Source: Takakia lepidozioides | Taxonomy: Eukaryota > Plantae > Bryophyta | Direction: 5' to 3' | DNA length: 64,000 bases | NCBI GenBank assembly: GCA_030704615.1 | Contig: CM060732.1 | Coordinates: 71,548,001 to 71,612,000 of the forward strand | Part shown: piece after piece, positions 1-64,000 of the stretch | Position numbering within the stretch: position 1 is the first letter of the stretch | Layout: each line of letters opens with the position of its first letter | Notes under the pieces: model-generated | What the model saw: only the letters and a program-made list of their open reading frames with translations | The model's database searches: none | Told to the model about the DNA's origin: nothing | Translations under genes and position numbers: made by a program

Positions 1-3000
1 CATATGCAAGCACAAGTAGGTTGAGAAAAAAGAGGAGAAAAGAAAGTAGGGAGTGTGGAGGTAGGGAGAGTCCATTCAAGCATTCATGGCTGCTTTATGG
101 GCGGGACAATGATTCAGTCATTCAGGCCCTACACTCAGGCACCAGTCCTGTTGGACAGGTCCCATCGGACGGCAAGCCAACAAAGATTACCGTACGCTAT
201 CAGAGATTTCAATTTTTTCGAATTCGGCACTTCCGCGTATATAGTATTTCTGAAATTTGGATATTGCTACGGCTGCTCCGTCTCCTCCTCCTCGCATCTG
301 GCTTTGCTCTCGCAATAATCTTTTTACTGTACATACCCAAGATCACGGAAAGGATTAATGGGTGTAGCTTTCAGCAGAGACCCTTGTTATTGATGCTTTA
401 CATCCTTGCAGCGAGATCCTTGCGACTGCCAGGACCCTTAATTAACAAGAAGGCACAGGCACGTCATCTCAGATTCAATTCATTTCCTATTTTGTCTACA
501 ACCTTATGAATTTGGATAGGAGAGTAGCTGCGGAGACTCTTAGCAACCTTGGAATTTATGCATTGCAGTTTGCAAACGTTTTAGTTGTACGACGTTAGCA
601 GCATTGGCTAGTTAATTTGCTCGGTGGAATGTCGAAACAGACTTCAGATGACATTACAGCTTGCAGGCTTTTCTGACTCCATGCGTTCGACAGCCTGGTC
701 ATGTCAAGCCTGCAATTTCTGAACCCGGACTGTAATCCAGGTTTGGTTTTCTTTGGCAAGCTTTTGCTTCAAACTGCCATTCAAACCTCCAGAGCAGGAT
801 CATCAAATCGTTCTGTAGAGGTGCCATCCCAAGCTTGCATCCGCAGGTGAAAGTGATTTGGAAATTAAGCGATGCTGGAATGACATCAGAGTTTTGGTAG
901 AAGATTAAAATTCTTTCAATGCGAAGCGTTTAGCCTCTCGCTATGGTAGAAGTCCTCTTCTTCTCCTGTGGGCGATTAAGGATTCACGGTTCCGGTGTAA
1001 AGACAGGATTCCACCTTTGCATACCTCTCTGGATTTGAACGAGGGCGGGTACATATAATCCATAACATATAAGTAGGTATGAACATAAATCTGATCCAAT
1101 AATCTTCGTAGGTCTTGCTGGTTAGGACCACCACCTCCTCAAGCGAGGGGCAAACAGATGCAGACTCGGGCATCCGGCAGGCCCTGTTCCTAAACTCTGT
1201 TTCGGAATCCCCGAAAACAATTCATACTAAATTCGGCTAAGTCTATAAAGTTTCCCAGATCCGTCTTCTCGTACACTGAATAACATGAAACTCAGCTTTC
1301 GTTTACACAAATGCTAATTCATCCATCGAAGGTTCAGCGTCAAACTTTTTCGGGATCCATCTACGTGGCTTTGACCAAACAACGTGTGTTCAGCAACGTG
1401 ATTTCGGCCGAGCTCCATGCTGCCCTACATATCCAACATGCCATGCAAGCATGTTCTACATTCGCACTGTGCACCGGACCCCACTAGTTATCGTGCGATG
1501 ACCCACAAAACCGACAGTGCTACACAATCCTAGCGACTTAATCCTAAACAACATGATGGGCTAGTTTAGTTAGTTGATATCCACTTGCTTTCTCCGCACT
1601 CTAGCAGACAGCTACATCATAGTCGCGCCGTTATAGCAACAGTCCAGCCTCCGAGGGAATTTCTCGGCCTACGCAGCGTGATGCACAAACCTGCCCTGTC
1701 GTGGGCCCAACGCATAATCTCGTTGAATTTCTCTTCTCGCTCGTGAGTTCTAGAAGTTCTCGCACTCAACCAATTCTTTTCCTCTTTTCTTTGAAACCAA
1801 ATCGATCATAATTCAGTTGTCAGTCGTCCCTTGTTTTGGATGAATGTCGTGGAATTAAATTGGCAAGCAGTGCATCAAGGCTCCATAAATGGCAACAGTG
1901 AAGATGAAACTCGAATAGTAGAAAGTGAGGCCAAACTTACGCAGGCTGCTCATAACTAATCTGTCCACGCTTTTGGGAGGCCTGCCAGACAGCCATCAAT
2001 GCTGCTGCACAGCCCCACCCAGCCTAGCAACCAGGAACCAGTCCTCCTTGACTTTTCTATTTATCCAGATTTTTCAAAATAACTTAGTGTTTTTTTATGA
2101 ATTACCTCAATTAAGGTAGTTCCTCTCTTTGCTAGTCCTGATGGTAGTAAGAGAAATAGGTATAGGATACGGAGTACGTCGATGGATATTTACTAGTGAA
2201 GAGTGAGTTACTAGTTACTAGCTACTGGCACGATCAGCCGACCCTCTTCCCCCTCGCCTCCCCCTTCTTTCTCTTCCTGGCGACCACGCTCGTTCTCCCT
2301 CATTTCTCTTCTCCGTTGCGAGTGCCATATCAGGGCTTACAAGTGTGCTCGATCTCGTCCTGTTGTATCAATTTTTCCTTCTCAGAGTATTAAGGCATAG
2401 TTTGTCATTTCTTCGTTCTCAATCTGTGCTTGTTTGTGTCAAATTCGTTCGGAGACCTTCTTTTGTGCTGCGAAGGTAAAATTTCATGCCTGTTTATACG
2501 TGTGATATCTTTATCAATATTCGTCTTTTCGTCGCTCTCTTTACTCCCTTCGTTTCCCCTGTTTTGTTCATTTTTCTGTCCTCCTGTTTCTCTGGCGCGG
2601 CTGGCCATGTCTCTCTCGCTTCTTCCTTTTTTGTTTCCACTCTGTGATGGCTTGTCCAGTAAAGGGAAGCCTTTCGTAGTCTTCTTGCATTTTTTTTACG
2701 GGTACGGTGTTTGTTATGCTCTACAACTTTTAGTCTGTATCCCTCTCTTTGGTCTTGTTGCATTTTTATAGTGCGGTATGCCCGTGGTGTATAATCCCCT
2801 GGCAGGCCTCGGATGTTCGGGTTCCTTTTATGACCTTCACATCCTTGTCTTTCTATCCGCTTGCGGTTCAATATTGCGGTTCAATGTTGAGTTTTTTCTG
2901 AGTTCGCTATTTTTCTGTGTTTTGGTCATATCTTCTTCGTTCTTGCAATTGTACTCTCGTCTTCTGGTGTGACTCTGTTGTATTTCTGGACGTTTCTTCG

Positions 3001-3905
3001 TTCTTAGGGGAAGTCATGGACCAGTTGCAATCCTTTTTTAACATTCCTCGGTATGTAGGTGTGACGTTGAGATTTGTCTAATTTCTTGAAGGCTTTTCAA
3101 AGTTTTCATCTGATCCTTGCCCTCCCGGTGTCACTTTCTACCTTCCTTCTGTGTCAATTCTCCTATCAATTGACCTGCTTCATGGAGGTGGTCTTTTCCA
3201 AGACTGACACTATTCGGTGTGGATTGATGTTACAGATTGCTGCTGTAAAGAGGTGCTTGCTTCATCTAAATTTGAATCACAGCTCGTCAAAACTTCTCAG
3301 TTGGTAGCCTCTCGTATGTGAAACGTTCTCACTTGGAAGTTTGGATCACGTTTTGAGGAGGGAATACTTTGCAGTTTCGTTCCTTGGTGGAAGGATCATA
3401 TGTCGGTATATGCAATTAGCTCATTGGTACTCTGAAGATGTTCTGGAGTGCGGGGGTCTGATTGGATATGAAACGACCTTTCAAAGTCTCCTTCAGAGAA
3501 CCTATTCTCTGGAAGCTGGCGGGGCGGAACTTCGAGAAAGAGGGACTTCTGGATTTCCTTAGGATAGGGAGGTAGAGCGCCTTATCTGAAAAGGGGTTAT
3601 AAACTTTTTAAAGACTACGTGTGTGTGTGGGGAGACCACGATCCAGAGGTTTATGATCACCAGTCTGAACTATTTCGGTGATGTTTGGTTCACCTTTGGA
3701 TCCAGTGAATATAGCGAGGTGGTAGCTTGATCTTGCACTCTTCCCTGAGATAAGGCCTCTGCACCAGGTTATAGATCTTCAGCATATTAGCAGGTTTGCG
3801 TCGTGGTTGATTGTTCTTGAAAAGAAACGATCTTGTTGGTCATATGATGCACGGCAAAATTCACGACTGTATGAGGGTCTAAATGAATATAACAGCAGCT
3901 GAAGC

Positions 3906-6900
3906 TTGGGAGCTCTCAGCCTTTGCCCCTTCCACGCTCCACCGTCGCAGCTGGTGTTTCCAGGTTTTCTTCAGCAAGTTTCTGGCACTGCTCACCCTCC
4001 CTATCTCTCTCAACTGTCTCATTGGTCTATCAACTCAGCACCGCTGGCGAGCTCATACTCTCTTTGGCAGTTTGGGGAAGGAGTTGAGGGCTGGGCTGGG
4101 GGAACTGGGGACCAAAACTGGGCAACCACCCCCACTGCCTCCTCCCTATCTTACTACGATCATCATCAACAAGGGATTTTGGAGAGGCGGCCAGGCCAGC
4201 AGGCAGATTCGAAATCAGCACCGGGGGTTGATTTTAAACGAAGTGTTGGGGAGGGTCGTCTGGCTCCAAAGCAAGCAGTTGGAGCAGAGCGTAAGCAACC
4301 TTCTGGGGAGCTGAAGACAGCCACAACTCCAATGACAGGAGTGTTCAATGGGAACACACCATTCCAACTCACCAGCAGCCATGATAAGCGGTTCAAGTCA
4401 CTTCCCCCGGCAGAGATGCTCCCCAGACACGAGACGTTGGGAGGCTACATATTTGTATGCAACAACGACACCATGCAGGAAGATCTGAAGCGCCAGCTTT
4501 TCGGTATGTGCTTTCACTTCTAACAAGTTTCTGCGGTGGTTGTGCTCAGGATTGGGAAAAGAGGTAACATTTGAAAGGGGCTTAAGAAGGGCAGGGGATG
4601 ACCCGCAACACAATGTGTGATGAAGAGGGATAAATGATGTGTGTGTGGTTGAGTGAAGGGTGCAATGTGCTGACTCCTGAATGAGCTGAGGAAGTGTGGA
4701 AAGCTGGCTGTAATGACTGGAATGTAGAAGAATGATGCTGTTTGAGCTGTGATTTGTTTTTCCTTCCATGCTTTGGAATTGTGTTTTTTTAAGCATGCGG
4801 ATGCTGAGTGACACCTTGACAGGAGACTCATCTGTGATCTGTTCAAGAATGTGGTTAGAGCTGCTCTTTATACATGAGAGCTAGCAGATCTTGCTAGCAC
4901 ATTAGTCTGGTTGTACAGATCAGAGGCTTTCTAGTGGATGGACTTGTATAGTGGACATATCATGATGTAGAAATCTTTTAGACCCTTCAGCTCACTTCCC
5001 TCAGAAATAGTGTAGACAGCTTCCTTATCACAAGGTGATGGGACCTGAGGAGCTGTCTTTCAAAATCTTGTGTACAGTGCAAGCAATGTTGTGAAGTTGG
5101 GAAAGCTTCTCTTCCTCCAAGGGTTGCACAGCACGCAAACCGTAAACCTGCTATTTGCAATTTGCAATTTGTGGTTATGTGTTGAGCCAAACACAGTTCA
5201 GCACAGGTTGGATTTGTATTGCACCCTGCCGCATTTGCTATTTTTCTTGAAGTTTAGTAAAAGATTTGATAGATTAGTTCATGAAAGACCATTGAAACAT
5301 GCTGCAACTACTATTTTCTGATTTTATCGAGAGCCATTTCTACATTTTTTCTTAACACATGCCAATCTGAGATATGTGGTTGTACATGCTGCTTCAGTAG
5401 TCAACACTAAGGAAGTCTTTTGTCTAATTGAGTTAAAGCTCTGCCACTTCAGCAGTTTTGGGGAAGGGAAACTATTTTTCACCTCTTTGATGTATGGCTC
5501 AGGATTCCATATTGCCTGCAGGCTATGAATGAATGGAATGCCTTGCTTTTATGTTTGCATAGTTGATCATCCTTTGCAGAAAATGAGGGAAATAGGAGGA
5601 AATGACAGTCAAGACCCAGAATACATGGCATACAAACTTGAATTCTATTGGTTGATTAATGTCATAACAAGAGTATCAATCCTTCTTGACTTGCCTGTGC
5701 ATGTCAGAACTTGAGTTTTACAGTACAACCCCAGCATTATGCATGTGGAGTTGATGTTTCTTTGCTCCTGGTGAGTGCAGGTTTACCACAGAGGTATCGG
5801 GATTCTGTCCGTGCAATTCAGCCGGGCCTTCCTCTCTTTCTGTACAACTATACTACCCACCAGCTTCATGGCATTTTTGAGGTAGGCAGAGGCTGCAACT
5901 GCTTAACCCCATTGTAGCTCTTGCTCATGTCTCACATGTCACAGGGCTGATTGAACGCTTGGACCAGGGAGTTTCCTTACACTTGTGGTCCGTTGGATGG
6001 ACATACAAACCATTTGTTTTTCACTTGGCTGGAGTCGGTGGAAAGTTAAATTTCACCTAGGGCTGATAGATTGAGAATCCTTTCAAGCATTGTTTTGTAT
6101 AGTCCTTCAATCCCTGTGAGTATCGAGGATATGTAGTGAGATAGACAGGATGCTAGCACGGAGGCTAGCTAAAAGCACAGCCTTATGGAATGTTTTTAAT
6201 CAGACGAGGGCATTCATTCATTCTTCATCACTGCAAATTGCAAAATACAAAATAGATAAACCTCAGGTCCAATGTGTTAACGTGGTTGCAGGCTTCGAGT
6301 TTTGGTGGTTCTAACATAGATCCAACAGCTTGGGAAGACAAAAAATGTCGTGGTGAATCAAGATTCCCAGCACAGGTTTTTCTCATTTCCTGCGTTGCTG
6401 ATGCCCATGCCCTTTTGCGGAGGGTTGTGTCGTAATATATACTGTGGCTCATCTGAGGGTCCTGAACAAAAGCAGACCTTTCAAAGCTTATTATAGAGGT
6501 CTGACAGCAAATGTCATGAGTTGCATTATATATCATGTCCAAGCCAAGCACTCTACTTTATACTCCTTAGAGGGTGTGCCAGAATGAGGATGAGAATGAG
6601 AGGCTGCTTTGAACGACTGGCTTCTAGCAAACAGTGTGCAGTATGTTAGTTCTATATTAGACTTTAAGGTGTAATTATCAGTTCAGAAGTGTTGAGTGAG
6701 TCTGTTGGTGATGGTGCCTGCGAATTCTAAGCCATCTGCTTCATTTGTTAGTAAGATTGCTTGTTTGCATTGTGGTGGGCAGGTACGAATCCGTATACGT
6801 AAACAGTGCAAGCCTTTGGAGGAGGACTCGTTCAGGCCTGTGCTGCATCACTATGATGGGCCCAAGTTCCGTCTCCAGCTGTCTGTCCCAGAGGTATCTT

Positions 6901-7319
6901 CTTACTTTCTATGTTGTAGGTGCTTGGCTGTCTTTGCTCTATTTTGTTTGACAAGCTCCTCGGCTTCATGTGGATGTTGGTAAAGTCCCTTGGTAAAGTC
7001 CCTTTTTCCTTCTTTTTTTGTCTCTCCCTTCTGGGTGGGCTCAATCCCAGAGCCATCTCACAGAGGGTGTGCTGCTGCCACTGCTGGCAGGGAATGGTCA
7101 ATTGTAGCCATCTGGGTGTGCATGTAATGAATTATCTCTCTTGGTTGGGATAGAACTATGCAGTTTGATTAGGGTTTAGGGAAACTTAATTTGCCGAGGT
7201 TTGCCAGAAATTTGCATGTTATTTTGTGAAAATTGGTACTGAGGCCTACGGCTGATTCGTTTGTGTCCATACAGACACTGGAGCTGTTGGATCTTTTCGC
7301 AGAGAATGGTCCTCCCTAA
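3906..7319 (+). CDS. DCD (development and cell death) domain protein, NRP/B2-like. Exons about 3906(or 4332)-4503, 5781-5881, 6292-6375, 6783-6893, 7275-7319
   Basis: Spliced translation is continuous across four GT-AG introns: KRFKSLPPAEMLPRHETLGGYIFVCNNDTMQEDLKRQLFG|LPQRYRDSVRAIQPGLPLFLYNYTTHQLHGIFE|ASSFGGSNIDPTAWEDKKCRGESRFPAQ|VRIRIRKQCKPLEEDSFRPVLHHYDGPKFRLQLSVPE|TLELLDLFAENGPP*. The start codon is uncertain (first in-frame ATG is 4332). A CT-rich leader from ~2240 suggests a long, probably intron-containing 5'UTR. Confidence 0.93.
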
Positions 7320-8862
7320 AGATAATGGCTTTAACTTTGTTGTCGGTGCTTGCCGCCGGGGGCATTACTGCTGGAGGTGTGTTTCCTTCTGGGAGTTTCA
7401 CTTTGTAGGAACTGAAGGTTTTCATACAGTTTATTTATAAATGGGTAGGACGGAAAGAAAGTACAAGGGCGCACTTTAACCAGCCTTTTTAGAGAAGCTA
7501 TGACAAGGTGAAGGAAGTTACCAAGAGGAAGGGGTGGACTGAATAGAAAGAGAGTCAGTCCTATGGCCCTTTATGGCCCTTGCTCTCCCAAGGTTGCCTC
7601 ACATCCTCTCTTTGGTTGTAGAACAGACCATTAGCTAAGAGGGGTCCTGCTGCTAAATTTCTGCAGATCTCCATTTTGATCAGGTAAGCTTCTTATTCAA
7701 GACAAGAAAAGTCTATCTGTTTTGTATAAAATCCCATCTAAAAGGGAGGAGAATAGTACTGGCAGACTCCACAAGTTGTAGTTTTGATGAATAGTGTCTG
7801 CTGGAGCATTTATGGAAACTACCCACCATTTTAGAGGTAGAGACAGATTGAAACCGATTGGCTTGTTGCTGATACCATCCTGTGCATCCCTCAAAGCAGA
7901 GGGGGTGTGCACCACCATTGACAAAAGTGTCATGTTCATAATAAAAATAATGTTGAATGATCCACTTGTTTGGTGCCATATTGCCCATATGCTTGTAGAT
8001 TGCATTACTGAGTAAATTCGCTTCTTTATTGAAATCCCAGCACCCTCTTTTCAACAGACGTTCGGCTTTGTTGGTAAAAAGGGGGGGTGGGGGGGTTTAT
8101 CGATTGTTTGTACAGGCTAACCTTCAGTCCAAGTATAGTTTCTATATACTCACATATAAGTCCTTATAGTTTATACACTCAGTTGCTTGTCTTTTTCGTG
8201 TGTGTGACTAATAAGTATTCATCTGTCTCTCTGTTGTTCTTTCCAAGGTTTGTCATCTGGTTCTTGTTATTGCAATTATTAGACTTCCTCCATTCTGTGC
8301 GTACTTAGTTCTTTACTCGCTGCGTTAGTTATTGTCTTCGTGCAGACTTTAGTGTACAGTTGTGAGCAGCTTTAACATGCTATCATGTTGACATACATGA
8401 TAGCAGTTGTGCATTGAAGAGATTGACGACATTACATATTCATCTGTCATGGACACTGTTCTGTGTCTACTGTTCGTCGTCTTAAATGCAACTTCGCCTA
8501 AAAATAGTACTATTGTTGCTACTTTCTGCAAGTATTACAAGTACTGCCATTTTGCTTATGCAAAACTCACTAGACTAAATATTATTATACAAAGATACAA
8601 AGAATAGCCTCAATGTTAAAATTGAATTGTTTTGCCATCAATATTTTTCCCTTCAATAATTGTCAATTGAGAAGGATCCTCGATCGTTAGGTAAATGGAA
8701 TTTTAGTACTTTGTCCGAAACCCTAGCTACGAATCCGCTCAGTGGCGTGATGCTGCGGTGTAGTAGAACACTCCCACCTCCAGAGTCCCTCTCTGTTGTG
8801 AACATCGTCTACTACGTGGGGAATTTTCTCACTTCCTCCATCACGAGTCTCTCTTTACTTTC

Positions 8863-10116
8863 TCACTCTACTGCCACTTCGATGGGAGTTGTCTTTGGGT
8901 TCTGCTTGACTTTGGGCATCACCACATTTAGCACGCCATGTTTTATCTCCGCTTTGATTTGATCCACCAGGACGTGATCGGGGAGAGTCATTCGAGTGTT
9001 GTAACTCCCATAACTCCGGCGGCGAACCCATTTCTCATTATCGCTCTTGTCGGCGGTATGCTCGCCGCTGATGACTAGGGTTCCATCGTCCACAGTTACT
9101 TTCACCTGCACAAATTTCATATCGATATTCAAACAGAGTTGATGTCGCGTCCATGGCAAAGATTGCCATCGTGTGCAACTGTTGGATTGCTAACTAGTTC
9201 GCAGAAGTGATACAAGATGCAGAACCGATCAAGAATGCGTTCTGTCAGAGTGCCATTAGTCATTTGACCTTCCCTTGGACATTGTACTCCACCATCTAAA
9301 TGTTAAATAATTACCTTCCATGTATAAGTACACGAATTCTATCTGTGCACTATTTTTCAGCAGCTGACGAGATGTATAGCTTTCCCAGAGTTATACCTCC
9401 TCCTTGGTAAGGCCCGGCATGTCCACCCTCAGTCTGAAGGCTTCTTCATCCTCCACGACGTCCCAAGGCGTGCGCCAAGCCGAAGGTGTGGTCTTCTGTG
9501 TGGCGCGTGATGGAGTGGAATAGAAAGAATCGTCAAAGAAACGGTCGACCGCGTTCATCATCTGCGGAAGACTCCTCGAGGAAAAGAAAGGATCCCACAG
9601 ATCTAACAGCCAAGTCACATTGTTCCCGGAAAGAAAAAGGTCAGTTGTGTCCATGTCAAATATTGCAAGCATTTCTTTGTCAACAGACATAGTGAGCATG
9701 TAACGTCCATAGAAAGGAAAGCAGTAGAACAGAATTCGCTTTATGTTCTCGTTTAAGCCCTCCAGTCTACAAAGAATTAGTTCCTACTCTTTCAAGAAAA
9801 ACGAAGTGAAATTCACAAACATACCAAGAAAGCTCCTCATCGGTTCGCCCTCAGGTCTAGCTCTTCCAAACCTTCCCCTTGAGCGATTCACGGGCACATC
9901 GGATTTACTCTGATCAATGCTACTGTCTGAGTCTTCAGGAACAGTCTCCCGCGCAGCAGAGGTCGCCAATGGACGCTGGAACTCCTTCGGACGAAGAGCG
10001 CTAAAATACTTTCCATTTCCTGTAAAATTCTCTTTCAGGCTGACGAGGGAGGCCTTCCGAGATGAAAGCTTAGCTGCGGCAGTGCGAGTGGCCATCACAG
10101 AGGAAACTGCGAGCAT
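8863..10116 (-). CDS. Organelle-targeted small heat shock protein (HSP20/alpha-crystallin, HSP21/HSP23-like). Exons 10116-9825, 9602-9397, 9105-8863
   Basis: Ser/Ala/Arg-rich transit-peptide-like N-terminus, then DLWDPFFSSRSLPQMMNAVDRFFDD (organellar sHSP consensus region), then RTPWDVVEDEEAFRLRVDMPGLTKEE|VKVTVDDGTLVISGE...YGSYNTRMTLPD...IKAEIKHGVLNVVMPK. GT-AG junctions are phase-consistent. Confidence 0.93.
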
Positions 10117-10787
10117 CAAAGCAGGAGTTCACTATGTCAGTTCCTCTCCTTCTGGCGGCAAGGTCACAAGGCAATGCGAGAAGACAACTAGAGAGTGTGA
10201 AAGATTGTGAGAAGCAAGTACCCCCAGTCAGAGGAAGTGCCAGACAAGATTCTTTCATCGTCAGAATAAAATCCACCGCAACGTCAGAGCAGTCTAACAA
10301 GAAACATATTGCATGTAAAAGCCAGAGAAGCAATGACTCTATCAGGGAACAGAGATGAGTAAATTTCTTAAACCCAAAACCCTTGTGGGGTAACCCAGAC
10401 TGCTTCTACAAGGCTGCTGGACGGCCTTGCACAAACTCTCAAATAGAACCGAGGTACCGGTCACACTCAAGCAAGCCTTATACTTCAACCAAACATGGTG
10501 AATGCCAGGGAAAGCACAGAGAGGGACGAGAATATCTTCCCACATGTCACAACTACCAAAGAGAGAGAAAAGGCTGGAATTAACTACTAGAAAATAACCC
10601 GGAGAAACTGCGAAACCAAGAGCGCTCACCTCAAGTATCAGCGGGGACGAAAGATGACACCAAGAGGATAATTTTGAAAACGTAGCAGCAGGTGAGACAG
10701 CGGCACTTCAAATGCGAGATGGAGCGTAGAGCTGAACGGTGAAGACATCGCAGTAGCACAGTCTGTTTTAAGACGAGCAGATGCTGT

Positions 10788-10825
10788 GGAAGCTTCCAGA
10801 GCGCTCTACAGCGGAGCTTCTAGAC
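10788..10825. promoter_or_regulatory. Heat-shock element cluster upstream of the sHSP gene
   Basis: gGAAgcTTCcaGAg at 10788-10801 and a second cTTCtaGAc near 10817-10825 give alternating nGAAn/nTTCn units 5' of an HSP gene. Confidence 0.65.
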
Positions 10826-11853
10826 TCTACTAGTTGTTGTGCACGACGAGGGAGACGACCACCCTTCCTTTTCTTAAACCCCCTTTAACATTTGGCACCT
10901 GTTACGTGTCACCACATATGTTGTGTGTATTGAATTAGAGTTTATGAGACGTCGATTACCTCATATCTAACGACCCAGATATGTGCTGACGGTCCAGATG
11001 AAGATACGTCACGCGGCATATTTCTATTGGCCCTTTCCTGTACATTTATGATATGCAAATTACAATGAGGCTTATTTTTTCAACTCTTTTTTGTCGGGAA
11101 AGGGGAAAAGACCCCACTGAAATGCAGGAAACTGAATGATCTTACTAGTAAGTTATGATACTCATTATTCTAATTTTTCCCTTCAATAATTTCAATAAAA
11201 TTAGCAGGGCCACTGTCCCCTGTTCAGGTAATATATATATAGGCAAGTGATATATGAGGCCCGGGAGTTGAATGCTCCCTCAGCGGGCCTGCCTGCGTGG
11301 CCCCACCCCAACCCTCCGTCCTCCCCCCCCCCCCAAAGCCGCGGCCCGTGGTCGCCGCGCTAGGCGACCCCCTCCCGCTCCACCCGCCGCCGCCGCCCCC
11401 GCGCCGGGTCCACGGCTCGCGAAAGTACTGTCAGACATTGAACTCCGTGCGACTGTATTTCACGCATCATCATGCATGCCCCCATGAATGCATGTGCATT
11501 AATCGCATCATGACTTTGTTATCATACAGTCGTGTATGTGTTCACATGCCTCCTCATACAGTCATATTGGAAACCTGCCATTTGAAATTTGAACCAGCCC
11601 TAGAGCATAGAGACACATCTTGGAGACCATGAACATTCAAATTCAAAATTTGAAAGAGCATTGGTTGTACCTGCAATACGAATGGACGTCATTTAGCGGA
11701 TGTTTGTTTTCATCCAGATGATTGACCACCTGTCCCCAGCGTCTTCGTCCCCTCATTCTCTGTCTCCGAAATTGGGGACTCGCCAGTGTGTCACGATTTT
11801 TCACACAGTGCGTTGTGCTTCCTGTGTGTGCTTCGACTTGCTTCCCGAGAGAC

Positions 11854-13229
11854 ATGTCTGGAAATGAGAGAACTGAAGAGTTTCTCCCTCCTGCTGTAAC
11901 CCATGTTAAGCTTATGTCCATTCTTCGAAGCCAGGTGCAGTCTCCGGCCCCAAGTGCTTATGATCACACAGTGTTACAATGGCGTCACCAATGGCATGGA
12001 ATCCCTGACGGAAAGGACAATGTTGAAGTGGCCTACATTCCATGGAGTCGTGTCAATGATTTCATCACTGGGGAGTCATCCCGTGCCGATGGACCGTGCA
12101 CTTTCCACAAACATCGCCAAAGAGGTTGTGCACATGGATCCCTCCTTGCTCCACGCACCAACAGCGCCATTAGTATTACAAGGTACAACATCAAAGGAAA
12201 CAGTTAAAGGACTGATTTGGGGGAAACACTTTTGAGTGGACTGTGAAGGGTATTGCTATTGTGGTGTTGACGATGTTGTTGAAGGAGGTGAAGCACAACC
12301 TAGAGAAAAACGTATACAATCATGTTTATCACCTTGTTCACATTTCCCTTACACGATTCAGGGTTGGCTGCACGTCCCTTTCACAAACCTGCATCTCACA
12401 ACCTGGTATTCGAATGCAAGCATGCATTTCTGCCCTTACAAATTTGCTGGAAGTATTGTTTCCTCACACTGTTTCTAGTAACAGTCATGTGTAGGGTCCA
12501 ACGAGTGTTTTTGGCAACAATTTCCTCACTCAGTGCATTCATGGATGGCTGCACGACCCAGTGATAAATCTACATCTAAGAACATGGGGTTCTCATACAA
12601 CTATACATCAATTTTTATTGTACTTTGATACGAGTACTGTTTTCCTCAAGTGTTTAGGGTAACAGTCATGTTTACGTTTGAAGCATTGTTTGGAGTTGGT
12701 TGTTTCTTGTGTCTATATACGGTACCACTAACCGAGTTCCATGGCGCCCCCTTCTTCCACGAGGTTCATGCGGTCCCCCTTGAATTATATCAATAATGCA
12801 ATGTGTTTTATGTTGTAGGTACCACAGGTCATTCGGGCCAAAGGATAAAACATGTATCGTCTTGGAGGTTACATCCGCCATGGCAGCCAAGAAGTGGAAA
12901 CCACGTCCTCCGAAGAAAAAGGGGAGAAAGGCAAGAGTGGTCACATCCGCCAAGGAGCAAAAACCAAAAGTGTCCAGGACGTCCAAAACAAAATGTAGTG
13001 AAGGCAGGGCAGTTGCAGGGGTGAGTGGACCAAAAACGGCAGATCCTGCTCTATGAAAGTCCAGGACCAAAAACCAATTTTGATGATACTATCCCAAAAT
13101 ATTTTTTTAGTGATAGATAATGGTATACTGAACATATTTAGTAAAGAGTCCTATCCCAAATATTAAAGATATAATTCATTAAATATTTTAGTCTATTATT
13201 TAGAGAAATTATGAAAAACTAAAAATTAG

Positions 13230-13288
<59 letters not shown>

Positions 13289-15590
13289 CACCTAGCCATT
13301 GAAGATTATAGGTTTTTATACTTCTAAAAAAAAATGACACCCAAAATCCAAAAAACAAGATGAGCTATGGACTTTTCATAAAACGCCTATTGTTTTACAT
13401 ATATTAGTCCATATGAGTCAAATGACAAATGACTTTGCCACTTCAAATCCATACCTATGATATGGACCAAAATGGCCACTTTATGTCCAAATTTCAATGG
13501 AATTCACTAATGGCACATAGGAGAACTTGAGTCCATTGTAATTTCATTCATTGCGGTAACAGTCCACAATGACGATGTTCAAAAGTCCATAGCGGAGTCA
13601 TTTCTTATCGGATTCATGATTGGAGCGTTGTTATGGGTGTGTATAGAAGCTAGGAATCCAATAACATATATATTTTCTGGTTTTAATGAGTTAATTCAAT
13701 TTCAATTGATGACACCATCAATTGCAGTCATCTAAAACTGTACTGATAACGTCCATTTTGGTCCAGTCAACCCTGCATTCACCCGGCATCAAGAGGGGAT
13801 GTGTATGTCGATTTGCAGTGAAGCAATGCTATTTGAACCCTGACATTGCAGAGGTCGTCTACTACGGGAAGAGACACATTAATCGGGATGGAGACATATG
13901 CCATGGGCCAGCACATGTTTCCGGTCGGGTTGCTTTAGCCCCCCACATCAGCGAAAAAATGAAATCATGGGTATTGCATAACTTGTGCCTCGGACTAAGC
14001 ATTAACAAAATCATGGCGAAGCACATGCAGCGGATGAAGGAGACTATGGAAAGTGGGTTGGAGGCAGATCATGACACATTCCTCCTGTCCTGGGACATTC
14101 GCAACATTGCCAACAAGTGTGATGAGGAAACATTTAAAAAACACCCAAATGATGCTCGTAGTGTGCGGATGTGGGTGGAAGCAAACCCTGAAAGTGTTTT
14201 CTACTACCAGGAAAAGTCCAACCACCCTGCCTGGTCTTCTAATAACCGAAAACTCGACCTTCCATTTGTCTTGGGCATACAGACACAATGGGAGAAAAAA
14301 TAGATGGTGATTCACGGTCATTCTCGAATTGTGGCATGCGATGCAACATTCGGGACAAACGAGAAAAATGCGTGTTCCATGTTCACGAACTGTCTGCCCA
14401 CATTCCACAAACTATTATGTACATGAACAGAACTCGTAACCCCCTCCTTCCTCTATATTCCTAATGTTTTATGGTGCATGCTTGTGATTGTAGTATCTTT
14501 TGTACACCATGATGGTGTTTGATGAGTGGCTGAATGGTATTCCAGTCACATACATAATCACGGCCAGGTGCAAAGCCACTGATCTGCGACCTTGGATGGA
14601 GGCACTAAATGGAGAAATGAAAGCCTGCAAGGCCGATTGGCGACCCAATGCCTTCATTGTGGACGACGCGGATGCGGAAATCGCTGCTATCAGGTAACTC
14701 CACCAAAGACATTGTTGTAGCTCTTACATGGGTTTAGTATACACATGTGTTATAGTCATTCAATCTCACAGGAAACAGCTCTGTGTGGGGGGATTATGCA
14801 ATTTACTTGTGCTTGTGGCATGTTCGGCGAGCCTGGCAAAAGAATGTGGTCTCCAAGATCCGAGATGCAGAAGTTCGTGCCGCTGTGTTACAGGATCTTG
14901 CAAACTTGATCATGTACGACAGAAAAGGCACGTCCGGGGATGTAGGTGAGGCATGGGCAGTATACCAAATCATCTCCTTGCGGGAGAAGTACCCTAACGA
15001 GACTGTATTCTACGACTACATGGACACCGAGTGGCTTCCGAAAGCCAAAATGTGGATGAAATGTTCTAGAAACATTCCCCATGCCTCTCAAGATACTAAT
15101 GCTGCCATTGAAGCTTATCATGGGAACCTTAAAGCGCAATTGAAGTGCACCAAAAATGTCTTGACTAGCAGGAGGGTGGATTGGCTCATCTCTGAACTCA
15201 CTGGTGATGTCCTAACCCATTACTAGTACACGTCTCATGCAAAAGCATATGGATTTGTCCGAAACAAACGGCTGGAGGGGTTTGTGTGCAGTTCTATATT
15301 GCTTGCCAAGCACATTCCAGATGCCAACGTCCGGCTGCCACATATCCCCGGTGGCCCCGCAACAGTTCAATGCCCCCGTGATTTGGGTACGACATTCACA
15401 ATCCACAAACCCGAATCACAGTGGGCTTCCTGTGATTGCCCTTGGGCCCAAAAGGGCAATTTGTGCGCACACCAGGTGAAGGTTTTGAAGATGATCCACC
15501 CTCATCTCTAGGATGGGCTGATTGCAAAGTTTTGTGGAACTCTCATGGGCACATGTAAAGGTGGCCAAAAACAATTGAACACACATCCAA
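11854..15590 (+). pseudogene. MULE-type DDE transposase with C-terminal SWIM zinc finger, copy 1 (spliced, premature stops, interrupted by an AT-rich insert at ~13052-13760)
   Basis: Motifs IPWSRVNDFITGE, KRGCVCRFAVK, ACDATFGTN, PNAFIVDDADAE, LCLWHVRRAW, TNAAIEAYHGNLK and SWIM CDCPWAQKGNLCAH. In-frame TAGs at 14301, 15224 and 15509. GC-rich left flank from ~11260; termini not identified. Confidence 0.82.
13234..13286. repeat. (TA)n microsatellite
   Basis: Perfect TA run of about 26 units. Confidence 0.97.
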
Positions 15591-17774
15591 ATTGATCTCC
15601 TCCAAAAAAATTTGAGATTTTTGATAAATGGAAAAATTGAGCTTTACCTCAAAAATTGTGTTATCTTCCTAATTCCTCAATTGAGTGAATTTGTCCCTTA
15701 TTTGTAAGACCTCCAAAACAATTTCTTTACAATGTTCAATAGACATTGCATTATCTTGCTCAAAACTTACTTTATCAAATAAGAATGTGGCAACGTGATC
15801 ATCAACAAATTCCACCTTCATGTGTAAGAGTTGATTTTCTTGTTACAAAATCTCACTATCCAGTAATGATTTCTCCTTCTCCATTGTTGTTCTATCTGAC
15901 TTTGCTTTCAAGGTCAAAATCTCACTCTGAAAATGCTCCTCATTTATTTGCCACAAAGCTTCGGCTTCAAAATCTTTAGCCCGGATCTCTTCTAAATTTG
16001 TCGTTTGAGCCAAATTCAATTGAACAACCAAATCTTGATTCCTTCCCTTCAAGTCTTTGAGTTTGGCCTTCGAATGCAAAATATCATGTTTTGAATAACA
16101 CATTTGATGTACTAGATCTATTTCAAGTGATGTCATATGGGAATTTGACTCCACATACTGCAAAAGATTTGAGTTTTTCTCTTGCAACCTATTTATTTCA
16201 TTACGATGAACAAAATTCTCGTCTGGAATTTTCTGAATCACATTGTGAAAGTTCAAATAACAATTATAAATATATGCTGCCCTAGGGGTTGTAGGGAAAA
16301 ATTCCTTCATCTCAAATTGGTATGTAGTTGCTTAACATCTAAGAAAGTTGAAAAATTGAAAAAACAGCTTTAAAAACAAAATCAATAACACAAAACTTCA
16401 CATACTATAATTTTAATCGAATTGAAAACACTCATCCCATATCACTTTCTTCATAATTCTCCCCGGTAGCGAGCCAAATGTTGAATAGCTTATGCAATTC
16501 CACCACCATCGAGAAAATGATGCAGAGACAACTTAACTTATAATGTTCATAACGTATAACATTCCAGACAAGAACTATGTACAAAGATGACGCAGATGCA
16601 TTACCTTGTGGAGGAAGGGTGCTCACCTCCTCATTCCTACGTTAAACAACACTTCAGATGGCCAAGGACTCGCAGGAGACCAATCCATGTTTCTACACCA
16701 ACAAAGTCAATGATAAGCTAAAGTGGACGCCATAGAATCTACCAAACTCATCCCAACCCTAAAATAGAAAACAACAAATTGTGATTTGAAGTTCTAATCT
16801 GTGTGATTTAAGCATGTTACAATGGAAGGCTGAATATCGTAAATGTATTTTAATTGTGATGCAGTGGAAGTTTAGGCCATGATGGTTTTGATGTGACTAT
16901 GACCAGACTATGATTAGGGTGGCTAGAGTGGAGAGTAGAAAACCAACCCAGCCAACATGAAGTGGAGTAATTTGCAATTGGAGTGTATCTGTTTTATTTT
17001 TGAATGAATGTATGAATGTTTGCTTTACAAGTGAGAAGGAAATCTGAATGTATGCGTGGTCTATTGTGATCAATTAGGATTCAGACGATTGCACATTGAT
17101 TTGTATGATTCAGTCACTTGAATATATATATTATCTAGTGACAACCTTCTTCCTTGTTGTTCTCCCCGCGTTCAATCTTGATCCACTTTGACAGTCTATG
17201 TTATTAATCAATTGATTATACAGAAGAGAAACAAACTAACATCCATACAACTTCATAACATCAAAACACAATTGAAACACAACATACACGTCCATAGAAT
17301 ACACATTGTCACATTCAACTGAACACAATAAACTTTGCATCAAATCCAAATCTCTACTCAATTATAATTAAATTGCTCACCAACACTAATATAAAATACC
17401 CAAAAGTCATGATTCGAATAGAGTCATCAAGATCCGATGAAAGGGAAAATAACCGATATTGATGGTTCTAATAAATTGTAACCTCTACAGCCTTATTCAC
17501 ACTATCATATGTCTACGCAAATATCTATTGGACTCCAAAGGCCATAAAATGGTCACAATGTCAAAATTTAAAGTCCCCAAGATTTCCGGATATTTCTACA
17601 CCAAAACCACACACTCCCACTTTGAAGGTTTTGGAGGTACTTTAGGTCTTGGGCGTTGCTCCACGGAATCTCTATTTGCTCGAGAGAGATAGGTGAGTTC
17701 AATGCACCAATGTCGGAGAGTTCGAGAGACTGAACAAGTGCATTTTTGAATTTAAAACGGCCGTCTACAAACCT

Positions 17775-18062
17775 TGTTGACAGAGTTTATAACTCTACGC
17801 ACATCTACAATTAAGATTCCAAAGCCAGAGTCCTACAATCTGTGTAGCCAGACATAAGAGAGAGAAATAGTAAGTGAGAGACAAACAAGACGACAGTTCT
17901 TGATGCTTGAAAAACAAGATACATGATAGTCACGCTGTTCACGTCTATTTGTATTTTCTCCAGTAACGAGCAATCAACATCAATTTGACCAGCTGTCACT
18001 AATTCAAAATCAAACTACACGTGATGACGGTGTGCACGGATGTAAATCGTTGCAATCCTACA
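17775..18062 (-). repeat. Copia 3' LTR
   Basis: Direct repeat of 36267-36552 with TG...CA ends and a purine tract (sense TGAGTGGGAC) on the inner side. Confidence 0.93.
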
Positions 18063-20399
18063 GTCCCACTCAGACACATAAGCTTCATGCATGAGCCTTA
18101 GGGTACTGGCACTATGTCTGCCATGCTCATAAATATGATAAACTTATTAGCTGGTAGAGCCTTAGTAACACTAGAAGAAAAATGCGGAATAACCACTGGC
18201 CCTTTAACCACTACTGTCTTTTTCCACTCTATAAACCACTAATAACCACTTGCCAGTGGTTAATCCCAATGAAATGCCACAGTGGCATCACAAACAGTGG
18301 TTGGAAGTGGTTTCAACCACTCAGTAGTCCACGTGTAATAATTTGTTTTTTAATTTATTATTATTTATTTGATAATATATTTTAATTAATAAATATAATA
18401 TTCCACGTGGACGAGTGCAGTGGTACATTGTGAGTGGTTATAGACACCTCAGTGATAGGAAGTGGTTGAAACCACTTGCTACTCCACGTGCAATAATTCA
18501 AATTTTATTTATGATTTATGAGGAAATATATTTTAATTATTAAATATAATATTCCACGTGGACGGGGACAGTGCACGTTGATCTTGAGTGGTTAAAGACA
18601 CCTCATTGATTTGTACCACTTTGATAGTGGTGGAGAGTGGGTGGTGAAAGACACTGCAGTAATTGGAAAACCACTATTCTAGTGGTTGCTCATGAGTGGT
18701 TGCCTACACAACAGTGATTGGTACCACCTTTGTGGTGATACATGAAGTACTTTAAGTGGTTTATGCAGCTGTGACAAACTTTGAAAAACAGACAAGTATC
18801 CAGACCATTATAGGATGATGCTATTGAACAAATGGTTCCAACAATAAACTTTATGATGAATCTGAAACATATTCGTCACCCTTTGAATCACTTTCCTCAA
18901 CTGGAATAACGGTTGGTTGTACAAATGCCGCTTAAATGCAGGTAGCCAACATAGCCAAGTCTTCAGTCTCTCATGTTAGCTCTAGAATGTTATGTGGTTA
19001 AACACACCTCAGTGATTAGTACCACTTGGATAGTGGTACATAGTGAGTGGTTAAAGACACCTTAGTGACTGGTACCACTCTTGTGGTGATACATGAAAAT
19101 GTTTAAGTGGTTTGTGCATCTATGGCAAACTTTAAAAAACATACAAGTGTCCAAATCATTGTAGGATGATGTTATTGATGGTTCCAAACAATCAACTTTA
19201 TTCTGAATCTGAATCACAGTATTCATTCTCTGAAGCACTTTCCTCAATTGGAACAATGTTTGGTCATACAAAACTAACTTGAAATATGGTAGCCAACCTA
19301 GCCAACTCTTCTCCACTTAGAGCCGTGGCACCATCTAATGACCTAGGTATGGGCTGATCTGATAAGGTAGAGGGTGCCCGTAGACCATCAAAATTTGCAT
19401 TTTCTCCAATGTCCAAACTTCAATGATGAATTTTAGAATGAAAATAAATTAAGCCAGTTCCAAAAATACAAAATTTCCAAATAATTGAACTCACTGTAAG
19501 GCTTGAAAATAGTTGTTTACATTTCATTCAAATTTATATATGTCACATCTAGTAGATAAGCCTGATAATTTGTGAGTTGTAGCTCCTAGGTGTTTCTATT
19601 TATTTTTTATTTTAAAAAATAGATAATCTAATATACTTTGGAAAAATCTATAGACTTTTTGCAAGAGCCCAAACATGAGGTGTAGGTGGGTAGCATTGTA
19701 AGCCCCGAAGCTATCCCCCCAAAACCTATGTCAAACAGGTTTCATATGACCTGGATATGGCCAACATGCATTACATAATTTAAATTTGGTCATATTAATT
19801 AGTTCATTTTTGCCTGCCTTTATCGATTTCTACTACCACTTCCAAAAAAAAAAAAAAACATTGTACTCATTACAATAAAGTGAAATTCACATACCGTACC
19901 ACATATAAAAAGGACGTAGCAGGATTTGAGCCCCAAACCACTGGGGTAACAAAAAATGTACTATCCAATAAAAGTTCAAAATAATTCAAAATAGATTTAG
20001 GGTTGCGGGGTAGTGTGTTGAACGATGAGTCTTGGACTTGGTCGTTTTTCTTTGTTTGTGTCGTGGGATGATTTGCAGGTGCATAGTTAGGGTCCGAGAT
20101 GGAAGCTTTGGAGACCACATGTGTTCAAGCGATGCGGGGAGGGTTGAAGCTCGACAACTTCCTAGCTTTTTCATACGGCCCTCAATATCGTCCTCTCCAC
20201 CCTCCTCTCTACCCCATCTTTCTTTCACATTATCTGCTTTTCCTTAGTCCACGTCCAAGCGCTCTCCAACTCTCCATCAATCTCGTTCCCACCCTCTTCA
20301 TTTCTCATGCTTTTGCTGCAGTAGATCGCTCGAGACTTGGGTCTTCTCTTGCCGGTTCTTTAGGGGCACCATTGCTAGGATGTTGTATTCTACGGCTCA

Positions 20400-20700
20400 G
20401 CCATTTACATATTCATGAAGGGAAAAGAGGTCCATGGTGACATCATCAAGGCTAGAATAGTACCAGATGTCATTCTGAACAATACCCTTGTTGATATGTA
20501 TGCCAAATGTGGGAGCACTGTGGATGCAAATGAAGTGTTTGATAGGCAAACGAGATGTGGTGTTCTGGAGTGCTATGATTGCAAGACATGCACAACATGG
20601 ATATGGGGGATGGAGGCTTTGGAGATCTGTGAGCAAATGCACATCAGTAGGGGGTGAAGCTAGACCTAGTCACATTCATTTTTGTTGTGCCCTATCTTCA
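20400..20700 (+). pseudogene. Captured PLS-class PPR gene fragment inside the CACTA
   Basis: GKEVHGDIIKARIVPDVILNNTLVDMYAKCGSTVDANEVFD, then a frameshift to RDVVFWSAMIARHAQHGYG and MEALEICEQM. Confidence 0.88.
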
Positions 20701-22440
20701 TGCCAATTTCTCCAATTTGGGTGTGCTATGGCTTGGTGGATTTGTAGCAAGTATGGTGATGAAGATATGCTAGACTTTAGAGCCATAATGATTTTCAAGG
20801 GGTTGTGGTCTGGCCCCCAATATAGCTACACTTGTTGCTCGAGTTTCCAGCCATTTAGCTACTTTGATTGGGCCTATATTCTTGCCAATTCCTCCATTTG
20901 TGATGTGCTATGGCTTGGAACATTTCTAACAACTAGTGTGATCAAGTTATGGTGGCCTCCTGAGCTCTTAATTTTCTTAAGGGGTTGTGGTCTGGCCCCC
21001 AACAGATCTGCACTTGTTGTTCAAGTTTCCGGACGTTCAGGTACTCAGATGGGCCTATCTCCTTGCCAATTGCTCCAATTGTGGTGTGTTATGGCTTGAA
21101 ACATTGCTGACAACTAGTGTGAACAAGTTATTGTGGCCTCATGATCTCTGAATTTTCTTAAGGGGTTTTGGTCTTGGCCCTAACAGATTTGCACTGGTAG
21201 TTCAAGTTTTCGGACGGTCAACTATTCAGATGGATCTATCTCTTTGCCAATTGCTCCAATTGTGGTGTGGTATGGCTTGAAACATTTCTAAAAACTAGTG
21301 TGATCAAGTTATGGTGGCCTCCTGAGCTCTTAATTTTCTTAAGGGGTTGTGGTCTGGCCCCCAACAGATCTGCACTTGTTGTTCAAATTTCCGAACGTTC
21401 GGGTACTCAGATGGGCCTATCTCCTTGCCAATTGCTCCAATTGTGGTGTGGTATGGCTTGAAACATTTCTAACAATAGTGTGATCAAGTTATTGTGGCCT
21501 CATGAACTCTGAATTTTCTTAAGGGGTTTTGGTCTGGCCCCCAACAGATCTGCACTTGTAGTTCAAGTTTTCGGACGTTCAACTATTCAGGTGGGCCTAC
21601 CTCCTTGCCAATTGTGTTGTGCTATGGCTTGAAAATTTTCTAACAACTAGTGTGATCAAGTTATGGTGGCCTCCTGAGCTTTGAAGTTCTTAAGGGGTTG
21701 TGGTCTAGCCCCCAACAAATCTGCACTTGTAGTTCAAGTTTCCGGACGTTCAACTATTCAGATGGGCCTATCTCCTTGCCAATTGCTCCAATTGTGGTGT
21801 GCTATGGCTTGGATAATTTCTCAAAACTAGTGTGATAAACATATTATGACCTCCAGAGATTTAAGGGGTTGTGGTCTGGCCCCCACCAGATCTGCACTTG
21901 TTGTTCATGTTTCCGGACGTGTAGGTACTCAAATGGGCATATGTTCTTGCCAATTGCTCCAATTGTGGTGTGCTATGGCTTGATACATTTCTAACAACTA
22001 GTATGATTAGGTTATGGTGACCTACTGAGATCTGAATTTTCTTAAGGGGTTGTGGTCTGGCCCCCAATAGATCTGCATTTGTTGTTAAGTTTCCGGACGT
22101 GTAGGTACTCAAATGGGCCTATCTTCTTGCCAACTGCTCCAGTTTGGGTGGGCTATGGCTTGGTGGATCTGTTACAAGTAGGGTGATGAAGATATGTAAC
22201 CTCCACATCCATAAACATTTATAAGGGGTTCTAGTCTGGCCCGCAATAGATCTGCACTTGTCATTCAAGTTTCCAAATGTACAGGTACTCAAATGGGCCT
22301 ATCTTCTTGTCATTTTCTCTAGTTTAGGTGGGCTATGGCTTGGTGGATTTGTTACAAGTAGGGTGATGAAGATATGATAGCTTCTAGAACCATAATGGTT
22401 TCTAAGGGGTTGCGGTCTGGCCCCTAGCAGATTTGCTTGG
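20690..22440. repeat. About 181-bp tandem repeat, ~9-10 units, inside the CACTA
   Basis: Recurring AAGGGGTTGTGGTCTGGCCCCCAACAGATCTGCACTTG...CTTGCCAATTGCTCCAATTGTGGTGTG; equivalent positions at 20941, 21122 and 21303. Confidence 0.93.
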
Positions 22441-25254
22441 AAGCTGCAGAATCGGCCACATTGAATTCTGATAATTAGCTGATTGAGTGAACCTTTGATA
22501 GTTTGGAGTGACTGACATGATACTGCCAATGTGACAATAGGAAAGTATCCAGAAACATATAACAGAGATCATGAGGAGAAGTTGTGGAATGAATACTTTT
22601 CTGACTCCAGCCAATGGTGGGACAATCGAGGCATGAAGGTGAATGCTTGTTGGATTATAGAGAGTAGCAGATGCAATTGAGCATAGGAACTAGTGTGATA
22701 AGTAGGGTTGGGGTGTTTGTTGGAACAACTCTAGGCTGTCATTGTCAGCTGCTAGCAGCAAGCCAAGGATGAATGCATGATTTGTGCAGAGACATGGATA
22801 GCTGAAGGAGCAGAGATAGAGTGTGGGTCCAGATTCATCCAAGAGGGCCAGATTTCAAGCATAAGGTTACCTATGATTCCATGTGGATCAATAGCTACAA
22901 GAAACCTGCATGGGTAGATGGTCTATCACTGACCAAAAAGTAGGAAAGTAGTTCATGGCTTTTAGCATGCCTGCGGAGACGTAGTGTAGATGTAGTATGT
23001 CACCCTTTATCATGGTTGGATTTTATTGACTCTGTTCCAACGCTTATTGTCTTGGATTATATTCTGTTTTTTGAATGGTGAATCTTAAGAGTATTTGGAT
23101 TTGCAGATTCATTTGGAATGTGTGGGAATTGTAGGAGAATTGTATGGGAATGTATGAATCACTTACACACCACTCTGTTAGTGGTATATGTAAGACTGTG
23201 ACAGTAGGCAAGAGTGGTTGTACTCCTCCATGTAGCCCCAATCACTTACATACCACTCTGGTAGTAATAACTCAAATACATGGTTCCTACTTGGTGGGAC
23301 ACACTGACTGACTTCGTGTGAATACGGACACGTGTCCGTCGATTGCTAAGTATGATCGACGGATTGGCTGCGTCCATGTCGCATACGGTGGAAGTGGTAT
23401 GTTGTAAAGTGGTTGGTTTACCACTGTGACACTTCAGATGTGATTTGGCTTACCACTGTGACACATAAGCGAACAGCTGAACTCGGAGGCAAGTGATCGT
23501 AACCACTGTCTTTACCACTTCAGACATGTCATGTCTTTAACCACTGCTGAGTCAAGATCCACTGGTTCTAGACCACTTTGGGGCCAGAGTGGTTGGGTGT
23601 CTTTTCCCACTCAAAATGAGTGGTTACCAGAGTGGTTATTCCGCGTTTTTCTTCTAGTGTAAACATGTCTGCAAGCTAATCCTGCATAGGAACATAAGCT
23701 ATGTCTACCTCCCCTTCAACCTGCTTGTCCCACACATAGTGATAATGGATATCTATGTGCTTTGTACGCTTGTGAAATTCAGGATTTCTCACCAAACGAA
23801 TAGCACTCTGATTATTTGACAATAAATCAGTTGCTCCCTCCTGCTTATACCCTATGTCCTAAGTCAACAACCTTCAAACCCAGATAGTCTCCTTTGTTGT
23901 TGTACATGCAGCCACATATTCAGACTTGGTTGTAGAGGTTGATGTGCATTTCTGGAATTGGCTGCTCCATGCGAATGGACCTTCGTTCATCAAGAAAATG
24001 AATCATGTCCTGGACTTGCGATTCTCCAGATCTCCCCCATAGTCCGCATCGCAATATCCCGTCAACGTATTCTTAGCCTGTTCACTGCTCCCACTGACAC
24101 AAATCCCATAGTTTAGTGTGACCTTTAATTATTTAAATATCTGTTTCACGGAATTCCAGTGAGATGTTCTTGGACAATGTGAATATTTTGCTGCACAACT
24201 GACACGTAGGCAATGTCAGTTGTTTGCCCAACATCGCAAACATGAGTGAGCCAACTGCCTCCAACTCACTATTACCTCTTTTATTATTTTCATATTGTTC
24301 AGCCACATGCAAGCTGCTCAATCTTGCATTAGGGTCAGTGGGCTTGCAGCATCAATTCCAAAACGTTTGATGATGTGAGCAATATACCTCTTCTGATCCA
24401 GGTACATTGATATCTTCTCCATGTCTCTGGTTATTTGCAATCCCATGTAACAGTCGACTTCTCCTGCTTTCACGTCAAAATGCAGATTCAAGTATCTGAT
24501 GATCTCATCCAATTTTGATTGATCACGGCTGCAAACAATTCCATCATCTACGAAGATTGCTATAATAGTCTCTGATGCACCATCACTGTAATATACACAG
24601 CAGTCAGCCTGGCTAGGCTTTAGGTCATACTTCACAAGAAAGTGATTGAACTTCTCGTTCCATGCCCTGCATGCTTGTTTAAGCCCATATAAACTTTTCT
24701 TTGAGCTTTTCTTCAAAATACAGACTTCATCTTCACGTCCTCTTTCCACATAACCCTCTGGTTGCATCATATAAAGTTCTTTGTCCAAATCTCCATTCAG
24801 GAAAGTTGTTTTCACGTCAAACTGGACTATGCTCAAGATCGTCCTGATCGAATCAAACTTGACAACTGGGGCGAAAGTCTCATCATAGTCTATGCCCTGT
24901 TGCTGTGAACATCCTTTAGCAACTACTCTTGCTTTGAACATCTTAATTGTGCCATCCGATTTCTGTTTGACCTTAAACACTCATTTGCACTTTATGGCTG
25001 TTCTCCCTGGTGGCAATTTGCGTAGAACCCATGTTCTGTTATGCAGCAATGATTGATACTCTTCAGACATGGCTTCTCTCCAGCTCTCCGAATGTTCAGA
25101 CTTAATGGCTTCCTGATAGGTTCTAGGCTCATCAGGTAAAGACTCAGCTTCCGCTAAACATACATGAGATGATTTCTGCCTCCTTCCTTCGTTTGGCACG
25201 TTTAACACATATTCACTCAGTCTACTCGGTGGTCTCCTTTCCCTATGTGGATTA

Positions 25255-26704
25255 AGAGAGAGAGAGAGAGAGAGAGAAGACTCCGGCCGTAGCCAGTGTA
25301 ACTAAGAGCCACTTCACCTTTCCGCTACTGCCCCCTTTCGGGGGTGGGCCCTATAGTAGTAAGGGTGTCCAGTGGGACATCAGGTAACCAAGGAGAGATA
25401 GAGGGGAGGGCTGCTATGAACTCCATGGGTTCCCAGGGGGGCCCTGGGGGACCCAGGGTGCGCTAGAGGGGCTAGCTTCGAGTTGGTGTTTGTTGGTGAT
25501 AATGGCTATGAGGGAGCGGAGTGCTGTAAGATGGATTGCTTTGAAACATAGATGGATTGAGAGAATGGGTATTTTGAAGTTGTCATGCAGATCATTAATA
25601 CTGGCGTTGTGTATGCCGCCCCGGGTTCCGGTAGTGATGACTGTGAGCGGGCTAGTCTTCCAATCCTACCGGCGAATTGCAAGAATGAGTGGGGCGTATT
25701 TTTGCCGTTTTTCCAAGATTGAGTCGTGAGGGTATTGATCATGACAGAATGTAAACTCGATAAAGTAGATGGTGAGCTACGGGGATGGTGAAGTAGGTGG
25801 CGAGGCTTGAACGGGCAGCCCTTGGATAATGAGTATGTCCGGGCAGAGCCGGGCGGGGCATGAGCAGGGTACTCGGGTGCACGTGCATGGTAGGAGCCAT
25901 GGTGGTACAGTGTGGTCTGGTGGTCTCCCTTGGAATGTACCGGCGTTAATGAGGGTGAACCATCGGTTTCGGCACACTTTGTGAATAGTTTGTGGAGATG
26001 CCAGACTGCTTGGCTGTGTCGGGTGATATGAAGACCATGGATGAGCGGATGCGTGCATTGGCTAAGGAGGTGCGGCCAGGTATCACGTGCATTGTGAGTT
26101 GTGGAGCACAGTGGGCAGTAAGGTGATGGAAAGCGATGTGGCCAAAAAATGTGTTTGCGTTGGTAACCCATGTATTGGGCGTATCTGATTTTAAGTGTCT
26201 GGCGGATTTGTGCATCAGTGGTAGCTTTGGTTTGCCAGAAGTGGTTCAAGAGTTTGTGGTGTAATACCTCGGATTGGGTCCATTTTTGAATATGCACTTT
26301 GGTATGACTGATAGAGGCTGCGGCCTTTTCGTTTGCTTCTCGGGTGAGGGTGGCCAAGAGATTGCGTGTGGGTCGTGGTGCGGTCAGGTTCGGAACTGGG
26401 TGTATAAACCAAAAAGGGTAGGAGTGGACGATGTGGATAGGGTTGTTCGTGGGGTTAACTTTGAGTTTGGTGGCACCGAGCTGAGCAAGGAGGTCGGCCT
26501 CCTCATTCCCTTGAATGCCAGTGTGCGAGCATACTTTGAGTAGGTGTACTGGGTGCTTTATAGAGGCGGCTACGTTGACAATGGCTGAGATGAGGTTGCG
26601 GTCTGGATGATGGTGGTGGGAGGAGGGGCGGGCAATGTGGTTGCGGATGAGGAATAAAGAGGTAAGGCTGTCAGTAAAGATTAAGTGTGTGTGGGGGTGG
26701 GGAA

Positions 26705-26740
<36 letters not shown>

Positions 26741-28300
26741 ATCGAGTAGGAGGAGAACGTTGTATATGGCCATAAGCTTTGCTCTGAGAATAGTTGCAGG
26801 GCCAAGGAGTCTGAGGGCCACCCCTCTTCCTGTACCTACGTGATAGATACCGTAGCCTGCATTAGTTTGAGTAAGGGATTCGTCAGTGTAATGGGAGTTT
26901 GCAGGGGGGTATTTTGAGGGGATAGGATTGCTGATAGATGGAGGAATGGGGGGAGGGGGGTAGGTATATTGGTACAATGGGGGATAGGTGGGTGGTGGAT
27001 GATGGACTTTATTTTATGAGTAACGGGTAGTAGATGTTCTAGTTTGTGATAGAAGGTTGTGGGTATGTCAGCGTAGTGGGGGTTTTGGACGTGCATGATG
27101 CGGATTCGGGTGGGTTCTTTTTGCCTGAGGTATTTGGAAAAAGGGGGGGTATGGATATATTTAAGCTGGTTTGGGTCAATTGTGACTATTAGCTTGACCT
27201 CCGCAGGGAGGCGTAGAAGTGGGTGGGAGGTGGTAGGTATGCTTTGATGTGTGAGGATGATGATGGTTGAAGCATAAGAAGAGGAATGTGCAGCAAATTT
27301 GGCCCATTGAAGAGCTTCATGGGAGGTCCAAGTGGGGGTGAGCGAGACCACGGCCTTCCTAGGTATGCTGGGTAGCATTACCAGAGGCCCCGAAGATGCA
27401 ATCTCTATTATGCGGGTTGGCAAAGGTGTCGAGTTCCATAGGGCAGGTTAGTGGGTTGGAGTAGTATGAATGAGTGATCTGAAATGTTTGGATAAGTAAG
27501 GTGAGAATATCTTGGGGAATAGTATGATGTGCGCTTGCTGTTTCTAGTCGCGCAAAGGAACGTGGTTTTTTAGGCGGAGTGTCTTTGAGATAGCGATCGA
27601 TAAGCCAATATACTTCTGTGGCAAAATCTTGTTGAGGTGGAAGTAGCTCATGTGAGTATGTCTTTGGAGCAGAATACTTGCTCCACATAGCCATGTTAAT
27701 CTATTGGTGGGGATAAGCCCTATGTAACAGCCGTTTTGTGCATATACTAGAAAGACGAGGTCCCCTGCGGATTAGAGGTTGGGCATGTTGGATATCTTTG
27801 TCCGGGTTGCATTCAGCTATGCATATGTGTACGTTGGGCCGAGATCGGTTTATAAATGTATCTATTGTCTATATGCTGAATGGGGGTGGCATGTTGTTGG
27901 TGAATATGTGTTAGGTAGTCAATGTTAGTGGTTTTGTAGAACGTGGTGAGAAGGGTGAGATTGTGGTCGGGGTCACATTTATCATATGGGCCAAATAGAT
28001 CATCTTCTATTTGCCATGTATTGTCTTCATCAGGGTAGCCGGCCCACTTGCAATGGTAGTACGTGTCAACGTAGGTGGCCCCAAAGGCGTCAATTGATGT
28101 TTGGGTTTTTATACCTAATATGGCTTCAATGACGTAGGCATCTGGATTGTCAGAGTTAGGCGGGGAGGTAGGGTGAGATATTGTGGGGGATAGTGGAGGA
28201 TGGGTGGGGGTGTCTCGTGTATTGGCTGGGGAGGTGTATGTTAAGGAAGAGTTGTCGGTTGGCAGAATGTGTTGCAGGGCAAGTTCTTGAGGGTGTGTGG
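25255..28300 (-). mobile_element. 5'-truncated non-LTR retrotransposon, Dualen/RandI-like (chromodomain, RNase H, CCHC, restriction-like endonuclease, (CT)n tail); left arm
   Basis: Chromodomain YVIEAILG...YYHCKWAGYPDEDNTWQ (~28140-27995). RNase H HYTD...RAKLMAI...IFTDSLTS...HTGIQGNEEAD. CPLC...DTWPHLLSQC...ITRH, then PDILII...IEFTFCHD...KRQKY...TAGTRGGIH. Ends in a CT dinucleotide tail; many frameshifts. Confidence 0.78.
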
Positions 28301-28319
28301 ATTATCTCTTAATAATGGT

Positions 28320-31300
28320 ACCCACACCTTTCTATCACAAACTAAAACATCTACTAACCGTTGCTCATAAAATAAAGGCCATCATCCACCACCCTCCTAT
28401 CCCCCATTGTACAAGTATACCTACCCCCCTCCCCCGAATTAAAACAAATAAAGCCTGGATCGAGGCACTGCAACGCCTCCACAGGCCACAACACCCCCCC
28501 CCCCCCCCCCCCAATTCCTTTGATCTATCAGCAATCCTACCCCCTCAAATACCCCCCTGCGAACTCTCATTACATTGATGGGTCCCTTACTCAAACTAAT
28601 GCATGCTACGGTATCTATCACGCAGGTACGAGGAGAGGGGTGGCCCTCAGACTCCCAGGCCCTGCAACTATTCTCAGGGCCGAGCTTATGGCCATCTACG
28701 ACGCTCTCCTCCTACTCGATACATTTTCCTGCCCATACTTCATCTTCACTGACAGCCTTACCTCCTTATTTCTCATCCGCAACCACATTGCCCGTCCCTC
28801 CTCCCACCACCATCATCCTGACCGCAACCTCATCTCAGCCATTGTCAACGCCGCCGCCTCTATAAAGCATCAGTACACATACTCAAAGTACGCTCGCACA
28901 CTGGCATTCAAGGGAATGAGGAGGCCGACCTCCTCACTCAGCTCGGTGCCACCAAACTCACAGTCAAACCCACGAACGACCCTATCCACATCGCCCACCT
29001 ACCCTTTTTGGTTTATACACCCAGTTCCGAACCCTACCGCACCACGACCTTCACGCAATCTCTTGGCCACCCTCACCCGTGAAGCAAACGAACAGGCTGT
29101 AGCCTCTATCAGTCATACCAAAGTGCATATTCAAAAATGGACCCAATCCGAGGTATTACACCACAAACTCTCGAACCACTTCTGGCACACCAAAGCGACC
29201 ACTGATTCACAAATCCGCCAGACACTTAAAATCAGATATGCCCAATACATGGGTCACCAACGCAAACACATTTTCTAGCCACATCTCTTCCCATCACCTT
29301 ACTGCCCACTGTGCTCCACAACTCATAATGCACGTGATACCTGGCCGCACCTCCTGAGCCAATGCACGCATCTGGTCATCCATGGTCTTCATATCACCCG
29401 CCACAACCAAGCAGTCTGGCATCTCCACAAACTATTCACAAAAAGCGCCGATGGTACACACTCATTAACGCCGGTACCTTCCAAGGGAGTTATTAATCCA
29501 AAAGTCCGGAATTACTTAAAATTGTGTTAGACGTGTGGATTATGAGAATAATGAAAATACTTCTAGAGTCTTCCAAATCCTCCCGCCCACTGTCATCATA
29601 TTCGAAGCTTTCCGCTGCCAGCGGCCTCCACTATGATGTGCACACTAAGTGTAACACAAAGCCGTGGAGACACATCTGACAAATAATTTCTCGCTCTTCC
29701 CTTGATCTAAATAGAGATGGCGGACTACATTCACTTGGATTGAAGGAGTCGTTGCCTCTCTGTCTTATTTTCGAGCAGAACTGTTTTTCCCTGTTTTTTA
29801 GGACAGAAGCAATAGTAGTTTATTAGCCAATAGCTCCGTCTTAGAACTGTTTACAATGCCGACTTCATAACTGGGCACCTGATCCTATTGCTCCCAACAT
29901 GAGTTACTCAGTTGTTATCTCTCAAGCTTTGACATGTGATGTCTATCAACTCTTTTATCATGCACTTCACGCTTCAAACCTTATTTCTGAGATAATGTGT
30001 TTAGAAACTAATAGTGTGTCTAGATTAATATGTGTTTAGAAGCTCATATGTGTTACGGCATTAGAATAGAAACTCATAATCTTACTCCCTTGGAAGCCTG
30101 CTGCACCGAGGGTCAGGAAGCAGGAGCTTGAAAGCACGGTTGTCATTCAGAGAGCTCAGCTTTATTCTATATTCTTTTCATTCCCTTGGCACTTGCCTTG
30201 CAAATGCTAGATGTTATGTTATCGTAAAAGAATGTATCAGTAGAACTGGTTGTTGCCTCAACTTTATGCTTTTTTGTCTAGCAAGTGTCTCTTTTGGAGT
30301 GGCATCAAGATGAGAGACTAGCAAAAGAGGGAAAATGGGTGGTATGTCTAGGGTGAAGAGGTAAAGGCCGCGGATGGAGCTTGAAAAATCCTCCACAACA
30401 TCATTTTGGGTAAAGTCTGAACTCGGGGCTTCCTCTCCATCACAAGGGAGTGATAAGAAACGGCCTAGTGTTAGTGAATCAAGGTTTGGAAACAAGGCCT
30501 ATGTCGTCACCCCTGGCATGTGCATCAAGGGCTTGTCATATTTGATGCATCTACGGGAAATGAGTAAGTAATTATGAATGTCCCCAATTATTTCATGAGG
30601 GATGAAAGAACGATAATTGTCCTCATCTTTGTTCTCTTTAACATTTGCTCTTGTTTATTAATTTATATGTTCTATTGGACAAGATCTTTGATATTGTTTT
30701 GGAATAACCACACATTTATAATCGCAGTAATTCTGGTGTACGTAGTGGTTTTGTTAAATATTTTGATGGTTAAATATACTAACACCATGGATGCCATTAA
30801 GATGATGCGGCTCATGGCTACACCATCGGATCCCCTTTGCTTTGAGCGCTCTTTTGAGTATTGTATGATCAGAGTGATGTTCTCCCCCATGATGCTACAC
30901 GTACTTGCAAGTTGATGTACATTTGCATCCTGATCAGCCGAGGAGTATTGAGCTCGTATTGAGGCTAATGGCTCATGATCCAAGTTGAACCTCATGGCTC
31001 AAGAGTGAGTTTGGAAGAGGTAGCTTTGACGAGTGAGCCACTTCCATACCCAAGGTCCACTTGCACACAGTTCTTACCACCGTGCTATTATCATAGAAGA
31101 GATACATCGGCAGATCTCATTCGTGAATTGATTGTCGCCGAGTCGATTGATTAATTGAGGTTGCTAGGTGATCAGTCACTTAGATATTTCATTTATTTCA
31201 TTGTCATCATCAGTACGCAGAGCTGAAAGCACTACCACGAGACCTTACATGTCCAGCATGGCTCACTTTCACCAGAAATGTCTCCCTGGCCTATTTGCCA

Positions 31301-33553
31301 AGTGTACCACTGTAGGTGGTGCACGTGCTGTCATTGGTCTAGAGTGAGGTTGGGTAGCGAGTAAGCATGACAGACTTGGATGCTTGCTATCAAGAAGGGG
31401 GAAAGATAGTGGTGGATAGGCGATTAATGAATTCATGTCTGATGGGCTGCATGCTTGTTGATGTATATTAACCTGTCTCTGGTGATGAAGTCTGCACGAG
31501 GACCAATTGGAACTGTGACATGTAAGGCATTGCATGGCATTTAGATATGCTTACTTTTCTTATTTTGCACATAGGTATTTAGAGGTAGGGATAAGAGAAG
31601 AAACATGAACATGGGAAAATGAGAAGAGTGCCTTGTCTGGTGATTGTACTGGTACAAAGCTGTAAGTAAAACCTAGAGATGAAACTAACACCATCTTGTA
31701 TGAACTTTTAGCTATCTGAATTAGGAAGGGAGTTAGTGTGAAAAATTACAGCTGCATTCTGTGTGTAGCAGAGATCTGAATGCAAGAAACTTTCTGTAGG
31801 CTGATTGCATGGGGTGGTAGTAAATTATATGAAGGGCCTTGTGTGTGCAAATGAAAACCAGATGTTGTATCATTTCTGAACCTTAAGCAAAACCCAGAGA
31901 TGGACTACAACACTGACTGGCATGATCAACTGATGGCAACATGAACTGCCTTGCATTATGCTGGATCTTGAGAAGTAAAACCAAGAGAGTCACTCAGTGA
32001 ATTTGATTGCATGAGGTTCAGCTGTGAAAGCAGATAATGGGAGGGTGCAGTAGTGTGAGACAGTACAGTTGTGATATAAGCAACCCTGGCCTTGAGAAAG
32101 TAAAACCACTTATGACTACAAGTAAGTTGTGAGGAGAAGAGATATACTAGCGATAATCAGATCATCTACATGGTAGCTCTATGCAGTCTTATGTATGTTA
32201 AACAACCTAGGCCCTTGATAAACTGATACCAATCTTCAAATGATGGAGCTGAGCAAGAACAACCACCAAAGATTATGTTCGATTTGAGATGATGTAAGAG
32301 GTCATGAACGAAATTGTAAGTGCATTGTTTCAGATGGACATATAATGTTCAGTGACGCCATAGATTTTGCTGAAATGTGTAGGTGTGGAGCTCCAGACTG
32401 TCGAGTCTTTATTGCTAACATGAATCCTCTACTGCTGAGGAAAAGTACCGAGCATTATACAAAAACATTAAAAGAACTCAAGGTTCACAATGCCATAGAG
32501 GTGGAGAGGCTGCAAAATCTCACAAACATGCTGCATCAGAAAGACACAAAGTTGAGTGCACATGAGCAGTATGAAGTGGAGACACTCAAACAAGACCATT
32601 TCAATTTCCGTCTCATAATGAGGGAGTATCTGTTTATTAAAAAGGGCTTAACACGCAGCACAGAGCATTGAATTAGAAGATTATGGAGAAACCTGCAATC
32701 ACAGATGAGCATACCAAACCCCAAAACAAGCTGTAGGCAAATGAGTGGACCAATGGAGTTGTTTGGGAGTGAAGAATGGGAACAGAGGTTGGCTAGGGCA
32801 CTTCATAAAGAAGGACTTCCAATGAGTGTACGGGTTCTTTATAGACTCAGAGAAAATGAGGACTACACTTTGATGCCCAAATCCACAGTAGATGGCTTGT
32901 TAGAGGCACTACGATTGTACGTTAAACCAGAACCAGACAATTTACTTCTAAAACTATGCAAAGGCTGGCTTTTACCATGCACGTGCACCTAAGTACCCTG
33001 CTCATGCCCCGCCTGGCTCTGCCCGGACATACTCATTATCCAGGGACTACCGTTCAAGCCTCGCCACCTACTTCACCATCCCCGCAGCTCATCATCCACT
33101 TTATCGAAATTACATTCTGCCATGACCAATACCCCCACAATTCAATCCTCGAAAAAAGGCAAAAATACGCCCCACTCATTCTTGCAACTCATCGGCAGGG
33201 TTGGAAGACTGGCCCACTCATAGTCATCACTGCCGGAACCCGAGGCAACATACACAATGCCAATATCAATGATTTGCATGATAACTTTAAAATACCTATC
33301 CTCCCAATCCATCAATGTTTCAAAGCACCCGTTCCCTTACAGCCATCATCACCAACAAACGCCAACTCGAAGCTAGCCCCTCTAGTGCACCCTGGGTCCC
33401 CCAGGAACCCAGGGGGGTCATAGCAGCCCTCCCCTCTTTTTCTCCTTGGTTAACTGGTGTCCCACATGACACCCTTACTATTATAGGGCCCACTCCGAAA
33501 AGGGGCAGTAGCCGTTAGATGAAGTGGCTCTTAGTTACGCCAGCCACGGCCGG

Positions 33554-33586
<33 letters not shown>
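28320..33586 (+). mobile_element. Second, inverted copy of the same LINE 3' region (28320-29489 plus ~32965-33586), interrupted by ~3.5 kb of unrelated sequence; right arm
   Basis: 28320-29489 is the reverse complement of ~27063-25926, and ~32965-33586 is the reverse complement of ~25900-25255 including the (CT)n tail. Confidence 0.88.
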
Positions 33587-33588
<2 letters not shown>

Positions 33589-36266
33589 GTGGTTGGACTG
33601 ACTGGTCCCTCCCACAGGTCGATGCTTCTCCCACTTTCGTAGTTAGATCAACACTGGTCAATGAAGGCACTTTAGAATTACCACTCTCTATTGATGGGGT
33701 CATGTATTTTCCTGACCTATGATTATGTCACCAACCGGTGTGGCTACCTGGTTGTGACCATTCTGAGCTACATGAGGAACTATTGATGTTGTTGGCACAT
33801 TGACTACACTCCTGAGTTTTGAAAATCCAAAACATCTATAGTCAGTTTCTCTCCTTGTAGTGTATTCTCATCGAAAAGTACATCTCAACTAGTCGTGATT
33901 TTCCTCTTGATAGGATCCCAGAGTCTATAAGCTTTGCTTGCCTCACAATAACCTACAAACAAGTGCTTGACACTCTTTGGATCAAACTTCTTCCGTAATT
34001 CTTTCGGGACATGCACATATGCCGTACTCCCAAAAATCCTCAAAGTGCGCAATCGATGGTTTTTTCTTGTGTCATTTCTCAAATAGAGTTTTGTTCTCCA
34101 ATGTTCTGGTAGCAGATCGATTTAGTACATACATGGTTGTATGCACTGCTTCTGCCCGGAGATAAACAAGTAACCCATTCGCATACAACATGCTTCTGGC
34201 GCTCTCGACAACTATCCTGTTGTCTCATTCAATATAGCCATTCTGAAGCGGCGTATAGGGAGCTGTGGTCTCATGCTGTATCTCTGGTTGTTGTAAGTAA
34301 TATTGAAAAGATTTTCCCATATACTCTCCACCACGATCAGTTCTAAGAATCTTGATCTCATTACCTGTTTCTGTCTTGACTTGTTTCAGCAAGACCTGAA
34401 ACACAAGAAGACATCTGACTTCTTCTTAATGCAGTAGATAAATCTATAGCCACTGTTATCATCCTTAAACAGTGCATAGTATCTAGACCCTGATGGCGAA
34501 TTGACACTCATAGGACCGCATATGTTCAAATGGAAAAATTCTCTCGATCTCTCGGATCTCTCACGATGTTTTCCTTCAAATGACAGCCTGTGCTATTTTC
34601 CAAACACACAGCCCTCACAGAGACTATCACTCATAGCATCAGTAGTAAGCTTCAATCCTTCTACCATATTCTTTTGATTCATCCTTTATATCGTTGCAAC
34701 ATTTACGTGCCCTAGTCTACAAATGCCAAACCTTCAAATCACTCATCCTTTCTGATGCTAGGTTTGCTTCAGACTCTTTGGTTCTCTCAACCAGTTCCTC
34801 ATCTCTGACATCTGTGTTCCAGTCTGTGACTACAACATTTGCTTGAGTATCATTTGGAGCTATGACCTCAATATCAAGCTTGTAAAGCTTTCTGTCCCTT
34901 CTTCTTTCCATCCCAATGTTTCAGTTTGCAAATATTCTTGCTAGAAGTAGTTGTAAGATTCTTGTCAGCAGCTTGGCCTATGGAAAAAATATTTTTCTTT
35001 ACCTCTGGGACATACAAAACATTCTTGATCGCCCCATGCTTCCATTGGTTGTTAACATGGAAGCGAATCTCAATATCACCAACACCTGCAGTTGTCGATT
35101 GTCAGCCATGTACACTGGCCAGCGCCCTCTGGGTATTTTTCTCATGGTCCTGAATCATTTTTGTTTATCAGTCATATGTTCAGTTGCGCCTCCATCAGTG
35201 AACCAAAATTCCTGATCGCGAACAGTTGAATCAATCGCGGCAAATGCTATACTCTCACTTCTATCAAGAGTTACATTGGCATGACTTCTTGATCCATATG
35301 TGATCCCCGCAGCTTCATCACGTAAGTGCTTTCCACATTCCTTTAACCAACCACAATAGTTACATCTGCAGTTCTTCTTCTTCTCAGCAATGCTGTCAGT
35401 AGATGATCGATGGTTGTAACCATGATCCCTTGAACTTGATCACGTTGGCTTCTTTAGTGCTGCGTGCTTACTGTTCTTCTTGATTTATTTTCCATCCTTC
35501 ATAAAGAATGCGTGACCACCAGTCTCTCCTTCTTGATCTGCATCATAGAGCTTTGCTCTTGCTTCTTCCTTTAACAGCTGAACTACTAGATTATCGATCG
35601 TCTGATTGGTTTCTGGAACGTTGTCCCACGCTGCCAACACATGTTTGTAGGACTGGGGCAAACTACATATGACCTTTGTCATTATTGTTGTCTCTGACGT
35701 TACTTCTCCGAGATCATTCAATTTAGCAGCTAATGACTCGATCTCGCTAATGTGATCAGCTATTTCGTCACCTGCTTTCATTTTGTATTCAAAAAACTCT
35801 TGCTGGAGGACGTGCTTATTCTCCGACACATTTTGTTCATGAGTGGCCAATAATCTCTACCCGAGTCTCTGCCACATCTGATATGCAATAACACAATCAA
35901 TCAGCCTCTGAAGGTTCTCTGATCTACAGATACACAGATGTACATCTTCCCTACATTATTTCCTTTGTCCCAAACTGTCTGTGCAACAAGTAACTCATCA
36001 GCAGAAGCATCTGGGTTTGCTAACGCTGTTGGTCTAACTGCAGATCCATCAATGATTGTCATCAATCCTTTCGCTTCAAACACAATCCTCATCTGGAATT
36101 TCCACAACTGAAAGTTTTCGCCATTGAACTTAGTTATGTGCGTGAAATCTCTTGTATCTACATTCATAGCCATCCTGACTAACTTCTGTAGATTAAACAA
36201 AAACAAGAAAACATAGTAGCATTTTCAATGTAGTGGTTTCAGTACCAAGAGTGTGGGCCCATAACC

Positions 36267-36552
36267 TGTTGACAGAGTTTATAAATCTACACACATCTAC
36301 AATCAAGATTCCAGAGCTAGAGTCCTACAATCTGTGCAGCCAGACATAAGAGAGAGAAACAGTAAGTGAGAGACAAACAAGACGACAATTCTTGATGCTT
36401 GAAAAACAAGATACACGATAGTCACGTTGTTCACGTCTATCTGTATTCTCTCCAGTAACGAGCATTCAACATCAATTTGACCAGCTGTCACTAATTCAAA
36501 ATCAATCTACTCATGATGAAGGTGTGTGGATGTAAATCGTTGCAATCCTACA
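36267..36552 (-). repeat. Copia 5' LTR
   Basis: Direct repeat of 17775-18062, followed by TSD AACCT, with the PBS adjacent at ~36255-36266. Confidence 0.93.
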
Positions 36553-37859
36553 AACCTGACCCTACCGTTTGCCGGGGCCGAAGAACGTCATCTCCAATGT
36601 AATAGGTTATAATGGGTTATGACCTGATGCAAAAGAACGAGAGCCATAGGGTTTAGAGTGCCAACCTGAAGCACCAAATGGTAGGGAAGGTTTGGAGGAG
36701 GGAGGGCTTGAAATCAGTGGACACTCAGCTGAAATTTGACTGCTTACTGGACACGGTTCTAGTGGAAACTAATTTAGTACCTCGTGAAGAATGTGAAGCT
36801 TGAGCAATTGAATCAGAAAAATTCTTTAGGTTCTTCTCCTCACAACAATACTCGCAGTGATCTTGAAGATATGGAAATGGACACTAAGTTTACAGAACCT
36901 TTGCCAACCAACCAACAAGTCTCTTCTTCTCATGTCCACTTAAGTAGGCAGAATGAGAGATGAAATTTGGTTCAAGAAAGTGACTATTCATTTACCTGTA
37001 TCTAACACTGTCGTTGATAGAGAGGCACTCAATGAAGAGCACCATTAATTTACACTTCCTTTGGGAGATGTCATCATTTTCATTCTTTTCTTATGGTGCA
37101 GCCTTCTGATCTTCTACAAATGGTTATTTATTGGCAAAGGTATTGTCTTCACAGGTAGGTAGGTATTCATTGGAAAGGTACATCATAGGGAGAAAAGGCA
37201 TCTCATTTTACAATATTAGTGACGTTAGGGCGCACTCGCGGCCTGAGAGGTGGGTCCCGCGCACGGACGCCCGGCTCCCCCCGCCCGACCCTCCCCCCCC
37301 CCGGCCCGCCGCCCCGCGCGGTCCCCCAGCCGCGTCCGCTCCCCCCGCGGCTGCAACAGTCGCGCCCCCAGTCCGTTGTGCCAGTCCCCTCACGTCCACC
37401 CTGTCAGTGTGCCCGCCAGTCCGCTGCCCATGACTCCGCTTCTCGCCAGTCTGCCGGATAGCCAGTCTGCCGGATAACCAGTCTGCCGGCCAGTACGCTG
37501 GAGGCCAGTCCGCTGCGCCAGTTCCCCAACTTCCAGTCCACCGACGAGGCCCAATCTGGACCGTCCGCTCCTAAATCCCATCTGAGCCCTCCATTTATAG
37601 GGCCTAATCCCAAACCTTATCCCCGGCGCCTGCCACTTGCCAGAACCCTAAACGTGCGCACTGTTGCTCTTGCACGTTGTCCATCGTGTCCAGGGTACTG
37701 CGGCGCGTTTCTTGCAAGTTTTGAAGCGTGTCCTTTGCACTGTATAGGGCATGGATGTGCAAACAGAATGCCACGACAGACTGGAAATAGAAAGCCCGCT
37801 TATACGGCCTCTTCGACAATGTTTGCAAACACCAAAACCAGGAGCCTTCAGCACGAAGG

Positions 37860-39280
37860 ACCTCCATTGGAAGAGTGAGACGCAATATGGGTATATGGGT
37901 GTGTGAGTGAATGTTCAGAAGGCCTGCATACCTTGGGATAGAGTTGATGACTTTATCCTTGGAGATGAGAGTTTGGTGGACTACCCCACTCAGTTTTGGG
38001 TTAGTGTCCATACTAAAGTGCAACCTGGCATGCAAAAAGAGCCCAGAGGCAACACATTCCTGAACAGTACCATGTGTGCACCATCCTCACAGTCTTTTTG
38101 TACAATCATTGCATATGTGTTGCCATTTTTGTTTCCTACCTACTGAGATGGACATCGATTTTGAATTTAATGTCTAGGTATCAATGCTGCTATGGTCTGG
38201 ATGACAAGCACACCGACAATGCAATAGTGGAGGATCCAAAACTAAAGCGTGGAGGACCTCTTGTGGGTGCTGGAACATCTCACCCTCATAAAGGCCCAAG
38301 GAGAAAGAAGTCCAAGTATGGAGAGTCTTACAAGCGTGGTTGCCAATGTTGTTTCAAGGTCCAGCAAAGCTACCTCGCCCCCAACATATATGTCCTCACG
38401 TACTACAACAACATGGAGCATAAAGACCCAAAAAGGAAAGCCACGCATGGGAAGGCGGCTGAGTTCATGAACACCTGCCACGCCTATGCATCACACATTA
38501 GTGAAGAATTGAAAGCCTGGGTTGTCGAATGTTTGTGCCGAGGCCTGTCTATCGCCCAAATCATGATGGAACATAAAGAACACGTCATGAACAACACCGG
38601 GTTGGGAGATGCATGGACACGAGATGATTTCTTGTTGGAGCAAGATGTCTGCAACCTTGCCGAGAAGCGGGCATGGCTAACCTTCAAAAACCACGCCGAT
38701 GATGCGGAGAGTGTGCTTATGTGGAAAGACCATAACCCGGACTCGGTCTTCTTCTATCAAGAAGAGAATTTGGCGGCAATATACAAGCATTTTGATGGAG
38801 ATTTGACCTTCACAATTGGCATTCAGACTCCTTGGCAGAAACGACGAATGCTGGAATTAGGACATGCCCGCATCATTGCATGTGATGCAACCTTTGGGAC
38901 AAATCATGACAAGATATTATTCACTCGATTCCATGGACTTGTGGGAGTACGATAGCATAGTATCGCTGATCCACTCTGTATGTTTTCATGTGTTCTCTGC
39001 GAAAGACCGAGTCTGGCCGTGCACAACTTGCTTGACTTTGCATTCTCTGACCATCTGTCATTGTCCATACGAACAGTTCCCATTGTACACGTTGATGGTC
39101 TTCGACGAGTGGTTGAATGGTATACCAGTTGCCTATATCATATCCGCGAGGAATCGGACAAGTGACCTGGTGCCGTGGATGACAGCCTTGCACGATTCAC
39201 TCTTTGCAGATATGCCGAACTGGCGACCCAATGCCTTCATTGTGAACGATGCCGAGGCAGAAATAAACGCTACTCGATAA
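37860..39280 (+). pseudogene. MULE-type transposase, copy 2 (diverged relative of copy 1, 3'-truncated)
   Basis: IPWDRVDDFILGDE, YKRGCQCCFKV, SHISEELKAWV, IGIQTPWQK, IIACDATFGTN, PLYTLMVFDEWLNGIPVAYII, WRPNAFIVNDAEAE. Intron positions are similar to copy 1. GC-rich left flank from ~37228. Confidence 0.82.
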
Positions 39281-42200
39281 GTCTGCTGTAGACCAGTCCG
39301 CTGGCAGTCCGCTCAAGCAGTCCGGTGGTAGTCTGCTGGCACTCCGCTCATAGAGTCCGCTAGAACAGCCTGACGGACAAGTCCAATGTGAAGTCCTCCT
39401 GGTAAGTCAAGTGGGTCAGCCGTCCTGGTAAGTGGAGTGCATTGTATTGTCCACCCTGCGGCAGCAAAGGCTTTCCGTCCTGTGAATGACAATAACAAAG
39501 AAACGGGATTTCGTGGAGGCCTGAAAAACGCGGCTTAGAATTTTAAGGAGGACTACGAAAGGGTGTGTGCCCCTACACCTGTAGCACATATATACTCCAC
39601 AATTTGCAAGGTTTCAGATCGTTTCTCTGGCACAAAAAAGACAGTATAATGCAGAAATTCCTATGCTATCATTATGCCTTGTGAAATAAAAGTCCTCTAG
39701 TCTACTGGCATGCGATGTCCACTGATTCATGGACAGACCAGATCCATTCCATTCCATGTACATTAAGTCCACTCATACGGAACTACACAGTGGACCCAGG
39801 ACACCCACAACAGACTAAGTCTCCCAGCTGATTCTTCGCCATAAGACTCTGAACAAACTCTTAGCAGACTCGTGCGCAGAATATCCTAGTAGACTTTAGC
39901 ACAGACTATCCCAGTAGACTCATGCACAGACTGAGTCTCCTAGCAGACTCCCCCACAGTGTCCTTATACCAGACTCATTAAGTCTCACAAGGGTCAACTG
40001 AACAGACTGCCTACACCAGCAGACTTCTGAACACACCAAGTCCACAAGCACTTTGCCGAAAGGACTTATGGAGTCCGGCGGACTGACGATCAGACTACGT
40101 GGACCAACAGACGGGTCTGTACGTTTTCCGCTAGACTCCTGAAGTGTAGATGTCGACCAGCAGACTCTTTGACAGTCTTCATGTATTCTATCAGTCTGTC
40201 AGACTGTCCACCGTCATAATGAGACTGTATGCTCACATGTGAATATACTCAGGCAGTCTGCTGACTATCTGGCAGTCTACTGAGTCTTTGAAACAACGGC
40301 AGTCTACGGACTCTCGCCAGTCTATTGACTGCCGACAGTCTGCTGACCACTGGACTCCCATGGTATGTTCAACAGACGAATGAGACATCGGGCATCGATG
40401 ATTGTCTATGGTCGAGCAGTGTATGGGTAAGACGCCTAACAACATACACTATATTGGTCACAAGTATACAAGCACAAGTCCACAATTGCGCAGAAGCAAA
40501 CCGATGAATACGTCCAAAATTGTACTCATCATTCACCAAAGGCATCATCATTTTTTATTTCGTTACAATTGCTGGGAAGCATACGTATATGAGAAAGGCC
40601 TCCTATGGTGTGCCTCCTATCATTCCCAAAACTGCGCTCTCAGCAGTGCCGAAAGCATTGCAGATGTACTTAGCATACTGCAGGCGTTGCCCAAGTGCAA
40701 ACTTGAAAGTAAACCAAGTAGGCGTGAAAGACACTCCTCTCTCTGGCTTTTTAGGAGAGGTACGCTTCCTCAACCGACTTCTCATAGAAGCGACACCACA
40801 TCTCCAGCAATCTACATGTGCACTCAGACTCAACCTTCTCAAGTGCCTTTATGTCTTTCGGGTCCAAGTGGCACTGATACCGGGAGTCGCCTTCATTAAA
40901 CTTAATCATGCTATTGCCGACCGTCACATGTCGAGACATGAGTGCCCTGAATTGAGAACCCATTTTGCACACAGCACACGACCTTCAGCAGACTGTCGAG
41001 GTGGAGCAGAGTGCGAGTGAGCAGACTCATAAAGCATAAAAGAAGACTGAGTAGCAGACTCAGCACACGCATGAACAAGATCAGCATACAAACCAGCGGA
41101 CTCAGCCGACTCAACAGACTCTAACGACTGAGCAGAGCCACTGTACTTACTTGTGCATCTGTAGTAGAAAAGCCACTTCCTTGTCCGTCTCGAATGCCAA
41201 TTTCCGGTCCTTGTTCATGAACACTTGGGACTTACTACCTTTCTTTGCTGGTTTCTTTGTAGCACGTCCCTCACCAACTTCCTTAGTCTACTGGACGACA
41301 GTCCGCTTCTTTGCTTTCCCCTTACCCTGGGATGGAGCCACTGATGTGCCTGGGTTGGATTCACCAGACTGACGAAGTGATGCGGTCGTGCTTCGCAACA
41401 CAACAGTGTCTGCAGGTTTGTTCACACTTGCATGACCTGTCTTGGCAGCTTTGCGGGTCACATGCGTTGAACTGATCCGTGCATCTGGCGGGGTGCTCAG
41501 AAGCAGATCTCTTGTGGTTCTAGAACTAGCGTTCACAACATGGGTGGGATGTGGAATGTCTTGGGAGGGGAAGGGAGTCTCAAGCTCGTTGCCTCCAATA
41601 CCCTGTTGGGACAGCAGACAACTGTCAATTCTGTGAAACAGTGAAGATGCAAAAAAATGAAATAACAGACGCGAATGAGGGCAGGGCACAACCTTCACCG
41701 CCTCATTCGAAACAAGCACATGGGCAGACTGCTCCCCTGGTTGAACACCCAAGGCTGGGACTGGTATGGGCAGAGGTGCTGTGTGTGTGTGTGTGTGAGG
41801 CATGTTGGCAGTCAGTCTATCCATGCTCAGTTTGCTGTTCAGTCTCCTTGTCTGCCTGGCCAGTCTGCTCAGTCTGTTCCTTGGTCTTGACAGTCTGCTG
41901 TTCCTCGGTGTGGACAGTTCCGGCAGTCTGCTCTTCCTCGGTCTGGACAGTCTGCTGTTATGGCAAGTGGACAGTCTGCTCTTCCTCGGTCTGGATAGTT
42001 TGTTGTTCCGGCATGTGGACAGTCTGCTCTTTTTTTATTTTTTTTCATATGATACTGGGTTAGGGTGTTTGCTTTTCTTTATGGTGCTGGGTTTGGATTG
42101 GCGGTTTTGGTTGTGGGTCTTGGGGTTAAAAGGATAAACGGTGTAATTAGGATTCACCTACCTAAAATGTGGTTCAATCTGATAATTGCAAAGCGCTAGG

Positions 42201-43105
42201 TCTCAACAATTTTTTCCATGATGTGGGCATCCCGAAGATAGAACGTGAGGAAGGATTTATTGTCTTGGGCTCTAGCACCATAGGGATGCTCCGCCTTTGG
42301 TTACCAATTTTGAAAGCCCCGAGGCTGAGGCATAGGGTGTTTTTGCCAACGGTTTTTGAGAAATGAAAGTGTTGGTGGTGTGTGTTAATTAGGATGCGAT
42401 GGTGAGGAAACATCGATCCGTCTCCCTCGAGGATGAGGAGGTAGTACCACAAATCGATTGTGGCCCTAGAGCGACCATTTTTCGTGGCGAGGAGCCACCC
42501 ATTGCACCTGATCCAATACAGGCTGCCGGGCACAATCGTAGAAGGGACCGGGGCCAAATTTCAGGTGATGCGGAGGATGTTGACACTCCGGGATTGAGTC
42601 GGGTGCACCGCAGATTGCCCCCTCGCGGGCCACCCCGTCCAACCACGTCCACCTTTGACCCCCCTGAAAGGATTGAGTGTTGGTGCACTAAGTATTGGGA
42701 ACGGATACCGCCGGACAGCACCAGACCACCGAGGCGGCGACCGCATGTTGTCGAAAAACATTACAAGAAGAACAAGATTACGGATGCGGCAAAGGTGAGT
42801 GTTTTTTCCACCCCTCTCATTAACATTCATTTAAGGTACATTTAGGTTTATCTAATAATATAGTATGATTGGTAAGCATACATGAATCAAAATTACGATA
42901 TAAGTATTGATGCGTCGTTCACTACGCATATTGCATCCACGACTTGATGCCCAAGCTCGCAATCACATTGCACATGAGGCATTTCGCGCCGGTCTACTTG
43001 CAAAATTTGTGCCAGAGCATGTGCCCGATGTGACCAGTTGGTTCCCCCAGCAGCACGTAGATGAGATGCGTAGGGTCGAGGGGTATCGGAGGTGTCATAG
43101 GCATT

Positions 43106-43993
43106 ATGGCCGGCGACGAGCAGCCCCCCCCTCCAGTTTCCTCAGGCGGTCCCCCTGATTGTGGCCTCCCCCCCCCCCCCCCCCCGTCTGTTTCTTTGCC
43201 TGATCCGGACGTTGTACCCCCGGCTGCACCTCCGACATTACATCCTCAATCACCTCCACTTTCATCTCCTCCGCCAGCAGTACCACCTCCACCTCCACCT
43301 CCACGTGCATGTGCCCCTCGAACCCCTAGGAGGGGTCGGCTTCGCCCTAGGTTTCCTCCCCTTCGGCTTGGGCGGCCTGAGCCGAATCCTCGCCCCCGAT
43401 GGGAAGCGCATAGGACTATGTTATTGAGGACCGTCCAACCTCGTTGTTAGGGGAATCATCTCGACCCTCCCACCCCCATCCGAGAAAATGTGGAGTTCGA
43501 GTATTGGGGGAGACGGTATGTTGTGAGAGCCGCTACAGACCCTGCTATGGGTCGGGGTTTATTCACGGTCAATGATATTGTGGTTCCTCCTCGGAGAAAC
43601 AACATGGTGGACTTGTTTCTCTACTACGGTCCATACTATACCTCCGCGGAGTTCCGTACATTACGCCTCGAAGCCCCATACATCCTACCCTACATTTTGT
43701 GTGTCAACGGACAGGATGTACGTAGACGGGGGTTGTCTCCCATTGAAATCAGATTTTGTGATGGTGACCCCGACATCTTCGACAATGTTGCTGGGCTAGT
43801 CAATAGTTCTTTTGGTCATCCTAGGAGAACCAATGTAGTATGGGACGAGCGAAGCGATGGGCATGAGAGCTTTTGTGGTCATACGTCAATATACTGTGAG
43901 AGGATGCACATGTTTGTGATGATATGTGCTAGTAGGACTATTAGGGCTGGTAGCGAACTATTTGCATCATACGAGTTTTCCCGGGATGATTGA
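43106..43993 (+). pseudogene. SET-domain (protein lysine methyltransferase-like) gene with Pro-rich N-terminus and one in-frame TAG at 43448
   Basis: MAGDEQPPPP...RC*GNHL... is in frame with ORF 43490-43993, which has MGRGLF (motif I), YYGPY, DGD...NVAGLVNSS (RFxNHS-like) and ASRTIRAGSELFASY (ELxxxY). Confidence 0.72.
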
Positions 43994-44251
43994 GACCTCC
44001 GAATACAGCGTGAGTGGGATGTGTATGATAGAAATAGGGTTCCTTTGAGACAGGGATCGCGTAGAGGGGCATTGTAGATATTCTCATGATGTACTTTGTA
44101 TACATCCGATTAATCGATTGATGTAAAAAAATTTCTTTGTTGCTCGTGTGGGTTGCAACTTTGCATATGTGATCTAAACATACTTGTGCACATGTGGACC
44201 AAATATGAGCTTGAACCAAGTTGATTCAATGGGTCATTCTAGTGTTGAACG

Positions 44252-44947
44252 TGTCGTGCGCATACATATCGCTACACAACTACATCGCTGTCCAAAACCA
44301 CACAACACATGTGCACACCACACACTAGTATACCACTAGTCCACCACTAGTCCAGCCACTAGTCCAACCACTAGGCTACAACTAGTCAGTCACTAGGCTG
44401 CCACTATGCTGCCCACTATGGCAGTCACTAGTCCACACAATGATAAAGAAGAAGAATACAAGCACAAGCTCATGCGAGCTCACAAAGCTGAAGCATAAAC
44501 TCATGCATATATAACCTCATCACTCAAATACAAGTCAAGCCAAGTGCACCCCACGCCATGGGGAATCCACACTATGGCGCCATAGCTAGGCGCGGTGAGG
44601 CTCAACTCGAGAAAGATGAGCCTCCCGCGCTTGCCGTGAAGATAACCACTCCAGGGCCTAAATCTGCCTGGACCCCTGGATTGACACTTGGGCCAATCCC
44701 AAATGTCAATATGTAAAAGCTAGCTGTTTCCTAGCTAGTTTCACACTAGTGGTAAAATAACTTGACAGCTGTCGTGCGCATACATATCGCTACACAACTA
44801 CATCGCTGTCCAAAACCACACAACACATGTGCACACCACACACTAGTATACCACTAGTCCACCACTAGTCCAACCACTAGGCTACAACTAGTCAGTCACT
44901 AGGCTGCCACTATGCTGCCCACTATGGCAGTCACTAGTCCACACAAT
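44252..44947 (-). repeat. 3' repeat block Y-gc-X-Y (sense order)
   Basis: 44252-44441 matches 44770-44947 apart from one 11-bp indel in a CCACTAGT microrepeat. 44441-44767 matches 55480-55806 (327 bp, 3 substitutions seen). Sense polypurine tract AGGGGGGCG at 44956-44948. Confidence 0.95.
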
Positions 44948-45205
44948 CGCCCCCCTAGCTGGTGCTTAGGTCCCTCTAAGTCTAGGTAGCCACACGATGT
45001 GATAGTGACCATAGCCTCACTAAGTCCTCCACCACTATCCCTACTACACTCAAACTCGATAGATCAAGAGGCCGGGTGCAAGAGTTGCCCCATCGTTAGT
45101 CGCCGTCTTGCAACCTGTGAACTTGAGCTTGGGATCTCATGTATTGACTCCTATGAGCTTGGCCTCCCATGTCTTGTTAGCTGCCTCCAGTCATGTCCAC
45201 TGCCA

Positions 45206-48200
45206 CTATCCCAAGCAGTGTGGACACAACCAATCTCTGTCAGGAACCTTCTCAAGAGGTGGTGTCACGCATCCCATATGCCAACCCCTTGAACATCGAT
45301 CACACACCAGCATGGTGGCTGCCCCTTTGGCAGACCCACAGAGCATGCACCTCAAACCTGCAGGTACCACTGCCAAGTTTGGGTCAACTCTGCCATCGAC
45401 ATTGGGAAGGTGACATGGCGCACAATTACGCACATGGTCCTTCCAAGTCATGCCATCCCGACCCTCCAAGATCAGGACCCCTGAGGGCAACACCTCTCGA
45501 ACCCTCATAATAACACGCCCTGCAGTAACATCCAGAGTCGTAAGAGCAGTCTGCTGCAAATAAACATAGTCACCAGGGCTAAACCTCCGAACCCCAGGAC
45601 GATATCCTCCACCACGTATAGTGGCATACCTCAACGTATCACGGTGCTGTGCAATGGCAAGGTTCTCAAAAGCCATGGGCATGACTTTCTTGAACAACTC
45701 TGCACGCTGATTACATGCACGTACCCACACGTCCGGATCGTCAAGGTTAAGGACTTGAGCAGTGTCCCTACGAATGGCTGCAGGCAAATCCGGCTCTCGG
45801 CCAAAGAGAAGGAAATATGGTGAGAAGGAGGCAAGTGATGCTTGTTTGCTGAACCTGTAGCCCATGGCTAACCAAGGAACCTGAAGATCCCAATCTCCTA
45901 GGTGTCCCTTCTGCAAGCCATACTTGCGCAAACCCCTCTTCACCGTCTGAACAACTCTCTCTGCTAAGCCATCGGCCTCAGGATGATCCCGAGAAGTGGT
46001 GCGGTGGTCTATCAAGGCTTTATCACACAAAGCCTGAAACTCCCCCAAGAACTCTCTCCTTTGGTCCGTGAGTACCTCAGCTGGAGCACCAAATCGGCTA
46101 AGCACACGATCCAAGAATGCATACGCAGCCCCCTCACTAGCCTTGTCAGGCAATGGAACCAACTCAATCCACTTGGAGAAGTGCTCCACCATCACCAACA
46201 CATATCTGTGGTGGCGCATAGTCAGTAGCAACGGTCCTGCGAAGTCAAGACTCCACCTGTAGCCCAATCCCATGATTGGTAAAGGATGCAACTGTGGTGT
46301 AGGGGCGTTGAATGAAGCACGCACCCTGTCACACACCATGCACCTAGCCACGAACTGTTGCACCTCTGTATGCATACCACGCCACCAATACTGCCCCTGC
46401 AGTAAACTGTGAGTGCGTCGCACTCCAAAATGCCCCAACTCCTCATGGGCATGCCGCACTAACCGTGCACGCTGTGTGGGGTGAGGCACAATCCTTACCC
46501 GACCATCCTCCCACACTCGAAGTAGGTGTATCCCCTCCCACTTGAACCTCTTGGCTCGTTGCAGGATCCGATCCCTCTCCCTGGCAGTCACAATGGCTGC
46601 TGTGTCTCCCGTGCGGAGGTAGTCCAACACAGCCGAATCCTCATCATCACTAGCCTCAGGGTCCTCAGACACTCCATCTACAGTCATCCCTGTTGTAGGT
46701 CCAATCTGACCTCCCGATGCCAAGATACACAAAAATGCAGATGCGTGCCATCCCGGCACCATCTCCTCGTCCGTCTCACCATGCCACCGAGCTCCAGTGT
46801 CATCCTGCTGGCTCATGCATGGATTGCGACTCAATCCATCCGCATCCCGATTGACCAAACCCGGTCGATGCACAACCTGAAAGTCATACTCCTGGAGTAT
46901 AAGTGCCCACCGTGCAAGCTTCCCCGTAAGCTTGTCTGACTCCATCAACCACTTGAGTGGCTGGTGATCCGTGACAAGGGTGAAAAGATTGCCGTATAGA
47001 TAGCACCTGAAGTGTGCCACGGCCCACACTGCAGCTAAGCACTCTCCCTCATATGAGCTGTACTTAGCCTCTGCAGCGTTGTTCGAGCGGCTAGCGTAAG
47101 CCACTACGAACTCTCTTCCCTCATCATCCACCTGTGTGAGTACCGCTCCAAGCCCCAGCATGCTCCAATCCGTATGCAGCTGAAAGGGACGCCCCCTGAT
47201 AGGTCGTCTCAAGATAGGCGCCGAGGTCAACCTCGCCTTGAGCTCTTGAAAAGCTCGTTCCTGCTCATCTTCCCACTGCCACTCCTGGTCCACCTTGGTC
47301 AGCTTGGTTAGAGCCTTTGCAATGGTACTAAATCCCTTGACAAACCGTCTATAATAGTTTGCCAACCCCATGAAAGCTCGAACTCGGCTCACATCCGTGG
47401 GGCGTGGAATTTGTGCAATGGCCTCTACCTTAGTCTGCTGTACCCCCAATCCTCCAGGATATATCATGTGACCCAGATACTCAATCTGGTTGTGGAAAAA
47501 CTTGCACTTCCCCGGATGCAACTTCAATCCGTGCGCTCTCAAGCGCTCCAATACCACCTGAAGGTGTCTCTCATGCTCCTCCATCGTAACACTAAAGATG
47601 ATGATGTCATCTATGTAGCACCGAGCAAAGTCCACCCCTGCTAGAATCTTATCCATGACTCTCTGAAACTCTGCAGGAGCATTCTTAAGCCCAAATGGTA
47701 AGAACCGCCACTGATATAGGCAATCCTTGCCGTGCTCATTGATCCCCCAGAATGCCGTCTTCTGCTTGTCCGCCTCCTTGATTGGCAACTGGTGATATCC
47801 GGATCGTAAATCCAAAGTGCTAAAGGCCTTAGCATGCCCGATGGCATCAAAGATCTCCTCTGGTGTTGGCATGGCATACTTATCGGACTTGGTCTGACGA
47901 TTTACAGGCCGGTAATCACCGCACATACGTCTCTTCGTCCAATTGCCATAGACATCCTTCTTGGCTGGCATCACTGTGGCTGAAGCATACTCTCCACCAG
48001 AGAGCTCCACCAAACCTGCCTCCCAGAGATCTTGAGTCCTCATCTGAATCAAAGACCTCTCCATGTCAATGTATCTATAGGGTCTCCGAAAGATTGGCGT
48101 GTCAGTGGCCAACTCAATACGGATCTCTTGACCCTTCAGTGCTCCCAAGTCCTTCAAACTGAAGGCAAAGCAATTCCTGTAAGCCCTCAGGAACCGCCGT

Positions 48201-48316
48201 ATACGTCGTCTCTCTCCTCCGGTGACAATGGGTCCAATGTCAGGCTCCCAATTGTCCTCCGTAACTGCAACCTTAAGTCCAGTGGGCTTAGAGGTAGAGG
48301 ACGCGTCCAGTGGTTG
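45206..48316 (-). CDS. Pol: reverse transcriptase, RNase H, integrase, PHD finger (uninterrupted frame)
   Basis: RMCGDYRPVN, LDLRSGYHQ, LPFGLKNAP, YIDD; LHTDWS...YEGECLA...TDHQPL; HEELGH...CMVC, WSLDFAG, LTDQ, DGLAER; C-terminal CMLC...LVCDRC...WHMGC...WLCPHC (C4HC3). The frame is open from the codon after TAG 48319-48317. Confidence 0.96.
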   Translation of the reverse strand, partial: QPLDASSTSKPTGLKVAVTEDNWEPDIGPIVTGGERRRIRRFLRAYRNCFAFSLKDLGALKGQEIRIELATDTPIFRRPYRYIDMERSLIQMRTQDLWEAGLVELSGGEYASATVMPAKKDVYGNWTKRRMCGDYRPVNRQTKSDKYAMPTPEEIFDAIGHAKAFSTLDLRSGYHQLPIKEADKQKTAFWGINEHGKDCLYQWRFLPFGLKNAPAEFQRVMDKILAGVDFARCYIDDIIIFSVTMEEHERHLQVVLERLRAHGLKLHPGKCKFFHNQIEYLGHMIYPGGLGVQQTKVEAIAQIPRPTDVSRVRAFMGLANYYRRFVKGFSTIAKALTKLTKVDQEWQWEDEQERAFQELKARLTSAPILRRPIRGRPFQLHTDWSMLGLGAVLTQVDDEGREFVVAYASRSNNAAEAKYSSYEGECLAAVWAVAHFRCYLYGNLFTLVTDHQPLKWLMESDKLTGKLARWALILQEYDFQVVHRPGLVNRDADGLSRNPCMSQQDDTGARWHGETDEEMVPGWHASAFLCILASGGQIGPTTGMTVDGVSEDPEASDDEDSAVLDYLRTGDTAAIVTARERDRILQRAKRFKWEGIHLLRVWEDGRVRIVPHPTQRARLVRHAHEELGHFGVRRTHSLLQGQYWWRGMHTEVQQFVARCMVCDRVRASFNAPTPQLHPLPIMGLGYRWSLDFAGPLLLTMRHHRYVLVMVEHFSKWIELVPLPDKASEGAAYAFLDRVLSRFGAPAEVLTDQRREFLGEFQALCDKALIDHRTTSRDHPEADGLAERVVQTVKRGLRKYGLQKGHLGDWDLQVPWLAMGYRFSKQASLASFSPYFLLFGREPDLPAAIRRDTAQVLNLDDPDVWVRACNQRAELFKKVMPMAFENLAIAQHRDTLRYATIRGGGYRPGVRRFSPGDYVYLQQTALTTLDVTAGRVIMRVREVLPSGVLILEGRDGMTWKDHVRNCAPCHLPNVDGRVDPNLAVVPAGLRCMLCGSAKGAATMLVCDRCSRGWHMGCVTPPLEKVPDRDWLCPHCLG

Positions 48317-49620
48317 CTATGTTGCAACCTCTTGAGCAGTACTCCCTGCCTGCTCAGTCAATGACAAGGCCTCATCCTGCCCCATCATCTCATCCTTGAG
48401 GACCTCCTCAACCCGAGAAGAATCCCCAACCTCATCCATCACAGCCGCCTTGGCTGCCAACTCCCTCTGAACCTCGAGCACCTCCCACGTGTGCCATGGA
48501 TGCATGCACCCCGTGGTCCTCACATGCTCGCCCCCACTCACTGCCTGTACCGTCTCGGTAGGCAGAGAGACCATTGAGGGAAGTGTACTCCGCACTCTGC
48601 GTTGCTCAGCCAGAGCCAAGCTGATAATCCAGGTCAAGCAATTGAGATCCATTGCTTGCCCCAACACTTGACGACGTGATGCCTCAGAAAGAGACGACAC
48701 CGCCGTGGTACCAGTGGTAAAACCCATTGCCCGCTCACGCTCGTCAGCATTAGGCTCCACTAACTGCTGCAACTGAGCATCCCACAGGAGGCCAGGTCCA
48801 CTATCCCGGAAAGCATGCGATCCTGGGAAGCTGAGCAGTGTAGGTAATGCTGCTCGTGGTTGACCCACCTTGTTGACCACTGCCAAAGGCGAACGGTCAT
48901 CGTGTCTCACACGTTGAGACTGCCTCCCTGTGTCCAGAATGTTATCCACTGTGAGATGTGCTGGCCGCTGCACCCCATCAAATGCACGCTTGAGCAGTGC
49001 GGGTGGCATCAAGTTAGTCCACCATAGCCGTGGACGATGAGCCCGTGACCCCACTGTAGCTGCATCTAGCAACACTGCTGACCCAAGCCACGACCGGACT
49101 TGATGCACACTGGCCATCACCCTGGCCCAAGAATCGCCCATCAGTGGCACATTCTCCAAGATGTATGCTGGAGATACAGCTTGATGAAGCTGCAAGTGGC
49201 GCAAAACCCGCACCATCTCCCAAAACAGACCCGACCTCGAGTCTCGCAATCCATTGCCATGCCCGGCTGATGAATGCCCTTGGCAGGGCCAACCTGCCAC
49301 TACCAGATCAATGGAGCCAACCCGCTCCAAATCCTGCGCCCCCAGCAACGAAATGTCTCCTGGCAAGGCCTGCTGATATCCACGAATTGCAGACACCGAC
49401 AACAACTCAGGGTATCGCTGCACCAACTGAGCAACATGGCGAAGTGAAACGCGTCATGCAGTCTCATCCCTCTCCACATACAGGTAACGCCGAACTCGTA
49501 AACCTGCTTGTAACACAGCAGCCAATCCGGTGCTGATCCCGCCAAACAAGTCCAGAAGACAAATGCCTTCATCCGGATACTGCCACACAATAGGTGTGGT
49601 GTCCAATGGAGACAATTGAG
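48317..49620 (-). CDS. C5-cytosine DNA methyltransferase domain, DNMT3-like, within the polyprotein (one premature TGA at 49454)
   Basis: Motif I LLDLFGGISTGL, II YLYVE, IV DLVVAGWPCQ, SGLFWE, VI YILENV, VIII AHRPRLWWTN, IX ERERAMGF, X RRQVLGQAM, in canonical DNMT3 order. Confidence 0.93.
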
Positions 49621-52270
49621 GTGGTCTGGTGCAATCCCCACACTCTCTCCTCTCCTGACGGTACAAAAGCCTCCACCCAGGCTTGTTGCACCTGTCGATC
49701 AGCATCCTGCTGCAAATCCTTGCTCGTGCCCCACAATGGAGTCTGAGCAACCATGGTAGGCAACTCCGCCATACCATACATGTCATCCTGCTCTCCCGGA
49801 GGTGGTACATCCTCTGAATGACCATTGCCCTCAAGCAACTCTCTAAGCCAACTCACTGCCGCTGTGAATGCTGCTAGTGTCGGCATCTTGCCTCGCTGGG
49901 CAACCGCAACTCCTCCTATGAACGTCACAGGGAGCTGCACACGCCGGCCCTCCCCTGACTGCCATGCAGGCCTATAGGAAGCTGACTCTTCCCAAAAATC
50001 CAGGGTGAAGCCCATGGGGTACAACACTGCCCCACCAACCAGGACATCGTATGAGACTGCGTCTGTCACAATGGCCTTGGCTCGCATCACTGAGCCATCT
50101 GTAGGGTGATCCGGTCGTAGTCTGATAGCCAACTCATGCCGTGTCATGCCCCGACCCTGCTCCGATCCTCCCAGAGACATCTGTATCTGGAAAGGACAAG
50201 GCTCCATATCCGCCTCCGTGAGGCCCAAGCCTGCTATAGCAGCTCTGCCCAGCATCAATGGCTGAGCTCCCGAGTCCAACAAGACCCGCAGTGGCCGGTA
50301 CCTCTTGCCTGCCGGTCCACTCAAACAGAAAATGCCATCCTGGTTGTCTAACATGACAACTCCAGGTGTCACCATGGCGCGCTCAATGGCTGGCCTAGCT
50401 GGCAGCTCCATCAACCTGGCAGCTGCAGCTTGCCATGGCGCCGCCGTGGCAGTCTTGACCCTCAAATCCGAGGATCCATCCGGCACTACACCTCCCACTA
50501 TCTCCGCAGAAGATGAAGTAACCTCCCCACTCTCACAGAGTGTAGCTGCCAGCCTGAACACCTCAGCTGGTCTTATCCCCGGCGTCGCAATCATGGTAGC
50601 CGAGAACAATGGAGCCTGGCACACAGATGTGGCCGCTCCTAACAGCACACTAGCTGCCGTAGCCTTGGCAACACTAGGTAGTGGTGCTACCCGTGTAGCT
50701 CTCCCCAATGGCATAGTAACCTCCGCCTCGGTAACAGTCGGGCGAGAACTAGGTGCCATGGATGGCGTCGACACTGTCTCCGCCAATGTGAATGACTGAG
50801 GAAGCCTAGCCTGACGGCTTGCCTCCCCACGCTGTGGATCCAACTCCACCTCTGCACCTCGTGGCTCAGGAACTCGTGCTGCTCCTCGAGTCACGGCTGC
50901 AGCAGACTCCACCTGCACTAGTGGTAGTGCTGCTCCACACATGAATCCCATGCCTCCCATATCTCCTCCCTCAGGAGCAGGAGGTGGACCATCCGGCCTT
51001 AGAGCCGGTACCACCTGAGCTGTAGCCATGGCAGCGAGCCTCTGCTCTAGCTGCTGAAGCCGCTTGGTCATGCCTTGGTCAACACCCTGACCTCCGCGTC
51101 CTTGGCCACGTTGAGCTTGCCCTTGGCCTGCACCTCGTGGCTGGCCACCTCGTCCTCTCTGGGCTGCTCCACCTCGCCCCCAGCCACCATTGTTCCCTTG
51201 GAACTGGCCTGGGTGCAACTCAGGATGCAAACCATAACACTGGGCCTCTCCATGCCCGTGCTTGCCACAATGCCCACACTGCAACTGTGCAGGCTATGCA
51301 TGTGCCAGCCCTTTGCCTCCCTCTAGGCAATCCTTCTTGGCATGGGGTCCTCCACATGTCTAGCACACCACATCCGCCCGTTGTTGGCCAGCAAATGAAG
51401 GGAGAGACCCCTGCATCTGAGGTCCTCTCTGCCCTTCCCTGAGCTTCACCTGAGCCCCCTTGTTGCCTTGAGCACGTTGAGGTAGTGGTTGGCTAGGAGC
51501 ACCACTACCCCGTGGTGTCTCCTTAGCAAATCCCACCATGACCACTCGTTCCTCCACCATGTTGAGCTCTATCCGCTCTGCCAGCAAAAACACATTTGCT
51601 AAGGTGGGTTGGGCCACTTGTAGGAGAGTTGCATCCTGCACCCTTCTCCTCAGCTCCTTGTCCAATATCCCATACCAGAATTGGACTGCCTGAGCTTCCG
51701 TAACCCCTTGGGTTACATTTATCAAGCGCCTCATGCGAGTGAAAGCTCTCGGTCGGCTTCCGTTGGAACTCTTGCAAGCTCCGCAACTTCTCTGTCCTCA
51801 CCCCTTGGTAGTTCCCTCTCAACTCTTCGAAGAACTCCACAACAGGGTTGAAGGCAGGCACGGGTGCTAGTGCTGGTGCGGTAGTGGCTTGGGTGGACGT
51901 CGTAGCTACTGTACCACCAGTCCCACTGCTACTTGCTGAAGCTGCCGGTGCAGCGGCATGTGTAGCCACTGCCCTCGTGGCTCTAGTGCCCCTAGTGATG
52001 GAGATATAGTCGGGTGACCAGTACATCCTCCACTCCTCGATCTCAACCTCATGCCCCCGCCTGAACTCATGGTAATCATCCATAGGCGGCCCCTCAAGGT
52101 GCTGAAACAGCCCTTTCCATGCCATGAAAGACGTAAATAGTTGTGGATTGCGCATTTGCTGCAAATCACACCAACTATCAAACTCTTGGATAAAATCATC
52201 CAACTCGATGGTGCCCACCGCCCCAGAGTACCTTCGTGGCCCCTTGGTAGCTCCATACATCTCCTCCATT
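49620..52270 (-). pseudogene. Gag (two CCHC knuckles) and aspartic protease, disrupted
   Basis: RYSGAVGTIELDDFIQEFDSWC, knuckles C*TCGGPHAKKDC and CGHCGKHGHGEAQC, protease VLLDSGAQ...YDVLVGG. Frameshifts near 51745 and 49650 and two in-frame TAGs near 51360 and 51294. Confidence 0.88.
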
Positions 52271-52769
52271 GTGTCCCACAACAATGGCAAAGAAACAACT
52301 TGCACCGCCGGTATGAGTCCTCCTGATTCACAATCCGAATCAGAACCTTCCGTGGAAGACACAGGAGGTGAAGGTGGCCTAAACCGTACACCTCGTCTCG
52401 TGTACCCACTAGTATCGCTAGTGCTCGAACCGGCACTGTCCCCAGCAACTAGTGGCACCTCCGTGTTGACACTCAACCGATCATGAACATGTCCCTAACC
52501 CCCTCTCCACAAGGTAACCGGGTAGAGAACCTGTTGCGGCTTATGGTTTGGAATACTAAGTTCCTAACATAGCCTACACCTGTACTTGCATGACCATGGG
52601 AATATCATGAAGATACTCCTCAAACCGCCCTCCACGAGCTTCAAAATTCGGCCTTCCAGACCACATGCCAGTCCTTAGGCAGTCCACCAGTGCCTCCACG
52701 AGTCAGCACAGGCCGTCCACAGGTCAACACGGGCCACCACAGACCAGCACAGGCCCACACAGCTCACTG

Positions 52770-53950
52770 GTCACAGCCGTCACAGTCCCACAGGCCACTG
52801 GGCACAGCCTGTCACAGCCCCAAAGCCTCAGGCACGGCCTGTCACAGCCCCTCACAACGCGTCACAGCCTCAAAGGCCTCAGGCACGGCCCGTCACAGCC
52901 CCTCACAGCCCCTCATAGCCCCAAAGGCCTCAGGCACGGCCCGTCACAGCCCCTCACAGCCCCTCACAGCCTGTCACAGCCCCAAAGGCCTCAGGCACGG
53001 CCTGTCACAGCCCCTCACAACGCGTCACAGCCTCAAAGGCCTCAGGCACGGCCCGTCACAGCCCCTCACAGCCCCTCACAGCCCCAAAGGCCTCAGGCAC
53101 GGCCCGTCACAGCCCCTCACAGCCCGTCACAGCCTCAAAGGCCTCAGGCACGGCCTGTCACAGCCCCTCACAGCCGTCACAGCCTCAAAGGCCTCAGGCA
53201 CGGCCTGTCACAGCCCCTCACAGCCCGTCACAGCCTCAAAGGCCTCAGGCACGGCCTGTCACAGCCCCTCACAGCCCCAAAGGCCTCAGGCACGGCCTAT
53301 CACAGCCCCTCACAGCCCGTCACAGCCCCAAAGGCCATGGGCACGGCCTGTCACAGCCCCTCACAGCCCGTCACAGCCTCAAAGGCCTCAGGCACGGCCT
53401 GTCACAGCCCCTCACAGCCCCTCACAGCCCCAAAGGCCTCAGGCACGGCCCGTCACAGCCCATCACAGCCCAAAGGCCTCAGGCACAGCCCGTCACAGCC
53501 CGTCACAGCCCCAAAGGCCATGGGCACGGCCTGTCACAGCCCCTCACAGCCCGTCACAGCCTCAAAGGCCTCAGGCACGGCCTGTCACAGCCCCTCACAG
53601 CCCGTCACAGCCTCAAAGGCCACTGGGCACAGCCCGTCACAGCCCCACACAGCCCGTCACAGCCCCACAGGGCACAGGGCACAGCCTGTCACAGCCCGTC
53701 ACAGCCCCAAAGGCCACTGGGCACAGCCTGTCACAGCCTGACACAGCCCGTCACAGCCCCACAGGGCACAGGGCACAGCCTGTCACAGCCCATCACAGCC
53801 CATCACAGCCTGTCACAGCCCGTCACAGCCCCACAGGCCACAGGGCACAGCCTGTCACAGCCCATCACAGCCCATCACAGCCTGTCACAGCTTGCGACAG
53901 CCCGTCACAGCCCGTCACAGCTCGCTACAGCCTGTCACAGCCCCACACAT
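52770..53950. repeat. GC-rich minisatellite (TCACAGCCC core) in the Gypsy leader
   Basis: Nested 10-12-bp units (CCCGTCACAG, CCCCTCACAG) combined with AAAGGCCTCAGGCACGG into variable higher-order units. Confidence 0.95.
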
Positions 53951-55479
53951 GGCCGCTCTGGCAGTTTAGCCATTTCTCCAAGGGGTTTAGCCACGCCAAG
54001 CTAGGGTTTGTGTCTCTTGGACTCTAGGCTTCTTTCCACCGAGCTATGGTGGCTGTGAGGAAATCAGCAAGGTATCCTTGCTCTTTCGGCTCCCACACAC
54101 CACCATAGTAGCCCTAAGCCATGAGGTGGTTGCCACAAACCAAGCCTTCTTTCTCACTTAGCCTCCCCAAACACGCCACTAAACTCAATGGCAAACAACC
54201 AAGCCCTGCTGGTTCCCAGCCCTTGTGAGCACTCATTCAAGCACTCTCATTGGCCATAGCATCTGTCTTAGAGCCTATTCCAGCCCTCTACACCTGTTGC
54301 TTCAAGAGTTGTGTTCCCTTCAAGCTTGAAGTTGAAACCCCAACTCACATAGGCCCTACAAGTGCTTTTCTTTCACTCCAAGTGGAAACCAGCCCTAGAC
54401 CTTCCGTTCTAGCTCTCTAAGGCTTGAAAACAAGAGCCTCAATGGGCTGAAGGCATGCTCCATACATGCCCCACTCTCACCATAAGAGAATCAGCTCCTT
54501 TGCTTCATTTCTTGCACCCACAAACCTGAAATTACAAGCTTCAGCAGGCTGAAAGCATGCTCTACATGCCCTACAGGGTAACCAGCCCCTTCCTTCCTTT
54601 CTTGCACTCCCACACCTAAAAGTGCAAGCCTTCACCAGGCTGATAACATGCTCCACACATACATTGCCCTCACATAAGGGAAGTCAGCCCTTCCCTCTTC
54701 CTTGCTTGCTCTCCAAGCTTGAAGATGGAAGCTTCAATGAGCTGAATACATGCTCCACACATGCAACCTCTTCACACAAGAGATATCAGCCCCCTATCTT
54801 GGCTCCTTGGCTCTTTGATGCTCTCTAAGACAAGACTAAGCACTCCACAGCCTTTGCCAAGCTCCTGAAACCCTAAGGCTTACATTTCCAGCCACAAGAC
54901 ACTTCTCTTGTGGTGCAAGAGCTCTTCTTCCAAGCTCTGAAACCCTAGGTGCACATTCCATGGCCTTGCCGCACCTCTTAGCTCCTGTTCCAGCCCTGCT
55001 CTTGCCATGACAAGAGCCCTCTCAATGCTGAAGCTCGAGATTGAAACCCAATCTCACCATACTCCACAAAGTGCATTGATTTGCCCCAAGCCAAATCAAC
55101 CCTTTCGCTTGGTCTTGCAATCCTTCACACAATGGAAGCTCGCATTCCCAGGTCCAGTTCTCAACTTTGCCACCAAAGCCACTATAACCTGCACTTGACT
55201 GGTCCTCTTCCCAATCGTGCTTGCTCATGCATGTACACAATCTGAAACCATCAAGGTGCTCTGGAATTACCTGCAGCATGGTGCTTTCATCTCTGAAGCT
55301 GAAGATCGAATGCCAAGGTCTACCACCTCGTAACCCACATCGCCTCCGCTTCTAACAACCAAGAGCTCCATGGTGCTCCTTGCATAACAACTTGGTTTCT
55401 CTCATTCTCAAGCAAAAACCACAAGTGTTATAACTAACTCGTATCTGGCACTCACAGATACGAGCTGATCTTTCTCGAG

Positions 55480-55806
55480 TGATAAAGAAGAAGAATACAA
55501 GCACAAGCTCATGCGAGCTCACAAAGCTGAAGCATAAACTCATGCATATATAACCTCATCACTCAAATACAAGTCAAGCCAAGTGCACCCCACGCCATGG
55601 GGAATCCACACTACGGCGCCATAGCTAGGCGCGGTGAGGCTCAACTCGAGAAAGATGAGCCTCCCGCGCTTGCCGTGAAGATAACCACTCCAGGGCCTAA
55701 ATCTGTCTGGACCCCTGGATTGACACTTGGGCCAATCCCAAATGTCAATATGTAAAAGCTAACTGTTTCCTAGCTAGTTTCACACTAGTGGTAAAATAAC
55801 TTGACA
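55480..55806 (-). repeat. 5' terminal repeat X of the Gypsy element
   Basis: 327-bp near-identical copy of 44441-44767; sense begins TGTCAAG and ends TTTATCA. Confidence 0.95.
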
Positions 55807-56613
55807 AACGCAGCTACGTATCATAGAGACGGAAAATTGCGTTTTTTTTTTAATTCCATTTTCAAGCCATATGCTTAATGATAGCATATGCAATGTGCGT
55901 GCAAAATTTGGGAGTAAACAAAAGTCATTTGGACCCATAACCAGATTTTGTTCTCTCATTTGCACTCCAAAGTTGAGTTATTTTCAACTTTATGCACTCT
56001 TCATAAAGAGTTTTGCAAAAGTGACCCTAGAAATACACTTATTTTTTTTCCATTTTTTTTTTGTCCAATGTTTTGCATGGATGTAGTGGTGCAAAAGCCC
56101 GATGTCATACAACAGAATAGAGCTAAAAATAAAATCATTACGCCCCTCAAAACCGCAATCATATATTTTCTAAATGCAAATATTTATTTTAAATTCATTT
56201 AAATTCGATTTAATTCAAAATTGGTGCAAGGGTGAGTGCGTCGTTGGGGAGGCAAATGTTTTTTTTTTTTTTTGTTTTTTTGTTTTTTTTTTAAAAAAAA
56301 TTAATTAAAATTTTTTTTCTGTTGGATCTTTGTACAGGTGTTGCACACATATTTAAGCACATGTAAGAAAAAATGAAGCTTGAGCCACATCCGTTTGTTG
56401 GGTGCAATGGCATGAGAGGATTTTTTTTCACATTAATAAACAAAAATTGGTTGATAGGGTGAATGCGTTATTGGGGGGCAAATGATTTTGTTTGGGTTTG
56501 AAACTTTGCATATGTGTATGTTGCGCACATACATGTAATTATTGAATGACATATTTGATGCACACACACATTGAAGGTTGTTGTTTGCATTTCGCTTATA
56601 ATGAAGTGTATGG

Positions 56614-57310
56614 TTGCAAGGACACATTATAATATATGTCCATATGTTCATTTGTTCGTATCAGGATTTTGTCCATTCCTTCCCGGTCCTTTCTCTTGGC
56701 ACCCCATCCGAAAACAACCCAAGTACATTAGGCGGGAGCCGTAGGCGAGACGCCGCCCCCACGGTACCGGACGATGATAAGGATGACAGTGACAGTGACA
56801 GTGACAGTGACAACAACAATGAGCATGGAATTAACCAGGAGGATGTGCAAGCCATGGAGGATCTCTTAATGCATTATCTGGGCGCTGATGCATCCCATGA
56901 AGAGGGAACCCGACCAATCGACGATCCTGAAATGACCCCCTCAAATGACATGGAGAGGGAGGCGAGAACTCCCTTGTACGAAGGGGCGAAAATGAGTCGA
57001 TTTTCAACAATCTTACTTTTGCTCAATCTTCAAATTCGATTTGGCATAAGTAATGTTGGGATGTCTGCCATAATGCGAACTATTGCAAACTATATCCTTG
57101 CTCCACATTTGAAATCCAAGATGCCACGGTCGCGGAAAGAGGCGTGCGACATCTTGGACTCTGTGGGGATGGGCTATAAGTTTTTTTATGCATGTCCATG
57201 TGATAAAACCCTATACTACGGAGAGGATTCGCGTCTCACCAAGTGCCCAAAGTGCAAGAAAGACAGATATCGGGATGATGTCCAAGGGAAAAAAGTACCA
57301 CGCAAGGTAT
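56614..57310 (+). pseudogene. CACTA/EnSpm transposase (Tnp2/Transposase_21) N-terminal fragment
   Basis: EARTPLYEGAKMSRFSTILLLLNL...MPRSRKEA...GMGYKFFYACPCDKTLYYG...KCPKCKKDRY...VPRKV, followed by a GT donor; no downstream exon found. Confidence 0.88.
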
Positions 57311-57471
57311 AAGCGTCATTCCCCCTCGCATGGAGATTACTTTCTTTAATCTTCTCAATGTATGTAAAGTGTATTCCACAAAGTTTAGGGTTTAGAGAGT
57401 AATACTCATGCAAGATCTGATTGTGGTTTTGGAAGGAGTGAGTGAGGAGTGGAAGGAGCGACGTTTTGCTG

Positions 57472-57704
57472 GTGAGGACCACGGGGTGTAGACATCCATG
57501 ACACACATGGGAGGTGCTCGAGGTTCAGAGGGAGTTGGCAGCCAAGGCGGCTGTGATGGATGAGGTTGGGGATTCTTCTCGGGTTGAGGAGGTCCTCAAG
57601 GATGAGATGATTGGGCAGGATGAGGCCTTGTCATTGACTGAGCAGGTAGGGAATACTGCTCAAGAGGTTGCAACATAGCAACCACTGGACACGTCCTCTA
57701 CCTC
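57472..57704 (+). mobile_element. 233-bp diverged fragment of the same Gypsy family (DNMT-RT linker)
   Basis: Colinear with the reverse complement of 48291-48523, with scattered substitutions. Confidence 0.93.
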
Positions 57705-57710
57705 GGGGGG

Positions 57711-57979
57711 TGCTATTCCGTGAGTCCGGAGGCGTGAGCCTGTGAGCCCAGGAAACCGTGAGCCCAGCACACGCTCACGCCACGTCAGCATGCATACAGG
57801 GCCTGTCACCTATTACCGCGGGTTGAACAGCCATTTCCCGGGAATGCAGACTGGATGTATTACATCCATTTGTATCCATCCTTTGTATCCATTGTATCCA
57901 TCTAGACGTTATCAAAGACTTTCCTTCATATAAAGAATTAATCCAGGTTTTCCAGATATCCTCTAGAAATCCCTTCACA
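57711..57979 (+). repeat. Possible LTR of another retroelement
   Basis: Preceded by GGGGGG (PPT-like), starts with TG, contains short internal repeats and ends ...CTTCACA. No second copy in the window. Confidence 0.3.
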
Positions 57980-58957
57980 CAAGCATCAATCTGCTGTGTG
58001 TAATTTGCCCAAAAACTAGGCCTCAGGAGGGCCTGGGCTTTTGGCTCAGCCTCGAGACTGTCGGGAGCTTAAGGACGGAAAGCCAAACTCTGCATTGGAA
58101 TGTGGGTACGTCGTGAGGAGGTGCACACTGACATCATCTAAAGCGGATCCCTGCGAAATCTTTTCTTACTCACCACCTTTGCGAACATGCCAAGTATGTG
58201 CGGGAGCATCATGGATGCTCACCAGATTTGAGAATGCCTGAACGATCTTTGATCATGTGGACTTCACCTCGATGGATTCACCAAGTCTTCTTCTAGCAGG
58301 AATGGTTTGGAGACAAGCGAGCAAATGATGCGAGAATGCTGTACACGAACCAAAGTCGATTGTTTGTTTTTGAAATGCACTCAAGCTTGTGAGGTCCACA
58401 AAACTCTAAATAGATTGAAGGAACAATCCGGGCAGTCCATGCAACCCCCATCTCCAATAATAGTTTGTTCCCATGAAGTTGCATCCCACGCACACATTGC
58501 AAACAGGACAACAAGGACACACAACCATCCCATTTCAAATTTGGCCCCGAATAAAACCAAAAGAAAACTTCATATCAAGTGTCACAGTCATCAGAATCAC
58601 TCTCGACCTCCTGTGCTATGTCATCCACAAAGATTCTGGCCCCAACACCACGTCTTCTACCACGGCCGTCAATGGGCGAACAGCGAGTGCCATGAATGGA
58701 CATGCTTGTTGCGAGTGCCTCCGCATAGACAAGTTGCACGTAAGACCGAGGAGGACTTGAAAGAAGTCCAAATAGGTGTGATAGCCCTGGAGGGTAGTGG
58801 AAGCACGCGGACTCCTACACATATCGACAAAAATCCATTTTGAACACAATGATGCAATACACAAGTCCAACGAAGAGGATGTTTCCCATGTGCACTTTGC
58901 CTCAAGAACAGTGATTCTGGATATTGAAACAACAATACAAGCATCCACAGGTTGAAC

Positions 58958-60632
58958 TTACTCACAGGCAAAGTCGGAGTCCAGCTCCTTGTCGGAAGTC
59001 TCCCCTGTATCAATATCACCGAGAAGGGGCTTCGGAAGGATTTGAGAAGTGTGTCCACCCAAACCCATCAGGAGGTTCTTGTAAATCTCGGCATCCCCTT
59101 CAATCCCAAAGAGATGTTGCGCACTAGCCTTGCAAGCGTGGTACAAAGCATCTGCAGTGGAACAGAATGAAGAAAACAGACATTGAAGACACATTTGGAA
59201 CGGTGGGAAGTTATGAAAGTGCAAGCTCAAACAAAAACCTCATGAAATGTGAATGTTGAAGAGACGAACCTGTGCCCTTTGACAAATCCAGAACTCTAGC
59301 GTCTGTGTAGGTGCAGCACTCCACAATTGTTTGAATGAAAGCCGAGCTCTTCTCCCTCGCCCCTCTCCAAGGAACCCCATTCCCCCTTCGCAAGCACACG
59401 TTGCTATCGACGTAGTTGTGGTGCATGTCATCCGTGGGAGGATCTGTCCTCTCGTCTATGAACTTGCCCCCATGAGTGATGACGAACTCCGGAATGATGG
59501 CCGGAGTCGTAGGTGGATGCACTCGGACGAGACAAACAGTTTCAAACAAACGAGTCTGCGAACAGGACATGCACGAGGAACTAAGAAGCTCCAAAACCAG
59601 GCCCCAACATATGAGTTTGAGCGACCTATACAACTCCATCCAAGAACCAGCAAGAAGAGGAACAAGAAGGCAAATTTACCATCTCTCCCAGACGATCCCC
59701 CTTCGTCAGGTACATGTTGTTCACACAATTCCATGTCTTCACGACCCTCATACCGGAGGCTTTCAAATAGCTGGCAAGTGCACGGCGACAGTGAAGGTCG
59801 ATGGACTGGATGAGCGCCAAAACACCTGCATCGCACAGATATAAATTGCAAAAGGAGAAAACCCACTGCCAATAGCGTTCATCAAAAGCATTCCAACCCG
59901 GACAAGCACCCGATGGAGGGACATCCGGAACTGGCAACCCATCAGGGATGTCCAAGATGATGAGTTCGGCTGCATATGGCTTCTCCTTCCCGTTTACCCA
60001 GGATTTGGTCATTTTAGCCTGCAAACAAGAATACAATGGAATGCTCAAGAGGATTGAAATGATCCATGCCCACAACAGACAAGAAGCAAAAGACAACACG
60101 CACCGTGCCGAGGAACTCCACAATCCTCTCCCACACTGGTGATGGCTTGCCCTTGTAATCAGATTTCTTGGACTCCATCATGGCAAGGAACCTGATGTTG
60201 GCCATCTCCAACCTGGTAGGGCGAATGACCCTCGTGGGATGTTCCACTGCATGGTACGGGTCCTTGGGATCAACCACCCCCTTGTTCTTTCTCCCGGATC
60301 CCTTACCATGCGGTGGAGTCTGCTGGACATGCACCACAGGGCCAGGTTCTGCAACACTTCCCTGCCCACCTACCTGCCCTTGTGCCCCTTCCCCTACCCC
60401 TTCCTTTCCCCACACCACCAGCAACATCTTTTCCCTTTGCATTTCTACCTCTACCCGGGGTATCCTGAGCGGGAGGCTCCTTCTCTGCAAGAGTCCTCAA
60501 ATTTCTATCATGAATGTCGAGGTTGGCTGCTGCGGCGGTGGCTGCTATACGCTCATTCTCTCTCCTCAAAGACACCTCCTGAGCTGGGGTCTCAGAAGGA
60601 GGGCAATCCAAATACCATGGGAGTTTTGACAA
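58958..60632 (-). pseudogene. Spliced beta-class N6-adenine/N4-cytosine DNA methyltransferase-like gene. Exons ~60632-60104 (one frameshift), 60018-59680, 59555-59270, 59151-58958
   Basis: Three phase-consistent GT-AG introns join AELIILDIPDG (motif IV position), W...FCNLYLCDAGVLAL, EKSSAFIQTIVECCTYTDARVLDLSKGT (motifs X-I) and ALYHACKASAQHLFGIEGDAEIY (motif II). This IV-X-I order is that of the N6_N4_Mtase family. Confidence 0.68.
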
Positions 60633-60689
60633 CTATGGGAGTTTTGAGCATGCATACTGGCCCTGTTAGGCCCAATTTCACATAGAAAA

Positions 60690-62990
60690 ACAAGCACGAA
60701 TGGGGCTCAAAACAGTGTGCATTGCCGCACACTGTTTGAGCTTCCAATAAGGGTTGGATTCAACCTGCCAGAGTGGCCCCAGGGGACCGATTTTCAAATC
60801 AAAAGCAATCACATAAGGAAGCTCAAACAGTGTGCGTTGCCGCACACTGTTTGAGCTTCCAATAAAGGTTGGATTCAACCTGCCAAAGTGGCCCTAGGAG
60901 ACCGATTTTCACATCAAAATCAATCACGTAAGGAAGCTTAAACAGTGTGCGTTGCCGCACACTGTTTGAGCTTGCAATAAGGTGTGATTTTAATATGGCA
61001 TAGTGGCCATAAGTGGCCAATTTGAAATAAAAGAAAAGGCAGTGAAGGGGGCTCAAACAGTGTGCGTCGGCGCACACTGTTTGAGCTTCCATTTTGGAGT
61101 CGAATGAACTTGCCAGACTAGCCGTAGGTGCACAATTTCCATATCCATAAACAAGCAAATCAGGGGGCTCAAACTGTGTGCGTTGACGCACACCGTTTGG
61201 GCTGCCAGGTAAGTGTGAATTGAACCTGACAGAGATGACCTTTGTGGTCGATTCTAAAATGCCAGCTGCCAGGTAAGTGTGCATTGACGCTCAAAGAGAT
61301 GCCCTATGTGGCCAATTTTCAGATAAAAAAATTAATGACATGGTGGGCTGGAACAGTGTGCGTTGACGCACACTGTTTGAGCTGCCAGGTAAGTCTGCAT
61401 TGAACCTCAAATACATGCCCTATGTGGCCGATTTTCACGTGAAAAAAACAATGACAAGTTGGCTCAAACAGTGTGCGTTGACACACACTGTTTGAGCTGC
61501 CACGTAAGTGTGTATTGAAACTCAAAGAGATGCCCTATGTGGCCTATTTTCAGATAAAAAAAACAATGACATGGTGGGCTGGAACAGTGTGCATTGACGC
61601 ACACTCTTTGAGCTGCTAGGTAAGTCTGCATTGAACCTCAAATACATGCCCTATGTGGCCGATTTTCACATGAAAAAAACAATGACAAGTTGGGCTCAAA
61701 CAGTGTGCGTTGACGCACACTGTTTGAGCTGCCACGTAAGTGTGCATTGAAGCTCAAATAGATGCCATATGTGGCCGATTTTCAGATTAAAAAAATAATG
61801 ACATGGTGGACTCGAACAGTGTGCGTTGACGCACACTGCTGGAGCTGCCACGTAAGTGTGCATTAAAGCTCAAAGAGATGCCCTATGTGGCCGATTTTCA
61901 AAAAAATAAAATAAAAAATAAATAAAATAAAAAACATGGTTGGCTGGAACAGTGTGCGTTGACGCACACTATTTGAGCTGCCAGGTAAGTCTGCATTGAA
62001 CCTCAAATACATGCCCTATGTGGCCAATTTTCACATGAAAAAAACAATGACAAGTTGGGCTCAAACAGTGTGCGTTGACGCACACTGTTTGAGCTGCCAC
62101 GTAAGTGTGTATTGAAGCTCAAAGAGATGCCCTATGTGGCCGATTATCAGGAAAAAAAAAAAAAAAAAAAAAAAAACATGGATGGCTGCAACAGTGTGCG
62201 TTGACGCACACTGTTTGAGCTGCCACGTAAGTCTGCATTGAACCTCAAATACATGCCCTATGTGGCCGATTTTCACATGAAAAAAATAAAGACATGTTGG
62301 GGTCAAACAGTGTGCGTTGACGCACACTGTTTGAGCTGCCACGTAAGTGTGTATTGAGGCTCAAAGAGATGCCATATGTGGCCGATTTTCATATAAAAAA
62401 AAATAATGACATGGTGGGCTGGAACAGTGTGCGTTGACGCACACTATTTGAGCTGCCAGGTAAGTCTGCATTGAACCTCAAATACATGCCCTATGTGGCC
62501 AATTTTCACATGAAAAAAACAATGACAAGTTGGGCTCAAACAGTGTGCGTTGACGCACACTATTTGAGCTGCCACGTAAGTGTGCATTGAAGCTCAAAGA
62601 GATGCCTTATGTGGCCGATTTTCAGATTAAAAATATAATGACATGGTGGGCTCAAACAGTGTGCATTGACGCACGCTGCTGGAGCTACCACGTAAGTGTG
62701 CATTGAAGCTCAAAGAGATGCCCTATGTGGCCGATTTTCACATGAAAAAAATAATGACAAGGTGGGCTCAAATAGTGTGCGTTGACGCACACTGCTGGAG
62801 CTGCCAGGTAAGTGTGCATTGAACAAGAAAGAGATGCCCTATGAGGCCGATTTCCAAATGAAAAAAAGAATGACAAGGTGGGCTCAAACAGTGTGCGTTG
62901 ACGCACACTGCTAGAGCTGCCAGGTAAGTGTGCATTGAAACTTAAAGAGATACCCTATGAGGCTGATTCCAAATGAAAAAAACAATGACA
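60690..62990. repeat. About 116-bp tandem repeat, ~19 units, each with a 34-bp palindrome
   Basis: CTCAAACAGTGTGCGT-TG-ACGCACACTGTTTGAG recurs (for example near 60707, 60822, 61463, 61695, 62060, 62884), and the intervening sequence is also repeated. Confidence 0.96.
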
Positions 62991-63288
62991 AGATGCACAA
63001 CACAACCTCATTACATTCGGGGTCTTCCTGTTTACTGCTCTCTAGGGTTGTTGTCGTCTTTCCATAATTGATGGTTTCATGTCATGTTTAGGGTTTGTTT
63101 TTCATCCAAATACAACACGGCTTCTTGTGGCTTCTTGTCACCCTAAACAGTTTTTCTGATTGGTGTCTCTCAGTGTGGTTGTCTGCGAAGTTCGGTGCAT
63201 GTCATTCCTACATCCTTTGCAGGCATCGCCCACAGTCTTTGGGTTAGTGCTAACCTTATTGACCTCAGTTTGGTCAGTGGAGGAAAAC

Positions 63289-64000
63289 ATGTCGAGGGAG
63301 CAAGATAGACTCGCTCGATTTCATTCCAATGCAGGTAGTCTTCCAGTGACTACCACTACAGACGACAATGGGTTTGCAGTTGTTCATGAGGATGAGCTGG
63401 TTACAGTGTTCCCGCTGGAATTGGATTCTCTGCTTGTTCAAAAAGAGGTGTATGACGAGGATGGGAATTTGGATTCTGGGCACTTGGAGAAACCATTGGT
63501 TGGCAAGTGTGGAAGGAAGTGGAGAGTCCTTCCAGGCACATCCTGTGTCCTTGGAAAAGAGAGAAGACAATCAGCAGGATCAGTAGTTACCCCTGGCACT
63601 ACAGCATCAGTCGTGCAGCAGAAGGGCACAGTTCATGTGAAACAAGATGTGAGCACATCCACTACATTCGTGACTCGTCCTCGGAGGATGTTTCTGAGAT
63701 TCCTCCGCCAGTGCAGACTCCCATCTTGGATGATGACGAATTGCAGGAGATAATGAGTGTCATTCCGAAATTGAAAGCCCTCGCAGGGGTGCCTGGGTGT
63801 AAGAGCGAGCTGCGTTTTGTTGATTGGGAGTCCCTTCGTGTGCAGCGGGTTCAATACGTGCCAACAAAGTTTGATGGGGACATCTTGTTTGAGCTCAACC
63901 CTCCCACGTCTTCCAGTGGACTGGCTAGGCTTCTGCAAGGCATGGACAAGAAACATGACGGACACCCTTGGTGCATGACAAAAACATCGAACATCCACAA
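63289..64000 (+). pseudogene. N-terminus of a putative transposase-like protein (frameshifted, runs off the window)
   Basis: MSREQD... shifts frame near 63700 into ...RVQYVPTKFDGDILFELNPP...QGMDKKHDGHPWCMTKTSNIH. The DGxxWxxxxT segment recalls WRKY/GCM1-type DNA-binding domains of DDE transposases. The catalytic region is not visible. Confidence 0.4.

Follow-up and report, generated by a model that had tools for sequence, protein, structure and literature searches.

TOC1 is one of several split-direct-repeat retrotransposons that encode a tyrosine recombinase. In others of this kind, PAT, Ngaro, VIPER and TATE, the repeats follow the order A1-ORFs-B1-A2-B2 and the ends of the element are reproduced as an internal junction (PMC6681497). 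Among the closest described systems is KnitGypsy-Dnmt3 of Klebsormidium nitens, for which the legend to Fig. 4c of de Mendoza et al. 2018 (PMC5890265) places the repeats as in DIRS elements, A-coding-B-A-B, and gives no mechanism. The element considered here has the same A-ORFs-B-A-B repeats and, likewise, a Gypsy pol with a Dnmt3-like domain. The initial annotation knew of no described lineage, but the layout had already been stated in that legend. The parts of that paper concerned with KnitGypsy-Dnmt3 describe it without a palindrome, a target site duplication (TSD), self-priming, an X-ORFs-Y form or a mechanism, and treat it as specific to K. nitens, whereas the clade described here is broader.

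The window, by which we mean the whole 64,000-nucleotide stretch of Takakia lepidozioides DNA that was analysed, contains one such element on the reverse strand, with the following features.

44248..44251, + strand: left copy of the 4-bp TSD, AACG; the empty site in public contigs holds a single AACG
44252..44441, - strand: Y2, the terminal Y copy, finishing in GACA, the 3' end of the element in sense
about 44441: X/Y joint at the edge of X2 and Y2, compared with the joints of relatives
44441..44767, - strand: X2, the internal X copy (repeat comparison), putatively distal U3, R and U5
44764..44773, no strand: palindrome GACA-GC-TGTC, in which the two ends of the element meet across a 2-bp spacer, the putative integrase cleavage site
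44768-44769: GC spacer between X2 and Y1
44770..44947, - strand: Y1, putatively proximal U3, adjoining the polypurine tract
44948..44956, - strand: polypurine tract (PPT), AGGGGGGCG in sense; relatives have a G-run at the same place
52728..53949, no strand: tandem array of ~51-nt units in a long 5' untranslated region
55468..55480, - strand: primer-binding site (PBS) adjoining X1, pairing with a site within X (13-bp Watson-Crick match and fold), a candidate for self-priming
55480..55806, - strand: X1, the terminal X copy, opening with TGTC, the 5' end of the element in sense
55644..55656, - strand: predicted self-primer, X positions 151-163 (pairing and fold), likely near the 5' end of the transcript
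55807..55810, + strand: right copy of the 4-bp TSD, AACG

Comparison of the repeats in the window gives the sense layout X-ORFs-PPT-Y-GC-X-Y, bounded by TGTC and GACA and flanked by a TSD of 4 bp, as the initial annotation had proposed. An empty site, consisting of left flank, a single AACG and right flank, is present in nine contigs of run X1 and two of run X5, the latter from another study (run labels are unrelated to the repeat names). Because public contigs show this empty site, the element boundaries and the TSD are exact. The two X copies differ at 3 of 327 positions, while Y1 and Y2 have no substitutions over 178 nt and a single 12-nt indel within a short tandem run. In the whole 64-kb window GACAGCTGTC occurs just once, at 44764-44773. 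Short contigs bridge both the X/Y joint (run X1 record 4 and run X4 record 17) and the palindrome (run X5 record 30); the whole 1.1-kb Y-X-Y stretch is spanned by no public contig among the matches listed. In the window's species at least 20 contigs of run X4 among the matches listed leave the GACA end into unlike flanks (agreement 0.39), and those leaving the other end of X agree at 0.97, 0.97 and 0.90 (at least 15, 10 and 9 contigs among the matches listed) and run into the PBS. Runs X1, X2 and X4 derive from a single sample, which is possibly the source of the window.

The coding region, read in the same direction, comprises the following.

45206..48316, - strand: pol frame of 1036 aa with RT, RNase H, integrase (H2C2, DDE core) and a C-terminal PHD finger (Pfam)
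48317..49852, - strand: C5 cytosine methyltransferase of Dnmt3-like type (PF00145, E 5.3e-13), sharing the frame of pol and broken here by stop codons
49569..51293, - strand: region of a zinc knuckle and an aspartic protease with the motif LLDSGA, in another frame
51360..52494, - strand: gag-like region, fragments in different frames, presumed gag from its position

A DDE-type integrase, as initially annotated, is present: Pfam finds PF17921 (H2C2 zinc) and PF00665, the best matches among solved structures are Ty3 Gag-Pol (7q5b, E 2.9e-18) and PFV integrase, and the catalytic D, D and E align to those of Ty3 integrase. No tyrosine recombinase was matched in the 14 ORFs scanned of the 24 that are at least 100 aa long, the other 10 being at most 132 aa or frames of the tandem array. 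The methyltransferase region best matches DNMT3A among solved structures (E 2.6e-8), and a Dnmt3-related domain is present also in most relatives having enough upstream DNA. The order protease, RT, RNase H, integrase is that of Ty3/Gypsy, the protease by a weak Asp_protease_2 match (E 0.055) that lies under the Pfam cut-off; the gag-like region gave no significant Pfam match. The copy is a young, coding-broken member of a Gypsy clade that carries Dnmt3 and PHD domains. With Ty3/Gypsy elements it shares, besides domain order and DDE integrase, a PPT before the 3' repeat, a PBS after the 5' repeat, a 4-bp TSD and inserted TG/CA ends (PMC6317226); unlike them, it is bounded by a full LTR on neither side, its integrated ends being internal to the LTR and the presumed ends of reverse transcription joined inside. 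The element is Gypsy by its proteins and not by its structure. Neither the Dnmt3-like and PHD domains nor the self-priming PBS and the X-ORFs-Y form appeared in the initial annotation.

We have compared 80 metagenome loci related to the window, for all but 33 of which (short, decayed or distant) a layout could be assigned; 46 classified loci fall into three repeat families, all metagenomic. X lies downstream of the ORFs in 24 of the 80, and 22 of these 24 have a second Y, thus Y-X-Y, complete at both ends in 7 and partial in 15, so that the layout recurs in independent loci as the initial annotation had suggested might be seen. A single terminal Y (the X-ORFs-Y form) is found in another 23 of the 80, 9 of them complete at both ends. 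The ordinary LTRs at both ends that had been considered for other copies are not there: none of 19 five-prime ends of relatives has Y before X. Because no flank is shared among 66 loci, these are separate insertions. The suggestion that Y-gc-X reads as a TG...CA LTR is true of the window, and among relatives this reading is not conserved. It is exceedingly improbable that the locus is explained by an ordinary LTR element that was misassembled or that inserted aberrantly on a single occasion: although the copy is coding-broken and no read or contig spans the locus as a whole, the layout is shared by the 7 complete and 15 partial independent loci with none ordinary, the window's own species shows both the empty site and unlike flanks at GACA, and the legend cited above has the layout in print for Klebsormidium (PMC5890265).

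The split-repeat clade includes liverwort-like, moss-like and alga-like sequences; in distant alga-like loci the palindrome alone is seen and not the layout. A pol tree, retaining 110 of 114 rows (L011, L018, L067 and L077 were left out for low coverage), places four Klebsormidium proteins, which may or may not be the published KnitGypsy-Dnmt3, in a clade with the window and the split-repeat loci (support 0.905). Among viral contigs a single-protein scan was without matches, and an alignment scan turned up 8 distant loci, all of which lack the exact palindrome. The plant Gypsy survey of Neumann et al. 2019 required both 5' and 3' LTRs with TSDs (PMC6317226), a requirement by which split-repeat elements would be missed; LTR finders of that design would overlook or mis-cut the whole clade.

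Downstream of pol (162 kb) the exact 10-mer GACAGCTGTC is carried by 11 of 69 loci, and the remaining 734 kb contains it not once; among 89 control palindromes the highest score is 1. Loci with the exact sequence include relatives at 36-46% identity. At the internal junction the spacer is 2 nt in 23 of 23 loci, 4 of which are exact, and in 22 of the 23 any departure from GACAGCTGTC is C>T or G>A. By these comparisons GACAGCTGTC stays conserved as the surrounding repeats diverge. A 4-bp TSD is exact in 8 of 16 loci as against 3 of 240 cross-pairs, and TSDs of 5 or 6 bp occur in none of the 16; of the 8 inexact cases, 3 have copies separated by one or two transitions, L017, L031, L056 and L079 mismatch to a greater extent, and in L070 the end is truncated. 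The claim that the element ends are the halves of an internal palindrome with a 2-bp spacer and flanked by a 4-bp TSD extends, then, to the relatives. A central CG is absent from all 9 exact TSDs, among them that of the window, and they do not show the NCGN preference of Phygy (PMC6317226). A GACA-CG-TGTC upstream in L054 sits in unrelated sequence and is put down to chance.

The PBS matches its X-internal site over 13 Watson-Crick base pairs (0 of 300 shuffles as good), and the region is paired in both the MFE and the centroid fold. Matches of 13, 17 and 13 bp are found in three families of different sequence, clear (0/300 shuffles) in only 6 of 20 X copies and weak in the others. The element likely self-primes, as judged from such pairing, in the manner of Tf1/sushi and Tcn1, whose PBS is complementary to their own 5' region rather than to a tRNA (PMC6317226), and differs from these in its split repeats and in having a PHD finger, not a chromodomain, after the integrase.

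In one family, 15 copies show at least 7 forms of the X/Y joint, among them a 16-nt duplication in L020, the loss of most of X in L028 and, in L044, a 135-nt extension that contains the PPT and begins at a PPT-like site. The end of X2 coincides with the PBS boundary and the start of Y2 with the PPT boundary. When Y copies are ranked by raw Y1/Y2 distance, the partner from the same element comes top for just 2 of 14 copies, since decay swamps the signal, and a test on transversions and indels was therefore used: Y1 and Y2 of the same element agree at 169 of 187 diagnostic cells (null mean 123, maximum 161 in 10,000 shuffles). The joints vary in the manner of end-joined cDNA ends, in keeping with the likeness to a 2-LTR circle junction noted at the outset. 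A number of the joints that vary by one base may have acquired the change by mutation afterwards.

These data bear on replication in the manner of tyrosine-recombinase elements, where RNA would extend into Y2, the X/Y joint would be inherited, and the internal Y-gc-X would serve as a splint by which the two ends of the cDNA are brought into a circle, to be opened by integrase. The A1-ORFs-B1-A2-B2 order is indeed that of PAT, Ngaro and VIPER (PMC6681497), and such a route could favor one junction and so produce asymmetry. We nevertheless regard it as improbable. X2 and Y2 stop and start at the PBS and PPT boundaries, close copies differ in their joints, one of which has a PPT-containing extension, Y2 tracks Y1 within each element, and the PPT and self-priming PBS are retained. 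The element differs from the tyrosine-recombinase group also in its DDE integrase and in making a TSD.

On balance we think it probable that inserted copies start and end at the palindrome halves within the LTR because a DDE integrase cuts end-joined, probably circular, cDNA there and does not use the termini left by reverse transcription; use of the internal palindrome by integrase is very likely, and end-joining prior to integration quite likely, both judged from sequence. A transcript beginning within X1 would self-prime on the PBS, as the pairing in three families indicates, and ordinary LTR reverse transcription would yield Y-gc-X / ORFs / Y-gc-X, the PPT and PBS fixing where this product ends, as the boundaries and shared Y1/Y2 variants imply. 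Host end-joining of these natural ends would create the variable X/Y joint. Within the 5' LTR copy, integrase would then nick each strand of GACA-GC-TGTC just behind the CA, leaving CA-3'OH ends with 2-nt 5' overhangs, and the cut ends would be inserted with a 4-bp stagger; here ends and TSD are observed and the chemistry is presumed. The circle opened inside its LTR, as initially proposed, accounts for ends at the internal palindrome but not for the fact that the product of cutting the other, identical palindrome, X-Y-gc-X-ORFs-Y, is seen 0 times as against 8 metagenome loci with X1 and internal junction (the 7 complete ones and L019; binomial p 0.008). Since a free 2-LTR circle predicts the two products equally, the simple free-circle model is incomplete. 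Choice of the 5' copy alone may reflect timing, that site being duplex first.

A route with no free circle has to be weighed here. The 5' LTR palindrome of linear cDNA would be cut, both halves (short Y and long X-ORFs-Y-X) inserted together, and the natural ends joined by the host later, in the chromosome, with a double palindrome cut giving X-ORFs-Y. This route predicts the ends, the TSD and the variable joint equally well, and the large joint lesions of L028 and L044 fit break repair; X-ORFs-Y needs no extra steps, and the two forms are near equal in number (24 and 23) with like branch lengths. Against this, a chromosome break would be left at every insertion, plants are known to make end-joined 2-LTR circles (PMC7197481), and the missing X-Y-X-ORFs-Y form is not explained by the route alone either. 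We consider it unlikely, though the most serious of the alternatives.

Integration from an end-joined circle would, if true, make the clade an exception to the rule that linear cDNA is integrated by its ends, with circles as by-products. The notion of circle junctions as integration substrates is an old and disputed one, taken up in PMC1180852 and PMC4372172. It would become testable in an element that seemingly depends on it, with a defined 10-bp substrate, and a DDE element would have converged on the layout of tyrosine-recombinase elements. In foamy virus, integrase cleaves both strands of a palindromic LTR-LTR junction, in each case behind CA (PMC1180852), and similar junction-cleavage claims have been made for HIV-1 integrase (PMC1905944, PMC4372172); as far as these reports describe it, such cleavage resembles that proposed here, down to the 2-nt 5' overhangs, but there the palindrome is formed where natural ends are joined, and an ordinary provirus results, whereas here the site is templated within U3 and the product permuted in every scored copy. 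A literature search found no description of the mechanism in the sources within reach, subscription journals, Repbase Reports and figures lying mostly beyond it. We lean, by a little, towards a broader reading, in which an ancient Gypsy clade extending from green algae to liverworts and mosses shifted its attachment site from the cDNA ends to a place inside the LTR, and integration proceeds solely through end-joined circles that are opened at one fixed palindrome. The integrase would then be by nature a sequence-specific cutter of palindromes in circular donors, and the Dnmt3-like enzyme might mark the one of the two sites that is to be cut. Gene insertion could make use of an integrase that takes circular donors bearing a short palindrome.

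For the X-ORFs-Y form the likely source is a 1-LTR circle, cut open at this palindrome too; a double cut or later recombination between Y1 and Y2 may also have produced it. The median terminal branch lengths of the two forms, 0.13 and 0.16, do not differ (p 0.54; L078, a duplicate of L080, was omitted), so that age does not separate the forms. The contig ends of L007 and L023 overlap, but collapsed repeats give the same result and these loci were not counted as circles.

The element (window 44248-55810) is read in sense on the minus strand and starts with X1, 327 nt long with TGTC as its first bases. There follow the primer-binding site (PBS), a long 5' region that contains a tandem array, then gag-like, protease, methyltransferase, reverse transcriptase (RT), RNase H, integrase and PHD sequences, the polypurine tract (PPT), Y1 (178 nt, with GACA at its end), GC, X2 and Y2, with a 4-bp target copy on each side; re-analysis of the window sequence bears out the split-repeat structure described in the initial annotation. 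With 3 differences in 327 sites between X1 and X2, and a single 12-nt indel as the only difference between Y1 and Y2, the insertion is young, and despite this the coding region carries in-frame stops and frame changes. An empty site with a single AACG is found in at least 9 contigs of public sequencing run X1 and at least 2 of run X5, from a different study (runs X1, X2 and X4, not to be confused with the repeat copies, are a single sample, possibly the source of the window). At least 20 public-run contigs continue past the GACA end into unlike flanks, while past the other end of X only PBS-type sequence is seen, both counts referring to the 24 matches listed of about 524. A perfect 10-bp hairpin lies right after the PBS in sense (window 55441-55467).

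By its proteins the element is a Gypsy, with a layout that departs from the canonical two LTRs. Pfam matches include RT, RNase H, integrase zinc and core domains, PHD and a C5 methyltransferase whose best match is DNMT3A; the integrase matches those of Ty3 and foamy virus, with the three acidic residues aligned. It is not a tyrosine-recombinase element; a scan of 14 of its 24 ORFs gave no match to such a recombinase. Among named relatives, the closest belong to the liverworts Calypogeia, Riccia and Marchantia (65-78%, the alignments being partial, with one further Calypogeia protein at 45%), followed by Klebsormidium, Closterium, Tetraselmis and Tetrabaena. The host is probably a non-seed land plant. 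The suggestion that this lineage was undescribed holds only in part. KnitGypsy-Dnmt3 of Klebsormidium nitens, most likely kin of the window element, combines DIRS-like repeats with Gypsy domains according to a figure legend of de Mendoza et al. 2018 (PMC5890265). The parts of that paper covered give no mechanism, and full-text searches brought up no account of an attachment palindrome inside an LTR within the literature covered; the layout is barely in print and the mechanism apparently unpublished.

Metagenome contigs, in part of the collection, were scanned for relatives, and of 522 matches the best 80 were kept; comparing each locus with itself and mapping the X and Y references onto it assigned a layout to 47 of the 80. 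X follows the ORFs in 24 of these (a second Y in 22 of the 24; 7 complete at both ends) and a single Y terminates the other 23 (9 complete, as X-ORFs-Y); two loci beyond the 47 show a 5' X only. Since Y precedes X at none of 19 five-prime ends, each with at least 158 nt of flank, neither an ordinary LTR, the outcome that would have made the window element a one-off, nor the alternative permutation is present there. No pair of flanks matches among 66. The layout is common to three repeat families whose X and Y sequences are unrelated and which lie on two deep branches enclosing the Klebsormidium and Closterium proteins (FastTree, 110 of 114 rows). It is a lineage trait, as proposed, and represents a genuine variant of Gypsy integration that extends across the clade. 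The methyltransferase lies upstream of RT in the window element and closer relatives, unlike five distant relatives (L029, L030, L041, L054, L058) where it sits between RNase H and integrase. At locus L072:5075-5144 the terminal GACA adjoins sequence resembling the Y of a different family in the clade, and the element may have inserted into a relative.

The spacer is 2 nt in 23 of 23 internal junctions. Four of these are exact, and in 22 of the 23 any departure from GACAGCTGTC is limited to C>T or G>A, as would be expected from methyl-cytosine decay. The exact 10-mer occurs within 3.1 kb downstream of pol in 11 of 69 loci, none being found in the remaining 734 kb, and control palindromes score 1 at most. 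In several distant, alga-like loci (36-46% identity) it lies 40-130 nt after a G-rich tract, the palindrome alone being legible, not the full layout. The expected reverse-transcription ends, in contrast, lack such conservation: the largest family has a Y that begins with ATAC and an X that finishes close to CAAT, with no TG...CA. The 4-bp target site duplication (TSD) also recurs, exact in 8 of 16 loci (not exact in the other 8) versus 3 of 240 cross-pairs, and in none of the 16 is it 5 or 6 bp. At L054:15159-15232, just before the contig ends, the exact palindrome occurs twice with a separation of 64 nt, both times after a G-run. In the largest family, short CGACAC-like repeats make up the end of Y (alignment A2 columns 145-183), possibly integrase-binding repeats or alternative cut sites; among the Y ends of L015, L026 and L070 two copies stop at the upstream repeat and one is truncated there.

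In each of three families, sequence after X1 pairs with X near position 150-180 (over 13, 17 and 13 bp; 0 of 300 shuffles), a candidate self-priming match that is clear in only 6 of 20 X copies and decayed or weak in the remainder. The predicted RNA fold of the window element includes this helix and in one family a TATA-like motif lies inside X ~30 nt upstream, so that X1 has room for a promoter, R and U5 and, by established LTR replication, Y-gc-X would be the functional LTR for reverse transcription. Y2 appears to be refreshed from Y1: in 11 elements of one family, the two copies within an element carry the same diagnostic variants in 169 of 187 cells, against a maximum of 161 under the null. 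The X/Y joint is probably formed anew rather than inherited, since at least 7 forms occur among 15 copies, including 1- and 2-base losses, 1-base gains, one local duplication and one large deletion; L044 has a 135-nt extension, which starts at a PPT-like site and includes the PPT. Such variants resemble the end-joined 2-LTR junctions described in plants (PMC7197481).

At the element ends TGTC and GACA stand without the spacer and are bordered by the TSD. Cleavage of GACA-GC-TGTC by the integrase, on each strand after CA, is inferred. Foamy virus integrase in vitro cuts a palindrome in this way, in that case its own junction (PMC1180852), and the same has been reported for HIV-1 integrase (PMC1905944, PMC4372172). 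Placing Y behind X2 would require joining of the natural cDNA ends, either before integration, in a circle, or after it, in a split intasome. For Drosophila, a preprint reports that LTR replication includes a circularisation step by host end-joining (10.1101/2022.09.25.509424). Both LTR copies bear the palindrome, so the absence among the metagenome loci of the product of cutting the PPT-side copy (0 versus 8 of the other kind, p 0.008) goes against a simple circle. Our best guess for one-sided site use is a timing bias, because after second-strand transfer the 5' LTR is duplex well ahead of the copying of the displaced 3' LTR. More speculatively, the element's own enzyme might methylate the DNA and so favour one site. 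The X-ORFs-Y form, equally common and not older than the Y-X-Y form, has no 3' R and would be a dead end.

The flanks (window 43451-43993 and 56605-57312) are part of a host repeat, with empty sites in several contigs. One of its ORFs is SET-like, with a sub-threshold Pfam match (SET, E 0.023), and another, which has no Pfam match, resembles the start of a CACTA-type transposase. Other features outside the element are as follows.

20691-22436: long tandem array
24318-24980, 25255-29489 and 32966-33582: fragment of a Copia-type RT (RVT_2, E 4e-45), and part of an element with RNase H, present in inverted copies
60652-62998: long tandem array

A 233-nt piece of the element from the methyltransferase-to-RT linker (48291-48523) recurs inverted, at 96% identity, in adjacent DNA at 57472-57704.

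Follow-up and report, generated by a model that had tools for sequence, protein, structure and literature searches.

Structure of the locus

The interval first flagged (45206–49620) is a small part of an 11.55 kb element on the minus strand of the window, the 64 000-nucleotide stretch of DNA that was analysed (Table 1). An empty site with a single CGTT copy was found in eight contigs of run X1 (loose end at 44251; joint 44250–55842). Assignment to Ty3/gypsy is based on the order gag, protease (PR), reverse transcriptase (RT), RNase H (RH) and integrase (IN), a Ty3-type RT, a DDE integrase, TG...CA ends and a short target site duplication; the two complete terminal LTRs, flanked inside by a primer site and a polypurine tract, that are also expected of this group were not found. 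The best PDB sequence match of the RT-RH region was Ty3 Gag-Pol (E 2e-94). No match to any Pfam gag family was obtained for gag, while the protease of a relative, L018, matched Pfam with E 2e-4. A tyrosine recombinase hidden in the element was considered and rejected, as none was matched in scans of 14 ORFs from the element and of the L018 and L101 ORFs, with short or decayed frames outside the scan. The window copy is a young but broken full-length Ty3/gypsy retrotransposon.

Table 1. Features of the element and its target site, as positions in the window
Feature	Position	Strand	Basis or remark
Whole element, Ty3/gypsy, 11.55 kb	44252–55806	-	TG...CA termini; layout A1-internal-B1-GC-A2-B2
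Target site duplication, 5' side, CGTT	55807–55810	-	
Repeat A1, 327 bp; putative distal U3, R and U5	55480–55806	-	self-priming complement 55656–55645 inside
Self-priming primer-binding site, directly after A1	55468–55479	-	12 nt, exactly complementary to part of A
Tandem array, 10/51-bp units, 5' untranslated region	52803–53943	.	
gag with a pair of zinc-knuckle-like motifs; reading frame broken here by one frameshift and two stops	51237–52269	-	position and likeness to relatives' N-terminus
Aspartic protease, DSG at 50276 (LDSGA 50279)	50050–50370	-	Pfam weak, E 0.055
DNMT3-like C5 cytosine methyltransferase (DNMT) domain; in-frame stop 49454–49456	48596–49570	-	Pfam, PDB and fold comparisons on relative
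DNMT motifs	DLFGG 49552; motif II E in 49474 region (YVERD 49480); GWPCQ 49294; LENVP 49159; HRPR 49039; ERERAMG 48742; GQAMD 48661	-	
Leaky stop signal TAG-CAA-CCA closing ORF1, same frame as RT	48311–48319	-	
RT and RNase H; YIDD 47617	46871–48100	-	Pfam
DDE integrase: HHCC, intact D-D-E, GPY/F-type motif (45823), C-terminal tail	45371–46480	-	
C4HC3 PHD finger closing pol ORF; Cys 45349–45215	45206–45355	-	Pfam PHD E 4e-10
Polypurine tract, directly before B1	44948–44962	-	
Repeat B1, putative proximal U3, CA at end	44770–44947	-	
Perfect palindrome GACA-GC-TGTC at B1/A2 junction; putative integrase attachment site	44764–44773	.	
Repeat A2	44441–44767	-	
Repeat B2 = B1 plus 12-bp tandem unit, no substitutions	44252–44441	-	
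Target site duplication, 3' side, CGTT	44248–44251	-	

The methyltransferase domain

The original prediction of a C5-methyltransferase motif set between protease and RT was confirmed, with every motif in place on the minus strand and a Pfam DNA_methylase match (E 5e-13) that, like that of the PHD finger, lies above the curated cut-off. Motifs I–X follow in linear order, giving an unrearranged, intronless DNMT3-like domain within a Gypsy Pol. The catalytic motifs had also been called intact, and they are; the reading frame of the domain is interrupted in the window copy by the stop at 49454–49456 and, at about 49.6 kb, does not line up with that of the protease. The stop is missing from most other copies. 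For L002, a natural relative with an open frame and 69 % identity, the best PDB sequence match was human DNMT3A (E 1.6e-11), and its predicted fold (pLDDT 95) was closest to DNMT3A/3B by both Foldseek (E 8e-21) and VIA-align (Z 29.5 vs 25.7 for M.MpeI). A search of the Atlas with the domain returned generic C5-MTase clusters only. DUF3444, which is C-terminal in host DNMT3, was not matched in domain scans of the element, L018 and L101.

A conserved stop downstream of the methyltransferase

ORF1 encodes Gag, protease and DNMT, and ends in a conserved stop that is in frame with RT-RH-IN-PHD. The read-through consensus of TMV is UAG-CAR-YYA (PMC3159437). A TAG-CAR-YY motif was present in 29 of 35 loci, many of them redundant, always in the RT frame and 67–74 codons upstream; as background, CARYY followed 17 of the 1522 TAGs in the window. 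At only nine of the 29 sites does the motif extend to the A that closes the strict consensus, and seven have TAA; the motif was absent from a divergent family (L039/L044/L047) and from L056/L057. Decay as the origin of the stop at 48317–48319 was rejected because the signal is conserved across loci. The single polyprotein of the original prediction therefore exists through read-through only, since this stop parts DNMT from RT. The conserved read-through stop after DNMT suggests that DNMT is likely synthesised at Gag level, and, as far as sequence can indicate, this layout makes methylation of the element's own cDNA more plausible.

The PHD finger

As originally predicted, a C4HC3 PHD finger occupies the place where chromoviruses carry a chromodomain: it sits at the integrase C-terminus, after the GPY/F-type motif, and no Pfam match to Chromo was obtained. 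It was found in 111 of 116 integrase relatives, whatever the position of DNMT, and is kept in L101, a clade member without DNMT. The nearest solved PHD fingers in the PDB were those of KDM5B, ATXR5, PHF21A, CHD4 and UHRF1, which read histone H3 without K4 trimethylation, as the ADD domain does. PHD fingers that read H3K4me3 (ING/BPTF type) have an aromatic-cage Trp at −2 relative to the zinc His, a position held by Gly in 123 of 124 PHD sequences here. Readers of unmodified H3 (BHC80/AIRE/KDM5B type), to which the nearest PDB matches belong, have an acidic residue immediately ahead of the first Cys; Asp at −3 was present in only 46 of the 124 sequences and absent in the window copy. Judged by position only, PHD-guided target choice is plausible.

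Permuted terminal repeats

The polypurine tract and the self-priming site set the LTR as B+A, and the inserted ends fall at the internal palindrome instead. The 12-nt self-priming match was reached by none of 5000 shuffles of A, and the same layout was found in L023, L018 and L097. Divergence of the A and B pairs was similar within each copy: 0.9 % (3 differences in 327 bp) and no substitutions in the window, 7.7 and 6.2 % in L023, and 10.9 and 10.6–12.5 % in L039. The A-internal-B-A-B layout with a duplication was also present in L023 (AAGG) and L039/L044 (one mismatch), and L098 has B-A-B at its 3' end. Copies of the form A-internal-B with an exact 4-bp duplication were found at three loci (L007, L026 and L048). 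We infer that the A2/B2 joint marks where the two ends of the cDNA, one defined by the primer site and the other by the polypurine tract, were joined; it has a 1-nt overlap in the window, one extra base in L023 and is precise in L039, while that of L098 lacks the CA with which A ends in its relative L097. None of 11 distinct left ends examined was preceded by B. Neither the permuted repeats nor the read-through signal was part of the original prediction.

The palindrome was also found downstream of a G-run in distant clade members (L018, L025, L042, L046, L050, L051 and L097–L100), including some with the other DNMT arrangement. Outside the clade, a loose form of the pattern occurred in one of 70 other integrase-bearing loci, without a G-run, the search span being 3.5 kb for the clade and 1.5 kb for the outgroup. 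No palindrome was found in two clade members, L045 and L056, each with more than 3 kb of downstream sequence. GACA-GA-TGTC in L101/L102 was not counted as a junction, as it lies 15 nt past the PHD finger and has no G-run. Copies that start and end mid-LTR, at an internal palindrome of an LTR otherwise defined as B+A, suggest insertion by the DDE integrase from a DNA circle and not from linear ends.

Distribution and selection

Relatives of the DNMT element were found in Marchantia, Calypogeia and Sphagnum, and the integrase-PHD clade extends to Coleochaete and chlorophytes; 15 of the 70 relatives are Marchantia polymorpha gene models, and many loci are repeated assemblies of few families. None of the relatives found carried the name Klebsormidium, and IMG/VR yielded no DNMT relative, only distant integrases. 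Two positions of DNMT occur in the clade, PR-DNMT-RT and RH-DNMT-IN-PHD. The element clade (support 0.92) stands apart from 56 other elements in the tree. The window DNMT nests with Calypogeia and Marchantia (support 1.0) in a tree built without host DNMT3 and without Klebsormidium sequences, and comparison of the DNMT and RT-RH trees for 40 elements showed that all 15 supported DNMT splits are shared. For DNMT, dN/dS was 0.09–0.17 in six diverged pairs, all of them between relatives as pairs with the window copy were saturated, and 0.38–0.64 among decayed copies of one family. The agreement of the trees and the low dN/dS between diverged relatives indicate, at the level of sequence comparison, that DNMT is old cargo and not a recent capture; a nested host gene was likewise rejected. 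A DNMT-free branch (L099, L101) keeps palindrome and PHD, so DNMT is dispensable for the cycle.

As the original prediction had it, the host is a land plant, likely a liverwort: the best named matches of the neighbouring DCD gene were from Riccia (55–56 %) and Physcomitrium (45–48 %), in line with the placement of the DNMT. Nor was the domain confined to one copy, neutrally evolving or, in a tree lacking host DNMT3, recently captured.

Proposed life cycle and alternatives

We consider it moderately probable that this permuted-LTR element uses a DNA circle for insertion and methylates its newly made DNA copy. Ribosomes would pass the TAG a few percent of the time, placing DNMT at Gag level and leaving RT and IN low per particle. 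The self-priming site and polypurine tract would direct ordinary LTR-type reverse transcription to a linear DNA with a B-GC-A LTR at both ends, and joining of these ends would give a two-LTR circle. Integrase could then open one CA-NN-TG palindrome, lose the two spacer bases and insert, yielding A-internal-B-A-B; A-internal-B copies might come from one-LTR circles or from later B1 x B2 recombination. DNMT freed by the protease would act on cDNA that is still naked, and the copy would thus be methylated on arrival, probably at CG; the PHD finger may tether integrase to H3 tails without K4 trimethylation, with a bias toward non-promoter chromatin. A retroviral integrase is able to cleave a palindromic junction between LTRs (PMC1180852), and a DIRS-borne DNMT3 methylates CG in yeast, as described in PMC5890265. 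A broader version is tentative: a green-plant-wide LTR lineage, found also in the model liverwort Marchantia, with its attachment site mid-LTR, which integrates only from circular cDNA and packages, at capsid level, a co-evolved DNMT3; this enzyme would methylate the circle ahead of insertion and might determine which of the two palindromes is opened.

Two equal palindromes on a circle should give rise to A-B-A-internal-B as well, which the left ends do not show. A rather unlikely alternative explains this one-sided outcome without a closed circle: an end-jump of RT would add a second B, and sequence beyond it, to the right end of the linear DNA, and integrase would process internal palindromes on both sides. 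B-A-B at the 3' end of four loci, with B at none of the left ends, and the variable A2/B2 joints fit such jumping; however, an extra asymmetric step is needed, host end joining gives such joints too, and few complete copies were sampled. The splint model of PAT/Ngaro elements, in which a transcript that spans A1 to B2 is copied and the internal B1/A2 junction then acts as the splint that brings its ends together into a circle, also accounts for the one-sided layout. The repeat order of those elements is identical (PMC6681497; legend of Fig. 4 in PMC5890265), yet such replication is improbable here, as a polypurine tract and self-priming site exactly at the B1/A1 borders would be needless, the DDE motif is intact, the duplication is of 4 bp and no recombinase was matched. 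That the layout is an accident, through terminal insertion of a solo repeat or through misassembly, has been largely refuted and is very improbable: the family is rich in copies, many of them rearranged, but one duplication frames the entire unit, the empty site exists, and the layout recurs in L023, L039, L098 and the Klebsormidium element.

For DNMT, it is possible, though doubtful, that the enzyme acts elsewhere than on its own cDNA, on host chromatin or RNA in trans, or has a non-catalytic role. The Klebsormidium enzyme was without activity in yeast (PMC5890265), and CpG and CHG counts gave no sequence signature of self-methylation in the element (CpG ratio 0.52 vs 0.55 in the window background). 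The domain is lost in one branch and truncated in a Volvox clade member, and in 37 of the 53 members with the RH-DNMT-IN-PHD arrangement Glu takes the place of the motif IV Pro. Against this, the catalytic Cys is kept in 98 of 103 DNMT sequences, Glu in 100 and Arg in nearly all, the predicted fold is of DNA-binding DNMT3 type, and placement in the Gag polyprotein favours packaging. The original prediction had likened PHD plus DNMT to the ADD and catalytic domains of animal DNMT3; on this view the two would form a single reader-writer unit that methylates the insertion site. After read-through both share one reading frame, and the nearest solved PHD fingers read the same form of H3 as ADD; but the PHD finger ends the integrase about 1,080 codons away, with RT, RH, IN and the leaky stop between, and its retention regardless of DNMT position or presence makes the parallel unlikely. 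A looser version, with both riding in one pre-integration complex, is conceivable, and the RH-DNMT-IN-PHD arrangement brings the two nearer.

Implications

DNMT-bearing retrotransposons have previously been described from dinoflagellates and one charophyte (PMC5890265). Because Marchantia polymorpha gene models are among the relatives, the role of DNMT can be addressed in a genetic model with methylation mutants, and the read-through layout predicts high abundance of DNMT among the proteins of the particle. From the permuted LTR it follows that an LTR retrotransposon can use an internal attachment site for integration; the simplest source would be a circle, which is commonly regarded as a dead end. 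LTR finders that rely on a pair of equal repeats at the termini would overlook this lineage or place its borders wrongly, and DNMT gene counts in bryophyte annotations are raised by its ORF1.

Comparison with known systems

Among literature titles and the opening parts of abstracts, with subscription papers, theses and Repbase outside, no land-plant DNMT-Gypsy was found, nor any mechanism by which split repeats would arise alongside a DDE integrase, and the name 'KnitGypsy' occurred in one paper. The closest known element, by its description and not by a tree, is KnitGypsy-Dnmt3 of Klebsormidium nitens, reported as an acquisition of the K. nitens lineage (de Mendoza et al. 2018, PMC5890265). 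It shares Ty3/gypsy domains, an unrearranged intronless DNMT3-like domain in Pol, DIRS-like A...B-A-B repeats and purifying selection on DNMT (Ka/Ks below 0.2, against 0.09–0.17 for relatives of the window copy), whereas the clade described here spans liverworts, a moss, Coleochaete and chlorophytes and has two DNMT positions. The lack of methylation by its DNMT in yeast was deemed inconclusive by the authors; the text of that paper makes no mention of PHD, and its sections give neither read-through nor a mechanism for the repeats.

PAT, Ngaro, VIPER and TATE elements, as described in PMC6681497, have the same A1...B1-A2-B2 order with an internal copy of the joined ends, but use a tyrosine recombinase, unlike the DDE integrase, TG...CA ends, 4-bp duplication, polypurine tract and self-priming site found here. 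Tcn1 and Tf1/Sushi chromoviruses are likewise self-primed, without a tRNA primer, and carry a chromatin reader at the integrase C-terminus; the element here differs in its PHD finger in place of a chromodomain, its permuted LTR and its DNMT. Moss and club-moss are hosts of Tcn1, and the survey text mentions neither PHD nor methyltransferase (Neumann et al. 2019, PMC6317226). Gypsy-7a_cRei and other Chlamydomonas elements have a PHD finger in the Gypsy polyprotein, for which a role in target choice was proposed and an intergenic bias observed; the domain list of Gypsy-7a_cRei is without DNMT (PMC9940879, PMC8557442). Host DNMT3 genes of non-flowering streptophytes, PpDNMT3a/b, share the DNMT3-type catalytic domain and linear motif order (PMC6453930), and differ in their C-terminal DUF3444, a comparison of domains and not of a joint tree. 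As Chlamydomonas elements already carry it, PHD alone in a Gypsy element is not new.

In IS3/IS911, circle junctions of abutted ends are opened by a DDE enzyme. Foamy virus and HIV integrases acting on two-LTR circles are similar to the element here in that a DDE enzyme meets a palindromic CA-NN-TG junction of abutted ends (PMC1180852). The junction they cut is a true-end join, whereas in this element the cut would fall at a templated palindrome within the LTR, and the true-end join stays in the inserted copy.

Coding anatomy of the element

Translation of the retroelement at 44252-55806 (the window copy, minus strand) revealed, between protease and reverse transcriptase (RT), a linear series of C5-methyltransferase motifs and confirmed a C4HC3 PHD finger, and Pfam scored both the DNMT and the PHD domain above cut-off. 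The original prediction of a complete motif set in this position and of the PHD finger is thereby borne out. In the window copy, a stop at 49454-49456 cuts the domain. There is also a frame shift near 49.6 kb, gag contains one frameshift and two stops, and the copy is dead. Among contigs of four runs at the locus, 97-100 % of the aligned depth differed at the stop and most also differed at the frameshift, so neither is a family trait. For L002, a relative with an open DNMT, human DNMT3A was the top solved-structure match by sequence, and a model of the domain (pLDDT 95) returned DNMT3A/B as top match in two structure searches. The identity and anatomy of the window element are near certain.

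Features of the window by coordinate
Feature	Coordinates	Strand	Remarks	Basis
Repeat part A1	55806-55480	minus		self-comparison
Protease DSG	50276	minus		translation
C4HC3 PHD	45349-45215	minus	closes 1,036-codon RT-RH-IN frame	translation + Pfam
Repeat part B1	44947-44770	minus		self-comparison
Repeat part A2	44767-44441	minus		self-comparison
Repeat part B2	44441-44252	minus		self-comparison
DCD-domain gene, host	3903-4520	+		protein search
Host exons	9394-10707	minus	plastid small heat-shock protein-like; no Pfam match	by eye
Copia-type RT and gag remnants	24321-24980, 35488-35856	minus
Satellite arrays	60571-63061, 20687-22436		116-bp units with internal palindrome; 171-181-bp units

A 233-bp piece of the same family's DNMT-RT linker (57472-57704, plus strand, 96 % identical) lies on the strand opposite to the element. 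Just beyond the element, within the repeat that it entered, is a 180-codon SET-like ORF (43451-43990, plus strand), for which Pfam SET fell under cut-off (E 0.023) and a PDB search gave no support. At 25278-33558, a region matching RNase H and a chromodomain is duplicated in nested, inverted orientation (82-94 %), probably as two opposed retroelement copies. The best named matches of the DCD gene, in a search of proteins longer than 317 residues only, came after one other protein and were from Riccia (55-56 %) and Physcomitrium (45-48 %).

Age and distribution of the DNMT

The 70 DNMT relatives included 15 Marchantia polymorpha models, one from Calypogeia fissa and one from Sphagnum fallax, and the window DNMT clustered with liverwort sequences (support 1.0), in agreement with the predicted land-plant membership. 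By these data the host would be a bryophyte and most likely a liverwort. An integrase-PHD search added 116 proteins, 111 with a PHD, from organisms including Coleochaete scutata, Volvox and Tetradesmus, while Hariotina was found via the DNMT search. The DNMT occupies one of two positions, either between protease and RT, as in the window, or between RNase H (RH) and integrase (IN). The second arrangement was found in 19 of the 70 DNMT relatives and 43 of the 116 integrase-PHD relatives, and is that of the chlorophytes named here.

For the 40 elements having both parts, unrooted DNMT and RT-RH trees (FastTree support) each separated the two arrangements, and the 15 DNMT splits supported at 0.95 or higher all recurred in the RT-RH tree, with none in conflict. 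DNMT dN/dS was 0.09-0.17 in six diverged pairs and 0.38-0.64 among decayed copies within one family; RT, RH and IN gave 0.02-0.04 in the single pair measurable throughout, and pairs involving the window copy were saturated. The catalytic Cys was retained in 98 of 103 sequences. The shared splits and the values for the six diverged pairs argue against recent capture and against neutral evolution, and the DNMT is, as judged from sequence comparison, an old passenger of the element. One relative, L101, has a complete 2,152-codon frame without a DNMT, on a branch nested within the second arrangement.

Within the second arrangement, motif IV reads EC instead of PC in 37 of 53 sequences, and in the member from Volvox reticuliferus (P0238) the N-terminal and catalytic portion is missing. 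Fifteen Marchantia gene models (P0003, P0004, P0007 and 12 more; e.g. Mp4g09160, Mp8g17980, Mp6g11220) are element ORF1, Gag-PR-DNMT, and one such model bears a DNA (cytosine-5) name in UniRef. Plant/algal clade members (L097, L098, L099-L102) were also found inside prokaryotic genome bins, one of them a Synechococcales bin with NCBI protein CAA9586175.1, most likely as eukaryotic contamination.

Probable stop codon read-through between DNMT and RT

The window carries a TAG at 48317-48319 followed by CAA CCA. The motif TA(G/A)-CAR-YY, in the RT frame and 67-74 codons 5' of RT, was present in 29 and absent from six of the 35 loci with DNMT then RT, a count that takes in the window and in which about six families account for many of the loci through repeated assembly. 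As background, 17 of 1,522 TAGs of the window share the TAG-CAR-YY context. In locus L018 an open Gag-PR-DNMT frame is followed by the motif and 1,047 codons encoding RT-RH-IN-PHD. Compared with the tobacco mosaic virus consensus UAG-CAR-YYA, as given in the available text of PMC3159437, nine of the 29 loci match fully, 20 deviate at the last base and seven have TAA. This layout suggests that the DNMT would be produced alongside Gag and many copies of it packaged, with RT and IN-PHD as minor products.

The PHD finger as a putative integrase tether

All eight zinc ligands were retained in 123-124 of 124 sequences. The closest solved fingers were those of CHD4, KDM5B, ATXR5, KDM5A, PHF21A, BAZ2 and UHRF1, which read H3 without K4 trimethylation, and Gly replaces the cage Trp of K4me3 readers in 123 of 124 sequences. 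An acidic residue contributes to K4 binding by PHD fingers; it is not conserved in the clade. The original prediction likened the pairing of PHD and DNMT to the ADD-plus-catalytic pairing of animal DNMT3. However, the PHD accompanies the integrase in elements with an upstream DNMT, an adjacent one or none, and because of this its best interpretation is an integrase tether rather than an ADD analogue; the ADD parallel seems quite improbable, while PHD-guided targeting is modestly favoured.

Permuted LTR and integration route

The termini of the window element are TG and CA, with CGTT flanking it on either side, and eight contigs of sequencing run X1 carry the empty site with a single CGTT. Three of 327 positions distinguish A1 from A2, and B1 and B2 differ only by a 12-bp tandem unit; because both pairs are near identical, the insertion is young. 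In the host the family is abundant, with 145,112 contig records of X1 aligning to a 13-kb stretch, a figure that spans all identity classes and is not a copy number. The string TGTCAC, which is also how the attachment half-site reads in many relatives, occurs in units of the 5' tandem array (52803-53943); these occurrences may be chance or decoy sites.

The repeats are laid out as A1-internal-B1-GC-A2-B2. Directly 3' of A1 is a 12-nt primer site with perfect complementarity to a segment within A (0 of 5,000 shuffles reach 12); such sites recur in relatives L023 (16 nt), L018 (15 nt) and L097 (12 nt). A polypurine tract lies immediately 5' of B1. Since primer site and tract mark its borders, the LTR is B-GC-A. 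The inserted ends sit at a palindrome, GACA-GC-TGTC, inside this LTR, with both spacer bases lost, showing that integration occurred at the internal palindrome. The A2/B2 joint unites the primer-defined with the tract-defined end. In the window the two overlap by 1 nt, in L023 one extra base lies between them and in L039 they join precisely; the L098 joint gave no clear match. The full A-internal-B-A-B layout recurs in L023 and L039/L044 and its 3' half in L098, while in L007, L026 and L048 the layout is A-internal-B, flanked by exact 4-bp duplications.

Among 28 clade loci scanned, 12 have the palindrome at most 3.5 kb from the end of pol and L051 has it at a greater distance; another four stop at B1, in seven the downstream sequence is shorter than 650 nt, and two (L045 and L056) show no palindrome. 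A palindrome-like match in L101/L102 was discounted. The loose pattern occurred in 1 of 70 other integrase-bearing loci, searched within 1.5 kb rather than 3.5 kb.

On the simplest reading, a two-LTR circle would be opened by integrase at one palindrome, and the available text of PMC1180852 describes cleavage of palindromic circle junctions by foamy virus integrase. Integration from a circle is, in our view, fairly probable. The left ends speak against a symmetric circle, since B precedes A in none of the 11 distinct ones, and this keeps alive an end-jump model, although we consider that model unlikely.

Comparison with known systems

A literature search found no land-plant member, read-through or mechanism for the repeats, and the available portions of 10.1101/363937 and PMC6453930 hold nothing on element-borne DNMTs. 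Gypsy elements with a PHD are known from Chlamydomonas (PMC9940879, PMC8557442) and PHDs occur broadly in TE fusions (10.1101/2021.11.30.470311), as far as the accessible parts of these sources go. The self-priming layout of the window element is shared with that predicted for Tcn1 and Tf1/Sushi (PMC6317226, available text). KnitGypsy-Dnmt3, in the accessible text of de Mendoza et al. 2018 (PMC5890265), carries DIRS-like repeats and, within Pol, a DNMT3 that showed no activity in yeast, and is described as a K. nitens-lineage event; cDNA methylation is proposed there for DIRS elements. Methylation of its own cDNA by the element DNMT is predicted here too, with the chances evenly balanced. The corresponding part of a 2025 follow-up (PMC12344493) still names streptophytes and dinoflagellates, from that paper. 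As far as these texts describe it, KnitGypsy-Dnmt3 is of the same kind as the window element, which is a new variant in a land plant.

Follow-up and report, generated by a model that had tools for sequence, protein, structure and literature searches.

A primer-binding-position site complementary to the element's own terminal repeat suggests Tf1-type self-priming in a Ty3/Gypsy element of Takakia lepidozioides with split direct repeats

In our study, a Ty3/Gypsy element of the moss Takakia lepidozioides was found to contain, at the position of the primer-binding site (PBS), a site complementary to the element's own terminal repeat. It is likely that the element primes its reverse transcription as Tf1 does, with the first 11–12 bases of its own RNA. 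The element was present on the minus strand of the window, i.e., the whole stretch of 64,000 nucleotides analysed (contig CM060732.1, positions 71,548,001 to 71,612,000).

The element was 11,555 bp long (44252–55806) and contained TG…CA ends and split direct repeats of the form X-internal-Y-X-Y, the full order being X-PBS-internal-PPT-Y-GC-X-Y. Features are on the minus strand unless stated otherwise. The 5′ repeat X1 (55480–55806, 327 bp) was predicted to hold a U3 part, R and U5. The 5′ leader contained a tandem array of 10/51-bp units (52741–53907, no strand assigned), followed by gag-like and protease-like frames split into several ORFs (49569–52494; weak Asp_protease_2 match, E 0.055), a C5 cytosine methyltransferase (DNMT) frame (48317–49453; PF00145, E 5e-13) and RT, RNase H, DDE integrase and a PHD finger (45206–48316). 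The polypurine tract (PPT) AGGGGGGCGA (44947–44956), with similar tracts in related families, adjoined repeat Y1 (44770–44946), followed by the Y|X junction palindrome GACA-GC-TGTC, a predicted internal integrase site (44764–44773), the 3′ repeat X2 (44441–44767, 99.1% identical to X1) and repeat Y2 (44252–44440), which forms the 3′ end of the element. The TSD AACG, given on the plus strand, was present on the upstream (55807–55810) and downstream (44248–44251) sides. Empty-site contigs ran from 44251 into sequence like 55811 onward; the target site was itself repetitive, with many contigs over the flanks 55807–56100 and 44150–44251.

The order PR-RT-RH-IN with a DDE integrase was that of Ty3/Gypsy elements, the protease match being weak, and the best match of a solved structure to the pol was Ty3 Gag-Pol (E 2e-94). 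The TG…CA ends, the 4-bp TSD and the PPT also agreed with Ty3/Gypsy, whereas two equal terminal LTRs were replaced by the layout X…Y-X-Y. The coding frames were disrupted by one stop and by frameshifts. Neither a tyrosine recombinase nor a chromodomain was matched in 21 of the 24 element frames of at least 100 aa, the domain scan covering all but the three frames over the tandem array. Rfam gave no match at E ≤ 1 over 43500–56500, neither a hammerhead nor any other known RNA family. The named relatives nearest to the pol were from liverworts, Klebsormidium and Closterium. In the sister family, an exact 4-bp TSD was found in seven of the 10 complete copies; one further copy matched at 3/4 positions, one was ambiguous and one had none.

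The sense strand at 55480–55468 read ACTCGAGAAAGAT, the first A of which is the last base of the repeat (…TCA). The PBS proper, CTCGAGAAAGAT (55468–55479, 12 nt), adjoined the end of X and did not start with TGG, as the first-pass annotation had claimed. The same annotation had reported an exact 13-nt complement in X, extended to 16/17; the complement was recovered at 55644–55656 and at 44605–44617, and the extended match held for the window copy. The predicted self-primer ATCTTTCTCGAG (55645–55656) likely represents the first 12 nt of the RNA, the start site itself being inferred. The expected count of the 13-mer in X by chance was 4.6e-6, and none of 498 internal 21-nt windows contained a complement in X longer than 9 nt. 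The mismatching C at 55467 (PBS+13) was a minority base: the matching base, G, made up 75% of the contig depth in run X1 (353,663 of 472,907 depth units) and 56% in run X6 (347 of 618), so most copies match 17/17. In the contigs of the sequencing runs, no variant was listed at 5% in 55468–55479 or 55645–55656, and none at 2% in 44605–44617.

The relatives examined comprised 80 of 144 confirmed metagenome loci and 7 further loci (87 in total); a search of viral contigs gave no relatives and then one distant locus. Both sites were present in four families, namely that of the window, the sister family (L019 and others), L082 and L032, where the exact complement between the PBS region and the family's own X was 13, 17, 13 and 16 nt long, respectively. 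The integrase cores of L082 and L032 were 95% identical, so the independent lineages number three and not four; identity among these three was 65–78%. MAFFT did not align the X repeats of different families in register, and the pairs were therefore compared by anchoring at the repeat end. With this anchoring, 7 of the 11 primer columns differed among the four families and all pairs were kept. Comparing the PBS of one family with the X of another gave only 6–9 nt in 11 of 12 cases and 11 nt in the remaining one. The complementarity was thus retained through compensated changes, which was the covariation that the first-pass annotation had proposed to look for. One 11-nt stretch near the end of the sister family X (L019, about 1995–2005) complements the window PBS, by chance or as a relic.

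A PBS that changes in step with its own repeat is unlike what is expected for a host primer, and at the level of sequence comparison the compensated change of PBS and X argues against a tRNA primer. Priming by a host tRNA half or an internal tRNA fragment, with the match in X as a by-product, has a precedent in the half-tRNA priming described for plant copia lineages in the relevant part of PMC6317226. It is extremely improbable here: the site lacks TGG and so does not correspond to a tRNA 3′ end, and a host RNA would hold the PBS constant rather than let it vary at 7 of 11 positions together with X. No tRNA gene was found by ARAGORN in the 64-kb window or in 40 of the 87 loci.

In the sister family, 14 distinct 5′ ends were compared: positions 1–11 of the PBS contained the majority base in 11–14 of 14, positions 12–14 were variable (position 12: C in 8, A in 3 and T in 3) and positions 15–18 were again conserved, as a T run. 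A non-matching C just past the predicted primer was present in the window, in L082 and in the sister family and absent in L032. If RT copied the cap G into cDNA, this C would be explained, and the C at PBS+13 is a possible trace of such copying; the open-access literature searched contained no passage on cap copying by RT.

In five of five related loci, the complementary site lay 29 or 31 nt downstream of the first base of a TATA. Plant transcription usually starts about 30 nt from the TATA, so the complementary site is likely the 5′ end of the RNA. The window family contained no canonical TATA at that position, where the non-canonical TTATCTT (55678–55684) was found. Under Tf1-type self-priming, transcription would start at about 55656, the 5′ end of the RNA would fold onto the PBS 165 nt downstream, and cleavage by RNase H following the G at 55645 would leave a free 3′-OH that points into U5. 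For an RNA starting at the site, the predicted mean primer:PBS pairing was 0.69 in the window, 0.98 in the L019 family, 0.91 in L082 and 0.82 in L032. With 30 nt of upstream sequence added, it was 0.0–0.01 in three families and 0.996 in L019, and L066 was predicted to pair better with the upstream arm (0.81 vs 0.28–0.50); these nested predictions are blind to kissing loops. The self-priming put forward in the first-pass annotation is hence supported by the compensated changes, the TATA spacing of the relatives and the predicted primer:PBS pairing.

The predicted start lay within a 14-bp hairpin (55629–55669, with a second copy at 44590–44630), the 5′ arm of which is upstream of the start. Its stem was as first described, with the 13-nt complement said to form the loop; the loop contained only 12 nt (55644–55655), and the 13th base of the complement, 55656, was the first base of the stem arm. 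The hairpin folded at −29.3 kcal/mol, and none of 281 element windows of 41 nt folded as well. A stem across the predicted start was present in the window, L030, L082, L083, L032 and the sister family, with differing sequences; the primer start of L030 and L083 was assigned by homology, the PBS of neither being seen, and the second element of L080 contained only a weak stem at a guessed position. The primer-like site formed the loop only in the window and L030; most of it lay in the stem in L082, L032 and the L019 family.

These stems bear on the alternative that the primer comes from a longer RNA holding the whole hairpin, either as the 3′ X copy or through a start further upstream. Pairing would then begin between the loop and the PBS, followed by melting of the stem and release of the 3′-OH by RNase H, which amounts to circularisation by loop-PBS pairing. 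The strongest support for this version comes from complementarity that continues upstream beyond the predicted start: it runs into the upstream arm for 4 nt in most copies of the window family, giving their 17/17 match, for 3 nt in L032 and for about 13 nt, including G-U pairs, in the L019 family, where a 24-bp duplex results. Upstream minor starts or DNA snap-back could also be the sources of this arm complementarity (3–13 nt). The opening of the window loop costs only 4.8 kcal/mol, the window family has no TATA, and the copying of a long primer would yield the reverse X copy of the L077/L079 insertion described below. Snap-back of the plus-strand DNA end would, however, account for that copy just as well, the TATA spacing of the five relatives places the start inside the hairpin, and in three of the four families the site is mostly stem. 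The nested fold with the arm gave 0.0 pairing in the window, which carries little weight since kissing loops were not modelled; to our knowledge, a helix of 12–13 bp cannot form within a closed 12-nt loop on geometrical grounds. We regard the longer-RNA route as unlikely, and the RNA circularisation suggested in the first-pass annotation was poorly supported, an open loop being present only in the window family and L030.

With self-priming from the RNA 5′ end, the hairpin needs an arm upstream of the start and would therefore form only in the 3′ X copy of the transcript. A GCTTGAC motif (55573–55579) was present in six of six loci tested and was predicted to pair with the bases just past the primer; in all six, the right arm of the hairpin can pair with this motif 77–151 nt downstream. 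In the 5′ X copy, the predicted partner of the right arm is instead the conserved GCTTGAC, pointing to a possible switch from one X copy to the other. Competition of the 3′ X copy for the PBS may be prevented by the hairpin, a role that the folding energies partly support. Net PBS binding with the upstream arm was −12.2 kcal/mol in the window and −6.9 to −11.4 kcal/mol for the extended duplex of the sister family, whereas it was +0.5 kcal/mol in L082 and +2.1 (core) or −2.7 kcal/mol (extended) in L032; on these values the guard role fails energetically in the window and the sister family and holds in L082 and L032. The palindrome CTCGAG was rejected as a conserved dimer signal, as it was absent in the other three families.

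The 10-bp hairpin reported next to the PBS was also found, on its 3′ side (55438–55464), at −13.3 kcal/mol; it was weaker than the first, two of 427 windows folding as well. It was family-specific and was rejected as a lineage-wide feature, the corresponding values being −2.3 kcal/mol in L082 and −2.2 kcal/mol in L032, with a different, later hairpin in L019. Both 55447 and 55455, which are paired positions, contained a variant, at 13% and 10% of the depth in run X1, respectively; this may hint at selection within the family.

The PBS and the PPT also define the repeat boundaries. Y started at the end of the PPT and X stopped at the start of the PBS. Read in the usual way, these boundaries make Y+X the LTR, and at the X|Y joint the right end of the cDNA is fused to its left end. 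The link between priming and split repeats proposed in the first-pass annotation is supported for the boundaries, the X|Y joint being set by the PBS and the PPT, but not as a causal relation. Among 12 distinct insertions of the sister family, the joint was clean in 10, and the other two lacked the last A and contained PPT-like bases. The Y|X junction read GACA-GC/GT-TGTC in nine of nine sequences scanned, down to 53% integrase identity, and the ends of the integrated element were the two halves of this palindrome.

One possible reading, which we hold only tentatively, is that the true LTR is Y+X, that the DDE integrase ignores the cDNA ends, which are joined as X|Y, and that insertion takes place through the internal palindromic CA-GC-TG. 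With insertion from a circle junction, the split direct repeats would be a permuted LTR-LTR circle. An inward-moved integrase site may be an answer to cDNA ends spoiled by the self-primer. A simple circle predicts X-Y-X-internal-Y copies; Y was found upstream of X in none of the 14 distinct sister 5′ ends, which is evidence against a simple circle. The circle-junction reading is thus plausible but incomplete.

The sister family had two main forms of 3′ end, both of them found with TSDs: Y-X-Y at 20 loci, of which 12 were distinct, and Y alone at 26, of which 23 were distinct; five loci fell under neither. Complete X-internal-Y copies were found in L012, L022, L048, L061, L064 and L066, most with a 4-bp TSD; these copies, which have no 3′ R, may come from one-LTR circles or from Y-Y recombination. 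L082 and L032 contained PPT-Y-X-PBS in one run and were treated as collapsed assemblies, with no proof of circles. A one-off rearrangement as the origin of the layout was rejected, as the layout recurred in 12 distinct sister insertions, in L030, in L083 and in the second element of L080.

One insertion, represented by both L077 (3361–3878) and L079 (1412–1929), ended in PPT-Y-X with the first 180 nt of X added behind it in reverse. This reverse copy began exactly at the PBS position and ran from the primer to the start of X, so the start of X is able to act as a right end; the copy has the look of a relic left by snap-back or by long-primer copying.

That extension can start at the site also bears on the alternative that the match is used for DNA-DNA annealing as the cDNA is completed, like DIRS's internal complementary region (ICR), with priming elsewhere. 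The repeat layout is indeed that of the PAT/Ngaro elements as outlined in PMC4157794. The DIRS ICR, as far as PMC7192593 describes it, is 88 bp long and complementary to the outer ends, whereas the site here falls exactly at the PBS position and matches the middle of X over 12 nt. Besides having a PPT, a DDE integrase and a 4-bp TSD, the element gave no tyrosine recombinase match in the 21 frames scanned. Annealing of this kind is very unlikely to explain the match. The analogy with DIRS drawn in the earlier note did not fit priming either, as the ICR has no role in initiating reverse transcription according to the same section of PMC7192593.

Other repeats were also present in the window. A 233-bp inverted copy (57472–57704, 96%) of the DNMT/RT boundary (48291–48523) was found outside the element. 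A long degenerate inverted repeat (25278–33558, 83–94%) contained weak RNase H frames on both arms. A 267-bp repeat was present in two copies (17768–18034 and 36260–36526; 93% alike, 18.5 kb apart), and no pol relative of the element's lineage was found between them. Tandem arrays were located at 60571–63061 (about 116 bp, with an internal palindrome) and 20687–22436 (about 181 bp).

Self-priming and split repeats are each known; weak evidence, from the open-access literature searched, suggests that their combination is unreported. That literature contained one paper naming KnitGypsy and nothing linking the lineage to self-priming or explaining its repeats. If true, the finding would extend self-priming to a Gypsy lineage from bryophytes and algae that carries a PHD finger and a DNMT, perhaps with a separate origin. 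It offers a mechanistic handle on Gypsy elements with DIRS-like repeats, no earlier one having been found in the literature searched. The location of the PBS and PPT makes it a testable question how a DDE integrase inserts a molecule whose ends differ from the cDNA ends, and the answer may bear on the origin of split direct repeats in other retrotransposons.

The nearest described system is KnitGypsy-Dnmt3 of Klebsormidium nitens, whose pol combines the Gypsy domains with that of a cytosine methyltransferase (de Mendoza et al. 2018, PMC5890265, in the portion describing it) and whose repeats are DIRS-like, A-coding-B-A-B, according to the legend of its Fig. 4c. A split layout in Gypsy was therefore already known. 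By that paper's description, our element shares its domain set and split repeats, with both a C5 DNMT in pol and A-coding-B-A-B repeats; the portion concerned is silent on the PBS, priming, TSD and origin of the layout. Proteins of K. nitens matched the element pol (P0056, 42% identity, E 3e-238). In a quick RT-RNase H tree of 39 rows, which contained no Tf1, sushi or Tcn1 references and in which L051 was an unreliable long branch, P0056 (not labelled KnitGypsy) and the window fell in a 19-row group (SH-aLRT 94), and a branch of 99 parted the lineage from plant chromovirus-like rows. A more distant relative, P0118, contained a Dam adenine methyltransferase and a PHD finger in place of the C5 DNMT. 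Elements of the lineage were also found in contigs filed as bacterial genome assemblies (L082–L086), most likely as contamination.

The Y|X junction resembles that of IS3/IS911 circles, where TG/CA ends are abutted over a 2-bp spacer and can be opened by a DDE enzyme. By analogy only, the junction here would be copied from RNA inside the LTR and not made by a transposase. PAT, Ngaro and VIPER share the A1…B1-A2-B2 split direct repeats with our element (PMC4157794 and PMC7192593, as far as their descriptions go); these use a tyrosine recombinase, which accompanies DIRS-type split repeats in the account of PMC4157794, whereas our element has a DDE integrase, TG…CA ends, a 4-bp TSD, a PPT and a PBS-position site. 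Phygy, a non-chromovirus Gypsy of mosses, is described in PMC6317226 with a tRNA-Trp PBS and an NCGN target site, a combination that does not fit the element. The TAR copia lineage (Houba, Osr-1), in the same partial account, is predicted to self-prime in plants outside Tf1/sushi, so the trait can arise more than once; unlike our element, it belongs to the Copia superfamily and has ordinary LTRs.

In Tf1, the 11 nt at the RNA 5′ end anneal to the PBS and are cleaved by RNase H (passages of PMC7175516 and bioRxiv 10.1101/2022.12.06.519325). As far as these sources and PMC6317226 describe Tf1/sushi elements, including the plant Tcn1, the element shares with them a PBS flush with the 5′ repeat, the lack of a tRNA site, and a PBS complementary to 11–12 nt within the repeat at the predicted RNA start; for SM-Tcn1, the relevant text of PMC2864245 gives no evidence of self-priming. 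In comparison with the Tf1 pretzel, the central duplex was predicted, and a conserved second helix joined two LTR segments, neither being PBS-adjacent. Unlike Tf1/sushi elements, our element contains a PHD finger and a DNMT, has no chromodomain match and carries split repeats that are not equal LTRs, and its lineage has a conserved hairpin across the predicted start. Since no chromodomain was matched and the tree contained no Tf1/sushi references, the element is not filed as a Tf1/sushi member, yet it likely works like Tf1.
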